A stretch of DNA of 64,000 nt, taken from positions 1,224,691-1,288,690 of the forward strand of contig OZ251518.1 in the NCBI GenBank assembly GCA_965242965.1. Direction: 5' to 3'. The number at the start of each line of letters is the position of its first letter. Position 1 is the first letter of the stretch. This DNA is from Candidatus Poribacteria bacterium (lineage in GTDB: Bacteria; Poribacteria; WGA-4E; WGA-3G). Positions 1 through 64,000 of this stretch are shown here, in pieces. The position numbers and the translations under genes were made by a program. The notes beneath the pieces were generated by a model. It made no database searches. It was not told the DNA's origin and saw nothing but the letters and a program-made list of their open reading frames with translations.

Positions 1-77
1 ATCGGGACAAGGATGTCCCTCCTACCCAGAAGGCAATCGAGACCGGGAGGTCTCTCCTACCGGCCCCGACTTAACGA
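1..77. repeat. REP-type hairpin pair (stems GGGACA/TGTCCC and GAGACC/GGTCTC, each followed by CTCCTAC, i.e. a reverse GTAG head)
   Basis: atcgggacaaggatgtccctcctac and atcgagaccgggaggtctctcctac read directly. The same units recur throughout the window. Confidence 0.8.
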
Positions 78-968
78 CTAGCGCGTGAGTGCATACGCGA
101 CGACGTTTATGCCCTGCCTGAATGCCCAATTCCGTTGTTCGTCGCCGCCGGGACTGCACGGCCGCCCTTCCCACGCACAGTTGAGATCGCTTGGACAAAA
201 GTAGACCATCACCCGGTCTCCGTCCATGATGGCCTCGTCCGCGTCGCAGACTCCGGGGATGAGTTTATCGCCGCCCATGTATTCGTCATGTTCGTAGAGC
301 GTGTGATAAATCGGATGGTCCATCTCCAATTTCTCAAACTGCTTTTCCGGGTAGACTTGGCGCATCATCTCGATGACATCCGGTCGCAAACCGCCTCTGC
401 CGCCATTAAGACGCGCGTCGCAATCCTCAACGTGCAGGAAACCGCCGCGTTCAAGATACTCGCGAAGTTTTCGCGCCTGCTCCTCTGACAGCCGGATACC
501 CCTGTGCCCCGTCATAAAGAGATAGGGATAGGCGAAGAGCCCGGCATCGTCAATGTCTACGTATTGCGGATGTTCGCGCACCTCCACGTTAATTGAGGTA
601 TTCAAGGCGAGCACCTCTGCGAACTTCTTATCGGACTGCCAGTGGTAATAATTGACGATGTTCGTCCACCAATCGCTTTCGCGGTATCTGCGATTGCCGC
701 CGGGGTACTTGAGGCGAACGAAGGTGAACTTCTCCCCAGTCGGATTCATCTCTGGGTAGTGGTGCTCAATGATACCGTAACGGCCGAGGTATCTGTCGCC
801 GCCGGCATCGTAATAGAGCTCCCCGCGGTAACCGAACTGCGCCGCCGCAGTCTGGATTAAACTTCCGCCTGCGATAGCAGAAGCGGCGAGCCCAGCGGCA
901 CCTTTGATAAACGAACGCCTTGTGAGGGGTTCCGTCTTCTCTTCAATGGGATTTGGGTTAATTAACAT
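78..968 (-). CDS. Tat-signal exported DUF4159-like protein
   Basis: 296-aa ORF with a twin-arginine signal (TRRSFIKGAAGLAASA). FTFVRLKY and YPYLFMTGHRGIRLSEEQARKLREYLERGGFLHVED resemble DUF4159 from memory. GGAGGA Shine-Dalgarno upstream of the ATG at 968. Confidence 0.65.
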   Translation of the reverse strand: MLINPNPIEEKTEPLTRRSFIKGAAGLAASAIAGGSLIQTAAAQFGYRGELYYDAGGDRYLGRYGIIEHHYPEMNPTGEKFTFVRLKYPGGNRRYRESDWWTNIVNYYHWQSDKKFAEVLALNTSINVEVREHPQYVDIDDAGLFAYPYLFMTGHRGIRLSEEQARKLREYLERGGFLHVEDCDARLNGGRGGLRPDVIEMMRQVYPEKQFEKLEMDHPIYHTLYEHDEYMGGDKLIPGVCDADEAIMDGDRVMVYFCPSDLNCAWEGRPCSPGGDEQRNWAFRQGINVVAYALTR

Positions 969-1103
969 TGCCTTTTCCTCCTATCTAATACGGATTTCCG
1001 AGAGTCTGGCAGCATCGAGACCAGGAGGTCTCTCCTACCAAGAGGGCATCGAGACAAGGAGGTCTCTCCTGCCTTTTCCTCCTATCTAATACGGATTTCC
1101 GAG
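969..1103. repeat. 34-bp perfect direct repeat (969-1002 and 1070-1103) flanking two GAGACC-stem REP hairpins
   Basis: tgccttttcctcctatctaatacggatttccgag occurs twice. The intervening 67 bp holds two atcgagacc(a/a)ggaggtctctcc units. Confidence 0.9.
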
Positions 1104-2681
1104 GAGCTCAAACGTAACGCTTTGCGCTGCTGCCCCTTGCAACCGTTCGGAAGCGCGGTTGCTTGCAATTGCGCGGATGCGGTGGTTCGCGATGCCGAGG
1201 TCGCGGAGGAACTGCGCCGCCGCTGTTGCGCGCTGCACCGCCAACCTCTGATTTGCACCCGGGTCTCCTTCTTGCCGCGTATGTCCAACAACGCGCAGAT
1301 AATACTGAGGGAACGACTTCAGATCGGCGGCGAGTTGTCGCAAGGCGCGTTCGCTGTTCCGAAGAATTCGCGCATTTCCCCTCCCGAATTGGATCGGTTC
1401 AATCTTCATCGCCGCGACAGGCGCGAGCGTATCCCAATTCGCATCTGACAACGGATTCAACGCTTTCTCTGCGCGCACCTCTTCCGATACCGGTGTGCTG
1501 CCGATGACAATATCGTCTAAACCGCCGCCTTTTGATGTCAAAACACCGGGATGGAAATTATCGTGGTGTAGCGAGCGCAAAATCCCTTCATAGTAAAGCG
1601 AATCGTAATTGCCGGCAACCGGGTCTGCGGCGATAGAATCGGTGCTGACTAGCACCTGCATAATCTTCGCTATCATCGCTTCGAGCCGGTCCGTGCCTTT
1701 CGCCGCCTGCCCGGAAATCACGCCGAAATGCGCGTAGTTCTCCATCGTGTTCCGCCACGCAATCCCCTCAACGAGTTTGAGCGTCTCAGTCCGATTCAGC
1801 GCATCGCCATACTGCTTGGCATCCGCCTCAATTAGGGAGACTAATCCATCACTTTGGTTATGATAATCGTAGTTTGCCCGCAGATACGCCTGCACGACAT
1901 GCGTGACGAGTTCGGCGTTCGCGCTCAAAAATTCGCGCTGAACGACCAGCACATCAACGATGTAGCCTTTCAGTTTGGAACTATCCAGCAGCAAATGCAC
2001 GCCATCGATGGCGAGTGCCTTCGTCACGTAAGGTTCCCAAACGACGTAAGCGTGCGGCTCATCCGGATCGGCGGATTTGAGTTTCTTATAGACTGCCTCT
2101 GCACCGTTTGCCTCCACTGCCCAATCTGTCGGGAGACTCGGCAGACTCATCTTGTTTATCATGATGCGTGCCAGCGTCTCACTCGGTGAATCCGGCGTGA
2201 TGACGATGCGCGCCTGCGGGTGGCTCAAACTCGGAATCTGTGGGACTCCGCGCTGATACGCGACAATCGCATCCGCGCCTTTGGACTCATCAATCACGAG
2301 GACAATTGAACCCGGGAACTCGCCGAGGATACTCCCCGCCTTGAGGTAAGCATCAATAGTAAACACTGCCATCTGATGCTTGCCGCTTTTCAGCCCGCGC
2401 ATTCTCCCCACATAATCCGCTTTATCGTCAACAAAGGTGAGTTTTATCCCGTGCCGGTCCAACAGATTTTTCACGGCTGGCGAACGAAGAATCGCATACC
2501 CTGGAAACGAGTCGTGCGCCACTTTCATCTCGTGCGCGTAACGCTGCGTGCTCGTCTCCTTGACGAGGTTGCCGCGCAGCCGCGGCTCAACCACGAACTT
2601 ATAGACGAGCCCGATTATCCCAATAATAATCAGCCAACTCGCCACCATGATGATTTTGCTCTTTTTCGCAGCAGCATCCAT
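1086..2681 (-). CDS. membrane-anchored periplasmic substrate-binding-like / OmpA-family protein
   Basis: 531-aa ORF with an N-terminal TM segment (IIMVASWLIIIGIIGLVY). The C-terminus YYLRVVGHTRQEGDPGANQRLAVQRATAAAQFLRDLGI is OmpA-C-like. Confidence 0.7.
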   Translation of the reverse strand: MDAAAKKSKIIMVASWLIIIGIIGLVYKFVVEPRLRGNLVKETSTQRYAHEMKVAHDSFPGYAILRSPAVKNLLDRHGIKLTFVDDKADYVGRMRGLKSGKHQMAVFTIDAYLKAGSILGEFPGSIVLVIDESKGADAIVAYQRGVPQIPSLSHPQARIVITPDSPSETLARIMINKMSLPSLPTDWAVEANGAEAVYKKLKSADPDEPHAYVVWEPYVTKALAIDGVHLLLDSSKLKGYIVDVLVVQREFLSANAELVTHVVQAYLRANYDYHNQSDGLVSLIEADAKQYGDALNRTETLKLVEGIAWRNTMENYAHFGVISGQAAKGTDRLEAMIAKIMQVLVSTDSIAADPVAGNYDSLYYEGILRSLHHDNFHPGVLTSKGGGLDDIVIGSTPVSEEVRAEKALNPLSDANWDTLAPVAAMKIEPIQFGRGNARILRNSERALRQLAADLKSFPQYYLRVVGHTRQEGDPGANQRLAVQRATAAAQFLRDLGIANHRIRAIASNRASERLQGAAAQSVTFELLGNPY

Positions 2682-2746
2682 GTCTTATCCCTCAGAACGA
2701 TTTCGGTTTCCTCGGCACTGTGAACGACAAACAAATATAGGTTCTT

Positions 2747-2810
2747 GGTAGGAGAGACCTCCCGGTCTCGATTCCCCCCGGTAGGAGAGACCTCCCGGTC
2801 TCGATGCAAT
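2747..2810. repeat. two tandem GTAG-GAGAGACC..GGTCTC REP hairpins
   Basis: ggtaggagagacctcccggtctcgat occurs twice. Confidence 0.85.
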
Positions 2811-2877
2811 TCCTGTCCTGACAAGCGTCTGCCAGCGCAAACTACAGAAACTGCATCGAGACTCCCTGCAAGGCAGC

Positions 2878-3798
2878 TCATCTCCTCCGTCTTAAAACGA
2901 AAAATGCGATAATCGCGATGGCAAGAACCGGCAGCCAGGGGAAGTTACCAATTGGGTTGCGCCGCGGCTTTCGGGGTTGTTGTACCGGTGTCGCCGGTGC
3001 CACTTGTTGCGATGGCGGCGTTTCACTGGCGCGCATCGCAATAGCCACGTTGCTCGGCGGCGTTGTCAGCCGCTGAATTAAGTCCAAAGCAATTTCGGGT
3101 GTCAGCGGCGCGATGTCTTCAAACACTTCTTCGCTACTGACATCCGTTCCGGCATCATCGGTGGTTTCGGCGAGAATCTGTGACACCGCTGCTACCAATT
3201 CGCCGGGGTTGTCTGCGCGCCGATAACTATCTACCATCGTGGCTAACATGTGGTCCGTCTTCATATCCACGCCGATGACATCAATGCGGAGTTGCCGTTT
3301 GAGGACTTCCGGTGTATACTGCCGAACTTTGCGCGCATCCGATGCCTCGCCATCTGTTACAACTAACAGCCGATAACTTCCGTAGTTATACTGCTTTTCA
3401 CGCTGTTCCAAGAGGCGATTCGCGCCGAGGCGGATGTATTTTCCGAGGGGCGTGCCGCCACTCGGCCGAGGGCTGTCAATCGCCGCCATCAGCCTCGGCA
3501 TATCAACCTGTCCTAACGGATACACCCAGTCGTTCCGAACGTTCGCGCCGCTGAAAACCAGCAGGCCGATGTGCGTATCCGCAGGAACTTTCGCCAAGAC
3601 TTCCCGCAATGCCGCCTTTGCCGCGTCCATCTTGGTCAGCGTCCGGTCGCTGCTAAATCTGTCTTTCATGGAGCCGGAGGCATCCAAGATGACGACGATA
3701 TTATCGGAGTGGAGTGCATCATCGGCACGACTCATCTGAACGCAAACTAGCACGCTCAGGAAGAGCAGGCACCATAAGTTTCGCTGTCTCATATCCAT
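2878..3798 (-). CDS. von Willebrand factor A (vWA) domain protein with signal peptide and C-terminal TM anchor
   Basis: MIDAS-like VVILDASGSM and LLVVTDGE. N-terminal hydrophobic signal. C-terminal WLPVLAIAIIAFFVLRRRR. Confidence 0.8.
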   Translation of the reverse strand: MDMRQRNLWCLLFLSVLVCVQMSRADDALHSDNIVVILDASGSMKDRFSSDRTLTKMDAAKAALREVLAKVPADTHIGLLVFSGANVRNDWVYPLGQVDMPRLMAAIDSPRPSGGTPLGKYIRLGANRLLEQREKQYNYGSYRLLVVTDGEASDARKVRQYTPEVLKRQLRIDVIGVDMKTDHMLATMVDSYRRADNPGELVAAVSQILAETTDDAGTDVSSEEVFEDIAPLTPEIALDLIQRLTTPPSNVAIAMRASETPPSQQVAPATPVQQPRKPRRNPIGNFPWLPVLAIAIIAFFVLRRRR

Positions 3799-3811
3799 TC
3801 CCTACGGTTTC

Positions 3812-3929
3812 AGTAGGAGAGACCTCCCGGGCTCGATGTCCCCGTAGGAGAGACCTCCTGGTCTCGATTTTTCGTATCGGGACAGGGATATCCCTCCTAC
3901 CAGAATCGGGACAGGGATGTCCCTCCTAC
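3812..3929. repeat. four REP hairpins (two GAGACC-type, two GGGACA-type)
   Basis: gtaggagagacctcc(c/t)gg(g/t)ctcgat twice, then atcgggacagggat(a/g)tccctcctac twice. Confidence 0.85.
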
Positions 3930-3952
3930 AGCTCTTGACTCTCGCGAATCCA

Positions 3953-5821
3953 TCAAAAATCGAAATCAGAAACGGCGACTGCCTCCGCCGATACCTTAAT
4001 CAATGCAAATTCAACTCGGCGATTTTCTGCCGCCTCCGCGGGGCTTGTCGGTTTAGCGATAAGCGGTTCCTTAATCCCCACCCCGACCGGCACGATCTGG
4101 TCCGGATCGATGCGTGCATTTTTGCGGCGCGCGTAATCAATAATCGCATCCTTCACCGCTTCACCGCGCTGTTCTGAGAGTTTCAGAGCTGCTTTCATCA
4201 CCTGATACGGATTTTCAGCGGCGTTCGCGCTATCAAACTTTTTTCGTTCAATGAGACGCATTAAGGCAGCAGTATCCTCAAGGCTGAACGCTTTTCCGTC
4301 CATAAAGTATTTGTAATTCCCGCGGCTGCCGGTGCGTTTCAAAACCCCGCTTTGTAGCCCCGATTTCACCAGGACACTCAGCGTTCGCGAAGGATCGCTG
4401 TGGCCCTTGATTGCGATAGCGGCGTTGCCGTATTTGGAGGCAAGTTCCACCACCCGGTCGAATTCAGAACGATACTCGTTGCCACTGAAGGTGTCCTGAT
4501 TCGCCTTGAATTGTATGGTGAAGGAGATAAGCGTCTTTTCGTCCAGCACCGCGTCTTCGTTAAACGTCTCAATTTCGGCGCGCACCACCTCTTTTTTGAA
4601 CCGCTGCTGCTCAAGTTGCGCCGCGTCATCGACGGTTGTCGTGAGCAAATCCTTAAAGACAGACGCGTTAAAATTCAGATCGGACGGCAACAGCGCGTAG
4701 CGTTGCTTGGCGAAACCCCAGTTGACAGCCATGTCCAACCCCGCTTTGTTGAATCCCTCAAAGCCGCTGATGGTATTCCTCGGGTCATTGAAGAAAGCGA
4801 TGTTGCCGGGTTGTCCGACGAAAGTGCAATCGGCGATGAGCCCGTGCGCGTCTTCCTCTAGCGTGGGAAGCACGTCTCTGCCGTAGATAGTCTGCATCAT
4901 CGTTAGCAGCGTGATGTATTTCGCGGAACCGCTTGATTCATAAGCCTTTTTCAGGGCGATTACCTCCTCTGCGCCTTTGAGGTACCCGGCGAAGAAGCGT
5001 TCGACAAAAGGCTTGTAGGCATCGTAGAAATCCTTGCGGCACGCGTAGACATCGGCGATGGAGCGAGAGAGCGTCGCAGTGCTAACGACGACGTGCGCGC
5101 CTTTCACCGTGCCTTCCGCCCCTGTCCCCGTATTCTCCGCACCGCCTGTCAACCCAAGCATATCTGGCGTGATGACGAAGCAGCCAGCGATGGAGGCATC
5201 GTTGCGGAAACGTTCCGCGGGCCCCTTCGCGCCAGTCAATTCATCTACCCAGACAATCTGCACATTTGACTTGGTGAGCCGCGCCGAGTTCAGCATATCG
5301 TAAAGCATGCCGACGTGCGGGCCGCCCTGTTGAATGGCAATCTTTTTGCCGTTTAAATCAGCAATCCTCCGAATGTTGGCCCGCCCGACAAAATGGTCTC
5401 CTGCAGACCAGGTGAGTTGTCCAAACACAACCGGTTTAGTCCGCGCATCGCGTCCGATCGCTTCACTCGCTTGCGCTATCATCCGAAACGTCCCGCGCAG
5501 GAAAGGGGATTTGCCGGCGAGATAATCGCGTACCTGCTGCTGGAAATCGTCGCCCGGCACCAATTTCAGATTCATGCCTATCTCTTCCATGATGGTTCCC
5601 TGTTGCGTCGTCAGTCCACCGTTGGCGTGGAAGAGTGCGGCTTCGCCGCCCCAGGTAATATAAGGCACGACAAGCGGTGCAATCGCTGTTACCTCTTTGA
5701 TGGTAACGGGCCCGACTGCATCGGCGAAACGTTGCTGTGCATCTGCCCGCGGCACAAAAATCAGGATGAACAAGCATATCAATAACGTGGCATTTCTTTT
5801 CATTAGTTTTTTTCTCCTCAT
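3953..5821 (-). CDS. periplasmic substrate-binding-like / OmpA-family protein (same architecture as 1086-2681)
   Basis: 622-aa ORF with a signal peptide (LLICLFILIFVPRADA). C-terminal IKGHSDPS...LSEQRGEAV...NRRVEFALIKV is OmpA-C-like. Confidence 0.7.
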   Translation of the reverse strand: MRRKKLMKRNATLLICLFILIFVPRADAQQRFADAVGPVTIKEVTAIAPLVVPYITWGGEAALFHANGGLTTQQGTIMEEIGMNLKLVPGDDFQQQVRDYLAGKSPFLRGTFRMIAQASEAIGRDARTKPVVFGQLTWSAGDHFVGRANIRRIADLNGKKIAIQQGGPHVGMLYDMLNSARLTKSNVQIVWVDELTGAKGPAERFRNDASIAGCFVITPDMLGLTGGAENTGTGAEGTVKGAHVVVSTATLSRSIADVYACRKDFYDAYKPFVERFFAGYLKGAEEVIALKKAYESSGSAKYITLLTMMQTIYGRDVLPTLEEDAHGLIADCTFVGQPGNIAFFNDPRNTISGFEGFNKAGLDMAVNWGFAKQRYALLPSDLNFNASVFKDLLTTTVDDAAQLEQQRFKKEVVRAEIETFNEDAVLDEKTLISFTIQFKANQDTFSGNEYRSEFDRVVELASKYGNAAIAIKGHSDPSRTLSVLVKSGLQSGVLKRTGSRGNYKYFMDGKAFSLEDTAALMRLIERKKFDSANAAENPYQVMKAALKLSEQRGEAVKDAIIDYARRKNARIDPDQIVPVGVGIKEPLIAKPTSPAEAAENRRVEFALIKVSAEAVAVSDFDF

Positions 5822-5884
5822 TTCTCCTCATTGGGGTGAGTCTATTTTTATTTTACCATAACAGGTTGGAAAATGTCCAGTTAA

Positions 5885-7040
5885 TTGAGGGTATTTCATA
5901 AATGGTTGAAAAACGTCAGGAGATGGGGTATCCCAGCATGAAGAACCAACAACATTTTAGGATACACCCCATGAACTCTCCTCACATGCATTAGTATATC
6001 ATATTGCTTTTTTCTTTGCTAGTTGATTTTTTTACTACCCGGAACCCATCCCGGCCCCCGCGCGACGGTAAAAAAAACGTGCTGCTTACCGTAGGGCGAG
6101 GGCCTGTCCCTCGCCATGCCTCGATCGGGAGGGAAATGGCCTTGGTTGGCGTGTGGTTTTCGCGCAGGTCGAGTGATCGCGGGGGACAGGCCCCCGCGCT
6201 ACGGTATGCCAGGCCATCTCCTTTCACCGTAGGGCGAGGGCCTGTCCCTCGCCGTGCCTCGATCTACACGGGAAACGGCTTTGGGCGGCGTGCGTTTTTC
6301 GCGCAAGTCGAACGCTCGCGGGGGACAGGCCCCCGCGCTACGGGCCAGGAAGGATTCTCCTTGTCATGCGCCGTTCGGGAACAGGCGAGCCCGAACTACG
6401 GTCTTCTCAAGGTCCTTTAGGTCCTTAATGTCTATAGTATACTTAATGTTTTCTGCGGCGTTACGTGTGCTGCACATTAAGGACCTAAAGGACCTTAGTG
6501 TTTTTTTTGGTCGGTGGGATACTATAGACATGCAGGACCTAAAGGACCTGAAGAGATTTTTTTCACGAGTGTGATCGCGGGGGACAGGCCCCCGCGCTAC
6601 GGTTAGTGGACCGCCTCCGTTTACCGTAGGGCGAGGGCCTGTCCCTCGCCGTGCCTCGGTCGGAACGGGAAAACGGCTTTGGGCGGCGTGCGGTTTTCGC
6701 GCAGGTCGAGTGATCGCGGGGGAAACCCGCTCGCCTGCGCGTGTGGCATGCGAGGGCCCCCGCGCTACGGGCCAGGAAAGGGTTCGCCTTTCCATGCGCC
6801 TGTTCGGGATCAGGCGAGCCCGAACTACGGTCACTGCGGCACGCGAGCGATCGCGGGGGACAGGCCCCCGCGCTACGGAATAATCTTGCGAATCGTGAAA
6901 ATCGTGTAAATCCTGCTCCTCTCTGGCGAATCTTGGAAATCGTGTAAATCTTGCTCCTCTCTGGCGAATCGTGAAAATCCTGCTCAAATATATAACCCAC
7001 GCTCGCCGATACAGAGAGTTCTCCCTGGTTATCAAGATTC
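5885..7040. repeat. composite repeat block: TIR-like head, ~200-bp conserved segment, arrays of GTAG hairpins, AGGACC hairpins, aatcctgctc tail
   Basis: 5885-6100 is near-identical to 8132-8345. The interior is built of ccgtagggcgagggcctgtccctcgcc and gatcgcgggggacaggcccccgcgctacgg units. Track ORFs 6004-6420, 6364-7197 and 6563-7045 lie wholly inside it. Confidence 0.85.
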
Positions 7041-7045
7041 TCCAA

Positions 7046-8110
7046 TCACGGTCTGGGCATCGGCTTTGAACTCTTCGCCTTTCCCCACGTGGTGGTGAGC
7101 AACCGCGGTTGCGGCGCGACCGGCAGTGCCGCCGGATCGAACCAATCCGCATCGAAATTGGAACCCTCGAAAGTGAGTTGTTCAACAACACCGCCACCTA
7201 AAGCAACCTTGAAAAGTTGGAGCTCATTGCCAACGAGTTGATGATAAATCAAGTCATCTCCCCGTGGAGACCAGGTTGGTTCGGACGTTTTCGTGCCATC
7301 CAAGGCGACAATCTGTTTTAACCCGTTCCCATCGCGATTGATGGAATAGATGGTAGTCTGGATATCAACCGGTTTCCCTTCTCCTTTGATGACAACTCCT
7401 TGCTTGTCGCCAGCTTTTAGGGCATCGCGTGCCTCTTCTGCCTTGTCGGCGATGAAATCGAATAACTCTAGCCGAGTAAAGGCGAGTTGCGTGCCATCGG
7501 GACTCCACGCCAAGTCCATGGCGACGGCACCTTTCATAGGGGCAATTACCTCCTCCACCTGAGTCTCTACGTTGATGGCGCGAATCTCGCCGTTTGCCCC
7601 AACAAAAGCAATCTCGGTTCCACCGGGAGACCAGGTAGGAAAGCTGCCATCTGCTAACGGCTCTTCACGTGCTCCCTCAATAGCGGCGATGTAGAGCCTC
7701 GTCACTTTTTTGTCTTTCTGATTGAGACTGCCGCGCACGTAGGCGATGCGTTTTCCATCGGGTGCCCACGTCGGATGTTGTCTCACATCCCATTGCCGGA
7801 AAACGCGTCTGGTGTTTCGTCCATCCGCGTTCATGAGATAGAGATCGAGAAAGCCATCGCGGTCGGACGTGAAAAGGATGTGCCTTCCTGTCGGAGACCA
7901 GGTGGGGTGGTAGTTGTTTCCATCCAAATGAGTCAAACCCTCCGGCTCAGTGCCATCGGGATTCATCAGATAAATGTCCCATGCACCATCGCGATTTGAG
8001 GAGAACACGATTTTGGCAGTTGCCGGGGCTCTAGCAAGGCTTACCGCAACGCTGGCGAGCATCAGTACCAAACTGAGCGCGCCAAAATATGAAAAATGCA
8101 TCCGTTTCAT
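7046..8110 (-). CDS. TolB-like PD40 beta-propeller repeat protein, exported
   Basis: Repeated SNRDGAWDIYLMNPDG, TSDRDGFLDLYLMNADG and WSPDG motifs. I prefer the start at MKRMHF (8110), which has AGGAGA 8 nt upstream, followed by a signal peptide. Confidence 0.8.
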   Translation of the reverse strand: MKRMHFSYFGALSLVLMLASVAVSLARAPATAKIVFSSNRDGAWDIYLMNPDGTEPEGLTHLDGNNYHPTWSPTGRHILFTSDRDGFLDLYLMNADGRNTRRVFRQWDVRQHPTWAPDGKRIAYVRGSLNQKDKKVTRLYIAAIEGAREEPLADGSFPTWSPGGTEIAFVGANGEIRAINVETQVEEVIAPMKGAVAMDLAWSPDGTQLAFTRLELFDFIADKAEEARDALKAGDKQGVVIKGEGKPVDIQTTIYSINRDGNGLKQIVALDGTKTSEPTWSPRGDDLIYHQLVGNELQLFKVALGGGVVEQLTFEGSNFDADWFDPAALPVAPQPRLLTTTWGKAKSSKPMPRP

Positions 8111-8131
8111 CGTCAATTTCTCCTGATTCAA

Positions 8132-8755
8132 ATGAGGGGGTTTCATAACTCGTTGTAAAATGTCAGGAGATGAGGTATCCTAGCATGAAGAACCAACAAC
8201 ATTTTAGGCGACATCCCGTGAAGTTTCCTGACATACATTAGTATATCACATTGCTTTTTTCTTTGCTAGTTGATTTTTTTTGCCATCCAGAACCCATCCC
8301 GGCCCCCGCGCGACGGTAAAAAAAACGTGCTGCTTACCGTAGGGCGAGGGCCTGTCCCTCGCCATGCCTAGGTCGGAACGAGAAACGGCCTTGGCCAGTG
8401 GACGATTTTCGCGCAGGTCGAACGATCGCGGGGGACAGGCCCCCGCGCTACGGTTTGCAAGGCCGTCTCCGTTTTACCGTAGGGCGAGGGCCTGTCCCTC
8501 GCCGTGCCTCGATCGGGAGGGAAATGGCCTTAGTTGGCGTGCGTTTTTCGCGCGGGTCGGGCGATCGCGGGGGACAGGCCCCCGCGCTACGGGCCAGGAA
8601 GGGGTTCTCCTCGCTATGCACCGTTCGGGATCAGGCGCTCCCGAACTACGGTCTCCAGCTCCAATCTTGCGAATCGTGATAATCGTGTAAATCCTGCTCC
8701 TCTCTGGCTAATCCTGGAAATCTTGAAAATCCTGCTCAAAATCCTGCTCATCATT
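8132..8755. repeat. second copy of the composite repeat block
   Basis: Same head segment, hairpin units and aatcctgctc tail as 5885-7040. Confidence 0.85.
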
Positions 8756-8759
8756 AATC

Positions 8760-8788
8760 TTGACATCTTTCCTGGAATATGATATTAT
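8760..8788 (+). promoter_or_regulatory. sigma70-type promoter candidate for tatA
   Basis: TTGACA (8760-8765), 17-nt spacer, TATTAT (8783-8788). A TATAAT also occurs at 8793-8798. Confidence 0.5.
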
Positions 8789-8849
8789 ATCTATAATATC
8801 ACGCGTGCATCGTTAAATCACGCGGATTTTGTTAATAGGGAGGCAAAAT

Positions 8850-9062
8850 ATGTTTGGAGGTCTTGGTCCTTGGGAACTATTAATTGTGTTAGCCATCGTG
8901 CTACTCATCTTCGGTGGGAAACGCCTACCAGACCTGGCGCGTGGACTCGGGAAGAGTATCAGTAACTTTAAGTCCGGCCTCAACGAAGAACCCGATGAGG
9001 CTGATACCGATACTGCAACGACTCGCGAGAAAGAACCGCCGCAGAAGAAGCAGTCGAGTTAA
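8850..9062 (+). CDS. tatA: twin-arginine translocase subunit TatA/E
   Basis: MFGGLGPWELLIVLAIVLLIFGGKRLPDLARGLGKSISNFK is the canonical TatA N-terminus. GGGAGG sits upstream of the ATG at 8850. Confidence 0.9.
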   Translation: MFGGLGPWELLIVLAIVLLIFGGKRLPDLARGLGKSISNFKSGLNEEPDEADTDTATTREKEPPQKKQSS

Positions 9063-9087
9063 GAAGCAACCCGCGAATTCGTTCCTT

Positions 9088-9113
9088 GTAGGCACGCTTT
9101 CAAAGCGTGCCTA
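9088..9113. terminator. GTAG-headed hairpin downstream of tatA (REP variant, possible terminator)
   Basis: gtaggcacgctttcaaagcgtgccta forms a stem of about 10-12 bp. Confidence 0.45.
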
Positions 9114-9137
9114 GCGGAAATCCTAAAGGGAGAAAAA

Positions 9138-9461
9138 ATGAACGACACATTGCCCGATTTCCTTCAGAAGGTCATCGACGAATATCCGGAAGTCTGGCAG
9201 GCGTATCAGGCTCTAGGCGAGGCTTGCAGCAACGCCGGACCTCTTGACGCGAAGACATCACGACTCGTGAAACTCGCTTTGGCCATTGGCGCGAAATCGG
9301 AGGGCGCGGTGCATTCGCACGCACGCCGTGCCCTCCGCGAAGGAGTAACACCCGAAGAATTACAACAAGTAGCGATGCTGGCGGTGACTTCCATCGGCTG
9401 GTCCTCGAGTATGGCCGCGCTTGCTTGGATTCGGGATGTTACGGAAAAAGAGAAGCGGTAG
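9138..9461 (+). CDS. carboxymuconolactone decarboxylase (AhpD-like) family protein
   Basis: 107 aa. LDAKTSRLVKLALAIGAKSEGAVHSHARRALREGVTPEELQQV matches the CMD-domain pattern. The stop TAG is the TAG of a GTAG REP head. Confidence 0.7.
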   Translation: MNDTLPDFLQKVIDEYPEVWQAYQALGEACSNAGPLDAKTSRLVKLALAIGAKSEGAVHSHARRALREGVTPEELQQVAMLAVTSIGWSSSMAALAWIRDVTEKEKR

Positions 9462-9775
9462 GAGGGACATCCTTGTCCCGATAAGAACGGTCTCTTTCAC
9501 CGTAGAGGGCCCTCGCAGGTTTTCCTCGCCATGCAGCGATCACGGGGGCATTGTATCGTGGTTAAAGAAACGTTAATCCGGCCTGTCCCTCGCCATGCAA
9601 TGATCGCGGGGGACAGGCCCCCGCGCTACGGTACTAAGAACGGTCGTTTTCACCGTAGGGCGAGGGCCTGTCCCTCGCCATGCAATGATCGCGGGCGGGC
9701 ATTGTATCGTGCAGCGATCGCGGGGGACAGGCCCCCGCGCTACGAATACGAAAAATCGGGACAGGGCGGTTTTTT
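9457..9775. repeat. REP hairpin cluster
   Basis: ggtaggagggacatccttgtcccgat plus several gatcgcgggggacaggcccccgcgctac and gtagggcgagggcctgtccctcgcc units. Confidence 0.85.
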
Positions 9776-9816
9776 CCTACATTGACAACAGCAGATTAGC
9801 GCGCACGAGGGGCAAC

Positions 9817-10620
9817 ATGAACCCACTGAAATTCCTGAAAAATCGCATTGAGAGGCTATTTTACAACGCCTATCAAAAACGGTTGGAGACAGAAGCGAAT
9901 GCGTGGAACATTCCGCGCCACATCGGCATCATCCTTGATGGAAATCGCCGCTACGCCAAAGCGAGTGGGCTTGAGGACGTTATCAAGGGACACTACGAAG
10001 GCGCGAATAAACTGGAAGAGGTGCTTCATTGGTGCGATGAACTCGGCGTGGAGATCTTCTCGATTTGGATTTTCTCGTTGGATAACTTCAAGCGCGCCGA
10101 ACAGGAAGTGGAAGGCATCCTCGGCCTGATCGAACGGAAAATGCGGGAGTTGGTTACCATTGAAGGACTCCACGCAAACCAAATCAAGGTGCGGGCAATG
10201 GGACAAATCGAACTGCTCCCACCGAGTCTGCAAGAGGCAATCCGAGATGCAGAGGTTGCAACGCAACATTATGACAAATTTATCCTTAACGTCGCTGTCG
10301 CTTATGGCGGCAGAGAGGAAATTGTCGAGGCGTTTCGGGGGCATCTTAACGCAGAAGCGGCGAAGGGCAAAGACGTTGCCCAAATCGCAGATGAACTGAG
10401 CGTTGACAAAATCGCGCCGCATCTGTATACATCAAATCTGCCAGACCCCGAGTTAATCATCCGCACGAGCGGCGAGGTGCGGTTATCGGGTTTTCTGCTG
10501 TGGCAGAGCGTCTATTCGGAGTTCTATTTTTGTGATACGTATTGGCCATCGTTTCGGAAGATAGACTTTCTGCGTGCTTTGCGGGCTTATAGCCAACGCA
10601 AGCGGCGGTTTGGGCAATAA
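9817..10620 (+). CDS. uppS: isoprenyl transferase (undecaprenyl-diphosphate synthase family)
   Basis: HIGIILDGNRRYA and IRTSGEVRLSGFLLWQSVYSEFYF. I moved the start to MNPLKF (9817) because the upstream part of the track ORF is REP sequence. Confidence 0.85.
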   Translation: MNPLKFLKNRIERLFYNAYQKRLETEANAWNIPRHIGIILDGNRRYAKASGLEDVIKGHYEGANKLEEVLHWCDELGVEIFSIWIFSLDNFKRAEQEVEGILGLIERKMRELVTIEGLHANQIKVRAMGQIELLPPSLQEAIRDAEVATQHYDKFILNVAVAYGGREEIVEAFRGHLNAEAAKGKDVAQIADELSVDKIAPHLYTSNLPDPELIIRTSGEVRLSGFLLWQSVYSEFYFCDTYWPSFRKIDFLRALRAYSQRKRRFGQ

Positions 10621-10655
10621 TCCGAGGCGGCGCGTGTCTTGGCCCTAATTATCCT

Positions 10656-10930
10656 CAGGGTGTTTCATAAATCCGTTTCGGTAGTTATTCCCCCTTGGGC
10701 AGCGAATACGGATAGAAAAGCGGGGGGCGCATCGGGCCACCTCTGTAGTTCGGGATCGCCCGATCCCGAACGGGTCAGGATCAGGCGATCCTGACCTACA
10801 GGAGTGATGAGGTTTGATAGCAAAACGCATGGCGAGGGCCTGTCCCTCGCCCTACGGGAAGGGACGGCGTTTTTTTCACCGCAGCGCGGGGCCTGTCCCC
10901 GCGACGTTGAGCGATTTATGAAACACCCTC
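10656..10930. mobile_element. MITE-like element with 18-bp TIRs and a 9-bp target duplication
   Basis: Left TIR cagggtgtttcataaatc (10656-10673). Right TIR gatttatgaaacaccctc (10913-10930). Flanks are aattatcct and aattatctt. The interior consists of GTAG hairpins. Confidence 0.75.
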
Positions 10931-10995
10931 AATTATCTTCAGTAGTTTGGGCTCGCCTGAGCCCGAACAGTGAAACCGATGTTCAAGGAAACATT

Positions 10996-12030
10996 ATGGA
11001 AAACACCCGAAAATCGTTAGTCAGTTTAATGGTTTTGGTGCTGCTGTTATTCTGTGGGAGCACCGTTGTCAATGCCCAAACCCCGGAGAAGATTGCCGAA
11101 AAAGCGTTGGGCTCCACGGTGATTTTGACAATGCAACACGCCGATGGTAAAGGTTCATTGGGCAGTGGGTTTTTCGTTGCAGATGGGCAGATTGCCACTA
11201 ACTATCACGTTATCAAAGGGGCTGTGAAGGGCACCGCGAAACTGGTCGGTGGGGGAGCAGCCTTTAATATTGAAGGGCATACCGCTATTGATGAAGAACG
11301 CGATTTAGCAGTATTAAAAGTCACGACGCTTCGCGCGCCGCCCCTTTCGCTTGGCGATAGCGACACCGTTAAAGTTGGCGAAACTGTCTACGCCGTAGGT
11401 AACCCACGAGGATTGGAAGGCACGTTCTCGCAGGGTATCATTAGTAGCATCCGGCATGAAGGGAATACGGCGGTGCGTGGCAAGGTCCTCCAGATTACTG
11501 CACCGATTTCTCCGGGAAGCAGCGGCGGTGCAGTGCTAAACAGCAACGGAAAAGTCATTGGCATCGCTGTCGCGACTATCGTTAACGGACAGAATCTCAA
11601 TTTCGCTATTCCCTCAAACTATCTTAAAGCACTGCTTGTGCAGGCTGGGGCAGCGAAATCTTTGGCAGCGGACGCGCCCTCTGACGTGCAACGCTTCTTG
11701 TTAGAGCTGTTTATCCTGGGCGTATCTGCCTTCATTGTCATACAGATTTTACCACTCGCAAAAGTTAAAGGGGGTTCAACAACGTTGGGGGTTTCCATCG
11801 TCTTTGGGCTCCTCCAAACCCTCTTGTCAGGAATCCTAACGCTCTTTGTCGTGCCGGTGATAATTCTAGCGTTAGGGCTTGCAGACATCGTCATTAATGC
11901 CGTGCTGCTCTGGTTTACGAATAAACTGTTTCGTGGGTTTGAAATGAACGGATTTTTCAAAACCATTTTCACGGCGGTGCTCATTGCTGGCGTTGAAAGG
12001 GCGTTAAATTGGCTCATCGCCGGTGCTTAA
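10996..12030 (+). CDS. trypsin-like serine protease fused to a C-terminal DUF360/holin-family-4-like membrane domain
   Basis: Signal peptide, then GSGFFV...TNYHV (His), DLAVLKV (Asp) and GSSGGAV (Ser). The C-terminal ~110 aa, ILALGLADIVINAVLLWFTNKLFRGFEMNGFFKTIF, resembles PF04020 from memory. Start set at MENTRK. Confidence 0.75.
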   Translation: MENTRKSLVSLMVLVLLLFCGSTVVNAQTPEKIAEKALGSTVILTMQHADGKGSLGSGFFVADGQIATNYHVIKGAVKGTAKLVGGGAAFNIEGHTAIDEERDLAVLKVTTLRAPPLSLGDSDTVKVGETVYAVGNPRGLEGTFSQGIISSIRHEGNTAVRGKVLQITAPISPGSSGGAVLNSNGKVIGIAVATIVNGQNLNFAIPSNYLKALLVQAGAAKSLAADAPSDVQRFLLELFILGVSAFIVIQILPLAKVKGGSTTLGVSIVFGLLQTLLSGILTLFVVPVIILALGLADIVINAVLLWFTNKLFRGFEMNGFFKTIFTAVLIAGVERALNWLIAGA

Positions 12031-12096
12031 GCACACGACATTATAGAACGTGGTTCCGATCGAAAACTGAACGATTCTTATAGCTAGGAGAACTCT

Positions 12097-12864
12097 ATGC
12101 GATTTGGAATTTGTACCGGGTTAGAAAACGTCAATCGGCTCGCAGAAGCCGGGTATGACTACATTGAATTGGGCGTGCAACGCGCGCTCATCCCAGAAGC
12201 GGACGAAACCGAGTTTCAGAAGATTCGCGAACAGGTGGCAGCGGCACCGTTAACGCCGGAGGCATACGCCGGGTTCATTCCGGGTGAACTGCGCGTGACT
12301 GGCGATAACGTCGACTTCCCGCGTCTCTCTCGCTATGTTGAGACAGCGTGCCGGAGAGGACGCGAACTTGGCGGCGAAGTTATCGTCTACGGAAGTGCCG
12401 CTTCGCGGAGCATCGCGGAAGGCTACTCACGCGAACGTGCGTTGGCACAGATCGCCGAATTCCTTGATATGGCTGCGGACCACGGTGAAGCGCACGGCAT
12501 GACTATCGTCGTTGAACCTATCTGCAGCAGGGAAGGAAATATCCTTCGCACTGTCGCAGATGGACTCGCCATGGCGAAGCGTGTTAACCGTCCCGCTGTC
12601 AGGGCACTCGCCGACCTTTACCACGTCTGGCAGGAAAATGAACCGATGCAAAACATCCTCGATGCCGCGGAATGGCTGGCGCACGTGCATATTGCCGAAC
12701 CGGTCAAGCGTTCCTACCCCGGCAACGACGATTTTGATTTCACCGATTTCTTCACGGCACTCAAGAAGGCTGGCTACGATGGCCGCGTCTCGTGTGAGTG
12801 CAAGTTTGACGATTTTGAGACAGATATAGAGACGGCGTTGCGAACGATGAAAAGTTATGTCTAA
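12097..12864 (+). CDS. sugar phosphate isomerase/epimerase (xylose-isomerase-like TIM barrel) family protein
   Basis: 255 aa. The pattern from MRFGICTG to LADLYHVWQENEP to HVHIAEP is typical of AP-endonuclease-2/XylA-like TIM barrels. Confidence 0.65.
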   Translation: MRFGICTGLENVNRLAEAGYDYIELGVQRALIPEADETEFQKIREQVAAAPLTPEAYAGFIPGELRVTGDNVDFPRLSRYVETACRRGRELGGEVIVYGSAASRSIAEGYSRERALAQIAEFLDMAADHGEAHGMTIVVEPICSREGNILRTVADGLAMAKRVNRPAVRALADLYHVWQENEPMQNILDAAEWLAHVHIAEPVKRSYPGNDDFDFTDFFTALKKAGYDGRVSCECKFDDFETDIETALRTMKSYV

Positions 12865-12870
12865 ATTCGC

Positions 12871-13165
12871 TCATGTTACCGTGGGTTGAGGGCCTGTCTC
12901 AACACGCCGCGACAGAACGTAGGTTGCGGGCCTGTCCCGCAACACGCCGAGACAGAACATAGGTTGCATATCTGTCTTCAACATGAGTCTCTCATGTTCC
13001 CGTAGGTTGCGGGCCTGTCCCGCAACATTGCTGTAGAGACCAGAGACCGTAGTTCGGGATCGCCTGATCCCGAACGGGCCCGTCCCGCAACATTGCCGCT
13101 GTAACGGATAATTTCGATTAAAACAGGCACGGCGAGGGACAGGCCCTCGCCCTACGGTAAGAGAT
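12871..13165. repeat. REP hairpin cluster with further stem variants (GTAG-GTTGCGGG..CCCGCAAC, GTTGAG..CTCAAC)
   Basis: gtaggttgcgggcctgtcccgcaac occurs repeatedly. Also gtagttcgggatcgcctgatcccgaac and gtagggcgagggcctgtccctcgcc. Confidence 0.85.
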
Positions 13166-13181
13166 AACAAATAGCAGGGAG

Positions 13182-14138
13182 GTGGGTTTTATCCTTACTC
13201 GCGAACAAGGCAGAGTTATCCGTGCACGAACAGGATTTTATGACGTTCAACACGGAGAACTCGTCTTGCGATGCACGCTCCGAGGCACACTCAAACGAAA
13301 ACACCGCACCGAAACCGGACGCAGAATCTACGCAGACCCGGGTGCTGTCGGCGATGAAGTGCTTTTCTCGCAAATCGATGATGAAGAAGGCGTGGTAGAA
13401 GATATCCTACCGCGCCGGACGAAGTTCTCGCGGCAATACGCAGGGAGGCACGGGGACATCGAACAGGTCATCGTGGCGAACGCGCATCAAATCGTCGCTG
13501 TCGTCTCAACGCTGATGCCGCCGATGAATTTCAGGACGCTGGACCGGTTCCTCATTCTGGCGGAAGCCGGGGACATGGAAGCAGTCATCTGCCTCAATAA
13601 GATGGATTTGGTGGACGTTGCCCAACGGCGTGAACTCGCCGAACTTTTCAGCAATTATGAGCGACTCGGTTATCGCGTCATTCACACCAGTGCCTCCATT
13701 CCTGAAGGACTTGACATTCTTCAGGAAGTGTTGCGAGATAAATTTAGCGTCATCGTCGGTGCATCCGGCGTGGGGAAATCGAGTCTGCTGAACGCCATCC
13801 AACCGAATTTAGGATTGCGCACGGGTGAAGTCGGCGAGAAGACGCAGAAGGGCCGCCACACGACAACGCTGGTTGAGTTGTTCGCGCTGGATATCGGCGG
13901 CGAAGTTGCCGATACACCCGGCATCCGTGAAGTCGGGCTGTGGGGGGTTGACACGGAGAATCTCGAATACTATTTTCCAGAGATGGAGCCTTACCTCGGG
14001 ACGTGTAAATATAACGATTGCGCGCACGTGAGTGAACCGGATTGTGCAGTGCAGGATGCAGTGGAAACCGGCGACATCCATCCCGAACGCTATCGGAGTT
14101 ATGTCGTGCTGCGGACAGGGGATGATGCAGTTTCCTAA
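13182..14138 (+). CDS. rsgA: ribosome small-subunit-dependent GTPase A
   Basis: NKMDL, GASGVGKSSLLNAI, DTPGIRE, and a C-terminal zinc cluster CKYNDCAHVSEPDC. The exact start (GTG 13182) is uncertain. Confidence 0.85.
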   Translation: MGFILTREQGRVIRARTGFYDVQHGELVLRCTLRGTLKRKHRTETGRRIYADPGAVGDEVLFSQIDDEEGVVEDILPRRTKFSRQYAGRHGDIEQVIVANAHQIVAVVSTLMPPMNFRTLDRFLILAEAGDMEAVICLNKMDLVDVAQRRELAELFSNYERLGYRVIHTSASIPEGLDILQEVLRDKFSVIVGASGVGKSSLLNAIQPNLGLRTGEVGEKTQKGRHTTTLVELFALDIGGEVADTPGIREVGLWGVDTENLEYYFPEMEPYLGTCKYNDCAHVSEPDCAVQDAVETGDIHPERYRSYVVLRTGDDAVS

Positions 14139-14500
14139 ATTCCCCTCTGTAGTTTGAGATCGCCTGTTTCCTAAATTCCCCTCTGTAGTTTGAGATCGCC
14201 TGATCTCAAATAGGTAGGGATCGGGCGATCCCTACCTACAGATAGACTTTGGCCCGTAGCGCGGGGGCCTGTCCCCCGCGAGCGTCTCGGTTACCGTAGC
14301 GCGGGGGCCTGTCCCCCGCAATCGTTACATGGCGAGGGACAGGCCCCGGTTCAGCGTAGGCATAGCGCGCACGACTCTCCCCGCGATCGGTGCATGGCGA
14401 GGGACAGGCCCTCGCCCTACGGTGAAACGGATGCCCAGAGCCCGTAGCGCGGGGCCTGTCCCCCGCGAACGTTGCCCTACGCTGCAAAACGGAGGCACTC
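14130..14500. repeat. 36-bp perfect tandem duplication of the rsgA 3' end plus half a hairpin, followed by a REP cluster
   Basis: gtttcctaaattcccctctgtagtttgagatcgcct at 14130-14165 and again at 14166-14201. GTAG hairpins continue to about 14500. Confidence 0.85.
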
Positions 14501-14507
14501 CCTACCT

Positions 14508-15389
14508 CTACACCGACCGGTGCCCCGCATACCCACGCGGGTTTTCAAACGCATCTACCCACAGATGACACCACTCGCCGTGGTCCTTCAGGACAGTATC
14601 GGGATTTTTGCGGCTGCGCACGACAAAATCGGGATGCGCTGTCCGGCCGGTGTGATGTCCTGTCGGCTGATAGCGAAGATCCAATGACCAGCGACACCGG
14701 TCGGAGGTATTCGGCTGTGAACGGTGCGGCGTAAACCGGCTCAATAAAACAAGATCACCGCGGTAACATTCCAACATCAGCGGTTCAACGTCGGGCATGA
14801 GCTCCGGTTTTATCATCGTGCCGCCCTCTTTCTGATGGACGAGGTAACCCTTTTCTTCGGTGGTGCCGGGCAGTGCTTGGAGGCATCCCATCTCCACCGT
14901 GCTATCGCCGAGCGGCAGCCAGCACGTTACGATATTGGAACTTTCTGCTTCTGGCATCATGACGCCGGCATCTTGGTGCCACGGGACACCGCCTGCCCAA
15001 CTCGCATTGCCGTCTATCACAGGCGGTTTTGCTCGCAGATGCTGGATAGGGTTGCAGGTAATCTCCGATCCGACGATGCCTTCAATGACATCTAACAGAT
15101 TGTCATTTCTGAGGAATTCAAAGATTGCCTTGCCGCGGTAGTGCATGATGTCCAGTCCGCCAGCCATCTCGTCCGCCTGCGCGAGCAGTTTCGCGAACCG
15201 CAGGTCGAACGGTTCATCTTCATAGAGGTTCTCGATCTTTCCTTCCTGCTGCAGTGCGGTGGCCCGTTCTGATATCCAGTCAGAGATTTCGTCAATGACA
15301 GGCTGCAGGTCTGCGTCAGTCAGCGCATTTTTGACGATTAGCACGCCTTGGGTCTGGAAGGTATTGCATTGTTGTTGCGTCAGTTTCAT
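14508..15389 (-). CDS. phytanoyl-CoA dioxygenase (PhyH) family protein
   Basis: MKLTQQQCNTFQTQGVLIV and PWHQDAG (HxD) motifs. Start at 15389 with an AGGAGA Shine-Dalgarno. Confidence 0.75.
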   Translation of the reverse strand: MKLTQQQCNTFQTQGVLIVKNALTDADLQPVIDEISDWISERATALQQEGKIENLYEDEPFDLRFAKLLAQADEMAGGLDIMHYRGKAIFEFLRNDNLLDVIEGIVGSEITCNPIQHLRAKPPVIDGNASWAGGVPWHQDAGVMMPEAESSNIVTCWLPLGDSTVEMGCLQALPGTTEEKGYLVHQKEGGTMIKPELMPDVEPLMLECYRGDLVLLSRFTPHRSQPNTSDRCRWSLDLRYQPTGHHTGRTAHPDFVVRSRKNPDTVLKDHGEWCHLWVDAFENPRGYAGHRSV

Positions 15390-15482
15390 AAAGCGTCTCC
15401 TTTTTTTGAGGATTGGGAGGGCTCTCCTACATTCATTGGAAAATATGATAGCATAGTGGGTGGAATTTTTCAACAAAAAACG

Positions 15483-15840
15483 TCACATTCTATCGTAGGG
15501 CGAGGGCCCTCGGATGCCACACGCGCACGCGAGCGGGTTTCCCTCGCCATGCAGCGCTCGCGGGGGACAGGCCCCCGCGCTACGGGCTCTGGGCATCCGT
15601 TTCACCGTAGGGCGCGGGGTTTGCGATCCGTAGTTCGGGATCGCCTGATCCCGAACGGGCATCTGTTTCACCGAACGTTCGCGGGGGACAGGCCCCCGCG
15701 CTACGGCCTCGGAGCATCCGTTTTATCGTAGGGCGAGGGCCTGTCCCTCGCCATGCTGCAAGTGCCAGTTTTCTCTCTCTATAGGTAAGGATTGCCTAAT
15801 CCTTACCTGTTTGAGATCAGGCGATCTCAAACTACAGATG
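15483..15840. repeat. REP hairpin cluster
   Basis: Several GTAG-hairpin units, including taaggattgcctaatcctta and tttgagatcaggcgatctcaaactacag. Confidence 0.85.
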
Positions 15841-15878
15841 AGGAAAACTAAGTCGCTCTGTGGTTTTTTGCAAAAAAC

Positions 15879-15907
15879 TTGACAAAAAATTGCAAATAGC
15901 GTAAAAT
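15879..15907 (+). promoter_or_regulatory. tandem promoter P1
   Basis: TTGACA (15879-15884), 17 nt, TAAAAT (15902-15907). The upstream sequence is A/T-rich. Confidence 0.55.
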
Positions 15908-15959
15908 TACCCTCAATCGCGCGGAAAACGCGCGCAAATTGCCGAAAAATTAAAAAAGT

Positions 15960-15988
15960 TTGACATTTTTCTCGATTTTTGCTAAAAT
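15960..15988 (+). promoter_or_regulatory. tandem promoter P2
   Basis: TTGACA (15960-15965), 17 nt, TAAAAT (15983-15988). Confidence 0.55.
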
Positions 15989-16041
15989 TCGCAGAAATGT
16001 CGTGGAAAAGTCATTTTTTTTCATATTTTTGGAGAAAAATG

Positions 16042-16071
16042 TTGACAAAAAAATGCGAAATTTGCTAAAAT
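16042..16071 (+). promoter_or_regulatory. tandem promoter P3
   Basis: TTGACA (16042-16047), 18 nt, TAAAAT (16066-16071). Confidence 0.55.
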
Positions 16072-16114
16072 AAAACCAGTTTTGGAATTTTTGGCGATTT
16101 TTCGCAGAAAAATG

Positions 16115-16143
16115 TTGACATGATTTGCAAAATTATGTATAAT
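16115..16143 (+). promoter_or_regulatory. tandem promoter P4 (perfect consensus)
   Basis: TTGACA (16115-16120), 17 nt, TATAAT (16138-16143). Confidence 0.65.
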
Positions 16144-16149
16144 TTTGGC

Positions 16150-16836
16150 AAAACGTAGTGGTAGGAGCGACTTCCGAATCGCGACTCACCACATTTCGCA
16201 AACCTGACAGAACGAGGAACGACAAAGTGAACCAGCGAAATATGAATCTCATGACTAAAAAGGTCGCGGATGACCTGCACGGGCCTCGCGGGACGCAGCA
16301 CATTCGGTGTGCGTTCGGCCCCTTCGTCGCGCCGTCACGAGTTCCTATCTGTCTTGATACCGAAAAAGTAGATTCCCCCCCCCCCTACAGCCGCAGGGGT
16401 TGATGGGTTTTCACCTGACAGCATCGGGCACTTTCGCCCGTGTCTTGTCTTTAATCCCGCACGCGTTCATCGCGTTGCGGGCTATGTTTGTTGCATTGGG
16501 ACTGTCCCGATGCATGTTTTCCCTGCCATATTTCCGGTTGCATTCGCTTCCGTTGTTATCTCCTCTGTTGCTCTCTGTCGTTTCAGTCGGATATTTCCGC
16601 GCGCTGCCTGTGTTTGGGGCGGCGTGGTTGCGCGCGTTCGCTGCGCGTCCTCGCGGAGAAACGTTGAGAAGGAAAGCGATGGTGACTGGGCGTTGGCAGG
16701 TGTTTTTAACTCGGTTCCGGGCAAAACACCTGATAGAGGGTTATGCCGAAAAATCCTGTCTACACAATCATTAACAATGGAACAGGCAGGCACAACTGCC
16801 TGCCACCGACAACTCTGAAAACGAAAGGACGCACGC
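16150..16836 (+). other. ~690-nt leader or candidate non-coding RNA with no convincing ORF, upstream of the island; contains an 11-C tract at 16375-16385
   Basis: No ORF here has a Shine-Dalgarno or protein-like composition. No REP units. Hairpin caggcagg-cacaa-ctgcctg lies near 16785-16806. The first island ATG is at 16837. Confidence 0.4.
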
Positions 16837-17307
16837 ATGAACCGATACCGAACTCTCTGCATCACTGTACTACTAGCAGCACTCGTCTGCTTCACAATCG
16901 GATGCCAGGCTGGGAAGAAGAATAGCGACGAAATCCCAAAGCCGCCGGAACCGAAATATCGCACCGACACCGTGCTGCTCATTGAATCCGATGGCTACGG
17001 CTATCTCGCGCGGGTGACAGAAGATACGCCGCCGGATGCAAAGGAAGTGCCAGTCAAATTCTTCTCCGCGGCACTTGAAAAGAAGGTTGGCAATGCTGTC
17101 GCGTCCGAGAACATTCTGACAGCCCGAGAGGAACCGCCAGATGGCTGGGCATCGCGCCCCGTGTCAATTGACTACTTCAACGGCATCACGTGGAAACACC
17201 AAATGAATGTGCTGGAGTTGGAGGACGGCTATCTCCTACCTGAAGAGGTCAAGGGCAAACGGCGTGTGGAATTCGCGAACGTCCGTGTCCCCATCGCCGT
17301 GCATTGA
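16837..17307 (+). CDS. lipoprotein carrying the shared C-terminal module (island gene 1)
   Basis: Lipobox CFTIGC. C-terminal ~115 aa: VLLIESDGYGYLARVTEDT...VKFF...GWASRP...YLLPEEVKGKRRVEFANVRVPIAVH. Confidence 0.85.
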   Translation: MNRYRTLCITVLLAALVCFTIGCQAGKKNSDEIPKPPEPKYRTDTVLLIESDGYGYLARVTEDTPPDAKEVPVKFFSAALEKKVGNAVASENILTAREEPPDGWASRPVSIDYFNGITWKHQMNVLELEDGYLLPEEVKGKRRVEFANVRVPIAVH

Positions 17308-17362
17308 AACCACAGGAGAGCCCTCACAGGCGCGGCGCGCGCTAACAAAAGGAGACAATATC

Positions 17363-18061
17363 ATGAACCGATATCAAATCATTTTCGCATTCACCGCTGT
17401 GTTGCTAGGGATTTTCCTCTGTTTCACAATCGGCTGTCAGCCGGACAAGAATAACGATGAAAAGCCGGTAGAAAAGCCGCCGGAACCACCACCGGAACCG
17501 CCGGAGGAACCACCGCCGGAGGAAAAGCCACCGGAACCACCGCCGGAGGAAAAGCCGCCGGAGGAAAAGCCACCGGAACCACCGCCGGAGGAAAAGCCGG
17601 AGGAACCACCGCCGGAGGAACCACCGGAGGAACCACCGCCGGAGGAACCACCGCCGGAGGAACCACCGCCGGAGGAAAAGCCACCGGAGGAAAAGCCACC
17701 GGAACCGCTCTACAAAACTGGTACCGTGCTGCTCATTGAATCCGATGACTACGGCTACCTTGCGCGGGTGACAGAAGATACACTGCCCGATGCAACGGAA
17801 GTGCCAGTCAAATTTTTCTCGGCGGAGGTCCGGAAGAAAGCCGGGGACACCGTCAAGCCAGAGGATATTCTAAGGATTCGAGAGGAACCCCCAGATGGCT
17901 GGGCATCGCGCCCCATCGCCTTGGAGTACTTTGATGGTGCCACTTGGAAGCATCAAATGGATGTGCTTGAGTTGAAGGACGGCTATCTCCTACCTGAAGG
18001 AGTCAAAGGAGAGCGGCGGGTGGAATTCGCGAATGTCCGCGTCCCCATCGCCGTGCATTGA
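17363..18061 (+). CDS. lipoprotein with a Pro/Glu-rich repeat linker plus the shared C-terminal module (island gene 2)
   Basis: AAGGAGA Shine-Dalgarno and lipobox CFTIGC. About 80 aa of (PPEE/PPEEK)n. The C-terminal module is close to that of gene 1. Confidence 0.85.
   Translation: MNRYQIIFAFTAVLLGIFLCFTIGCQPDKNNDEKPVEKPPEPPPEPPEEPPPEEKPPEPPPEEKPPEEKPPEPPPEEKPEEPPPEEPPEEPPPEEPPPEEPPPEEKPPEEKPPEPLYKTGTVLLIESDDYGYLARVTEDTLPDATEVPVKFFSAEVRKKAGDTVKPEDILRIREEPPDGWASRPIALEYFDGATWKHQMDVLELKDGYLLPEGVKGERRVEFANVRVPIAVH
17466..17706 (+). repeat. in-frame tandem DNA repeat encoding the PE-rich linker
   Basis: Reiterated ccaccgccggaggaa(aag)cc units. The antisense track ORF 17424-17699 is an artefact of this repeat. 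Confidence 0.9.
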
Positions 18062-18077
18062 ATAGGAGAAAACAACG

Positions 18078-19745
18078 ATGCACCTTGATAAATACCGCTA
18101 CCAACGTTTGGCAGCATCACCGACGTTACTTTTGATAGCACTCGCTATCGCTATCGTGCTCAGCGGTGCCTTCGCGGCGACTGCAGACGCACAGACGGTG
18201 CACGCGCTACTCGTTATCATGGACGATGACCTGGACATCGCGATCAGCGTCGGGCAAAACCGTAAGCGCGTGAGGAACTTCTTCGACCGCCTCCCCGGCA
18301 CGAAACTTGAAATCTACAGTGCTGAGGACATGAGAAAAGCGAACGAACTCAGGCCGCAGCATATCCTTGATTGGATCCAGCGGTGTCCCGCTGGCGCGCA
18401 AGACACTATCTTTGTTTACTACAGTGGCCATGGATACAGCGACGACCTCCACAAACGGCACTACCTCAGCCTCCGCCTCCACAATCCCGCGTTTTCGGTG
18501 AGGCGGAGCGATCTCGCAGACGCGCTCAAAAAGAAACCGTGCCGCTTGAAGATGCTGGTCACTGATGCATGTAGCAACTTTTTGGACACGCAACTTGCTG
18601 CGAGCGTGAAACAATATGCCGCCTTGCAATCCAAAGCGCAACTCTATGCCAAGAATCTCTTCCTCCAGCATGAAGGATTCCTTGACATCAACGCCGCATC
18701 ACCTGGGCATTTTGCACTCGGCAGCAACGACATCGGCGGGTTCTTTACCACTGCGCTCATCACGAGCAGCTTCACCGCCGAATCAGACACAAACGGCGAC
18801 CGGTTCCTCTCTTGGAAAGAAGTCTTCGCCAAGTGTAAAACCGAAACGGAGAATCTGTTCCAGCAGGCACTCCCCGAAATTCGGAGCAACCCAACAGTCT
18901 TCCTACAAATGGAAGAAGCTAGACAGACAACCCAAGTGCCGCACAATTACGAACCGCTACCAACGCGCAGCGGGACTACGGCACCGAGACTTCCCACAAC
19001 TGCCGCAAAAATTGTTGGCAACGATGGCGCAGAAATGGTGCTCATCCCCGCCGGCGAGTTTCAGATGGGCAGCAACAACGGCGATGAAGATGAAAAACCC
19101 GTGCATACCGTCTACGTGGATGCGTTCTACATGGATGTCTACGAGGTGACGAACGCGCAGTTCAAGGCGTTTGTCGATGTCAATCCGCAGTGGCAGAAAG
19201 ACCAGATTTCAACAAACTACCACGATGGAGATTACCTCAATCCCTGGTCTGGTAACAGTTATCCGGTTGGAAAAGGTAACCACCCCGTGACGTATGTGAG
19301 TTGGTATGCGGCGATGGCGTATGCGGAGTGGGCAGGGAAACGGCTGCCGACGGAGGCGGAGTGGGAGAAAGCGGCGCGCGGCGGGTTGCAAGGACAGAAG
19401 TATCCGTGGGGCAATGGGATTGATGCAGGTCAGGCAAATTACAGACAGAATCTTGGGGGCACCACGGCGGTTGGGAGTTATGGTGCGAATGGGTATGGGT
19501 TATATGATATGGCTGGCAATGTGTGGGAGTGGTGTGTTGATACGTATAAAGCGGATTTCTATAAGGTTGCGCCGCCTCGGAATCCTGCTTATCTGACAGA
19601 TCAGACCAACACCTCGCGCGTGTTGCGCGGCGGCAGTTGGTTCAATACAGCGCGGTACTTGCGCGTCGCCGATCGCGGCAGGGGTTCGCCGACGGGCTCG
19701 TACTCGTACGACGGTTTTCGTTGCGCGAGGGCTGTTACGCCTTGA
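18078..19745 (+). CDS. exported caspase-like (C14-type His-Cys) domain fused to a non-catalytic FGE/SUMF1-fold domain (island gene 3)
   Basis: Signal peptide ending ATADA|QTVHALLVIMDDD. FVYYSGHG and RLKMLVTDACS. C-terminal HPVTYVSWYAAMAYAEWAGKRLPTEAEWEKAARGG, YGLYDMAGNVWEW, RGGSW and GFRCAR. Confidence 0.85.
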   Translation: MHLDKYRYQRLAASPTLLLIALAIAIVLSGAFAATADAQTVHALLVIMDDDLDIAISVGQNRKRVRNFFDRLPGTKLEIYSAEDMRKANELRPQHILDWIQRCPAGAQDTIFVYYSGHGYSDDLHKRHYLSLRLHNPAFSVRRSDLADALKKKPCRLKMLVTDACSNFLDTQLAASVKQYAALQSKAQLYAKNLFLQHEGFLDINAASPGHFALGSNDIGGFFTTALITSSFTAESDTNGDRFLSWKEVFAKCKTETENLFQQALPEIRSNPTVFLQMEEARQTTQVPHNYEPLPTRSGTTAPRLPTTAAKIVGNDGAEMVLIPAGEFQMGSNNGDEDEKPVHTVYVDAFYMDVYEVTNAQFKAFVDVNPQWQKDQISTNYHDGDYLNPWSGNSYPVGKGNHPVTYVSWYAAMAYAEWAGKRLPTEAEWEKAARGGLQGQKYPWGNGIDAGQANYRQNLGGTTAVGSYGANGYGLYDMAGNVWEWCVDTYKADFYKVAPPRNPAYLTDQTNTSRVLRGGSWFNTARYLRVADRGRGSPTGSYSYDGFRCARAVTP

Positions 19746-19950
19746 ATCTTAACTCCCTTACCCCTTCTGATCGGTTTACCGATCAGACCGTTATGAAAAA
19801 GGGGTATATATTAGACCTAACGGCCGGCCCGGTGCCTCTTTTTCGTCGAGAAATCCGCTTACTATGCGGTTTCATTCTACGAACAACTTTTGTGGGCGCG
19901 GTCTTTTCAATATGGAGATGAGACGCATCAACGTTATTTGGTAGTTAACC

Positions 19951-20296
19951 GAGGGTGTTTCATAAATCGTTCAACGTCGCGGTGACAGGCCCCTGCTACG
20001 GTGAAGAAACGCCTCCTTTTCACGTAGGGCGAGGGCCTGTCCCTCGCCATGCACAGGTCTGCGCAGCAACCATCCGTAGTCTCTGGGCTGCGGGCGTTTT
20101 CCGCAGCGGGTGAGAGATCGCGGGGGACAGGCCCCCGCGCTACGGGAAACAACGTCTCTTAGGTCCGTAGGACCTTAATGTCTATAGTTCGCTCGCCTGC
20201 GAAGAACCTTAATAAACGGCACGACACGTATTTCTATAGACATGTAGGTCCTACGGACCTAAAGAGGCATCCCTAACGGAGTTATGAAACACCCTC
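19951..20296. mobile_element. MITE-like element with 18-bp TIRs and a perfect 8-bp target duplication (AGTTAACC)
   Basis: Left TIR gagggtgtttcataaatc (19951-19968). Right TIR gagttatgaaacaccctc (20279-20296). agttaacc occurs at 19943-19950 and 20297-20304. Orientation is inverted relative to the 10656 copy. Confidence 0.8.
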
Positions 20297-20541
20297 AGTT
20301 AACCCGGTAGGCGAGACCTCCTGGTCTCGACGGTTTTCGGACGAGTCTCGGTGGTTTTCGTCATCCATCAAGACTGGGAGAACGACACGGGGCGATGCCG
20401 TTCTATAGGTAGGTATCACTCCATGCCAACCTCTCCTACCGGTCGAAACGAATGGAGGGATTGCCAGGGAAGTGATGAACTGGCAATCTTCCTTACGGAA
20501 TTGATGAGCAGGTTTCTCATGAATGAAAGGAGGATTACATT

Positions 20542-21744
20542 TTGAGATGCAACCTTAGCAAGCGAATTCCGCTTGTTGTTTTAGCCGTGCTATTCTGCAT
20601 CGCCGCGCTGTTTATCGGCCGTGGACATGCAGATCCAGCCACTTCCGAGGAAGGGACTGCCTCTCTGGAAAGAGATACTGCGCAGTCCGGAACATCTATG
20701 GGAATTGTTTCGGAGATGTTTTTCCGTCCCTATCCGCACCGCGCTGATATAGTGATTGACGCGGGCGATTTGGGTCGCTACCGCTTCTCGGAAGATACAG
20801 AGCTCCGCCGCATTCCGCGCGATGTGGACATCCGGCGGGAACTCGTTCAGTTGCTCAACGATGTCGAAAAAGAGGTAGGGCAGCCAGTTCTGATTCTCAC
20901 CGGCTACCGTTCCGAGCAACATCAAATCTATCTTTGGGCGAAATGGCTTAAAGATAACCGTGCCAAGGTCCGCGCTCTCAACCGGGAAGATCACCGGACA
21001 TGGGCGACGTGGATTGAGGCGAGTCAGGAGCTGCGGGGATGTCCCCCGCTTGCAACGAAACACCAGACTGGGGACGCTGTCACTTTTTATTGGAAAACCT
21101 TGTCTCTAGACTCGCGGAGAACACGCAAAGAGCTCACTGAGCTTATCCGCGAGTTAGGGGGAGAGGAGCAGTATTCCGCGCGTGACCGGCGGGAGTTCAA
21201 TATTCCGCGCGGCGATAACGCGCTGTTTGAGGTAACAGCGTACGAGGAAGACGACAATATCAGTCTTGACAATCCGCAGGGATATCCCTGCTTCCGTGTC
21301 GTCTACCGTCCCAGTGAAACGCCGCGAGCACCGCGCAGTCGATATGTCGGTGTCCGCGACCGCGACGACAGACGCGACACAACACCGCGCACCTATAAAG
21401 AAGGTGACATCCTCCTCATCGCCGTAGACGATTACAACTACCTCGGCCGAGTCACGGAGGATACGCGCCTGCGGGACGAGTTTGTTAAAGTTCAGTTCTT
21501 CGTTGAAGAGATCGACGATGAACTCGGTGACGAAGTCTCTATTGATGAAATCTCAGGCGTTCGCCCTAAGCCGGAAGCCGGTTGGGGTAAAGCGAAAGTC
21601 ATTTTGGAGTACTACAACGGGAAGGAATGGAAGTATTCCAAGGATGTGTTGGTGTTTAGAGACTACTACCGTCTTCCGCGCTCGGTTCGCGGTGAGTATA
21701 TATTGAAATTTAATCAGGTTCGATTTCCTATTGCTGTCCACTAG
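20542..21744 (+). CDS. exported protein: degenerate VanY/M15B-like domain plus the shared C-terminal module (island gene 4)
   Basis: TTG start with AAGGAGG 8 nt upstream, then a signal peptide. LILTGYRSEQHQIYLW and ATKHQTGDAVTF resemble the M15B SGYRSxxxQ and SEHQTGxAxD motifs, but the Asp is replaced. C-terminus ILLIAVDDYNYLGRVTEDT...FNQVRFPIAVH. Confidence 0.8.
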   Translation: MRCNLSKRIPLVVLAVLFCIAALFIGRGHADPATSEEGTASLERDTAQSGTSMGIVSEMFFRPYPHRADIVIDAGDLGRYRFSEDTELRRIPRDVDIRRELVQLLNDVEKEVGQPVLILTGYRSEQHQIYLWAKWLKDNRAKVRALNREDHRTWATWIEASQELRGCPPLATKHQTGDAVTFYWKTLSLDSRRTRKELTELIRELGGEEQYSARDRREFNIPRGDNALFEVTAYEEDDNISLDNPQGYPCFRVVYRPSETPRAPRSRYVGVRDRDDRRDTTPRTYKEGDILLIAVDDYNYLGRVTEDTRLRDEFVKVQFFVEEIDDELGDEVSIDEISGVRPKPEAGWGKAKVILEYYNGKEWKYSKDVLVFRDYYRLPRSVRGEYILKFNQVRFPIAVH

Positions 21745-21784
21745 TTGGACGATTAACCCTATTTGACTCAGGAGGTCAAAAAGA

Positions 21785-23194
21785 ATGTTTGTTTCAAAAT
21801 TTCGGCTTATCGCCGTATTAGTGTTTGCGCTGGGCACTGTGATGCTCACGGCTCCTACGGTGGAGGCGCAAACTGTCCATGCCTTACTCGTGATTATGGA
21901 TGCCGATAAACGCCTCGGCGGGGGAATGCAAGTCAACCAGAAGAAAGTGGAAGACTTACTCTCACAGGTGAAACGGGTCTATCGGGTTGACACGGATGTC
22001 TATCTGAGTTCCCGTGGCGAAACCACACCGCGCAATGTGCTGCGATGGGTTCAAGACCTGCGCCCCGCGCGTGACGATGTAGTGTTTATCTACTACGGTG
22101 GACACGGTGGGATGGTTAGCAAGACAGATCGGCGGACTTATCTCTACCTAACGAACGGCGAACTGTACCGGACAGATCTCGAGGCTGCGGTTAAATCGCA
22201 TTCTTGCCGTTTGAAAATTATCGTTACTGATGCTTGTAGCAGTTATCCGGTGCGCCAGTCGCAGGCACAGGTGCAAGCTTTTGGTGTATCCACTGTTTCC
22301 TCTCGTCAAAACGCGATGATCAAAAATCTGTTTGGACAACATGAGGGGCTCCTGCACGTCAACGGAGCGAGTGAAGGCCAATACGGCTGGAGCGATGCCT
22401 CCAGAAATGGGCAGGGAAGTTTTTTTACTCGCAGCTTCATCACCGCTATTGATCACAAAAATTATAAGGGCGGGGATGGGTTCGTTGAATGGAAAGAGGT
22501 TTTTGAACTAGCGCGAAGGACCACGCAAGAAGTTTTTCGCCAAGTGAAGGATGGTGGAGGGCTTGAAGGGGCTTTGCAAGAACCTCATATCGACTCGGCA
22601 CAGGTAACCCTGCAAACTCCTCAGGCGTATGCTCTGGCTGGCCGCCTGCACGATGGCCCTAGCGACATTGATGACCCGCTTTGGGAACTAGAAAATCCGC
22701 GGCAGAGGATTGCAGTGTCAATGTCCCCCAGTCAGACCAGATACAGAGCGGGGGACTATCTTGATTTAACGCTGCGGGCGGACGACGACTGCTACATTAC
22801 GCTGCTGAATTGGGACTCACACGGCAACTTTACTAAGTTGTTCCCCAACAAATATCAGGAGGATAACTTCATCCGCGGGGGACGTACCTATCACTTTCCA
22901 CCTGAGGATGCTGACTTTGAACTTCACCTCCCTGGCCCCGTAGGCAAGGAGATGCTGAAGTTAATCGTTGTCACTTCTTCCCGTGCCAACGACAAAATTA
23001 ACCAAATCCTCGATCGTCCAAGGACAGAACCTTTTGCCACGCAGAGTTCGCGCGCCAAGGATGGGCAAACTCTGATTCTGCCTCAAATTATTGCAACCGT
23101 TGAGGCTGAAACAAGGATTGTTGAAGTCTTAAAGAGACTGCCCTCTAGCGAATGGGCGGAAGTTCATTTTGATGTAGATATTGAGCGGCGGTGA
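21785..23194 (+). CDS. exported caspase-like domain plus DUF4384-like domain (island gene 5)
   Basis: Signal peptide ending VEA|QTVHALLVIMDAD. FIYYGGHG and RLKIIVTDACS. DUF4384-like YRAGDYLDLTLRADDDCYITLLNWDSHGNFTKLFPN. Confidence 0.85.
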   Translation: MFVSKFRLIAVLVFALGTVMLTAPTVEAQTVHALLVIMDADKRLGGGMQVNQKKVEDLLSQVKRVYRVDTDVYLSSRGETTPRNVLRWVQDLRPARDDVVFIYYGGHGGMVSKTDRRTYLYLTNGELYRTDLEAAVKSHSCRLKIIVTDACSSYPVRQSQAQVQAFGVSTVSSRQNAMIKNLFGQHEGLLHVNGASEGQYGWSDASRNGQGSFFTRSFITAIDHKNYKGGDGFVEWKEVFELARRTTQEVFRQVKDGGGLEGALQEPHIDSAQVTLQTPQAYALAGRLHDGPSDIDDPLWELENPRQRIAVSMSPSQTRYRAGDYLDLTLRADDDCYITLLNWDSHGNFTKLFPNKYQEDNFIRGGRTYHFPPEDADFELHLPGPVGKEMLKLIVVTSSRANDKINQILDRPRTEPFATQSSRAKDGQTLILPQIIATVEAETRIVEVLKRLPSSEWAEVHFDVDIERR

Positions 23195-23230
23195 TTCACA
23201 CGCGTGGCCGGTCATCGCCTAACATCCGGC

Positions 23231-23270
23231 CTTTTCTGTTAGTCGTGCTTCCGCACGACTAACAGAAAAG
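23231..23270. terminator. perfect 18-bp-stem hairpin between island genes 5 and 6
   Basis: cttttctgttagtcgtgc-ttcc-gcacgactaacagaaaag. There is no U-tract, so terminator function is uncertain. Confidence 0.45.
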
Positions 23271-23295
23271 CACTTCTCATAAAGGAAAAGAAAAC

Positions 23296-24708
23296 ATGAT
23301 GAAACATGCACGAGGCTGCCGCAACGTTAGCAGACTCATACTACCCGGGGCCTGGATGTGTTGCGGAGTGCTACTGCTTGCACTCGTAGCAATGCCGCTG
23401 ACGGCCCATACGCGGACGCTCCACGCGTTGCTTGTAGTGATAGATACAGACACGAGTCTCGGCACCGCCATGAAAGCCAACCAGACGCAGGTGGAGCGAC
23501 TGCTGAAGACAATAAACGACGCGGGGGAACTCCGGTTGGAACTGCAGACGCAACTCAGTTCACAAAATGAGGCGACAGTTGCGCAAATTCAAGGATGGCT
23601 TGATGCAATCCGTCCCGGTGAAGACGATGTCCTCTTCGTCTACTTCAGTGGATCCGGCGGCAGTGATAAAGAGGGACAGTTCCTGTCTCTGCAAGATAGG
23701 CTGTGCTATCAATCCGATCTCGCGCAATGGGTGCGAAATGCAGGCGAGTGCAGGCTTAAACTCCTGATTACCGATGCATGCAAAGCCGCGGAGTCCTTAC
23801 CGGTACAAGCATCGCCGCGCGCCCGTTGGCTTGACATCGCGAATTTGTTTCAGACCCCGGCAGGCTTCCTCCATATCACGAGCGCGACTGCGGAGGAATA
23901 CGGATGGGCGGACGTACAAAAGGGTGGACTTTTCACGAACGCACTGATGCACGCGCTCGCTGAAGGATTTACGTCTTGGACAGAAGTTTTTGACGCGGCA
24001 CGGCAAGAAACCGGTGACCTGTTTCTGCGCGCATCAGCCACATTCTCTGAAGAGATGGAGGCACCCTTAAAGAGGAAAGGCATTGAGAGCCAAACGCCGA
24101 AGGCGTATGCGCTGCCCAATTGGGACCGCGACCCGCCAGCAAACCGGGATGAAATACCACCAACGCTGTGGGAGCTCCCCAATCCGGAAACCGCGTTCAA
24201 ACTCTCCATGGAGACCGGCAAAACGGTATACCAAATTAAGGACTACCTCACCGTGGCAGGCGAAGTCACCGACGATGCATACCTCATCCTCTTGAATTGG
24301 GATGATTTCGGGAGGTTAACCGTCCTTTTTCCCTTTCCGGACACCGCATCGGAGGGTAATCGGCTAAGTGCTGGCAGTTACCATATTCCAGACCTGAATC
24401 CCAACTTTGAATTACAAATGTCGGGCCCTGCAGGGACCGAGCGACTTAAAATTCTAGCACTCCGGCGCGCCGCTGACAGCAACGCTATTATGGATTTCTT
24501 CACGTCGCCCGCGGGAAGCCGCTCATGGAAAGTGCTAGAAGGACAGCAGCGAGTAGCAGTTGAGGAGGAAATTTTGGAGCGTCTCCACAGCATAGACCCG
24601 AAAGACTGGGCAGAAGCACACCGAGAAGTGGAATTACGAGAGCGAAAACGGCCAGCACCGCGTATTACGCCAAAGGATAAGCACTCCGAGAAAACGGGAG
24701 GGAAGTGA
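23296..24708 (+). CDS. exported caspase-like domain with His replaced by Ser, plus DUF4384-like domain (island gene 6)
   Basis: TLHALLVVIDTD. FVYFSGSGG replaces GHG. RLKLLITDACK is retained. DUF4384-like YQIKDYLTVAGEVTDDAYLILLNWDDFGRLTVLFPF. Confidence 0.85.
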   Translation: MMKHARGCRNVSRLILPGAWMCCGVLLLALVAMPLTAHTRTLHALLVVIDTDTSLGTAMKANQTQVERLLKTINDAGELRLELQTQLSSQNEATVAQIQGWLDAIRPGEDDVLFVYFSGSGGSDKEGQFLSLQDRLCYQSDLAQWVRNAGECRLKLLITDACKAAESLPVQASPRARWLDIANLFQTPAGFLHITSATAEEYGWADVQKGGLFTNALMHALAEGFTSWTEVFDAARQETGDLFLRASATFSEEMEAPLKRKGIESQTPKAYALPNWDRDPPANRDEIPPTLWELPNPETAFKLSMETGKTVYQIKDYLTVAGEVTDDAYLILLNWDDFGRLTVLFPFPDTASEGNRLSAGSYHIPDLNPNFELQMSGPAGTERLKILALRRAADSNAIMDFFTSPAGSRSWKVLEGQQRVAVEEEILERLHSIDPKDWAEAHREVELRERKRPAPRITPKDKHSEKTGGK

Positions 24709-24780
24709 TTTCCAGTCGGCTTCGCCGATGTCCGCATCCCCATCCCGCACCATTACGATTCACAAGAGTAGGAGGAACGT

Positions 24781-26427
24781 ATGACAGCAAGACATCACCG
24801 GCTCGTGGGCAGCCTGCTCATCATTTTGATGTGCATCGGCATCCTCGGCACGGCGTTTTCTGTCCAAGCGCAAGAGGTGCACGCACTCATCGTGCTACAA
24901 GGCGCAGACGTGAAAATCCGCGCCAGCGTGGCGAAAAATAAAGTGCTCATGCAGCAATTGATGGGGCAGGTGTCGCAGTATTGCAACGTCCATCTTACCG
25001 TGATGCATGTCGATGACAGGTTCACGAGCACTGTCACATCAATGACACTCTCCGGAGGCGCGCCGGCGAACATCAGCGAGCGAAGGATAGGGCGAATCCG
25101 CGGCGAGGATGTGAACCGTTGGCTCAACACGGTGACTCCCACGTCGGCAGACACCGTTTTCATCTACTATAATGGCCACGGAAGTATAGAGGAAAATGAG
25201 CATCTGCTGAGCTTCACTGAAGACAATAAGGTATCTCGTGCAGGGTTGCGGGCGCGATTGGAACAAAAACCGGCGCGCCTGAAAATGCTCATTACCGATA
25301 CGTGTAGCACGCTCGTTGATACGCCAGAAGTCGTTGCAGCTAGTGCTACCTATGCAAACGTAACAGGGAAAGGAGAACGCTACACGCAACATCTGTTTCT
25401 ACAACACGAAGGCATGCTTGACATCACGGCGGCGGAACGCGGCGATTATGCCTGGGGCCATCAGGATATCGGCGGATTCTTCACGGCTGCGCTGATGCAG
25501 AGCTGCAATGAGCCGGCGGATGTTTCGCTAAAAGATGGGTTTCTGACGTGGGACGAGGTATTCGCGCAATGCATAGTGGAGACACAACATATCTTCACGC
25601 AGACTCTGGCAGAATCGGAATTCGGCCCGGAACATTTGCTGGATAACGGCACGCCGAAACGGCAGACACCTGTCGCGTATTCTCCTTTGCCGCAGCGGCT
25701 CGCGCATTATGCTGAACCGAGAACACGAACGCCAAAGCCGGAACGGACAACACCGCAACACCCGCATGGCCAGATTACCTGGGAGAAAGACGGTGTCGAA
25801 ATGGTGCTTATCCCCGAAGGCGAATTCCGGATGGGAAGCACTGCCCGTGGTGGTTCTGGAAAACCCGCGTATCCTGTCTACGTGGACGCGTTTTATATCG
25901 ATACACACGAGGTAACGCTTCGCCAATACGACGCGTTTCTGCAGGCCACCGGGCACCGGCCTCTGCCTGAAGAATACGAAGAATTTTGCCCAACGCCTGA
26001 TTATCCCGTAGTTTTCGTCTCGTGGGAGGATGCAATGGCGTACGCAAAATGGGCAGGCAAGCGGCTGCCGACAGAAGCGGAATGGGAGAAAGCAGCGCGC
26101 GGTGGGTTAGTCGGCCAAAAATACCCATGGGGCAATGCCAAACCGAACGGGACACAGTGCAATCTAGACCGGTTGCAAGATGGACATCTATACGCCGCAC
26201 CTGTCCGGAGTTATCCGCCTAACAAATACGGCATATACGACATGGTAGGGAACGTCTGGGAGTGGTGCGCGGATGAAAACAGGCCGAGGACACGCATCCT
26301 CCGCGGTGGAAGTTGGCGCAACCCGGAAATCCGTATCCCCTGGGTTACGGAATCGCTGCAGGTGCCCCCGGAAACGCTCGGGCACACTATTGGATTTCGA
26401 TGCGTTGTCAGTGCCGACGCGCATTAA
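24781..26427 (+). CDS. exported caspase-like domain plus non-catalytic FGE-fold domain (island gene 7)
   Basis: GGAGGA Shine-Dalgarno. VQA|QEVHALIVLQGAD, FIYYNGHG, RLKMLITDTCS. C-terminal VFVSWEDAMAYAKWAGKRLPTEAEWEKAARGG, YGIYDMVGNVWEW, RGGSW, GFRCV. Confidence 0.85.
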   Translation: MTARHHRLVGSLLIILMCIGILGTAFSVQAQEVHALIVLQGADVKIRASVAKNKVLMQQLMGQVSQYCNVHLTVMHVDDRFTSTVTSMTLSGGAPANISERRIGRIRGEDVNRWLNTVTPTSADTVFIYYNGHGSIEENEHLLSFTEDNKVSRAGLRARLEQKPARLKMLITDTCSTLVDTPEVVAASATYANVTGKGERYTQHLFLQHEGMLDITAAERGDYAWGHQDIGGFFTAALMQSCNEPADVSLKDGFLTWDEVFAQCIVETQHIFTQTLAESEFGPEHLLDNGTPKRQTPVAYSPLPQRLAHYAEPRTRTPKPERTTPQHPHGQITWEKDGVEMVLIPEGEFRMGSTARGGSGKPAYPVYVDAFYIDTHEVTLRQYDAFLQATGHRPLPEEYEEFCPTPDYPVVFVSWEDAMAYAKWAGKRLPTEAEWEKAARGGLVGQKYPWGNAKPNGTQCNLDRLQDGHLYAAPVRSYPPNKYGIYDMVGNVWEWCADENRPRTRILRGGSWRNPEIRIPWVTESLQVPPETLGHTIGFRCVVSADAH

Positions 26428-26433
26428 ATAAAC

Positions 26434-26718
26434 GAGGGGGTTTCATAAATCAATGTCTTCCCGGTAGGAGAGACCTCCTGGTCTCGATGGCTCCTCGGTA
26501 GGGGGAGACCTCGGGTCTCGATGTTCCCGTAGCGCGGGGGCCTGTCCCCCGCGAGCTCCATCGTCACGATGGGTGTTGCTGCCGTTGTAGTTTGTGCTCG
26601 CCTGATCACAAACGGGTCAAGATCGAGCAATCCTGACCTATAGGGGTGATGCAGCCTGACAGCAAAACGCATGGCGAGGGTTTCCCCCGCGACGTTGAAC
26701 AATTTATGAAACACCCTC
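26434..26718. mobile_element. MITE-like element (TIRs present, target duplication degenerate)
   Basis: gagggggtttcataaatc (26434-26451) and aatttatgaaacaccctc (26701-26718). The interior is GTAG hairpins. Flanks aaataaac and aagttagc match at only 5 of 8 positions. Confidence 0.65.
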
Positions 26719-26746
26719 AAGTTAGCATCTATGAAAGGAGAAACCA

Positions 26747-28420
26747 ATGAAAACTAATTTGCCGCTGCGCATCGCAGCTTTGCTTATCATTCTCGGATGC
26801 ATCGTCTGCTTCGGCACCGCTACCGCCGAAGCACAGAAGATGCATGCACTGCTCATTCTGCTGCAGAATGACAAAAAAGGCATTCGAGACACCGTAGACG
26901 TGAACCAGCAGACATGGGTGGACGAACTGCTGCCCCTCGTTTCAAAACATTGTGAGGTAAAGGTGACGCTCATGAAATCGTTGCCGGGACTCGCTGGGGA
27001 ATTAACCGAAATAACCCTCAATGATAGCACGGTAACGGCACGGAAGGTTGAAAACCTCCGCAACATTGTTAACCCCGCGCAAGTCACCGGGTGGCTTGAC
27101 AACGTGCAAACGGGCCCCAGGGATACCCTGTTCGTCTACTTCAATGGCCACGGGGGGATGGACAGATACGGCACCCATCGGCTCCTCTTGGACCCGAGAG
27201 GAAAGAATTATGTCACCCGCGAGCAAATTATGACGCGCCTCAAAGCGAAATCGGCGCGCCTGAAGATGCTCATCACCGACACCTGTAGTGAGATGATTGA
27301 CATGGACGTGTCGGCTCAACCTCAGACACAGAACTTCGCACGTATCAAGAGCGCGCGATACTATGCCAAAAACCTGTTCCTAGATCACGCCGGGCTCCTC
27401 GATCTCACGGCGACCTCTCCAGGCAAACTCGCCTACGGCAACGCTACAATCGGCAACTATTTCACGCATGCCATAGCGGAGAGTCTTGTCCCAGAATCAG
27501 ACACATCAGGGGATGACTTCCTCTCCTGGCAGGAGGTTTTCGCCTCCGCCACAAAGACGACGCGAACGTTGTGTGAGCAGGTACCACTGTTCAAAGCGAC
27601 AAACACCGTCCAAATCCCCATCGCGCACGCGATGCCGAAGAAAGAACGCCTCAAGATTGGCGTGCAGGACAGCGCAGGAATGGTGCTCATCCCCGCCGGC
27701 AAGTTTCAGATGGGCAGCAACGACGGTTATGAAAATGAAAAGCCGGTGCATACTGTCTCCGTGGATGCGTTCTATATGGATGTCTATGAGGTGACGAACG
27801 CGCAGTTCAAGGCGTTTGTCGATGCAAATCCACAGTGGCGGAAAGACCAGATTCCAACAAACTACCACGATGGAGACTACCTCAAGCCCTGGTCTGGTAA
27901 CAGTTATCCGGTTGGAAAAGGTAACCACCCCGTGACTTTTGTAAGTTGGTATGCGGCGATGGCGTATGCGGAGTGGGCAGGGAAACGGCTGCCGACGGAG
28001 GCGGAGTGGGAGAAAGCGGCGCGCGGCGGGTTGCAAGGACAGAAGTATCCGTGGGGCAATGGGATTGATGCAGGTCAGGCAAATTACGGCAGGAATCTTG
28101 GGGGCACCACGGAGGTTGGGAGTTATGGTGCGAATGGGTATGGGTTATATGATATGTCAGGGAATGTGTGGGAGTGGTGTGTTGATGCGTATAAGGCGGA
28201 TTTCTATGCGCGTTCATCGCCCCAAAATCCGCTTGCAGGGAAGATGACCTTAAGGGAAGTGAGTGCTAATTACCAAAACGTGACAGGCTCGCGCGTGTTG
28301 CGCGGCGGCGGTTGGCGCACTACCGCGCAGGACTTGCGCGTCGCCAATCGCAACGGGAGTTCGCCGGCGAGCACGCACGCCGACATCGGTTTTCGTTGCG
28401 CGAGGGCTGTTACGCCTTGA
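26747..28420 (+). CDS. exported caspase-like domain plus non-catalytic FGE-fold domain (island gene 8)
   Basis: AEA|QKMHALLILLQND, FVYFNGHG, RLKMLITDTCS. The FGE-fold domain is near-identical at DNA level to those of genes 3 and 13. Confidence 0.85.
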   Translation: MKTNLPLRIAALLIILGCIVCFGTATAEAQKMHALLILLQNDKKGIRDTVDVNQQTWVDELLPLVSKHCEVKVTLMKSLPGLAGELTEITLNDSTVTARKVENLRNIVNPAQVTGWLDNVQTGPRDTLFVYFNGHGGMDRYGTHRLLLDPRGKNYVTREQIMTRLKAKSARLKMLITDTCSEMIDMDVSAQPQTQNFARIKSARYYAKNLFLDHAGLLDLTATSPGKLAYGNATIGNYFTHAIAESLVPESDTSGDDFLSWQEVFASATKTTRTLCEQVPLFKATNTVQIPIAHAMPKKERLKIGVQDSAGMVLIPAGKFQMGSNDGYENEKPVHTVSVDAFYMDVYEVTNAQFKAFVDANPQWRKDQIPTNYHDGDYLKPWSGNSYPVGKGNHPVTFVSWYAAMAYAEWAGKRLPTEAEWEKAARGGLQGQKYPWGNGIDAGQANYGRNLGGTTEVGSYGANGYGLYDMSGNVWEWCVDAYKADFYARSSPQNPLAGKMTLREVSANYQNVTGSRVLRGGGWRTTAQDLRVANRNGSSPASTHADIGFRCARAVTP

Positions 28421-28686
28421 GTCTTAACTCCCTTACCCCTTCTGATCGGTTTACCGATCAGACCGTTATGAAAGGGGGTATATATTAAGACCTAACGGCC
28501 GGCCCGGTGCCTCTTTTTTCATCGAGAAACCCGCTTACTATGCGGGTTCATGCAGGAACAACTTTTGTGTCTTTTCTACCGGTTGTTGCGGTCTTCCAGT
28601 CAGCGACAACCCCCGTCGGGAGAGCTTGCCTTAAAGCGGCAAGCCGAATCAAACTAATTGGGTCCACTATCAAAAGGAGAAACATC

Positions 28687-29607
28687 ATGAAACCCCAAAA
28701 CACCCTGCACCTTGCAGGATTACTACTACTAATACTACTGAGCTGCGCGGCACTGCTAGGGCCGGCGGCTTCTGCCGAGGCACATGAAGTGCACGCGCTC
28801 CTCATCATCCTCGGCGATGACATGAATATTCGCGCCGGTGTTGAGAAAAACGAGAGCCATCTCAAGGAGTTGATGGGGCGCGTCTCGGCGCACTGCCCTG
28901 TCCAACTCACCGTCCTGAAATCCGAAGACGAGAGCACGGTGACGACGATGTCCCTCACCGATGGGAAGGCAAGCGCCATTCAAGAAACGCAGCAGGAGGG
29001 GCCCATCACGAGCGGCCAGGTTGAAGCGTGGCTCAACGCCGTGGACATCAATCCCGATGATACCGTGCTCATCTACTACACCGGATTCGGTCTGATATCC
29101 GCCAGCGGTAGCGGCGATGATTTGGCCCGCGCCGACTTGAGCGCGGCATTGAACGAACATCCTGCGCGCTTGAAAATGCTGATTACGGATATGGAGGGCC
29201 CCATTGTTGATGAGTCTGACACCCCTGCGCTCCAGACATTTGGGTCTATAGCACCAAAGACGCCAGAGACAAGGGGCTCCTTCCTCAAACACCTCTTTCT
29301 TGAGTATAAAGGGATGCTTGACATTACCGCCGCGTCCTCTGGAGAGTATGCGTTTATGAACACAAAAGGCACAGATGCCGGTGGATTCTTCACGCAGGCT
29401 CTGATTAAGAGTATGGACTTTGCAGCTGAGGCGAACGCGGATATGTTCCTCACTCTCAATTCGTGGGCGGAGGTGTTTGCACTCGCGCGGAAGAGCGTTC
29501 AAGAGAGGTTTGCGCAGGCGCGCAACCAGGGCTCACTACGACGTGTTGAGCAGACAACACAGACTCCGGTCGCCTATTCGCTCCCGGAACGCGTGCTGGA
29601 ACCGTAA
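28687..29607 (+). CDS. exported pseudo-caspase: caspase-like fold with both dyad residues replaced, no C-terminal domain (island gene 9)
   Basis: AAGGAGA Shine-Dalgarno. AEA|HEVHALLIILGDD. LIYYTGFG (His to Phe). RLKMLITDMEG (Cys to Glu). GGFFTQALI is retained. Confidence 0.8.
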   Translation: MKPQNTLHLAGLLLLILLSCAALLGPAASAEAHEVHALLIILGDDMNIRAGVEKNESHLKELMGRVSAHCPVQLTVLKSEDESTVTTMSLTDGKASAIQETQQEGPITSGQVEAWLNAVDINPDDTVLIYYTGFGLISASGSGDDLARADLSAALNEHPARLKMLITDMEGPIVDESDTPALQTFGSIAPKTPETRGSFLKHLFLEYKGMLDITAASSGEYAFMNTKGTDAGGFFTQALIKSMDFAAEANADMFLTLNSWAEVFALARKSVQERFAQARNQGSLRRVEQTTQTPVAYSLPERVLEP

Positions 29608-29673
29608 CGGTTCCCTGGCACCTTGCACGGAACTGCAACTTCAGACATCCCTGAATGTCACGAGGAGGAATAC

Positions 29674-30948
29674 ATGAAAATCGAACGATACTACCACACG
29701 ATAGGCATCCTCTGCGTTCCAGTGATGCTTATCCTTTTAACGCAAGGATGCTTCTTCTTTAAGAAGGAGCCCAAAATTGAACCCCCTGAACCCATAGAAA
29801 GGATTCAGGAGGAGCTGCCCGAGTTGACTGCTTCGCTTGATGTCACCAGCACTCCAAGCGGGGCCACCGTGTTTCTAGATGGAGAGCCGGTCGGCACGAC
29901 ACCGCTGGAACACGTTGTAGAACTTGGGGGTTTGCCACGTAAAACGGTAGAGGTTGGTGTGGCATTCCAGGGGAGTCAACCGAGCCTGCGCCAGGTCACC
30001 CTGGAGCGAGGCAAAGGCATGATGATTGAAATTGTGCAAGCGAACCCAGAGACCTCAGTTGAACAATTCGACGACCTCATTGAACAATTCAACGAGGTCA
30101 AGGAGCAGTTGTGGGACATTAGCAGTCCGAATGCGGATTTCACCGTGGCATGGCAAGCGGACAGAACGGCCTACGAGGTAGAGGATACTATCACCTTTGA
30201 TATCACCCTCACCGCCGGTGCACACCTTGTTATTTTGAGTCGGGATACTTCGGACGCGCTCACACTCCTTCATCCGAATGCCTTTGAGACATCAAACGAT
30301 TGGTGGCGGGCCGGCAAGCACTCCTATCCCGGGCCCGATGCTGATTTTGAGATCGAACTTCAGGCCCCAGGCACTGAAAAGTTTCAGCTGCTGGCATTCC
30401 GAAACGCTGAGAACAGCCAAACTGTTGCCGACATCTTAGATACACAGGCAGCTACGGCTGAAGAAAGAATCTTGGATTACCTTCAGGGCATGAACCCGAC
30501 GGACTGGGCAGCAGCACGACTGGAAATCCCGGTCCGCGAACCAGAACGCCCGGTGCCGGATGAAGAACTCCTTGATGTCCCCACCGGGAACATCGTCTAC
30601 ATCAAGCACGGAAATTACATGTATCTGGCAAAAGTGTTTGACACGCAGCACGGTGAAGCCGGCACCACGGCGGTGGATATTTTTAACGAGGAACTTCGCG
30701 AGGAACTCGGTGACACTATCAACAATGAACTTGTGCTGGATAAACGGACAGAACCGGCGCAAGGCTGGGGTAACCGGCGTGTGATGCTCAGCTTCTATCG
30801 AGATGGTGCATGGACATTTACTACCGATGTCGTGATCCACGCGACCTATTATGAGTTGCCTGCGCGTATTGATGGGGAGCGGGTCCAAGGTTCGCGTATC
30901 GTCAGTTTCGGCGAAGTCCGATTTCCGATTCCGGTCTCCTTTCGGTAG
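29674..30948 (+). CDS. lipoprotein: PEGA-like, DUF4384-like and shared C-terminal module (island gene 10)
   Basis: GAGGAGG Shine-Dalgarno and lipobox LLTQGC. LDVTSTPSGATVFLDGEPVGTTPL (PEGA). YEVEDTITFDITLTAGAHLVILSRDTSDALTLLHPN (DUF4384-like). C-terminus IVYIKHGNYMYLAKVFDT...FGEVRFPIPVSFR. Confidence 0.85.
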   Translation: MKIERYYHTIGILCVPVMLILLTQGCFFFKKEPKIEPPEPIERIQEELPELTASLDVTSTPSGATVFLDGEPVGTTPLEHVVELGGLPRKTVEVGVAFQGSQPSLRQVTLERGKGMMIEIVQANPETSVEQFDDLIEQFNEVKEQLWDISSPNADFTVAWQADRTAYEVEDTITFDITLTAGAHLVILSRDTSDALTLLHPNAFETSNDWWRAGKHSYPGPDADFEIELQAPGTEKFQLLAFRNAENSQTVADILDTQAATAEERILDYLQGMNPTDWAAARLEIPVREPERPVPDEELLDVPTGNIVYIKHGNYMYLAKVFDTQHGEAGTTAVDIFNEELREELGDTINNELVLDKRTEPAQGWGNRRVMLSFYRDGAWTFTTDVVIHATYYELPARIDGERVQGSRIVSFGEVRFPIPVSFR

Positions 30949-31029
30949 TTATCTGGTTGGTAACTCAGACCGGTTGAAGAAATAAGTCTGAAAAACCTTA
31001 TGCCGCTAAAGGTGTCTACGAGGCTAACC

Positions 31030-31060
31030 CCGTAGGCGCGGTTTGAAACCGCGCCTACGG
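31030..31060. repeat. GTAG-headed 14-bp-stem hairpin (REP variant, possible terminator)
   Basis: ccgtaggcgcggtt-tga-aaccgcgcctacgg. A related unit lies at about 46905-46965. Confidence 0.7.
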
Positions 31061-31127
31061 TCCGCAAAGGGCTTTAGGGTGCCAGGCTGCGTAAGGTCTA
31101 TGATACATACATAAAAGTGGATTTAAG

Positions 31128-32264
31128 ATGAAAAAATTGACAGTCCTTATCACGCTCTTCATGGTGATTTTATGTGCCGTTTCCATGAATAGCTGTGGAG
31201 AAGACGTAGTTGTAGAGGTAATTGAGCCTGCAACTTTCAAAAGTGTTTCTCCGTCTGAAGGCACAGAGATTGCTGTCGATGAGACGCTCACCCTTGATTT
31301 TGACAATCCCCCGGAAGGGGTTCAGGTCAGTGCGGGGAGAGTTCTTATCGTCGACAACACGCTGAAAATTAGCGGCGATTTTGACCCGGGGGCCCTCACC
31401 TTAGAGGTTACCTGGGAGAATGGACCTGGTGAAACACCGGCCAAACAGATGCTCGCCTATACTGTCGTTGCCCCGGATATTGCGAGGGAAGTGCTAATTC
31501 CGGCTGGCGAGTTCCAAATGGGTGCAGCAGACAACGATGAAGACGCGGAACCGGATGAGCTGCCTGTCCATACTGTCTACGTGGATGCATTCTATATGGA
31601 CGCACATGAAGTTACCCATCTAGAATACCAGCAGTTCCTGCTGGAAAATCCATCGTGGCAAAAAGCGAACATTGAGGAGAAGTTCCACGATGGTGCTTAT
31701 CTTAAAGACTGGATTGGAAACGACTATCCGCGGGGCAGGAGTTACCATCCGGTGACGTATGTGAGTTGGTATGCGGCGATGGCGTATGCGGAGTGGGCCG
31801 GCAAGCGGCTGCCAACGGAGGCAGAATGGGAGAAAGCGGCGCGCGGGGGATTGGTGGGACAGAAATACCCGTGGGGCGATACCTATGATGCCACCCAAGT
31901 CAATCACAGCGGGAATGATACGACTGTTGTCGGCAAGTATCCTGCCAACGGCTATGGGCTATACGACATGGCCGGGAACGTTTCGGAGTGGTGTCTAGAT
32001 GCATACCGTGAGAATTTCTACGCTCAGTCGCCGAGTCGGAACCCACTTGCAGGTGCGCATACGTTGGAGGAGTTGCTCAAAAACTTCCTGAGTCTTCCAA
32101 ACGAGCCTGGGAATGCGCGCGTGGGGCGCGGTGGCACATGGTTATTTACTGAGGAAGTCCGCCGAGTTTCTGAACGTTGGAGAGGCACTATCGCTTATTC
32201 GGGAGACTACGAAGATAAGGGCGGTATCCTCGGTTTTCGGTGTGTGCGGTCCGTGACAGAGTAA
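31128..32264 (+). CDS. lipoprotein: Ig-like N-terminal domain plus non-catalytic FGE-fold domain, no caspase domain (island gene 11)
   Basis: Lipobox SMNSC. SVSPSEGTEIAVDETLTLDFDNPPEG looks Ig-like. HPVTYVSWYAAMAYAEWAGKRLPTEAEWEKAARGG, YGLYDMAGNVSEW, GFRCVR. Confidence 0.8.
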   Translation: MKKLTVLITLFMVILCAVSMNSCGEDVVVEVIEPATFKSVSPSEGTEIAVDETLTLDFDNPPEGVQVSAGRVLIVDNTLKISGDFDPGALTLEVTWENGPGETPAKQMLAYTVVAPDIAREVLIPAGEFQMGAADNDEDAEPDELPVHTVYVDAFYMDAHEVTHLEYQQFLLENPSWQKANIEEKFHDGAYLKDWIGNDYPRGRSYHPVTYVSWYAAMAYAEWAGKRLPTEAEWEKAARGGLVGQKYPWGDTYDATQVNHSGNDTTVVGKYPANGYGLYDMAGNVSEWCLDAYRENFYAQSPSRNPLAGAHTLEELLKNFLSLPNEPGNARVGRGGTWLFTEEVRRVSERWRGTIAYSGDYEDKGGILGFRCVRSVTE

Positions 32265-32363
32265 CTGCCGCTAAAGGTGTGAGGGATGTTACGCCGGAAT
32301 CCCTCACGCCTATAAACATTATGTCCTAAAACTCCGGCGGATAAGAATCAAAGGAGAAACGTA

Positions 32364-34283
32364 ATGAAAACCCAAAACACCCTGCACCTTGCAGGATTAC
32401 TACTGATACTGTGGAGCATCGCTACATTCAGCTGTGTCTTCGCGCTGGATGCAGACGCGCAGACTGTGCACGCGCTCCTCGTTCTCATGGACAATGACCG
32501 TAAGATCTCCGGTATCGTTGAGATAAGTGCCGAGAATATGCGCGATATGCTGCGCCGGCTTCCGGACACGCAGCTAGAAATGAAGACCTTGAAAGCTAGC
32601 GGAGACGAGGGAGTGACCTCCTGGCGTATCCTCGGATGGGTCCAAGAACTTCGCGTCGACCCGCAAGATACCATTCTTGTCTACTACAATGGACACGGAT
32701 ACGTTGACGACAAAAATGGGCACCACCACCTTCAGCTCGATGAGCAAATCCGGGACAGGGACCTGCCCCGGGCCACTCTCACAGGCGCGCTCCGAGCGAA
32801 ATCGTGTCGACTGAGGATGTTGATTACCGATACATGCAGTCAATCTATCTCCGACCTAGCATCCTCGGATGCCACCATATCAGGACTCGGTAAGGTCGTC
32901 CCCACGGAAGAGAAGCGGAAGCAGCAGTATGTCAAGGACCTCTTCTTACAGCATGAGGGATTTCTGGACATCACTGCCGCGTCGCCGGAGAAAGAGCAAA
33001 TCGCGCTCGGTACCGGCGGGGGACCTGGGGGATTAGGCGGGTTTTTCACGCATGCGCTGACGAAACGGAGTTTGACGGAAACAGTAGCCCTCGCAGACGG
33101 CGATGAGTTCCTCTTATGGGGGGAAGTCTTTGCGAAGTGCCAAATCGAAACACAGGATTTGTTTCTGCAATACGAAGAACCGGCTAGGGTAGCGAGACTA
33201 ATAAGCGATCAGCAGACAACGCAGATGCCATACGCCTATCTGCCACTACCGACAAAGATAGACATGGAGAAACGGCCCGTGCAGAAGCCCGGCAAAACCG
33301 CAACCTTGTCTATCACTAGTACACCTAGCGGTGGCACTGTCTACCTTGAAGGCGAGAAAGTCGGTACAACCCCACTGCCAGGTTACAAAGTGTCCCTTGG
33401 CACCCGCGACCGGAGAACAGTGCGAGTCACTATCGGACAAAAAGGCGACGCTGTCTATTTTCCACGGCCGAAAGATTTGAAACTCACGCAAAATCAGCAT
33501 GCTTCGGAGCATTTCCAAGAGGAAGCACAGCACCAAGACAGAGCACGCCAACAGGTCGATCTCAGTAAAATGGTGCTCATCCCCGCGGGAGAGTTTCCGA
33601 TGGGGACAGATGGACTGGCAGGCGAAAGTGGCGAAAATTCTAAACCTATCCATAGTGTATCGCTTGATGCCTTCTACATTGACACCCACGAAGTCACTGT
33701 CGGAGAATACAAGCGATTCATAGAGGCAGCCAGGTATAAGCCTTTGCTAAAAGACGTTAAGAAATTTTCTCCCACCGACATGCACCCTGTCGTCGGTGTG
33801 AGTTGGCGCGACGCGATGGCCTACGCTACCTGGGCGGGCAAGCGGCTGCCGACAGAGGCGGAATGGGAGAAGGCCGCCCGGGGCGGACTCTTGGACAAAA
33901 AATTTCCCTGGGGCGATGAAAAACCGAACTCCGCTCTCGCGAACTATCAAAAGATGGAGAAAACCACAACGCCGGTCGGGGAATACCCACCCAACGGCTT
34001 CGGTTTATATGATGTAGCCGGGAACGTGTCAGAATGGTGCCTTGACGAATGGGACGCGGATTTTTATACCCCCTTCCCAGAAGAAAACCCTTTTGCGGGC
34101 CCGAAGAGCCGCGATGCAACCTTGGAGGAATTTCAAACTCTTAAGGGGCTACGCGTCGTGCGCGGTGGTTCTTGGAGTGCAATGTCGCCAGGAAGTCTCT
34201 ACGTAGGTGGACGAACCAAGGCTGAAGCACTCAAAGTATACAACTATATCGGCTTCCGATGTGCGAAGGACGCGTCGCCTTAA
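32364..34283 (+). CDS. exported caspase-like, PEGA-like and non-catalytic FGE-fold domains (island gene 12)
   Basis: ADA|QTVHALLVLMDND, LVYYNGHG, RLRMLITDTCS. LSITSTPSGGTVYLEGEKVGTTPL (PEGA). VVGVSWRDAMAYATWAGKRLPTEAEWEKAARGG, RGGSW, GFRCAK. Confidence 0.85.
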   Translation: MKTQNTLHLAGLLLILWSIATFSCVFALDADAQTVHALLVLMDNDRKISGIVEISAENMRDMLRRLPDTQLEMKTLKASGDEGVTSWRILGWVQELRVDPQDTILVYYNGHGYVDDKNGHHHLQLDEQIRDRDLPRATLTGALRAKSCRLRMLITDTCSQSISDLASSDATISGLGKVVPTEEKRKQQYVKDLFLQHEGFLDITAASPEKEQIALGTGGGPGGLGGFFTHALTKRSLTETVALADGDEFLLWGEVFAKCQIETQDLFLQYEEPARVARLISDQQTTQMPYAYLPLPTKIDMEKRPVQKPGKTATLSITSTPSGGTVYLEGEKVGTTPLPGYKVSLGTRDRRTVRVTIGQKGDAVYFPRPKDLKLTQNQHASEHFQEEAQHQDRARQQVDLSKMVLIPAGEFPMGTDGLAGESGENSKPIHSVSLDAFYIDTHEVTVGEYKRFIEAARYKPLLKDVKKFSPTDMHPVVGVSWRDAMAYATWAGKRLPTEAEWEKAARGGLLDKKFPWGDEKPNSALANYQKMEKTTTPVGEYPPNGFGLYDVAGNVSEWCLDEWDADFYTPFPEENPFAGPKSRDATLEEFQTLKGLRVVRGGSWSAMSPGSLYVGGRTKAEALKVYNYIGFRCAKDASP

Positions 34284-34406
34284 CCTCATTCGGTATTGCT
34301 GTTTATAGCGGGTATGCAGGTCTTGACACCCTGGTAGGAAAGACCTCCCGGTCTTGATAGCCGAACGCTGCGAAACTGAAAATTTAACCTGAGGAGGAGA
34401 CACCTA

Positions 34407-36338
34407 ATGAAAACTAAACTCTCCCTGCATTTCGCAGGATTACTACTACTGCTGCTGAGCTGCACGGCACTGCTAGGACCGGCGGCTTCCGCCGAGGCAC
34501 AAGAAGTGCACGCGCTCATCATCATCCTCGGCAATGACATGAATATTCGCGCCAGTGTTGAGAAAAGCGAAAGCCATCTCAAGAAGTTGATGGGGCTCGT
34601 CTCGGAGCACTGCCCTGTCCAACTCACCGTCCTGAAATCCGAGGACGAACTCACTGGCTCTGTCACCAAAATGTCTCTCGTCGCGGGAGAAGCGCGCGGT
34701 ATTGACAAAAAAGACTCGGGACTTATCAAGGGAAAGCATATAAGTGACTGGCTCAACGGCTTGCACCCCGCCGCCGAGGATACCGTGCTCATTTACTACA
34801 ACGGCCACGGCGAACTGCGGAGTTTCGACAATGCACATGTCCTCCAGTTTACCGAGAGTGAGATGGTCCCCCGAGACTTGCTGCGCACCGAATTGGAAAA
34901 GAAACCCGGACGGTTGAAGATGCTCATTACGGATACTTGCAGTAAAAAAGCTGATAACACCGGTGAGGAAGTGGTAGCGCAACATCTAGCAAGGATACAG
35001 GGGAAGGGACAGCGGTATACCCACAATCTTTTCTTGGAACATACTGGCATCCTTGACATGACCTCGGCATCACCAGGGGAACTCGCCTGGGGAAACAACA
35101 AGGTCGGCGGGTATTTCACTGCCTCCCTTATCAAAAGTTTCCGCGGCACCTCCGACAAAAACAGTGACGAGTTCCTGGAATGGAGCGAAGTGTTTCCGGT
35201 ATGCGTTTCCGAGACAGAGAAGTTGTATGAAGATACAGAATTCACGCTGATACAGAAAAACCTGTTGAAGCACGAAGGGCAGACGACGCAGCAACCGGTA
35301 GCGCACTCACTTCCCACACGGATAGCCAGCAGCAACTCTGGACAGCCGGCAGTAGTTGAGGTGGAAACGACTGCTACCCTCAGTGTCACCAGCACGCCAA
35401 ACGGCGCAACCGTCTACGTGGACGGCACCATCATCGGCACCACGCCGCTGACATACGAAGTCGATCTCGGGTTTCAAACCGAGAAGCCTGTTGAGGTAGG
35501 CCTATCGCTGGAAGGCTATAAGCCGAAACTTGCACACGTAACGCTGAAGCGCGGGCAACGCGCGACATGGAGTAACGTGACGCTGGAGAAAAAAGCGGTC
35601 CAGTTCCCTCAGCGGATAACTGGCAACGATGGCGCAGAAATGGTGCTCATCCCCGCCGGCAAGTTTCAGATGGGCAGCAACGACGGTTATGAAGATGAAA
35701 AACCCGTGCATACCGTCTACGTGGATGCGTTCTACATGGATGTCTACGAAGTAACCGTGGGACAATATAGAAGGTTTCTGCAAGCCACCGGGCATCGCGC
35801 GTTACCGGATAGGGTTTCTGAGTATTCTCCCACCGACATGCACCCTGTCGGCGGTGTGAGTTGGCACGACGCGATGGCATATGCCACCTGGGCCGGCAAA
35901 CGGCTGCCGACGGAGGCGGAATGGGAGAAAGCGGCGCGCGGCGGGTTGCAAGGACAGAAGTATCCGTGGGGCAATGGGATTGATGCAGGTCAGGCAAATT
36001 ACGGCAGGAATCTTGGGGGCACCACGGAGGTTGGGAGTTATGGTGCGAATGGGTATGGGTTATATGATATGTCAGGGAATGTGTGGGAGTGGTGTGTTGA
36101 TGCGTATAAGGCGGATTTCTATGCGCGTTCATCGCCCCAAAATCCGCTTGCAGGGAAGATGACCTTAAGGGAAGTGAGTGCTAATTACCAAAACGTGACA
36201 GGCTCGCGCGTGTTGCGCGGCGGCAGTTGGCTCAATTTAGCGCAGTCCTTGCGCGTCGCCAATCGCGAGGGGGATACGCCTACGGACACGTTCGACGGCA
36301 TCGGTTTTCGTTGCGCGAGGGGAACCGTTACGCCTTGA
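34407..36338 (+). CDS. exported caspase-like, PEGA-like and non-catalytic FGE-fold domains (island gene 13)
   Basis: GAGGAGGAG Shine-Dalgarno. AEA|QEVHALIIILGND, LIYYNGHG, RLKMLITDTCS. LSVTSTPNGATVYVDGTIIGTTPL (PEGA). The FGE-fold domain is a mosaic of the gene 3, gene 7/12 and gene 8 versions. Confidence 0.85.
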   Translation: MKTKLSLHFAGLLLLLLSCTALLGPAASAEAQEVHALIIILGNDMNIRASVEKSESHLKKLMGLVSEHCPVQLTVLKSEDELTGSVTKMSLVAGEARGIDKKDSGLIKGKHISDWLNGLHPAAEDTVLIYYNGHGELRSFDNAHVLQFTESEMVPRDLLRTELEKKPGRLKMLITDTCSKKADNTGEEVVAQHLARIQGKGQRYTHNLFLEHTGILDMTSASPGELAWGNNKVGGYFTASLIKSFRGTSDKNSDEFLEWSEVFPVCVSETEKLYEDTEFTLIQKNLLKHEGQTTQQPVAHSLPTRIASSNSGQPAVVEVETTATLSVTSTPNGATVYVDGTIIGTTPLTYEVDLGFQTEKPVEVGLSLEGYKPKLAHVTLKRGQRATWSNVTLEKKAVQFPQRITGNDGAEMVLIPAGKFQMGSNDGYEDEKPVHTVYVDAFYMDVYEVTVGQYRRFLQATGHRALPDRVSEYSPTDMHPVGGVSWHDAMAYATWAGKRLPTEAEWEKAARGGLQGQKYPWGNGIDAGQANYGRNLGGTTEVGSYGANGYGLYDMSGNVWEWCVDAYKADFYARSSPQNPLAGKMTLREVSANYQNVTGSRVLRGGSWLNLAQSLRVANREGDTPTDTFDGIGFRCARGTVTP

Positions 36339-36429
36339 GTCTTAACACCCTTACCCCTTCTGATCGGTAAACCAATCAGACCGGTATGAAAAAGGGTAGG
36401 GACTTACATTAGCCCTAACGCCCAGGCCG

Positions 36430-36603
36430 GTGCATCTTTTGCGGACGAATCATGTGTTTACGCTGAACAATGACACAGCAGTGGAGATTCCTAGAAATCC
36501 AACGCGTTGCATTTTGCGGAATCTGTAGATCTTCAACTATCCGTTGAACGACGCGGAAGTGGAAGAAATCTATCGCGAACATCGTCAGAATCTGTTAGAA
36601 TGA
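36430..36603 (+). pseudogene. possible remnant of a LamG-type gene 3' end (in-frame TAG at 36526)
   Basis: 36529-36603 encodes IFNYPLNDAEVEEIYREHRQNLLE*. This resembles the C-terminus MFNVPLEQADIQLLMND of the LamG protein at 62527-63342. There is no start codon or Shine-Dalgarno. Confidence 0.3.
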
Positions 36604-36609
36604 AGGCGT

Positions 36610-37100
36610 GTCCTCTTTTCGTCGCGGAACGTTCGCGGGGGACAGGCCCCGCGCTACGGGCTCTAGGTGAGCGAAGGCTTCACGGGGGTCTGTCCCCCGC
36701 GCTACGGGCTCGGGGCATCCGTTTTATCGTAGGGCGAGGGGTTTGCGATCTGTAGTTCGGGATCGCCTGATCCCGAACGGACATCTGTTTCACCGAACGT
36801 TCGCGGGGGACAGGCCCCCGCGCTACGGGCTCGGGGACCGCCCGTTTCACCGTAGAGCGAGGGCCTGTCCCTCGCCGTGCCATTTGGAAAACGCAGTCCT
36901 CAGGGTCTAACAGACCTAAAGCACCGTCCTTTTCAAAAGAGATCTCGCCGCTGCGAGAGAGAGAATCCTGAAACTCTTGTGAATCCTGCAAATCCTGCTT
37001 CAGACACCTGAGAGATCGCGGGGGACAGGCCCCCGCGCTACGGGCTCGGGGCAGCCGTTTTACCGAACGTTCGCGGGGGACAGGCCCCCGCGCTACGAAC
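36610..37100. repeat. REP hairpin cluster
   Basis: Multiple cgcgggggacaggcccccgcgctacgg, gtagggcgaggg and gtagttcgggatcgcctgatcccgaac units. Track ORFs 36507-36755 and 36680-36991 are artefacts. Confidence 0.85.
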
Positions 37101-37120
37101 TCAATCAGGAGGTTTCATCT

Positions 37121-37987
37121 ATGAAATATGCTATCAAAATGTTTACACAATCAACACATCGCGCCGCATACGCAATGGCGTTAACCCTTATCCTCACTCT
37201 CTGCACGGGATGCGTTAGCGTCAGCACCGTCAGCAACGTAGGCAATACGCTCCTTGACGAAATCGGCGATGTCAACATCTTCACCGATGCAGAAGAACAG
37301 CAATTCGGTAAGGAATTTGTCGCACAACATGACAAGCAGGTCACGTTTCACACCGACCCGAGTGTCACCAACTATATCAATGACCTCGGGCAAACGCTGG
37401 TCCGCCACAGCAAGCGCAATGATATCCCTTATACATTCAAGGTGGTTGAAACGAAAGGAGTCAACGCGTATGCTGTCCCCGGCGGCTATATTTACGTGCA
37501 TCTCGATCTCATCAGGATGGCGAAGACAGAATCGGAATTGGCGGCGGTGCTCGGACACGAAATCGGACATATCGTCGGCAGGCACTCGATGAAGCGGCTT
37601 ACCAAAGCATACGGCATCGAAATCCTAAAACAACTGCTTGTCAAGGAGGACTCCGGCGAGTTTAAAAAACTGGTTGCGGATGTGCTATCGGCGGGGTTGC
37701 TCTTTAAATATAGCCGCGACGATGAACGCGAGTCGGATATGTATGGCGTGCAGAACGTCTACGATGCGGGGATATCGCCGGCGGGTGCAGGGACGTTCTT
37801 TGATACGCTCCGGGAATTGCAGGGACGTGAACCATCGTCGTTGGAGTTGATGTTGTCGACGCATCCGGCGAGTAGTGAACGCGCGCGGAATGTGCGCGCG
37901 CAAATCAGCGGTTTGCCGCCGAAGTCGGGGTTACGGGAGGATTCGTCGCGTTTCCAGCAGGTAAAGCGGCGGGTATCTGGCCGTTAA
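37121..37987 (+). CDS. M48-family zinc metalloprotease, lipoprotein
   Basis: Lipobox LTLCTGC. HEIGHIVGRHS (HExxH). The NAYAVPGGYIYVH context is typical of M48. Confidence 0.85.
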   Translation: MKYAIKMFTQSTHRAAYAMALTLILTLCTGCVSVSTVSNVGNTLLDEIGDVNIFTDAEEQQFGKEFVAQHDKQVTFHTDPSVTNYINDLGQTLVRHSKRNDIPYTFKVVETKGVNAYAVPGGYIYVHLDLIRMAKTESELAAVLGHEIGHIVGRHSMKRLTKAYGIEILKQLLVKEDSGEFKKLVADVLSAGLLFKYSRDDERESDMYGVQNVYDAGISPAGAGTFFDTLRELQGREPSSLELMLSTHPASSERARNVRAQISGLPPKSGLREDSSRFQQVKRRVSGR

Positions 37988-37989
37988 TT

Positions 37990-38335
37990 GTAGGGCGCGG
38001 GGGCTGTCGCGCTGCGACTAGATCGCGGGGGACAGGCCCCCGCGCTACGGTAAAAAAAATGCCTCCCTTCACCGTAGGGCGAGGGCCTGTCCCTCGCCGT
38101 GCCTCGGTCAGGGAAACGGCGTTGTTGGCGTGCGGTTTTCGCGCGGGTCGAGCGATCGCGGGGGACAGGCCCCCGCGCTACGGGGAAAAAAACGCCTCCC
38201 TTCACCGTAGGGCGAGGGCCTGTCCCTCGCCATGCCTCGGTCGGGGAAACGGCTTTGGGCGGCGTGCGGTTTTCGCGCGGGTTGAGCGATCGCGGGGGAC
38301 AGGCCCCCGCGCTACGGGCGCGTCCCTCTTTCCCG
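37990..38335. repeat. tandem array (period about 133 bp) of a composite GTAG-hairpin...hairpin-CTAC doublet
   Basis: gatcgcgggggacaggcccccgcgctacgg at 38021, 38154 and 38288. Each interval contains caccgtagggcgagggcctgtccctcgcc plus the same ~60-nt linker. Confidence 0.9.
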
Positions 38336-38395
38336 TTGCAAGAAACATGACATTATGATACACTACAGAAAAACCATGAACGAAGAGGACTCCCG

Positions 38396-39406
38396 ATGAA
38401 AGGCAAACGCATCATAATGCCAGCGAAACGTGCCGTGACGCTGGAAGAGTTTGAACTTGACGAAACCCTCGCACCCGACCAGATTCTGCTGAAAACGCAC
38501 TATAGCCTCATCAGCCCCGGCACCGAAGGCGCAGGGTATACCGGGCTGGAAAGCGGCACGCGCTTCCCGCACGGCTCAGGCTATACCGCTATCGGCGAGG
38601 TGCTTGCCGTTGGTGAGAACGTGACGAAGTGTAGCGTCGGCGATTTGGTTTTTTGTTATACACCGCACGCCTCCGTTGCAAAAACCGACCGGATTTTTCT
38701 GGCGTTCACACCGCCACTCACGCTAGATGCAAAACTGATTCCGTTCGTGCGAATGGCAACAGTCGCGATGACTTCGCTTCGCGTCTCATCCGCCGAGTTT
38801 GGCGATACCGTCGTTATCATCGGCTTAGGGCTCGTCGGGAATTCGGCGGCGCAACTTTTCAATCTCGCCGGCATGAAAGTCATCGGCGTTGAGCGGATAC
38901 CGGCGCGCTTGGAAATCGCCCGACGGTGCGGCATCCCACACCTCGTTAATCCCGATGAGGAAGACGTGCTGGAACGCGTCCTCGCATTAACCGATGGCGA
39001 AAAAGCGGAGGTTACCGTTGAGGCAATCGGCAACCCGCGGCTCGTTGAAACGGCGTATCAGCTGACGCGCGCCAAGGGTGAGGTTATCCTCCTCGGTTCG
39101 CCGCGCGGCGAATTTATCACGAATGCGACAGCGATTCTGAACTATAGCCATAGCATCGGCTTGGGCGCGATTACCCTCCGCAGCGCGCACGAATGGATTT
39201 ATCCGGTGATGCATTCTGGCGAATCCAAGCATTCGCTGGAACGGAACTCGCGCTTGGTTTATTCGCTCATTGAGGATGGCAAATTCAAGGTGTCTGAATT
39301 GCTCACGCACATAATTCATCCCGAAGATGCGCAAGCCGCTTACGATGGCTTGTCAGACCGGAAGGATGAATATCTGGGCGTGGTGATGGATTGGACGCGC
39401 GGATAA
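38396..39406 (+). CDS. medium-chain (zinc-type) alcohol dehydrogenase family oxidoreductase
   Basis: 336 aa with an LISPGTEGAG N-domain and a Rossmann motif VVIIGLGLVGNSAAQL. Confidence 0.7.
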   Translation: MKGKRIIMPAKRAVTLEEFELDETLAPDQILLKTHYSLISPGTEGAGYTGLESGTRFPHGSGYTAIGEVLAVGENVTKCSVGDLVFCYTPHASVAKTDRIFLAFTPPLTLDAKLIPFVRMATVAMTSLRVSSAEFGDTVVIIGLGLVGNSAAQLFNLAGMKVIGVERIPARLEIARRCGIPHLVNPDEEDVLERVLALTDGEKAEVTVEAIGNPRLVETAYQLTRAKGEVILLGSPRGEFITNATAILNYSHSIGLGAITLRSAHEWIYPVMHSGESKHSLERNSRLVYSLIEDGKFKVSELLTHIIHPEDAQAAYDGLSDRKDEYLGVVMDWTRG

Positions 39407-39412
39407 CGTGAA

Positions 39413-40693
39413 TCATGACACTGCCAGCACCGCATCAATCTGCCCCATTACTTTACGCAACGCCGCCACATAGAGGCGCATCAACTCCAAGTCATTCGGG
39501 GGATTGACATCGAAGAGATAGCAGTGTGAATTGATGAACGCAACGGCTTTGGGGTAATCCTCCGTTCGGTATTCCACAGTGGAGTTGTTGCAGTGCCATG
39601 GGCATCCCTTGCCGTAGCCGAGGCGGTTCTGGAAAATCTCCTGTGATGGCACCGGCAATCGTTGCCACTGCCCTGTGGGGACACCCTCCGCGCGCAAGGC
39701 CGCTTGCACCTTCTCGCGCAAAGTCCGCGCGGAAATGTCTAACCCTAACGCCCCCGGGTCAAAACCGATGACGTAGTTGTAGTAGACAGGCTCGCAACCC
39801 GCAGGAACAACCGGCGTTTCAATCCCGTCAATCTCGTTCAGATGCTCCGTCAGATAGTCGCAATTTCTGATGCGCAGCGCGTTATTCTCATCCAGTCGTT
39901 TGAGTTGGCTGCGGATGAACGCCTGACTGAACATATCGCCGCGATACATCCAGCCGAGTCCATAGGCGTTGTATTCTTGCTCCTCACGTTCGCGCCCTGG
40001 CACGACTATCTCGCCGAAATACTGCAACAACGCCGCGCGCCGGTAAATCTGCTCATCATCGGTGGTGAACAAGCCGCCTTGGCAACCGCTACTCAACGTT
40101 TTCGATGCCTGCGTGCTGTAGCCGGCCGCTTCGCCGAACGCGCCGCAATAGCGTCCTTTATACCGCGCGCCGTGTGCCTGCGCGACATCCTCAATTACCT
40201 TCAGATTGTGCTTTTTGGCAATCGCCAAGATTGCATCCATATCGGCAGGCATGCCGTGAATGTGGACAGGCAGAATTGCCCGCGTTCGTTCCGTGATTTT
40301 CGCTTCAATCTGGCCCGGGTCGATGCAATAAGTCACCGCATCGATATCAACGAAAACCGGGATAGCGTTGTGATGCAGCACCGCTGCCGCCGTTGCCCAA
40401 AAAGTGAAGGCAGGCATAATCACCTCGTCCCCCGGTTCAATGCCAACTCCAGCGACGCAAAGATGCAACGCGGCGGTGCCACTGTTAACCGGAATGCAAT
40501 ACCGAACGCCCATGTATTCCGCCCACTCCTGCGCGAGCCCTTCGGATTGGATGCGTTGCTGTTCGGTAATCTTTTCGGAGGCAAGCACCTCGGCGATGGC
40601 GGCTCTATCGGCATCGGTTACCTGCGGCCACGGTTGAATGAGCCCATCAGGAACCGTCCGCGGTCCGCCGTGGATAGCGAGTTTGGTTTGCAT
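39413..40693 (-). CDS. DegT/DnrJ/EryC1/StrS-family PLP-dependent aminotransferase
   Basis: 426 aa. EWAEYMGVRYCIPVNSGTAALHL and GDEVIMPAFTFWATAAAV match the family pattern. The antisense 329-aa track ORF is rejected. Confidence 0.8.
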   Translation of the reverse strand: MQTKLAIHGGPRTVPDGLIQPWPQVTDADRAAIAEVLASEKITEQQRIQSEGLAQEWAEYMGVRYCIPVNSGTAALHLCVAGVGIEPGDEVIMPAFTFWATAAAVLHHNAIPVFVDIDAVTYCIDPGQIEAKITERTRAILPVHIHGMPADMDAILAIAKKHNLKVIEDVAQAHGARYKGRYCGAFGEAAGYSTQASKTLSSGCQGGLFTTDDEQIYRRAALLQYFGEIVVPGREREEQEYNAYGLGWMYRGDMFSQAFIRSQLKRLDENNALRIRNCDYLTEHLNEIDGIETPVVPAGCEPVYYNYVIGFDPGALGLDISARTLREKVQAALRAEGVPTGQWQRLPVPSQEIFQNRLGYGKGCPWHCNNSTVEYRTEDYPKAVAFINSHCYLFDVNPPNDLELMRLYVAALRKVMGQIDAVLAVS

Positions 40694-40719
40694 GGGGGTT
40701 TCCTCTTGATTTCATCTTA

Positions 40720-41480
40720 TCCCAAATTAAGTGAGGGTGTTTCATATCTCAATGTCTTCCCGGTAGGAGAGACCTCCTGGTCTCGATGGCCGCCGGGTAG
40801 GAGAGACCTCCTGGTCTCGATTTCCGCGTAGCGCGGGGGCCTGTCCCCCGCGAACGTTGGAGTGCGCGAGCACTGGCGAGGGACAGGCCCTCGCCCTACG
40901 GTGACGTGCCGTTTTTTTCGTAGCGCGGGGGCCTGTCCCCCGCGAGCGTTGGAGTGCGCGGGCGATGGCGAGGGACAGGCCCTCGCCCTACGTGAAGAGG
41001 CGGCGTTTTTTTCCCGTAGCGCGGGGGCCTGTCCCCCGCGATCTCCATCGTCACGATGTGTGTTTTCCCCTCTGTAGTTCGGGAGCACCCGCTCCCGAAC
41101 GGGTCAGGATCAGGCGATCCTGACCTACAGAGATGAGGAGGTTTAACAGCCAAACGCATGGCGAGGGACAGGCCCTCGCCCTACGGTGACGTGCCGTTTT
41201 TTTCGTAGCGCGGGGGCCTGTCCCCCGCGATTTCCATCGTCACGATGTGTTTTCCCTCGTTGTAGTTTGTGCTCGCCTGATCACAAACAGGTCAGATCGA
41301 GCGATGGCGAGGGACAGGCCCTCGCCCTACGGTGACGTGCCGTTTTTTTCGTAGCGCGGGGGCCTGTCCCCCGCGAGCTCCAGCGTCACGATGTGTGTTT
41401 TCCTCTCTGTAGTTTGTGATCGCCTGATCACAAACGGTCAGGATCGGGCGATCCTGACCTACAGGGGTGAGGTGGAGTGG
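40720..41480. repeat. large REP/MITE-derived block (left TIR gagggtgtttcata present, no right TIR found)
   Basis: GTAG hairpins of all families. The module gggtcaggatcaggcgatcctgacctacag...aaacgcatggcgaggg is shared with the MITE copies. Confidence 0.85.
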
Positions 41481-41481
41481 T

Positions 41482-43026
41482 TTATTCAAGAAACTCAATT
41501 GCCCTCTGAATTCGCGCCAACACCTCAACCCTACCCAGCAAGACGAGAATGTCAAATAGACTTGGCCCGAAGGAGGTGCCAGTCAGCGCGATGCGCAATG
41601 TCTGCATCGCCACGACGCGCTTGATGTCGCGCTCCTCCGTGTATTGCCAAATCGCCGATTCGACTGTCTCTAACTCAAACGGCTCTACCGCTTCCAAGAC
41701 CGCCCCAAGGGCTATCAAGATGTCGCGCGCGTCTTTCTTCCACCACTTCTTGACTGCTTTCGGTTCGTATTCAGTCGGAGAGGCGAAGAAATAGCAGGTT
41801 TGCGGGACGATGTCCTGTAATTTGCTTAAACGTTCACCCACTGCGGTGACAATCCTCTCCAACCGTTCGCGCGGTTCTGCCGCTACGTCAACTCCTTCCT
41901 CCTCCCAGAACGGAATGACGGCATCGGTGCGCGCCGCCACATCTAACTCGCCGATGTAGTGCGTGTTGAGCCACTCCAGTTTCTTAATGTCAAAAACGCT
42001 GCCGCTCTTACCGACTCTCCCCAGGTCAAACTTCTCAATGAGTTCCTCGACTGAGAAAATCTCCTGCTTATCATCGTAGGACCAGCCGAGGCGCGCGACG
42101 AAGTTCAGCATCGCCGCAGGAAGATATCCCTCCTCGCGATAGCGGCTGACAGCAACTAGCTCTCCGTGGTGCCGTTTGCTCAGTTTCCTACCGGTATTGT
42201 CTAAAACCAGCGGGATATGCGCGAATTGCGGGACATTTAAACCGAGCGCGTGCGCAATGGCAATCTGCTTCGGCGTGTTGTTGAGATGCTCTGTCCCACG
42301 AATCACATGCGTTATCTGCATCGCCGCATCGTCAATAATTGACGTGAGATTGTAACTCGGCATGCCGTTTGAACGGACGATAACCTCGTCTTCCAACGTG
42401 CCCGGGTCAATGTCTCGCGTGCCGAGCACGATGTCGGCGACGCAGATTGCGGTGTCCGGCATTTTGATGCGCACCGTCGGTTTTCTACCTTCTGCGGCGA
42501 AGCGTTCCTTGTCTGCCTGGGTGAGATAGCGGCACCTGCTGTCGTAGGCGCGGTTCTGCTTCGCTGCACGGGATTGCGCGCGTATCGCATCCAACTCTGC
42601 CGGTGTGCAGTAGCAGTGGTAAGCGTTGCCGCTGTCTAGCAACTGCTGAACGTGCCGTTCGTAAATATCTCGCCGTTCGGATTGGACGTAAGGCGCGTGT
42701 GGTCCACCCTTCTCGCCGCCTTCGTCCCAGTTGAGGCCTAACCACCGCAGCGAGTCGTAAATCCCGCGCATTGATTCATCGGTGGAACGGGCGGCATCGG
42801 TGTCGTCAATGCGAAGAATGAATGTCCCGTTGTGATGCCGGGCAAACAGCCAGTTGAATAACGCGGTGCGCGCGCTGCCAATGTGTAAGAATCCGGTCGG
42901 CGAAGGAGCCATCCGGACTCTGATCTGGTGTTGGGCCCGGGGGGTTTCTCCTACTGAATTGCATCGAGACCGGGAGGTCTCTCCTACTGTCTTTTGAGAC
43001 TGGGAGGTTTCTCCTAGTGAGTTCAT
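41482..43026 (-). CDS. gltX: glutamate--tRNA ligase, with a 38-aa N-terminal extension encoded by three REP units
   Basis: [29 protein letters not shown] (HIGH) and KLSKR (KMSKS). The only canonical start upstream of the conserved IRVR strand is the ATG at 43026, which overlaps the glnS stop as ATGA. The internal Met at 42912 would truncate the fold. Confidence 0.8.
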
Positions 43027-44759
43027 TTCTTCTGTCCTCGCTGAATTTTCGCCCAACTATCCCGCAACGGGACGGTGCGGTTGAATACCAACTTCTCCGC
43101 CGTTGTATCCGGATCGACGCAGAAATAGCCCATCCGGAGGAACTGATACCGCGTGCCGTGCGGAACGCCGACAAGACTCGGTTCAACTTTGCAACCCGTT
43201 AAAACTTCCAAGGAGTTCGGATTGATGAAGGCTGTCCAATCAGTCCCATCGGCGGCGTTCTCCGGTTCACGTTCGGTGAAAAGTGACTCGTAGAGGCGCG
43301 CTTCGGCATTGACAGCGTGCGCCGCTGATACCCAGTGCAATGTGCCGCGCACCCTGCGGCCATCGTCAGACCAGCCACCGCGCGTCCCCGGGTCATACGT
43401 GCAGTGAATTTCAAGAATCTCGCCGGTGCCCGGGTCTTTCACGACGCTTTCGCACGTGACGTAATAGGCGTGCTTGAGGCGCACCTCGCGTCCGGGGGCC
43501 AAACGGAAGAATTTCCGGGGCGGGTCCTCCATGAAATCCTCGCGTTCAATGTAGAGTTCCCGCGAAAACGGGATTTGCCGCGTGCCAGCATCCGCGTCTT
43601 CCGGGTTATTTTCCGCTTCCAGCCATTCCACCTCTCCATCGGGATAGTTGTCAATAACCACTTTGACAGGATTCAGCACTGCCATGACGCGGGGGGCGCG
43701 TTGGTTCAAGTCAGTCCGGATGGAATACTCCAACTGACTCATCTCAATGAGATTATCCGCCTTTGAAACGCCGATGCGGTTGCAGAAATCGTGAATCGCC
43801 GCCGGCGTATACCCACGACGGCGCATCCCGGCGAGCGTCGGCAGGCGAGGATCGTCCCAGTCATTGACATGTCCTTCCTGCACCAGCACGCGCAACTTCC
43901 GCTTGCCTAGCACCGTGTGCGTTAAATTCAGGCGCGCGAATTCTATTTGGCGCGGCCGGTAAATTTCCAACGCCTCCAGAAACCAGTCGTAAAGTGGACG
44001 ATGATCTTCAAATTGGACATCGCATAACGAATGCGTGATACCCTCAATAGAATCGGATTGCCCGTGCGTGAAATCGTAGGTAGGATAGATGCACCACTCC
44101 GTGCCGTATCGATAGTGCGGCGCGCGGAGAACGCGATACATCACCGGGTCGCGCATGTTAAGATTGGGGCTCGCCATATCGATTTTGGCGCGAAGCGTGC
44201 GAGAACCGTCCGGGAATTCGCCGTTACGCATGCCGCGAAACAACGCCAGATTCTCCGCAACCGAACGGGTGCGGTAGGGACTATCTTTGCCGGGTTCGAC
44301 TAAAGTGCCGCGATAGGCGCGCATCTCGTCCGGTGTCAGATCGCAGACATACGCCTTCCCCTTTTCGATGAGTTTGATGGCATAGCCGTAGAGCGTCTCA
44401 AAGTAATCGGAGGCGTAAAACTCGCGTTCTTCCCAGTCAAAACCGAGCCAGCGAACATCGCGTTTGATCGCCTCGACATACTCGTGTTCCTCGGTGATGG
44501 GGTTGCTGTCGTCAAAGCGGAGGTTATAGAGGCCGCCGTAGTCTTCGGCGATGCCGAAGCTAATGCAGATGGCTTTGGCATGTCCGATGTGGAGATAGCC
44601 GCTCGGTTCCGGTGGAAATCGGGTATGCACTTTTCCGTCATAAGTGTTATCCGCCAGGTCCTTCTCAACTTCTTGGCGGATGAAATCGAGATTCGTTTTC
44701 GCGGCGGGTTTTTCGTCGTTTTCGGTGCTATGTTTTGGGTTAGCGTCCGAATTTTTCAT
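43023..44759 (-). CDS. glnS: glutamine--tRNA ligase
   Basis: [20 protein letters not shown] (HIGH) and VLGKRKL (KMSKS-like). 578 aa. Confidence 0.9.
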
Positions 44760-44857
44760 AACAGGGCTCCATGATGCAAAAAGGTTTACGTTGCGATATT
44801 ATACCTGAGAACCGGGGCCAAAGTCAAGGAATTTTCTGCAATTCCCCTCCCATTCCC

Positions 44858-45066
44858 CGGTAGGCGAGACCTCCAGGTCTCGATTTCTTTCTCCTGACCT
44901 CGATGTTCCCGTAGCGCGGGCCCCTCGGATGCCATACGCGCATCCGAGCGAGTTTCCCCCGCGCGGGTTAGATTGCGCGAGCGATGGCGAGGGACAGGCC
45001 CTCGCCCTACGATGAAGGGGGACCTTCTGCAGCCCTATTGCATCGAGACCAGGAGGTCTCTCCTAC
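44858..45066. repeat. REP hairpin cluster
   Basis: ggtaggcgagacctccaggtctcgat, gtagcgcggg, ggcgagggacaggccctcgccctac, and atcgagaccaggaggtctctcctac. Confidence 0.8.
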
Positions 45067-45227
45067 GCCCGCTCTTGACCAGGTTGGAGATTAGGCGATT
45101 TTAACAGAAACCGGTCCCCTGCTTGTGCAGGCAGGTCGACCGGAATATCGCCAGTCACCTGAACAATACTCTCGCCAAATTCGTTGACAATTTTCGTGAT
45201 GTTTTCTTGAGATTCTAGTTTTTCCAT
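45063..45227 (-). CDS. hypothetical 54-aa protein, candidate leaderless mRNA
   Basis: The ORF MEKLESQENITKIVNEFGESIVQVTGDIPVDLPAQAGDRFLLKSPNLQPGQERA is below the track cutoff, so I translated it by hand. A consensus promoter ends 6 nt before the ATG. No Shine-Dalgarno. Confidence 0.35.
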   Translation of the reverse strand: MEKLESQENITKIVNEFGESIVQVTGDIPVDLPAQAGDRFLLKSPNLQPGQERA

Positions 45228-45233
45228 GGGGAT

Positions 45234-45262
45234 ATAATACAAAAATTACGGAGAAATGTCAA
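45234..45262 (-). promoter_or_regulatory. sigma70-type promoter immediately upstream of the 54-aa ORF
   Basis: Minus strand: TTGACA (45262-45257), 17 nt, TATTAT (45239-45234), then atcccc and the ATG. Confidence 0.5.
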
Positions 45263-45348
45263 TTTTTCAGAAAAAAGTTGTAACCTTTCCTGCAATGCAT
45301 CGTTTTTTTACTTATGACGTAAAAGATTTTTATTAAGGAGGTTTACCC

Positions 45349-45540
45349 ATGCATTCCAAGGATACGCCGAAGAACCATTCCAGTTTCTACGAAGTGGCTC
45401 TGTATCTTGCGGTAGCGAAGGCACAGCAGAATGAATTCCGATGGGAGGCGTTCATTGACGATGTGTCCCAGATTTGCGACAGATTCGCGACGCACATTGC
45501 TTCCCAAGGCATCTCTGCTTCCAAGTTGTCACGCCGATAG
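45349..45540 (+). CDS. hypothetical 63-aa protein
   Basis: Strong AAGGAGG Shine-Dalgarno 7 nt upstream of the ATG. No recognisable family. Confidence 0.4.
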   Translation: MHSKDTPKNHSSFYEVALYLAVAKAQQNEFRWEAFIDDVSQICDRFATHIASQGISASKLSRR

Positions 45541-45605
45541 TTGTGACGTTCCCTGTTAAAGACGAGGTTCATTGTCCTACCCTGACAATGTGCCTCGTTT
45601 TTTCT

Positions 45606-46877
45606 TCAGAGCGGTTCATTCAACTTCTCATGATTCCGCATAATCTTAACGAGGGAGCTTACCAGCTTCTCCGGGGCGTGGCGGATGACGTTCATTTCAA
45701 CGCCGCCTTCCTTCACTACCATGTCGCGAATCAGGTCTGCCTCAACGACAGTCATTCCCTGCTCCGCCAGATTTTCCCCTTCCGCATTGTAAGATACCTG
45801 CACCTTCGAGGCATCCGCCACCAGCATCGTCTCCGCTGAGAGCAGTGAAATGTGCTTAGCGAGGTTCATCACATCCATCGGGTGCGCCTTGTTTTCGTAA
45901 AGCATAGAGAGTCCGTCTTCGGAAAGCGAGCGGATGCGGGTGAGCTGCGCCAGCAACTCCTGCCGCACATATTCCTGAATGACTTCGGTTGGCGCGGGAT
46001 GATTATTGACGAGAACGTATTGTAACGTGATTTTCGCGTGGTCCAACAGGGCATTGACGTGGTCCGTGACAGCGTAACCGTCGGTTTCACCGGGCTGCGT
46101 CATGACGTTACAGACGTAGATTTTCATGGCATTGGAACGCTGTATTGCGTCAACAATGCCTTTGATGACGAGATTCGGCATGATGCTGGTATAAAGACTC
46201 CCCGGTCCGATGATAATGACATCGGCGTTCAGCAGTGCGTCTATCGCCTCGTGGTGTGCTTGGCATTCGTAGATTTCGCTTGGTTGTTCATCCCGATGGT
46301 GCGTTTTGCCATTCTCGCGCCGCTCAAAAAAGACGCGCTTGATGGGTTCGCGGTTCTCGCGTTTGGGGATAGTCGATTCGCCGCGGACAATCTCGCCATC
46401 GGCGAGTTCGGCGCACAGCACGGTGTAGTCTAACGTCACGGGGATAATCCTGCCGCGCACAGCGAGGAGCCGCGATGCGGCTTGGATGGCTTTTGGAAAG
46501 TTGCCTTTCAATGCTGTCAATGCCGTGAGCAGGATATTGCCGATGGTATGCCCACCGAGTTCGCCGTTGCTTGAGAATCGGTATTCAAACAGCCCGGCGA
46601 GTTCATCTGCATCGGATAAGGTGAACAGCAGCCGCCGGATGTCGCCGGGAGGAAGCACGTCAAACTCTTCGACGAGGCGGCCGGAGCTCCCTCCATCGTC
46701 GGAGACGGTGACGATGGCAGTGAGGTTATCCAAATCGATAATCTTATCGTCGCCGAGGTTGATGTCTGCGTAGTGTTTGATGCCGCTGAGCAGTGCGGAC
46801 AATCCACTACCGCCGCCGATACAGGCGAGCCTTAAGTTCTTTGTATGTTGCACGTTTGATACGTTCTCTGATTTCAT
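45606..46877 (-). CDS. YvcK/CofD-like (UPF0052, gluconeogenesis-factor family) protein
   Basis: LACIGGGSGLSALLSGIK, VTVSDDGGSSGRL and PPGDIRR. Start set at MKSENV (46877). Confidence 0.8.
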   Translation of the reverse strand: MKSENVSNVQHTKNLRLACIGGGSGLSALLSGIKHYADINLGDDKIIDLDNLTAIVTVSDDGGSSGRLVEEFDVLPPGDIRRLLFTLSDADELAGLFEYRFSSNGELGGHTIGNILLTALTALKGNFPKAIQAASRLLAVRGRIIPVTLDYTVLCAELADGEIVRGESTIPKRENREPIKRVFFERRENGKTHHRDEQPSEIYECQAHHEAIDALLNADVIIIGPGSLYTSIMPNLVIKGIVDAIQRSNAMKIYVCNVMTQPGETDGYAVTDHVNALLDHAKITLQYVLVNNHPAPTEVIQEYVRQELLAQLTRIRSLSEDGLSMLYENKAHPMDVMNLAKHISLLSAETMLVADASKVQVSYNAEGENLAEQGMTVVEADLIRDMVVKEGGVEMNVIRHAPEKLVSSLVKIMRNHEKLNEPL

Positions 46878-46904
46878 CGCGTCTGTCTCCGCATATCTGT
46901 CGCC

Positions 46905-46965
46905 TTGTTTGGTAGGCGCGGTTACAAACCGCGCCTGCACCCGGCACGCTTAGAACGCGCGCCTA
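46905..46965. repeat. GTAG-GCGCGGTT hairpin REP variant
   Basis: ggtaggcgcggttacaaaccgcgcctgc, related to the unit at 31030-31060. Confidence 0.7.
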
Positions 46966-47014
46966 CCCGCAAAATTAATTTTGCGTTAATCATATCACAA
47001 CATAAATAACGCAA

Positions 47015-48487
47015 TTAACGGCAAATCTGTTTCATTAACATTTGCAGCGTGTCCAACGTCTCGTCACAGAGAGCCTCCGCTTCCGCCGCCGTAGGTGCTT
47101 CGCTGAACACCCGAATGACAGGTTCGGTGCCTGATTTGCGGATGTTCACCCATCTGTCATCCCAGCTGCGCTTGATACCGTCACCCAGGTCAAGTTGCGG
47201 CATCGGGAGGGGTTTTTCATGCGAGACAGGGGTGTCCTTTCCCTTTGAGTCCGGGAGTGCTCTCCTATCGGTATAGATTTCCTCGGCGCGCGCAATGAGC
47301 TGCGTTGCGATGTCTTGCGAGGGTATCTCCAGTTTCTTGCGACACATCTCGTAGTGCGGCAGACTCTCCACGAGTGCTGTCACGGTGCTCACGGTGCCAT
47401 CTGAATCGCTTTGCAGACGTGTTTCAGCCAGACGTTGCACCATCGCCGCAATGGAAGCGATGCCGTCGGTAGTATGATGGATGCTCGGATAGATAACGCC
47501 GCCGGTGCCTTCGCCGCCAATAACGGCGTTCACCTCGTGCATTTTCTCCACCACCCATCCCACACCGACTTTCGTTCGGTGGAGCGTCACGCCGTGCTTC
47601 GCGGCGACATCATCTAGCATCCGACTTGTTGATACCGTTGCGACGATATCACCCTTCGTCTGCTTGAGGATAAAATCGGCGATGAGCGCGAACGTCCATT
47701 CGCCGCTCAGCGGAACACCGCGTTCTGTCACAATGACAAGTCTATCCGCGTCTCCATCGTGCGCGAATCCGATGTCGGCGTTGGTGACGCGCACCGTTTC
47801 ACACAACTCGCCGAGGGCATCAGGCGTAGGTTCGGCGGGCCGGCGGAAGTGCCCATCGGGAACGCAGTTGAGTTCAACAACCCGACAGCCGAGCTCTCGC
47901 AACAGCGTTGGGCTGATGACGCTTCCCGCGCCGTTGCCGCAGTCCAGCACTACCTTCAGATTCGCTTTTTGAATCAAGTCGTGTTCAAGCCACGGTGAAC
48001 TCATTATCGTTGCGAGGTGATACGCTATGGCATCGCTGTCGGTTTCTAGCCGGCCTTGTTCGTTCCACGGTGCGAGCGCGAACTCTTCTGTTTCAAAGAT
48101 ACGCGCGATTTCGTCGCGTTCCGCTTGCGTCAAAAGCCTCCCCGATGCCGACGCGAATTCAATCCCGTTCCACTCCATGGGGTTATGACTGGCGGTGATG
48201 GTGACACTGCCTTGCGCATCAAGTGCCTTCGCCATCAAGAGGATAGTCGGTGTCGGACAGAGTCCAACGTCAATGACGCGGCACCCAGTGGCGAGCAGAC
48301 CGGCAAGCACCGCGTGCTGAACCATCGGCCCCGAGGTCCGCGAGTCTTTCCCAATTACCACTGTTCTACCGGCGACAAACGTGCCGAACGCCATCGCAAA
48401 TTGCGTGATGAGCCTCGGGTCCAACGAAACGCCTACCTGTCCGCGAACGCCTGAAACGCTAATGATGGGTTGTTCTATGTTAGCCAT
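47015..48487 (-). CDS. alpha-D-phosphohexomutase family enzyme (GlmM/ManB-like)
   Basis: TITASHNP (phosphoserine loop), HDGDADR (Mg site), GGEGTGG (sugar loop), RKSGTEP (phosphate loop). Confidence 0.85.
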   Translation of the reverse strand: MANIEQPIISVSGVRGQVGVSLDPRLITQFAMAFGTFVAGRTVVIGKDSRTSGPMVQHAVLAGLLATGCRVIDVGLCPTPTILLMAKALDAQGSVTITASHNPMEWNGIEFASASGRLLTQAERDEIARIFETEEFALAPWNEQGRLETDSDAIAYHLATIMSSPWLEHDLIQKANLKVVLDCGNGAGSVISPTLLRELGCRVVELNCVPDGHFRRPAEPTPDALGELCETVRVTNADIGFAHDGDADRLVIVTERGVPLSGEWTFALIADFILKQTKGDIVATVSTSRMLDDVAAKHGVTLHRTKVGVGWVVEKMHEVNAVIGGEGTGGVIYPSIHHTTDGIASIAAMVQRLAETRLQSDSDGTVSTVTALVESLPHYEMCRKKLEIPSQDIATQLIARAEEIYTDRRALPDSKGKDTPVSHEKPLPMPQLDLGDGIKRSWDDRWVNIRKSGTEPVIRVFSEAPTAAEAEALCDETLDTLQMLMKQICR

Positions 48488-48515
48488 GTTTTTGTATTTC
48501 CTTTCGTTAGTCTGG

Positions 48516-49235
48516 CTAATCGCGTATCAAACCGAGTAGGCAGATGCCGCCGATACATACCTGCCAGAAACAGACGAGGTACCACGGTGGATAGGCGAAA
48601 AGATACGATGGAATCGGCGTTAACTCGTAGAGCAACGGTGTCCTGAAGATATCCGTTTCCGCCAAAATCGCGCACACGGCCATCAGCGGATTTGCATGGA
48701 GAACCAGCGGAATTATCGGTTGAACGCTGTCAATATAACGTTCCAAAGGTGCCAGTAAAAACATGCCGCCGATAGTCGTGCACCAGAGGAGATACGCGAG
48801 TTCTGTGCCGAAAAGCACGTCTCGAAAAACCTTCGCGCCCCACATGCCGACAGCTCCAGCGGAAAAACTGTAGATGCCTAGCACGGCGAGCATTTGCAAC
48901 GCCTTCACGAACGGTGGTTCCATCGCACAGAAAAGGAACGCCGTTGATAGAAACGCCCAACATAAGAGCGGCACCTGACCCGTGGCAAGTTGCGTCAATA
49001 AGCGTTTCCTAGTTGAACTGCGACTGAGGGTTAGCAGAACGGAATCGCCTTCCGTGCGGTTCATATATGCCGCCAAATAAGGTGCCGCCAGAAGCACGAC
49101 GCACCCCTGTGCGAGCGCGAAACACGCCGTCGGTGAGCCGAGTTTCGCGTGGGCTAGCAAGAGATATATTACCCACGACAGCAAACTGGCAGACAGGACT
49201 GTGAGTGCAATGATGGCGCGGCGGACACCAAGCAT
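48516..49235 (-). CDS. multi-pass integral membrane protein, function unknown
   Basis: 239 aa with about six hydrophobic segments. Its start overlaps the stop of the upstream gene (TAATG). Confidence 0.6.
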   Translation of the reverse strand: MLGVRRAIIALTVLSASLLSWVIYLLLAHAKLGSPTACFALAQGCVVLLAAPYLAAYMNRTEGDSVLLTLSRSSTRKRLLTQLATGQVPLLCWAFLSTAFLFCAMEPPFVKALQMLAVLGIYSFSAGAVGMWGAKVFRDVLFGTELAYLLWCTTIGGMFLLAPLERYIDSVQPIIPLVLHANPLMAVCAILAETDIFRTPLLYELTPIPSYLFAYPPWYLVCFWQVCIGGICLLGLIRD

Positions 49236-49879
49236 TAGTAATCTCCGCGGAGCCGTAAGAGTGTCTCGGCAATGCCAATAAGGTTCGGGTTGATAAGCAA
49301 CGCTTGTTTGTATGCCTCAATTGCCTCCTCAATTTTCCCGAGTCTGACATAGACGTGCCCCATCCCGGCGAACGCGCCGAAGTGGTTCGGGTTGAGCGCG
49401 ATGGCGCGCTTACAATCTCTGATGGATTTGCTCCACTCTTCCATTAAGAAATAGGCGATGGCGCGCTGATTGTAGCCTTCGGCGAACGCCGGGGCGGCTT
49501 CAATAACTTCGGTGAAACGTTCAACCGCTTCTTCATACGCCTCGTCTTCCAATAGCGATTTGCCATCGCTAAGCATTTTATCGATGGAGGCATCGCCGGA
49601 ACGCGACCAGATGTGCCACAGCGCGCTTTCGGCAGAAAGGCGGGTGCCGAGGTCATCGTCCTTGAGCGCGTCAATGAGTGCAGGCACGACTTCTTCGTCG
49701 CCGATAATTTTAAGCGCGGCAGCCGCCGCACGCGTAACGAGCGGGTCTTCACGTTTCAGGTATCCTAACAACGTTTCTGCTGAGTATTGCTCGGTGAGGC
49801 GTTGTTTTAGTTTTTCGGTATTGCCGGAATGCTTAAACATCAGTTTCGCCAATTCCGAAAATCCGTTATGCTTGTGCAT
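49235..49879 (-). CDS. HEAT-like plus TPR repeat protein
   Basis: AAAALKIIGDEEVVPALIDALKDDD is HEAT-like. AYNQRAIAYFLMEEWSKSIRDCKRAIALNPN and GMGHVYVRLGKIEEAIEAYKQALLINPN are TPR. Confidence 0.7.
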   Translation of the reverse strand: MHKHNGFSELAKLMFKHSGNTEKLKQRLTEQYSAETLLGYLKREDPLVTRAAAAALKIIGDEEVVPALIDALKDDDLGTRLSAESALWHIWSRSGDASIDKMLSDGKSLLEDEAYEEAVERFTEVIEAAPAFAEGYNQRAIAYFLMEEWSKSIRDCKRAIALNPNHFGAFAGMGHVYVRLGKIEEAIEAYKQALLINPNLIGIAETLLRLRGDY

Positions 49880-50029
49880 CGTAAACCTCGCGATGGATAA
49901 AAACTAGTTTTATAGGTATTATAGCATATCTTCGCAGGAATAGCAACAGAATAATACCAAATGCACGCTGTAGTTTGCCTTGCCCTATGAAGATGGGGGC
50001 AACTACCCCAACGTGTTATGTCTATCAAA

Positions 50030-50860
50030 AACCTAATCTTTGCTAATCTTGTAAATCTTGTAAATCCTGCTCATGTTTTCGGAACCGGGAGAGAATCGTA
50101 GTGTATCAGGGGCTGGCAGACCTCATCACCTCTGTAGGTCAGGATCGTCTGATCCTGACCCGTTCGGGAGCGGGCTCTCCCGAACTACAGAGGTGGACAC
50201 CCAATACTGGTCTTGACTCCCCACGGTAGGAGAGACCTCCTGGTCTCGATTTTCACTGTAGCAAGAGGTGGCGTTTTAGGTCCTTTAGCACCTACATGTC
50301 TATAGAAACACGTGCCGGTCCCTTTTCAAGGTCCTTTAGGACCTTAATAAAAACACGCGCTGACCTCGCAAAAACTATTAAGGACCTAAAGGCCCTTAGG
50401 GTTCTTCGCGTCTGCGCGTGCTATAGACATTCAGGTCCTACAGACCTGAAGAGAAAGAGAGCCGTTTTTTTGTTCGTAGCGCGGGGGCCTGTCCCCCGCG
50501 AGCGTTGGATTGCGCGGACGATGGCAAGGGAAACCCGCTCGCGCGCGCGGGTGGCATGCGAGGGCCCAAGCCCTACGACGCAGGGGGGCTTTCTGCCGCC
50601 GCTGCCCCGGGAGGCGCGCCGCCTATAAGTCAGGCTCGCCTGAAGTTCTGGCATATTTGCCAAATGATCCTGACCCGTTCGGGAGCGGGTGCTCCCGAAC
50701 TACAGAGGTGGGCCCAATGCCTTCCTGATACGAACCACATCAAGACCGGGTGGAAGAAATCGAGACCAGGAGGTCTCTCCTACGGGGGACATCGCTCCCA
50801 TCGAGACCGGGAGGTCTCTCCTACCGGTAAAGATAGGGACAACTGTCCGTTTTTCAATTT
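50030..50860. repeat. large REP block including AGGTCC/GGACCT hairpins with atgtctatag motifs
   Basis: gtaggtcaggatcgtctgatcctgac, ttcgggagcgggctctcccgaactacag, aggtcctttaggacctt, tctatagacat, and GAGACC units. Confidence 0.85.
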
Positions 50861-50880
50861 TGGAAACGAAATGTTTTGGC

Positions 50881-50909
50881 TTGACAAAAAGCACGTTTTC
50901 GGGTATCAT
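50881..50909 (+). promoter_or_regulatory. sigma70-type promoter candidate, 7 nt upstream of an in-frame GTG
   Basis: TTGACA (50881-50886), 17 nt, TATCAT (50904-50909). GTG at 50917. Confidence 0.45.
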
Positions 50910-50916
50910 AAAATTT

Positions 50917-51936
50917 GTGTATACACTTGAGCCACTTACCACACAAAATAGCGACAGATGGGACGCGCTCCTCCTGCAGTGCAGTGAAAGCACCGCGTTC
51001 CAGTCCCTCGCATGGCGAGACGCGCTGGACAGTGCCTTCAAACAACTCACGCCGGTATATCTATTAATTCAGGAGGATGACACAGTTATCGGCGGTTTGC
51101 CGGCGTTCGTGTTTCAACCGATACCGGGTATAAAATTGTGGCATTCACTGCCGTGGAACCTGTTCGGTGGGGTGTTTATCATAGATTCGGTGCAGGTTAA
51201 CTTCGCTGAACTGATGTGGGCAGTTGAAACCTATCTTGAAAACGCATCGGCGGAAAAGGGATGGTGTGAAAGGCGGTGGACATTTTCGCCGCGGCACAGC
51301 GAAACATACAGCGGCACTCTCGCCGAAATGGGTTATGAACGCACCGAACATTTCACGCACCTTCTGCAGACGAACAGAGACGTTGACGCTCTCTGGCGCG
51401 CCTATAATAAACGCGTCCGCGGCGCAGTGCGGAAAGCGGAGAAGTCAGGCATAACTGTCACGGATACGGCAGATGAGGCAAGGCTCGCCGCCTTCTACGA
51501 GATGTATTTAACCACCGTGAAACGCTTAGGCGGCACGCCGAAACCGTTGTCGCTTCTGCGCATCTTAATGCGGCGCAACCTTGCGAGATTGGCTATCGCT
51601 ACCTACGATGGCACGATTATCGCCGGGCTTCTCTATCTCCATTTCAATCGGACGGTGACGCTGTGGTGTGAGGCTTCGGTGCCAGAGTTTCTGCAATATC
51701 GGCCTAACAATGCGATTTTCCACTACATTCTCACGTGGGCGTGCGAGGCGGGATATGACTGGGTGGATTTTGGTGCGTCACCACCGGAAAACAAGGGGTT
51801 AATCGCGCACAAAGAGCAATACCGCGCCAAACGGTTCGATTTCTGTCACTACACGAAAGTCGTTTCGCCGATAAGACGGGCCTTATGGACGCAAAGTGAG
51901 GGTATCCTCCGCAAAATTTATGCACGGATGCAATAG
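50917..51936 (+). CDS. FemAB-like / GNAT-fold (Acetyltransf_6-like) protein
   Basis: WDALLLQCSESTAFQSLAWRDAL and YNKRVRGAVRKAEKSGITV resemble the FemX/BioF2-like family from memory. The first 76 codons of the track ORF are REP sequence, so the start is moved to GTG 50917 (uncertain). Confidence 0.55.
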   Translation: MYTLEPLTTQNSDRWDALLLQCSESTAFQSLAWRDALDSAFKQLTPVYLLIQEDDTVIGGLPAFVFQPIPGIKLWHSLPWNLFGGVFIIDSVQVNFAELMWAVETYLENASAEKGWCERRWTFSPRHSETYSGTLAEMGYERTEHFTHLLQTNRDVDALWRAYNKRVRGAVRKAEKSGITVTDTADEARLAAFYEMYLTTVKRLGGTPKPLSLLRILMRRNLARLAIATYDGTIIAGLLYLHFNRTVTLWCEASVPEFLQYRPNNAIFHYILTWACEAGYDWVDFGASPPENKGLIAHKEQYRAKRFDFCHYTKVVSPIRRALWTQSEGILRKIYARMQ

Positions 51937-51955
51937 AAATTTGAGGGATCAAAAC

Positions 51956-53302
51956 ATGAAACCCAATCTCATCTTTATCTTCGGAGACCAGCACCGGGGG
52001 TGCGATGTCGGCTGTGCAGGAAATGCTCAGGTGCAGACACCCGCCATGGATATGCTGGCGCGAGAGGGAACCTTTTTCCCGAACACCTTCACCAATGTCC
52101 CGCTGTGTGTGCCGGCGCGCGGATGCCTCATGACAGGCAAGCATCCGTTGAGCCACAAAGCTGTTTCCAACGATTTGCCGTTACCTTTAACCGAAACCGG
52201 CATCGCGGAAGTGTTCAGAGATGCTGGCTACGCGACCGGCTATATTGGGAAATGGCACCTCGGTGGTATGCCGCGGGACAAGTTCATCACGCCGCTGATG
52301 CGCTTCGGTTTTGACGATTGGCTCGGCTGGAATTGCCACCACAACTATTTCAACGCGCCTTATCACGATAGCTTCGGGAATAGGATGCAGATTGAAGGCT
52401 ATGAACCCGATTTTCAGACGGAGCGCGCCATTCAATACTGCCGTGAACACGCCGATGAGCCGTTCTGCCTCTATCTCAGTTGGGGGCCGCCGCATAACCC
52501 TTACGAACATGTCCCGGAACGCTTCAAAGCGATGTATCCGCCGGAGGAAATCCAGCTGCGTCCGAACGCCGTAGACACGCCGCAGACGCGTGAGGACATC
52601 GCCGGTTATTACGCGCACATCACAGCATTGGACGAAAATCTGGGACGTTTGATGGCATCGCTTGACGACATCGGCATCGCTGAAAACACCATCCTCGTCT
52701 ATACGTCAGACCACGGTGACATGCTCGGCAGCCAAGGGCACGTCCGAAAGGAACGGCCGTGGGACGAATCGATACGCATCCCTTTCATGATACGCTGGCC
52801 CGGCAAAATTCCGGCAGGCGTGACGCGTGAAACGCTGCTGAGTCTCGTTGATTTCATGCCGAGTCTGTTATCGCTGTGTGGACTTGACATTCCTGATAGG
52901 GTGGAAGGAGTAGATATTTCCGGTGCAATGCTCGGCAAACCAATTGATGAACCGCAGTCAGTTTTATTGGAAATTCCGTTGCACGGTAGCGAAGGCTTCA
53001 ACGCCGGCATCCGTGAGTGGCGCGGGGTTCGCACGCATCGCCACACCTACGCGCGCCATTACGATGGCACCGAGTGGCTGCTCTACGATAACCACGCTGA
53101 TCCCTATCAGTTGAACAATCTCATTGATGATAAAAACTCACAGTCCCTCAAGGCGGAGTTAGAGGCGGAGCTCCAGCGATGGCTCGCGCGCATCAATGAT
53201 GCCTGTCTTCCGGGCATTGAGCACATTCGGGAACTCGGGCTATCGGAATTGTGGAACATCAGCGAACAGCGGTTCGGCGGCAGAAACCCGCGGTGGGCAT
53301 GA
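51956..53302 (+). CDS. Cys-type sulfatase (formylglycine-dependent), no signal peptide visible
   Basis: MKPNLIFIFGDQHR and the CVPARGCLMTG motif (CxPxRxxxxTG). Also YTSDHGD. Confidence 0.85.
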   Translation: MKPNLIFIFGDQHRGCDVGCAGNAQVQTPAMDMLAREGTFFPNTFTNVPLCVPARGCLMTGKHPLSHKAVSNDLPLPLTETGIAEVFRDAGYATGYIGKWHLGGMPRDKFITPLMRFGFDDWLGWNCHHNYFNAPYHDSFGNRMQIEGYEPDFQTERAIQYCREHADEPFCLYLSWGPPHNPYEHVPERFKAMYPPEEIQLRPNAVDTPQTREDIAGYYAHITALDENLGRLMASLDDIGIAENTILVYTSDHGDMLGSQGHVRKERPWDESIRIPFMIRWPGKIPAGVTRETLLSLVDFMPSLLSLCGLDIPDRVEGVDISGAMLGKPIDEPQSVLLEIPLHGSEGFNAGIREWRGVRTHRHTYARHYDGTEWLLYDNHADPYQLNNLIDDKNSQSLKAELEAELQRWLARINDACLPGIEHIRELGLSELWNISEQRFGGRNPRWA

Positions 53303-53311
53303 GAGGCGGAG

Positions 53312-54694
53312 ATGAGCAACAAAGTGCTAATTATCGGTTGGGATTGCGCCGCGCCCGAACTTGTCTTTGACGCATTCAGAGACGACATGCCCAACACACG
53401 CCGGTTAATGGAGGAAGGCATCTACGGAAACCTAGAAAGCACCATCCCGCCTATCACCGTCCCAGCATGGATGTGCATGATGACAGGCAGAGACCCGGGT
53501 GAACTCGGCATCTACGGCTTTCGCAACCGAAAAGACTATTCCTACGATAACCTCTACATCGTTAATTCTCATGCTGTCACCGTGCCGACGTTGTGGGACA
53601 TCGTCGGGACTCACGGGAAAAAGTCTGTCGTCTTAGGCGTGCCGCTAACCTATCCGCCGAAGCCGTTTCCGGGGTGGATGGTGAGCAGTTTCCTCACGCC
53701 GAGTCTCAATTCGCAGTGGTGCTTTCCGCCGCGGCTCAAACGCGAGATCGCGCAAGTTGCCAGCGATTACCTCATCGATGTCCCCAATTTCCGGACAGAA
53801 CGACGCGCTGAATTAGAACGAGAGCTGTTTCAAATGACGGAGGCGCGTTTCAAACTCGCGCGACACTTACTTAAGACGAAAGCCTGGGAGTTATTCGTGA
53901 TGGTGGAAATGGGCGCAGACCGGCTCCACCACGCCTTCTGGCGATTTTGGGACGCATCGCACCGAAAGCACGAACCGGACTCCCCCTTTTCAGATATGAT
54001 GCGCCGCTATTATGCTACGCTTGATACCGAATTAGGCAGGCTGTTAGAACTTGTTGACGAAAACACCACCGTCCTCATCGTATCTGACCACGGTGCCAAG
54101 CGGATGGACGGCGGTATCTGTATCAACGAATGGCTGCAGCAACACGGATACCTGACGTTGAAAACGCGCCCGCGGGAAATCACGCCTTTTTCTCCCGATT
54201 TAGTAGATTGGCATCGCACACAGGCGTGGGGTGAAGGCGGCTATTACGGACGCATCTTCCTAAATGTGAAAGGCAGGGAGCCGCTCGGCACGATTCTCCC
54301 CCAAGATTACGAGAAGGTCCGCGATGAATTGAAGGCACGGCTAGAAGCAATTGTTGATGAAACCGGTGGCAACATCGGCACGCGCGTCTTTAAACCGGAA
54401 GAAATTTACCGCGAATGCCGCAACATCGCGCCAGACCTGGGTGTCTATTTCGGCAATCTCTATTGGCGTTCAGTGGGTAGCATCGGCTACAACAGCATCT
54501 ACACCTATGAAAATGACACTGGCCCGGACGATTGTAACCATGCACAGATGGGCATTTTCGTGCTGAAATCTCCGCGATGCCAGGATACCGGGCTCGTGTC
54601 GGCTAGGCACTTATATGACGTTGCGCCGACAGTATTACAAGAATTCGGAATTGCGCGCCTGCCAGAAATGCGCGGGCAACCGATTTCTTCGTAG
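53312..54694 (+). CDS. alkaline-phosphatase-superfamily enzyme (type I phosphodiesterase / nucleotide pyrophosphatase-like)
   Basis: VLIIGWDCAAPE, TIPPITVPAWMCMMTG and LIVSDHGA. Confidence 0.7.
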   Translation: MSNKVLIIGWDCAAPELVFDAFRDDMPNTRRLMEEGIYGNLESTIPPITVPAWMCMMTGRDPGELGIYGFRNRKDYSYDNLYIVNSHAVTVPTLWDIVGTHGKKSVVLGVPLTYPPKPFPGWMVSSFLTPSLNSQWCFPPRLKREIAQVASDYLIDVPNFRTERRAELERELFQMTEARFKLARHLLKTKAWELFVMVEMGADRLHHAFWRFWDASHRKHEPDSPFSDMMRRYYATLDTELGRLLELVDENTTVLIVSDHGAKRMDGGICINEWLQQHGYLTLKTRPREITPFSPDLVDWHRTQAWGEGGYYGRIFLNVKGREPLGTILPQDYEKVRDELKARLEAIVDETGGNIGTRVFKPEEIYRECRNIAPDLGVYFGNLYWRSVGSIGYNSIYTYENDTGPDDCNHAQMGIFVLKSPRCQDTGLVSARHLYDVAPTVLQEFGIARLPEMRGQPISS

Positions 54695-54700
54695 TTAAGT

Positions 54701-55089
54701 GAGGGTGTTTCATAAATCCCCGCCGGTCTCGATTTTCCCGTAGCGCGGGGGCCTGTCCCCCGCGAGCGTTGGAGTGCGCGTGCACGCACGATGGCGAGGG
54801 CCTGTCCCTCGCCCTACGGTGAGGGATGGCGTTTTTTATCGTATTGCGGGGCCTGTCCCCCGCGAGATCCATCGTCACGATGTGTGTTTCCGCCGCTGTA
54901 GTTTGTGCTCGCCTGATCACAAACGGGTCAGGATCAGGCGATCCTGAACTACAGGGGGGATGCGGTCTGACAGCCAGACGCATGGCGAGGGACAGGTTTT
55001 CCCACCGCCCTACGTGATGGGTAGGCGTTTTTTTCACTGCAGCGCGTGGGCCCGGCACCGCGACGTTGCGCGATTTATGAAACACCCTC
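54701..55089. mobile_element. MITE-like element with 18-bp TIRs and an 8-bp target duplication (one mismatch)
   Basis: gagggtgtttcataaatc (54701-54718) and gatttatgaaacaccctc (55072-55089). Flanks are agttaagt and agataagt. The left flank overlaps the stop codon of the preceding gene. Confidence 0.75.
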
Positions 55090-55530
55090 AGATAAGTGCG
55101 CCCCTCGCGAACGTAGGGCGAGGGCCTGTCCCTCGCCATGCCTCGGTTGTCCCAGAAAATGGCATCCTTGGATCGGCGACATGTTTCGCTTGGTTGAGCG
55201 ATCGCGGGGGACAGGCCCCCGCGCTACGGGCCAAGTTGCATCTCTGCTCGGGTCTGGATTTGAGATAAGGGCACCGCTCGCGAACGTAGGGCGAGGGCCT
55301 GTCCCTCGCCATGCCTCGGTTGTCACAGAAAACGGCTTGAGTCTATCGGGCCTCGGGCATTTTTCGTTGGCTTGAGGATCGCGGGGGACAGGCCCCCGCG
55401 CTACGGTGCATGTGAGGTTTGCGTTTCAACAGGCATCGCGGGGGAAACCCGCTCGGATGCGCGGATGGCATCCGAGGGCCCCCGCGCTACGGTGACGGTG
55501 AGGTTTGCTCGCGGGGGATAGGCCCTGGTG
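55090..55530. repeat. REP hairpin cluster
   Basis: Repeated gtagggcgagggcctgtccctcgccatgcctcggttgtc and gatcgcgggggacaggcccccgcgctacgg units. Confidence 0.85.
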
Positions 55531-55536
55531 CTACAA

Positions 55537-56454
55537 TCAGACAGATGACGTAACCGCTTTCACAATCGCCTCCGCAACCACTTCCGCCGCAAGAATACCT
55601 ACCGTGTTGACATCGCTTGGATGCGTGCCGATGGAGAGCGCGAAGAGCGTATCTCCATCAAACATTGTATGTGCCGGCCGAATGGCACGCGCGAGACCAT
55701 CGTGCCCCATCTCTGCCACTTTCGTCGCTTCCGCAGGCGAGAGGACAGCGTTTGTCGCAATCACGCCAATCGTGGTGTTTGTTCCCGCGAAAAGTTCTGC
55801 CCCCAATAATCGTTCGGTAATATCCACGAATGCGCCGTTTTCCTTCGCGCCTGCCACAATCTCCCCGGTCTTCGGATGCACGACGTTACCGAGGGCATTC
55901 ACCACTACAATCGCACCGACAAGGAGCCCATCGGGAAGTTGCCGACACGCTGAACCGACACCACCGGGAGATGCCTCTACATTGGGTGCCTTGCCAACGG
56001 TGGCACCTGTGCCTGCACCGACAAGTCCCATCGGCACAGATTCGCCTGAGGCATTAAGGCAAGACTGATAACCCATTTGTTTGTCGGGACGCGCCTTCGC
56101 ATCGCCTACCCCTAAATCGAAAATGACGGCGGCAGGGACGATTGGAACACGCACGGACCCGGCCGGAAAACCGACGTTTCGTTCCTCAAGATATTGGACA
56201 ACACCGCCCGCGGCATCTAATCCAAAGGCACTGCCGCCGGTCAGCAAGACAGCGTGAACTTTTTGGACGAGGCGGCCAGGGCGAATCGCCTCCGTCTCTC
56301 GCGTACCAGGGGCGGCACCGCGCACGTCAACGCCTGCTGTCGCGCCTTCTTCGCAGAGGATGACGGTGCAACCTGTTCTGGCAGTGGGGTTGGTGGCGTG
56401 GCCGACTGTGATGCCGTCGAGCGTGGTAAGGGTGTGATTCGTCGAAAATATCAT
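55537..56454 (-). CDS. DmpA/S58 (P1) family aminopeptidase
   Basis: LDGITVGHATNPTARTGCTVIL, GVDVRGAAPGTRETE and TNTTIGVIATNA. Confidence 0.8.
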   Translation of the reverse strand: MIFSTNHTLTTLDGITVGHATNPTARTGCTVILCEEGATAGVDVRGAAPGTRETEAIRPGRLVQKVHAVLLTGGSAFGLDAAGGVVQYLEERNVGFPAGSVRVPIVPAAVIFDLGVGDAKARPDKQMGYQSCLNASGESVPMGLVGAGTGATVGKAPNVEASPGGVGSACRQLPDGLLVGAIVVVNALGNVVHPKTGEIVAGAKENGAFVDITERLLGAELFAGTNTTIGVIATNAVLSPAEATKVAEMGHDGLARAIRPAHTMFDGDTLFALSIGTHPSDVNTVGILAAEVVAEAIVKAVTSSV

Positions 56455-56464
56455 GAGAATGGTG

Positions 56465-56600
56465 ATATTGCATTGAGACGCGGGAGGTCTCTCCTACTGC
56501 GCCTTCTGGGTAGGAGGGACATCCTTGTCCCGATTACGGTATTATTGCATCGAGACCAGGAGGTCTCGTCTACAGGAAGATGTCAAGCCCGGGAGGACGC
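56465..56600. repeat. REP hairpins (GAGACC and GGGACA types)
   Basis: attgagacgcgggaggtctctcctac, ggtaggagggacatccttgtcccgat and atcgagaccaggaggtctcg. Confidence 0.8.
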
Positions 56601-56608
56601 TCCTATAT

Positions 56609-58903
<2,295 letters not shown>

Positions 58904-58927
58904 GTTTTATCCTTGTTCAATAGGTTT

Positions 58928-59788
58928 TCATTCGGATTCGGGAACGGGTAGGACGTGGCGTTCAACTTCGTGGACTTTGTCGGGGAAAGTCTCGCCGCGA
59001 ATCCACATGACAGGCTGTCCTCTACCCTTGCCCGATGCGGGATGTGCCCATTCCGCATGGGCACTGAGATAGTGTGAGACATAGCTGCGGCGAAACCGCA
59101 GGCTGTGGTTGTCCATGCTCTTATGCAGGAGGTGGCTGTGGAACCAGATGACTGCGCCGGGCTGCACTTCTACTGCAACCCCGTCTTCGTCGCGGACTCC
59201 GCGTGCCAGCTTGAACTCATTTTGTTGTGAACCGCCGATGTCATCGTGTTGAAAAATATCCCATTTGTGGCTGCCGGGAATAACATAGAGACAGCCGTTC
59301 TCCCTGTCTGCCGCGTCAATCGCAGTCCATGTCCCGACAGTCGTCTCTGTCTTAAACCGACTGCGGAAGTAGAACTTGTCTTGATGCCACGGGAAGCCGA
59401 GGCCAATCTTGGGTGCCTTCCAGATGAACAGATTGTTGATGCCGAGGATATCGGGACAGAGTAGATCTACGAGCGGGTCCGTTAACCTCGGGTCTCGCAC
59501 CCGCGCAAGGAATTCTGGGCAGTAACAACTCGGATGATGAATCTTGTGCATCGCATAGATGCCTGACTCTGCCGCTTTCCCGTCTCTGACAAGTGCGTTC
59601 TGATCGATATGCGCGGACGGAAACGGACGTTTGCCATCGACAATGGCTTCTGCGACTTGACGAAGTGCATCGTTTTCTGCAGCCGTGAATACATCCAAGC
59701 GAACGAGGTAACCGTTCTCGTTCCACTGTGAAAGTTCGTCTGGGCTCAACGCAAACTGCCTGGTCTGCGGCGTTGATTTTGTGTGCAT
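58928..59788 (-). CDS. phytanoyl-CoA dioxygenase (PhyH) family protein
   Basis: GYLVRLDVFT, PWHQDKFY (HxD) and WFHSHLLHKS. Confidence 0.75.
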   Translation of the reverse strand: MHTKSTPQTRQFALSPDELSQWNENGYLVRLDVFTAAENDALRQVAEAIVDGKRPFPSAHIDQNALVRDGKAAESGIYAMHKIHHPSCYCPEFLARVRDPRLTDPLVDLLCPDILGINNLFIWKAPKIGLGFPWHQDKFYFRSRFKTETTVGTWTAIDAADRENGCLYVIPGSHKWDIFQHDDIGGSQQNEFKLARGVRDEDGVAVEVQPGAVIWFHSHLLHKSMDNHSLRFRRSYVSHYLSAHAEWAHPASGKGRGQPVMWIRGETFPDKVHEVERHVLPVPESE

Positions 59789-59934
59789 TTTTGTCTCCTG
59801 GTCTCCTGAATTTTTCCGGTAGGCACGGTGGTTTGCCTTAAAGGCTGTGTAATTCGTATTCTATACCAGATCAAGATTAATGTCAATTCTTTTTCGTCGT
59901 CTCGCGCCGTGTCCTTCGCAGCGAAATTCGTGCC

Positions 59935-60645
59935 TTATACCCTCCATGTCTCTGTATACGTTTTCACGCCGATCATCAAATATGCGATGACCTGGGAGAC
60001 CAGGGGGATGAGGAACATGCCAATTCCCAAGTTGAACGCGATTCCTTGCAATGCGGGGGGAGTCGCCAAGGCGACAACCAGAATCACTAAGGGCAGCAGG
60101 GATACCCCGGCTACCGTGCGGAAAATCCATTTGCGTTTATCGGTAAATTTGGAGATGCCCCAGGCCAGAGCTGCCAACCCTAGGGACATCACAAACACTG
60201 ATGCCACTAGTATTACTCCAATGATGTCCAGATTCTCATCGGGAATGTCTATCCACCGAGCATAGGGAATGAGACTGATTAGTCCCGGTCCCAGGGGGGC
60301 GAGGATTATGCCCATCACCAACGCGACAGTACCAAAACAGGCGGCGGTGTCGGCAACGATGGCACCGTTCAGCACGCGGTTCAAATACACCAACCCAACC
60401 AACAGCAGAAGCCACCCCAGAGCACTCCCCGGGACGGTTATGAGGGAAAAGGCCTCAAAAATGTCGTATAGGTTAGGCAACGTGAGGAGACTCCACCACA
60501 ACCCCGAGCCTACTGTCCAGAGGATTCCTCCCACTAGAATGCATAGTCCGACGATTTTGTTCGCTGTAAGAGGGTTCATTTCTGGAGTGATTTTGGATTT
60601 CTCTTTTCGCTCCATCACCATCGCCTCTGCATGCTCTTTTTTCAT
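59935..60645 (-). CDS. multi-pass membrane protein, function unknown
   Basis: Start set at MKKEHAE (60645, GGAGA Shine-Dalgarno), because upstream codons are MITE/REP sequence. About six hydrophobic segments. Confidence 0.55.
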   Translation of the reverse strand: MKKEHAEAMVMERKEKSKITPEMNPLTANKIVGLCILVGGILWTVGSGLWWSLLTLPNLYDIFEAFSLITVPGSALGWLLLLVGLVYLNRVLNGAIVADTAACFGTVALVMGIILAPLGPGLISLIPYARWIDIPDENLDIIGVILVASVFVMSLGLAALAWGISKFTDKRKWIFRTVAGVSLLPLVILVVALATPPALQGIAFNLGIGMFLIPLVSQVIAYLMIGVKTYTETWRV

Positions 60646-60659
60646 GAAAATTCTCCGTG

Positions 60660-60950
60660 TTAGATGAGGGTGTTTCATAATTCTAGAAACCGTCCGGTTA
60701 CCGTAGCGCGGGGGCCTGTCCCCCGCGAACGTCCCGGTAGGAGAGACTTCCCGGTCTTGATGCAACATTAAGGTCCTACGGACCTGGATAGGGTGCAGCA
60801 CGTTTTTCTATAGACATTTAGGTCCTACGGACCTAGAAGAGGTTTTTGATAGACCGCAGCATGGCGAGGGACAGGCCCTCGCCCTACGGTGAAAGGGGGA
60901 CGTTTCTCCTACCGTAGCGCGGGGGCCTGTCCCCCGCGCTCTCGCCCGCG
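60660..60950. repeat. REP block with a TIR-like gagggtgtttcataa head
   Basis: gtagcgcgggggcctgtcccccgcga, ggtaggagagacttcccggtcttgat, aggtcctacggacct hairpins and tctatagacat. Confidence 0.8.
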
Positions 60951-60952
60951 CC

Positions 60953-61939
60953 CTACGCGCCGTTTTGTGCCTGCGCGATATCCCGATACCGCCGCACTTC
61001 CACATCATCCGGCCTGCGTCGCAGCGTCTCCTCGTAATCCTGCAACGCGGCTCCATACCGTTGCATCGCGAAGTTTGCATGCGCGCGACCGAGGTATGCA
61101 TCGACATCATCCGAGTTTCGTGCGAGGGCTGCATCGTAATCGCGAACAGCAGCGGTGTAGTGCTGCAGGTGAAAGTGCGTCACGGCACGATTGAAATAGC
61201 CTTCACCGCGTTCGGGTTTCAGGCGGATAGCCGCGTCATAGTCCTGAAGCGCGGCGGTGTAGTCGCCGAGGGCATAGTAGAGGCTGCCCCGGTTGCAATG
61301 CGCCGCGGCGTAATCGGGTTTCAGGCGGATGGCGACATCGTAAGCGGCGATGGCGTTCTCGGCTTTTCCGATGTCCGTGAGGAGGGTGCCGAGGGAGAAA
61401 AAGGCATCGATGGCGATTTCTTCTTCCGTGGGGACATGGATGTCCTTATTTTTTTCATCCAACCGTGCGATGGCTGCTTCTATCTCGGGGTCTTCCTCAT
61501 GTTCCAATTCTAGGAGTTCCGGGAACAACTCTTCCATAGTTGGAACATTCTTTTCCTCATAGCGTATCATGAAACTTCCGACACATCCTTCTATAGGGGA
61601 AAAAGGATTGCCGAAATTGTCACCAACGGCCCACATGAGTTCCTCAATCATTGTAGAGAGTCGTTCGTATTCGTCCGCTGTCACTTCGGGATGGCGCAGA
61701 CTGTTGTTCCGATTGGCGAGTTCGGTTAATAACTCTTGGATGCCGACGAGCCACGCGACGTAACTTTCCGCAGGTGCTACCTCTTCATCTGCGCGCTTCT
61801 TTTCCGGTAAGCACTCGCGTTCAAGCGGTGTCTGCGGTGCATGCCGCGGGATGAGCGGCTCTGGCAGACTCATGCGGATGGCCACAGGGAGCACCGGCAC
61901 GGGGAATGCAGTGGGCATCGCTTGTGTAGGCGTTAACAT
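60953..61939 (-). CDS. TPR-repeat protein with a HigA-N-terminal-like region but no recognisable HTH; candidate atypical partner of the HigB-like toxin
   Basis: Starts 6 nt after the toxin stop, with AAGGAGGAGG upstream. EYERLSTMIEEL...SFMIRYEEKNVP resembles the N-terminus of COG5499-type antitoxins (from memory). The C-terminal ~170 aa are TPRs (AYDVAIRLKPDYAAAHCNRGSLYYALGDY...). Confidence 0.65.
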   Translation of the reverse strand: MLTPTQAMPTAFPVPVLPVAIRMSLPEPLIPRHAPQTPLERECLPEKKRADEEVAPAESYVAWLVGIQELLTELANRNNSLRHPEVTADEYERLSTMIEELMWAVGDNFGNPFSPIEGCVGSFMIRYEEKNVPTMEELFPELLELEHEEDPEIEAAIARLDEKNKDIHVPTEEEIAIDAFFSLGTLLTDIGKAENAIAAYDVAIRLKPDYAAAHCNRGSLYYALGDYTAALQDYDAAIRLKPERGEGYFNRAVTHFHLQHYTAAVRDYDAALARNSDDVDAYLGRAHANFAMQRYGAALQDYEETLRRRPDDVEVRRYRDIAQAQNGA

Positions 61940-61945
61940 TGGGTT

Positions 61946-62287
61946 TTACCTCCTCCTTAACCACGCGGTATACTCGGCGTGCGTCAGCACGAGATGGATC
62001 CTCACCAACTGCAGTTCATATTGAATCTTTGCAATCAGGCGGGTTTTGTTACCGCCGATGTTGAAGACAGTGTAGTTGACTTCTTCCTTGACACGGCGGT
62101 TCTGGGGAGCAGAATAAACGAAATTTACTCTTTTCGCCAGATCGGCGTGTGGAAACACCTCGCGCACCTGATTCAGGGACCAGAAACTATTTTGCGTTAC
62201 CAAATCACGCCAGCGATAAAGTCCCGGCTTGCTGTTTGGATGTCTTTGGGCAAAATTGTTGAGTTTTTCTAGAGAAATAATCTGCAT
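61946..62287 (-). CDS. higB: HigB-like (PF09907-type, RelE-fold) toxin
   Basis: MQIISLEKLNNFAQRHPNSK...FNIGGNKTRLIAKIQYELQLVRIHLVLTHAEY matches the HigB_toxin family pattern (FNIxGNKYRLI...THxEYD). Confidence 0.75.
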   Translation of the reverse strand: MQIISLEKLNNFAQRHPNSKPGLYRWRDLVTQNSFWSLNQVREVFPHADLAKRVNFVYSAPQNRRVKEEVNYTVFNIGGNKTRLIAKIQYELQLVRIHLVLTHAEYTAWLRRR

Positions 62288-62526
62288 CGGAAAACCAGTC
62301 CTATTCAAAACGGCGCGCGACGGTTTAGCCGGCGATGCCCACTCTCGACACGACAGCAGGCACTTAACACCGGCACTTCAGTTAGGATACCACATCAAGA
62401 ATTAATTTGCAAATGAAAAAATCACTTGACTTCAAACACACGGCATGACATAATAAAAATGACCTGGGATTTCCGCGACACGGTGTCTCGGAAACCACCA
62501 TCAATAACAAAAGGAGATTTGTAAAA

Positions 62527-63342
62527 ATGAGAAAAAACTGGGCGATTCTGCCTATTTTCGCACTGATGACATTAGGTTTCAGCCTCCTCCCACTCCAAGG
62601 TTTCACCGAAATCGACAGCGCAACCGCTGTCGCTGTCTGGCTCTTCGACGACGGCAATGTCAGCGACTCCAGCGGTAATGGGAATGACGGTGAACTTGTG
62701 AACGGTGCCGAAATTGCTGATGGCGGCAAGTGGGGAAAGGCTCTCAGCCTTGATGGCGATGATGACTACGTCAAAGTTGCCACTTCGGCTAGCCTCGACA
62801 GCGCGAACGAGGAATACACCGGCGTTGCTTGGGTGAAGATCCAACGTAAAGGCGATCCGCACGGTTCTTGCTGTGCCGATGACCACATGATTATCGCCTA
62901 TGCCGCGGGCTGGAAGAATATTTTGAACGTCTTCGGCCCCGGCAGAAGCGGTAACCAAGGGAAGGTTGAAGTCGGCAGCGGCGGCCTCGCACCGAGTTGG
63001 CTCTTCGGCGATGAAACCGTCAATGATGATACCTGGCACCATCTCGCCTTCACTTATGATGGCGCGAAGAAAATTGTCTACATTGATGGCGAAGTTGACA
63101 AGGAGCAGGATACTACCGGCACCTTTGACGCACTCGGGCTGGAAGTTAACCTGGGCGGCACGCCTGACCAGAGATGGGCACTCGGGCTGATAGACGAAAT
63201 CGGCATGTTTAATGTCCCACTGGAACAAGCCGATATCCAACTGCTGATGAACGATGGACTCGGCTCCGTGCTGGGACTAACGCCTGTCTCGCCGCAAGGA
63301 CGGCTGACAACGGCATGGGCGACGATTAAGCAGGCGCGGTAG
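62527..63342 (+). CDS. exported LamG / concanavalin-A-like lectin domain protein
   Basis: Signal peptide. WLFDDGNVSDSSGNGNDGELVNGAEI, ALSLDGDDDYVKV, WHHLAFTYDG, YIDGE and GLIDEIGMFN. Confidence 0.8.
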   Translation: MRKNWAILPIFALMTLGFSLLPLQGFTEIDSATAVAVWLFDDGNVSDSSGNGNDGELVNGAEIADGGKWGKALSLDGDDDYVKVATSASLDSANEEYTGVAWVKIQRKGDPHGSCCADDHMIIAYAAGWKNILNVFGPGRSGNQGKVEVGSGGLAPSWLFGDETVNDDTWHHLAFTYDGAKKIVYIDGEVDKEQDTTGTFDALGLEVNLGGTPDQRWALGLIDEIGMFNVPLEQADIQLLMNDGLGSVLGLTPVSPQGRLTTAWATIKQAR

Positions 63343-63359
63343 GTTACGTTTCGGGTTCG

Positions 63360-63389
63360 CGGGCGGAGGCGACTGGCTCCGCCCGTTTT
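63360..63389 (+). terminator. rho-independent terminator candidate after the LamG gene
   Basis: cgggcggag-gcgactgg-ctccgcccg followed by tttt. Confidence 0.55.
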
Positions 63390-63409
63390 CCTAACGGTGC
63401 ATCGATACG

Positions 63410-63550
63410 CGGGTATTGCATCGAGACCAGGAGGTCTCTCCTACCTCCCCTCTCTGTAGTTTGCGATCGCCTAATCGCAAATAGAGGGGTGCATCGAGAC
63501 CGGGAGGTCTCTCCTACGGTATTGCATCAAGACCGGGAGGTCTCTCCTAC
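63410..63550. repeat. REP hairpins (three GAGACC type plus gtagtttgcgatcgcctaatcgcaaa)
   Basis: atcgagacc(a/g)ggaggtctctcctac units read directly. Confidence 0.85.
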
Positions 63551-63554
63551 TGTA

Positions 63555-64000
63555 ATGAAATTTTTCATCAATTCCCTCACGTTACTCTTATGCATCTATG
63601 CGGGCATCGCGTTTGCATCGCCAGCGGCGCGGTTGTATGATGCCGGGCTGCGCGCGCTATCCCACGGCGAACAAGAAAAAGCCAAAATCGCGCTAGAAAA
63701 CGCTGTCGCACGGGATGTCTCGTTAGCGGACGCACACTGCGTGCTCGGATTAATTTATAGGGGCGCGGCGGAATTCCACGCCGTAGCCGAGGCGTTCCGA
63801 TGCGCTATCATCGCCGATGCCGACTACATCGAGGCATACTGCGAACTCGGCGATGTGCTGTTGATTCGGCTGGGACAAACCGATGGTGCCATTCGCGCGC
63901 TGCAGAAAGCGGTGGCATTAGATGAAGCGCATGCTCGCGCGCGAACGTTATTAGGCATCGCCTATTTTCGTGAAAACGAGACAGCCGCTGCGCTTCGCGA
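63555..64000 (+). CDS. exported TPR-repeat protein (partial, runs off the window)
   Basis: Hand translation: MKFFINSLTLLLCIYAGIAFA signal, then TPR-like AHCVLGLIYRGAAEFHAVAEAFRCAIIADADY and AYCELGDVLLIRLGQTDGAIRALQKAVALD. No stop before the window end. Confidence 0.6.
   Translation, partial: MKFFINSLTLLLCIYAGIAFASPAARLYDAGLRALSHGEQEKAKIALENAVARDVSLADAHCVLGLIYRGAAEFHAVAEAFRCAIIADADYIEAYCELGDVLLIRLGQTDGAIRALQKAVALDEAHARARTLLGIAYFRENETAAALR

Follow-up and report, generated by a model that had tools for sequence, protein, structure and literature searches.

The window analysed here is a stretch of 64,000 nucleotides from a Candidatus Poribacteria bacterium (assembly GCA_965242965.1, contig OZ251518.1, positions 1,224,691 to 1,288,690 of the forward strand). 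It contains a gene array in which four ORFs encode a homologous C-terminal module of about 117 aa and eight paralogs encode caspase-like domains; we call extracytoplasmic orthocaspases those Peptidase_C14 homologues that carry signal peptides. Domains were assigned with Pfam and the state of the catalytic His/Cys dyad was read from a dyad alignment, except where indicated.

16837-17307, + strand: W1, 156-aa lipoprotein; signal peptide, lipobox FTIGC, tether of about 15 aa, module (16954-17304)
17363-18061, + strand: W2, 232-aa lipoprotein; acidic Pro/Glu linker of about 90 aa, then module (17708-18058)
18078-19745, + strand: exported caspase-like protein (His/Cys intact) with FGE-sulfatase domain
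20542-21744, + strand: W3, 400-aa exported protein; predicted VanY/LAS-fold domain (20542-21390), module (21391-21741)
21785-23194, + strand: exported caspase-like protein (His/Cys intact) with DUF4384
23296-24708, + strand: pseudo-caspase (catalytic His replaced by Ser) with DUF4384
24781-26427, + strand: caspase-like protein (dyad intact) with FGE-sulfatase domain
26747-28420, + strand: caspase-like protein (dyad intact) with FGE-sulfatase domain
28507-29607, + strand: pseudo-caspase without additional domains (Phe in place of the catalytic His, Glu in place of the Cys); recognised by tblastn similarity and dyad alignment, no Pfam match
29674-30948, + strand: W4, 424-aa lipoprotein; lipobox LTQGC, PEGA, DUF4384, module (30574-30945)
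31128-32264, + strand: FGE-sulfatase-only protein (Pfam)
32364-34283, + strand: caspase-like protein (dyad intact) with PEGA and FGE-sulfatase domains
34407-36338, + strand: caspase-like protein (dyad intact) with PEGA and FGE-sulfatase domains

All four module carriers, and nearly all of their relatives, have a signal peptide or lipobox, and the four N-terminal contexts described in the initial annotation were borne out: a bare lipoprotein (W1), a lipoprotein with a Pro/Glu linker (W2), a VanY-fold protein (W3) and a PEGA-DUF4384 protein (W4). W1 has a 94 % identical orthologue (P0001). The W2 gene starts at ATG 17363 and its linker is encoded by imperfect tandem repeats (17477-17706, period 15/42); linker length varies among the W2 orthologues P0002, P0003, P0006 and P0027, which total 182-227 aa. 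The start of W4 is most likely ATG 29674, since W4 read from this methionine matches the database protein P0036 exactly, and its PEGA (E = 1e-7) and DUF4384 (E = 2e-10) domains were recognised by Pfam. The N-terminal domain of W3 scored below the cut-off of the Pfam VanY profile (E = 0.006), and a search of the PDB with a W3 profile found no M15 chain; its AlphaFold2 model (pLDDT 80.7) matched VanY, VanXY, LdcB, Ply500 and ChiX (Foldseek E = 5e-4, probability 1.0), so that a LAS fold is supported by the model. We looked in W3 for the M15/VanY site (SxHxxGxAxD ... ExWH), whose Zn ligands are H-x6-D and another His and whose catalytic residue is Glu. In an alignment of nine W3 orthologues only SGYRS and one His, the first, were invariant, the Asp position of HxxxxxxD was occupied by T, N, D, E or S, and no equivalent of ExWH was present. 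An active VanY enzyme was rejected for W3 despite the fold, the metal and catalytic residues not being conserved in the nine orthologues.

The caspase homologues fall below the NCBIfam caspase_w_EACC1 cut-off. The product of 18078-19745 is the presumed catalytic partner, judging from its Pfam domains and intact dyad. No vWA-MoxR, STAND or GTPase core gene was found inside the arrays of the window or of the compared loci; a gene of the sigma-54-activator AAA+ type lies upstream on the opposite strand in three of those loci (L003, L004 and L008) and is absent from the window.

The four module copies are homologous, with pairwise BLASTP E-values far past chance (5e-28 for copies 1 and 3, 2e-17 for copies 1 and 4, 8e-22 for copies 3 and 4); copy 1 is 78, 41 and 32 % identical to the other three and the alignment has 25 invariant columns. 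An HMM built from the four copies recovered the module of W1 at E = 6e-59 and, run against the six-frame translation, found no fifth copy in the window (next-best E = 2.7). The four segments originally aligned by hand do all translate to the module; the second of them, given as 17707-18061, lies one base out of frame and yields stops, the module there occupying 17708-18058. The proposed motifs GW[AG], Y.LP and VR[FV]PI[AP]V occur in all four copies, the others being approximate as literal patterns: the first, [ILV]x[LV][IY]I..x.Y.YL[AG][RK]V, matched none of the four segments, 'V..FF or IFN' was matched by copy 4 alone, by way of its IFN alternative, copy 1 reads NV in place of DV, and Y[FY].G..W is not found in copy 4. 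Three of the four copies end in PIAVH, as had been noted, whereas the W4 module has a 5-residue insertion and its protein ends in ...VRFPIPVSFR. The proposal that the C-terminal motif lies within three residues of the stop holds in the window and fails family-wide, where 0-19 variable, polar residues follow VRFPI, and thus the motif is not tied to a free C-terminus.

From 1.84 billion proteins an exhaustive profile search recovered 40 representatives of the module, set off from everything else by a sharp step in E-value, which established conservation beyond the source genome. The family is unrecorded and very rare. Consistently with the earlier failure to name it, no match to the module was found in Pfam (E up to 1), NCBIfam or PADLOC, nor among PDB sequences in a single-profile search at E up to 10; the BFVD structure library returned nothing informative, and the viral contigs scanned held no relative. 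The named genomes with the module are two, both Candidatus Poribacteria MAGs; the genome scan, in which two Poribacteria loci were found, was pattern-based and started from a 6-sequence alignment, and the taxonomic range is for that reason under-sampled. In every carrier of the family the module is the last domain. Across 61 module sequences Y17, G46, G64, W65, W80 and R111 (61/61) are invariant, while F37, R58 (59/61), P61 and Y93 are conserved in at least 95 %; these residues are candidate surface positions, as judged from conservation. The module subtypes have diverged to about 30-40 % identity and group by carrier type across genomes, so that distinct subtypes have been kept for a long time. 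The W4 module, for example, groups with modules on pseudo-caspase-DUF4384 proteins of other genomes, and by gene order (compared with L002 and L003) the slot of the module-free pseudo-caspase at 23296-24708 is occupied in other genomes by a module-bearing pseudo-caspase-DUF4384 protein.

Genes for same-clade caspase-like proteins adjoin the module gene in nine of ten distinct loci, the exception being L008, in which the module lies beside a DUF4384-PEGA-FGE gene and no caspase homologue was detected within 10 kb. The majority of the family are lipoproteins with no other domain than the module. Copies number one to four per locus, all inside one cluster; the large clusters hold 3-4 module proteins, and a single module gene is present in each of L010 (8970 bases), L011 (20459 bases) and L005 (a 12.7-kb contig). 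L010 and L011 are minimal cassettes, in which the gene for a module lipoprotein of 146 or 152 aa stands immediately before that for a lone caspase homologue of 379 aa; this homologue keeps its His/Cys and has a signal peptide as well as transmembrane helices at its C-terminus, and no FGE, VanY-like or second module gene lies nearby; among the window paralogs tried as queries, the product of 21785-23194 finds these cassette caspase homologues, at 37-40 % identity. The link to FGE-fold domains that had also been suggested is not borne out, as the minimal cassettes lack FGE and no chain combines FGE with the module.

The initial annotation had further stated that the module never shares a chain with a caspase-like domain, which is true of the window and not of the family: at least nine relatives from other genomes are fusions of caspase-like (with or without DUF4384) and module. 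None of the nine caspase-like domains in these fusions retains both catalytic residues, His or Cys having been substituted in at least three different ways, whereas the dyad is intact in 12 of 15 module-free caspase-like domains (hypergeometric P about 2e-4 for the module on dyad-deficient domains, calculated on sequences that are not independent). Because the taxonomic sample is narrow, the linkage could stem in part from descent of a single ancestral cluster; inertia as its sole cause is disfavoured by the minimal cassettes and the reshuffled architectures. One further relative, P0044, consists of a signal peptide, a beta-rich domain of about 200 aa, a linker and the module. An OmpA-like reading of this protein, with the module on the periplasmic side, was considered and found no support, its N-terminal domain having neither a Pfam match nor homologues.

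The AlphaFold2 model of the module (pLDDT 93.4, pTM 0.82) predicts five-stranded SH3-like barrels, two of them packed in the manner of a tandem Tudor, in agreement with the initial annotation, which had guessed at one or two small beta-barrels of the Tudor/SH3 type. The best Foldseek matches in the PDB were peptide-binding domains, namely the tandem Tudor of 53BP1 (2G3R, 3LH0) and the plant tandem Agenet domains of AGDP1 and ADCP1, together with the UHRF1 TTD and SGF29. Both barrels align together with the tandem Tudor/Agenet structures over about 118-126 columns at 14-16 % identity; the comparison with 53BP1 gave TM 0.53-0.55 and a probability of up to 1.0, with an E-value of only 8e-3, the best obtained (none reached 1e-3), and an rmsd of about 5 Å. 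At the sequence level, hhalign found no significant relation to 53BP1 (probability 2.2 %), and no Pfam profile of the Tudor clan (CL0049) matched the module at E up to 1.

Tudor aromatic cages comprise 3-5 residues and bind methyl-lysine or methyl-arginine. In the 61-sequence alignment the invariant or near-invariant aromatics are Y15, Y17 and F37 in barrel 1 and W65, Y74, W80 and Y93 in barrel 2. In the modelled barrel 2, Y74 lies at the end of strand 1, W80 at the start of strand 2 and Y93 in strand 3, positions at which Tudor cage residues usually sit. For barrel 1, a non-significant hhalign segment places Y17 opposite the 53BP1 cage residue Y1502; by extrapolation from the same segment the W1495 position is Ile in the module, and a cage of the 53BP1 type is therefore not evident in that barrel. 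R58 belongs to the model block 51-60, whose mean pLDDT is 94, and comes right behind strand 54-57, where the loop between the barrels begins; R111 sits within strand 110-113, in the C-terminal V-R-[FVI]-P motif, VRFPI being modelled as the final strand of the fold.

Secreted bacterial chromo/Tudor-like SH3-fold domains tied to caspase-like peptidases were described by Kaur, Iyer, Subramanian and Aravind in 2018 (Sci Rep; PMC5906684). The module resembles these domains in being exported, in its predicted Tudor-type SH3-fold barrel and tandem arrangement, in its association with caspase-like proteins, in a predicted binding role, and in co-occurring with a carboxypeptidase-regulatory/PEGA-type domain (PMC5906684). 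It differs in having no detectable sequence relation to them (no Tudor-clan Pfam match, and a profile search that ends at 40 proteins of its own family), in being an invariable pair of barrels found only at the C-terminal end, and in its carriers, most of which are bare lipoproteins and none of which has an intact catalytic site. Moreover, the 2018 lineage list does not include Poribacteria, and the dyad loss seen here in all fused caspase-like domains is not described there (PMC5906684). As for the closest structural matches, 53BP1, AGDP1 and ADCP1 are nuclear methyl-lysine readers, whereas the module is exported and bacterial.

We favour, tentatively and at somewhat less than even odds, the explanation that the module is an exported domain of tandem Tudor/SH3-like fold that binds proteins or peptides and serves only a single clade of extracytoplasmic orthocaspases; it would mark or dock non-catalytic partners and so tether or regulate the proteases. 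The points that count for it are the fold, the linkage, the minimal cassettes, the fusions, the non-catalytic carriers, the old subtypes, the export signals and the invariant residues. We infer that the module binds something, that its partner is the caspase system, and that the outcome is tethering or regulation. The module would mark membrane-anchored lipoproteins with tethers of two kinds, short and long (Pro/Glu), and likewise the degenerate VanY-fold protein, the PEGA-DUF4384 protein and, in other genomes, the pseudo-caspases. It might dock these carriers to the active caspase homologues or to the site at which the caspases act, and through such docking the proteases would be tethered or regulated in the cell envelope. 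A functional tie between module and caspase homologues would be consistent with the strict linkage, the two-gene cassettes and the fusion to pseudo-caspases only.

E. coli LpoB, which has a long disordered tether, and NlpI-Prc provide examples of outer-membrane lipoproteins that serve as adaptors or regulators of periplasmic enzymes. The module lipoproteins have no homology to them; by analogy, they may share the layout of lipobox, flexible tether and small globular domain beside, or acting on, an envelope enzyme, and the short tether of W1 and the long tether of W2 would then reach different depths of the periplasm.

A more specific form of the adaptor explanation is possible and rather more doubtful: the module would be the recognition handle of an envelope orthocaspase system, bound by the active caspases, perhaps through its C-terminal strand with the invariant Arg, so that these are tethered at defined distances from the membrane, regulated by pseudo-caspase and pseudo-peptidase partners, much as cFLIP regulates caspase-8, or directed to cleave them. 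If such a handle exists, no adaptor domain would have been described before it for bacterial caspase homologues outside the cytoplasm, and the module would be an exported counterpart of the death-fold adaptors and of the effector-associated domains (EADs).

A module that anchors proteins in the cell wall or matrix would be expected to have such carrier architectures too, and the strongest competitor, although on balance unlikely, is that the module binds a murein or matrix peptide or glycan and fixes its carriers in the wall with no direct caspase contact. A predicted tandem barrel of SH3 fold would suit this role, murein or matrix binding was predicted for the tandem secreted domains of Kaur et al. 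2018, whose commonest fusion partner is a caspase-like peptidase (PMC5906684), and the carriers recall peptidoglycan binders in being tethered lipoproteins or, in W3, a VanY-fold protein that keeps the SGYRS substrate-binding motif; the layout of P0044 would fit as well, although its reading as an outer-membrane barrel has neither Pfam nor homologue support. SH3b and other cell-wall-binding domains are likewise small beta-barrels at the C-terminus of exported proteins, M15/VanY-fold enzymes included, and they bind stem peptides. No SH3b structure, however, was among the top 50 Foldseek matches of the module, nor did the Pfam profiles SH3_3, SH3_4 or GW match it; the VanY-fold partner W3 appears non-catalytic, and the module is confined to caspase-homologue clusters. 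A kinship with GW modules was considered and rejected, the invariant G64-W65 dipeptide being a superficial likeness with neither profile nor structure support. A generic wall anchor would moreover be expected on active enzymes, whereas the module occurs only on chains predicted to be inactive; it would not be expected to be confined to one cluster and to so few representatives in so large a protein collection; and it leaves unexplained the cassette of a bare module lipoprotein and one caspase homologue.

It is less probable still that the modules bind each other, the lipoprotein copies nucleating a scaffold at the membrane on which chains of the VanY-like, PEGA-DUF4384 and pseudo-caspase types would assemble. 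By analogy with cFLIP, pseudo-caspase carriers could in that case recruit active caspases through heterodimerisation. One domain at the same terminus of several side-by-side genes is the defining signature of EADs (Kaur et al. 2020, PMC7159879), and EADs and Death-like adaptors likewise place one small non-enzymatic domain across neighbouring genes, caspase-like ones among them (PMC7159879; Kaur et al. 2021, PMC8195603); FGE-sulfatase ('FGS') domains also occur in these conflict systems (PMC7159879; PMC8195603). The EAD criterion is a domain in at least two proteins of a neighbourhood, one of them an effector: the large clusters hold their three or four module proteins, whereas L005, L010 and L011 each show a single module gene in the available sequence, which speaks against self-association, and subtypes that have diverged so far and split by carrier fit distinct partners better. 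Furthermore, EADs are cytoplasmic and mostly alpha-helical and their systems are centred on NTPases (vWA-MoxR, STAND, GTPases), whereas the module is exported and all-beta, of another fold, in a system with export signals throughout and no NTPase core seen.

Similarly improbable is a role as substrate or pseudo-substrate, in which Arg/Lys-specific orthocaspases cut, or are blocked by, the module at R58 or R111, and the carriers are targets, decoys or inhibitors. Staphostatin with staphopain and Inh with serralysin are known protease-inhibitor gene pairs, and a small exported beta-protein encoded beside a protease might be likened to such operons; the module also avoids chains with an intact dyad, as if a fused copy would be cut by, or block, its own enzyme. 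Orthocaspases cleave after basic residues (PMC6426788), which would suit the two conserved arginines. In the model, however, R58 and R111 appear in well-ordered parts, outside flexible exposed loops, and a whole 117-aa fold with many invariant aromatics exceeds the needs of a cleavage site.

The idea, also raised in the initial annotation, of a C-terminal sorting signal recognised by a secretion or attachment machinery, like the T9SS CTD or PEP-CTERM, draws on the module always being last, behind varied N-terminal 'cargo' and always with an N-terminal Sec or lipoprotein signal, and is most unlikely, in that most family members are cargo-free lipoproteins, the one to four copies of a locus all lie in one cluster, a hydrophobic helix or basic tail is absent and the tail after the motif is variable, no gene dedicated to sorting or secretion is annotated in the conserved neighbourhoods, the model makes VRFPI the closing strand of the domain, and the predicted fold is a tandem barrel and not the CTD beta-sandwich.

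Little is understood of what caspase homologues (orthocaspases) do in bacteria, least of all the exported ones, and the module offers a handle on such a system, with the two-gene cassette of a module lipoprotein and one intact, membrane-anchored caspase homologue as a small test case. Its restriction to chains that lack catalytic residues points to regulation by pseudo-enzymes or adaptors, reminiscent of eukaryotic caspase control. The module also adds an exported tandem Tudor-like domain, an orphan in sequence, to the argument that Tudor/chromo-type readers began as bacterial extracellular peptide binders. Poribacteria are known from the literature as sponge-associated bacteria, and their expanded arrays of exported caspase and FGE-fold proteins may matter for life in the host.

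The four window ORFs described in the initial annotation as ending in one common C-terminal module do so, as confirmed by alignment, BLASTP and profile search. All four lie on the same strand:

W1, 16837-17307: 156 aa, lipoprotein
W2, 17363-18061: 232 aa, lipoprotein with Pro/Glu linker
W3, 20542-21744: 400 aa, VanY-like domain and module
W4, 29674 (probable start)-30948: 424 aa, lipoprotein with PEGA, DUF4384 and module

Relative to copy 1, the other three modules showed 78, 41 and 32% identity; the alignment of four had 25 invariant columns, and BLASTP between module pairs gave E = 5e-28 (W1/W3), 2e-17 (W1/W4) and 8e-22 (W3/W4). A four-copy profile searched against the six-frame translation found no fifth copy in the window (next match, E = 2.7). 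The C-terminal endings were as first read (...VRVPIAVH in W1 and W2, ...VRFPIAVH in W3, ...VRFPIPVSFR in W4), some of the proposed ordered motifs failed as literal matches, and the second segment does hold the module, but with coordinates originally one base out of frame (correct, 17708-18058). In W2, which starts at 17363, the DNA of the Pro/Glu-rich linker (17477-17706) consists of imperfect tandem repeats (period 15/42) and orthologues vary in linker length (proteins of 182-227 aa versus 232 aa in the window); judged from these sequences, tether length appears to evolve quickly.

Consistently with the earlier failure to assign a named family, the module had no match in Pfam (E up to 1), NCBIfam or PADLOC, and a profile run against the full set of PDB sequences gave zero matches at E up to 10. 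Relatives do exist outside the window genome: 26 came from a word-indexed search across 5.8 billion protein clusters, and 40 (39 of them below 1e-10) from an HMM search run exhaustively over 1.84 billion representatives. Of 185,579 species genomes scanned by pattern, two had the module, each a Candidatus Poribacteria MAG, and the viral contigs scanned gave no relative. This is a genuine family, very small and with a sharp boundary.

An AlphaFold2 model built on a 27-sequence alignment (pLDDT 93.4, pTM 0.82) predicted two small beta-barrels and one short helix, with strands at residues 7-12, 15-21, 31-36, 48-50 and 54-57, then 69-75, 80-89, 92-94 and 110-113; VRFPI forms the final strand. The top PDB structure match was the 53BP1 tandem Tudor (TM 0.53-0.55 over ~118-126 columns, prob 1.0), with plant tandem Agenet domains, UHRF1 TTD, SGF29 and FMRP next. 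The E-values were weak (best, 8e-3). The predicted fold agrees with the guess of one or two Tudor/SH3-like barrels. SH3b structures were absent from the best 50 PDB structure matches, and no sequence-level relation to the 53BP1 tandem Tudor was found; on the predicted model, tandem Tudor-like is a fold assignment and not family membership. Over 61 modules, Y17, G46, G64, W65, W80 and R111 were invariant and F37, R58, P61 and Y93 at least 95% conserved.

The module is the last domain in every carrier, followed by 0-19 variable residues.

Carrier architectures across the family
(i) signal peptide or lipobox, short tether, module: the majority of the family
(ii) lipobox, long acidic Pro-rich linker, module
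(iii) VanY-like domain, module
(iv) VanY-like/DUF4384 combinations, module
(v) PEGA and/or DUF4384, module
(vi) caspase-like domain with or without DUF4384, module; one chain VanY-like plus caspase-like
(vii) protein P0044 only: ~200-aa beta-rich N-terminal domain, module

The claim that the module never sits on a caspase-like chain holds within the window and, because carriers of type (vi) exist, fails family-wide. Modules group by carrier type, not by genome, so that the module types are old paralogous subtypes. P0044 (locus L008, 9965-11152), similar in layout to OmpA, has a signal peptide, a Gly/Ser/Tyr-rich beta-type domain without Pfam match or homologues and, before the module, a linker of KKVEExxVETPP repeats.

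To compare the catalytic dyad (His/Cys), 24 caspase-like domains were aligned. All nine module-bearing domains lacked the catalytic His (Q, F, K or S in its place) or Cys (G or D), while 12 of the 15 module-free domains retained both. Six of the eight window paralogs keep both residues; the other two are pseudo-enzymes:

23296-24708: pseudo-caspase, catalytic His to Ser
28507-29607: pseudo-caspase, His to Phe, Cys to Glu

Structure comparison of a predicted model assigned the W3 N-terminal domain (20542-21390) to the VanY/LdcB-type LAS fold. Across nine orthologues only SGYRS and one His are kept, and the metal-binding Asp and ExWH motif are not conserved; the domain probably binds stem peptides without catalysis, or is altered in another way. 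The chains marked by the module look non-catalytic.

The window's four module genes are interspersed among eight caspase-like paralogs and six FGE-sulfatase domains. Their cluster has its gene order in common with the loci of the two Poribacteria MAGs, which suggests a related organism as the window's source. The similar layout of Poribacteria-type loci L001/L006, L002, L003, L004, L007 and L009 comprises a short lipoprotein, a long-linker lipoprotein, caspase-like genes and a pseudo-caspase-module gene, with a VanY-like-module gene in L002 and L003. L010 and L011 are two-gene systems, in which a module lipoprotein (146 or 152 aa) is followed 81-152 bp downstream by one 379-aa caspase homologue with signal peptide, intact dyad and C-terminal transmembrane helices. 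Only L008 had no caspase homologue detected within 10 kb. The constant partner is the exported caspase homologue clade and not the FGE fold. FGE-sulfatase domains never share a chain with the module, and the suggested tie to FGE-fold proteins was not supported.

A Peptidase_M48 gene (37121-37987) closes the window's caspase/FGE array, and in contig L005, which is unrelated, another (9954-10787) adjoins FGE-sulfatase genes; a conserved accessory role is possible. In three loci the first module gene has upstream of it a 383-aa sigma-54-activator-type AAA+ gene on the opposite strand (L003, 7252-8403; L004, 7493-8644; L008, 6411-7562), together with an ORF of ~160 aa on the module-gene strand; the window has neither, with a PhyH dioxygenase and RsgA upstream.

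Elsewhere in the window, a 26-nt hairpin-containing element, GCGGGGGACAGGCCCCCGCGCTACGG, with its variant GCGAGGGACAGGCCCTCGCCCTACGG, occurs at 46 sites on both strands (0 expected), mostly between large ORFs. It is a REP/MITE-like interspersed repeat, and accounts for spurious small ORFs with 'AGDRPPRYG' peptides.

26-nt element, example sites: 6089-6878, 8337-8592, 9606-9745, 14254-14422, 15560-15706, 20120-20145
26-nt element, further examples: 26527-26552, 36803-37098, 38025-38317, 40826-41374, 54738-55406, 60701-60937
10804-12030: one ORF, Trypsin_2 peptidase domain joined to a four-helix membrane domain (Phage_holin_4_2) at the C-terminus
41482-43056 and 43023-44759, minus strand: a GluRS-like and a GlnRS-like gene (class I Glu/Gln-type tRNA synthetases), neighbours with a slight overlap

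The most economical reading is that the module is a binding domain, which would dock non-catalytic partners (short- and long-tether membrane anchors, pseudo-peptidase and pseudo-caspase chains, PEGA-DUF4384 proteins) to the active proteases or their site of action. Three main rivals stand beside it. The module could anchor its carriers in murein or matrix, the role proposed for those secreted chromo/Tudor-like and SH3 domains of bacteria that are commonly fused to caspase-like peptidases (Kaur et al. 2018, PMC5906684); it could be a homotypic EAD-like (effector-associated domain) assembly domain (cf. Kaur et al. 2020); or, since orthocaspases are described as cleaving after basic residues (PMC6426788), it could serve as a substrate or pseudo-substrate through its invariant arginines. 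The sorting signal suggested initially is unlikely, because the majority of members carry no cargo, all of the few copies seen at each locus lie inside one cluster, the tail after the motif is variable and the C-terminal motif belongs to the fold.

The closest kind of domain is the secreted bacterial Tudor/chromo-like SH3-fold class associated with caspase-like peptidases (PMC5906684), which has export, fold type, tandem arrangement and caspase association in common with the module. Unlike that class, the module is a sequence orphan and a fixed two-barrel C-terminal unit, mostly a bare lipoprotein, confined to chains without intact catalytic sites and so far found only in Poribacteria-type clusters and metagenome contigs. 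The minimal two-gene cassette brings the question within reach of experiment.
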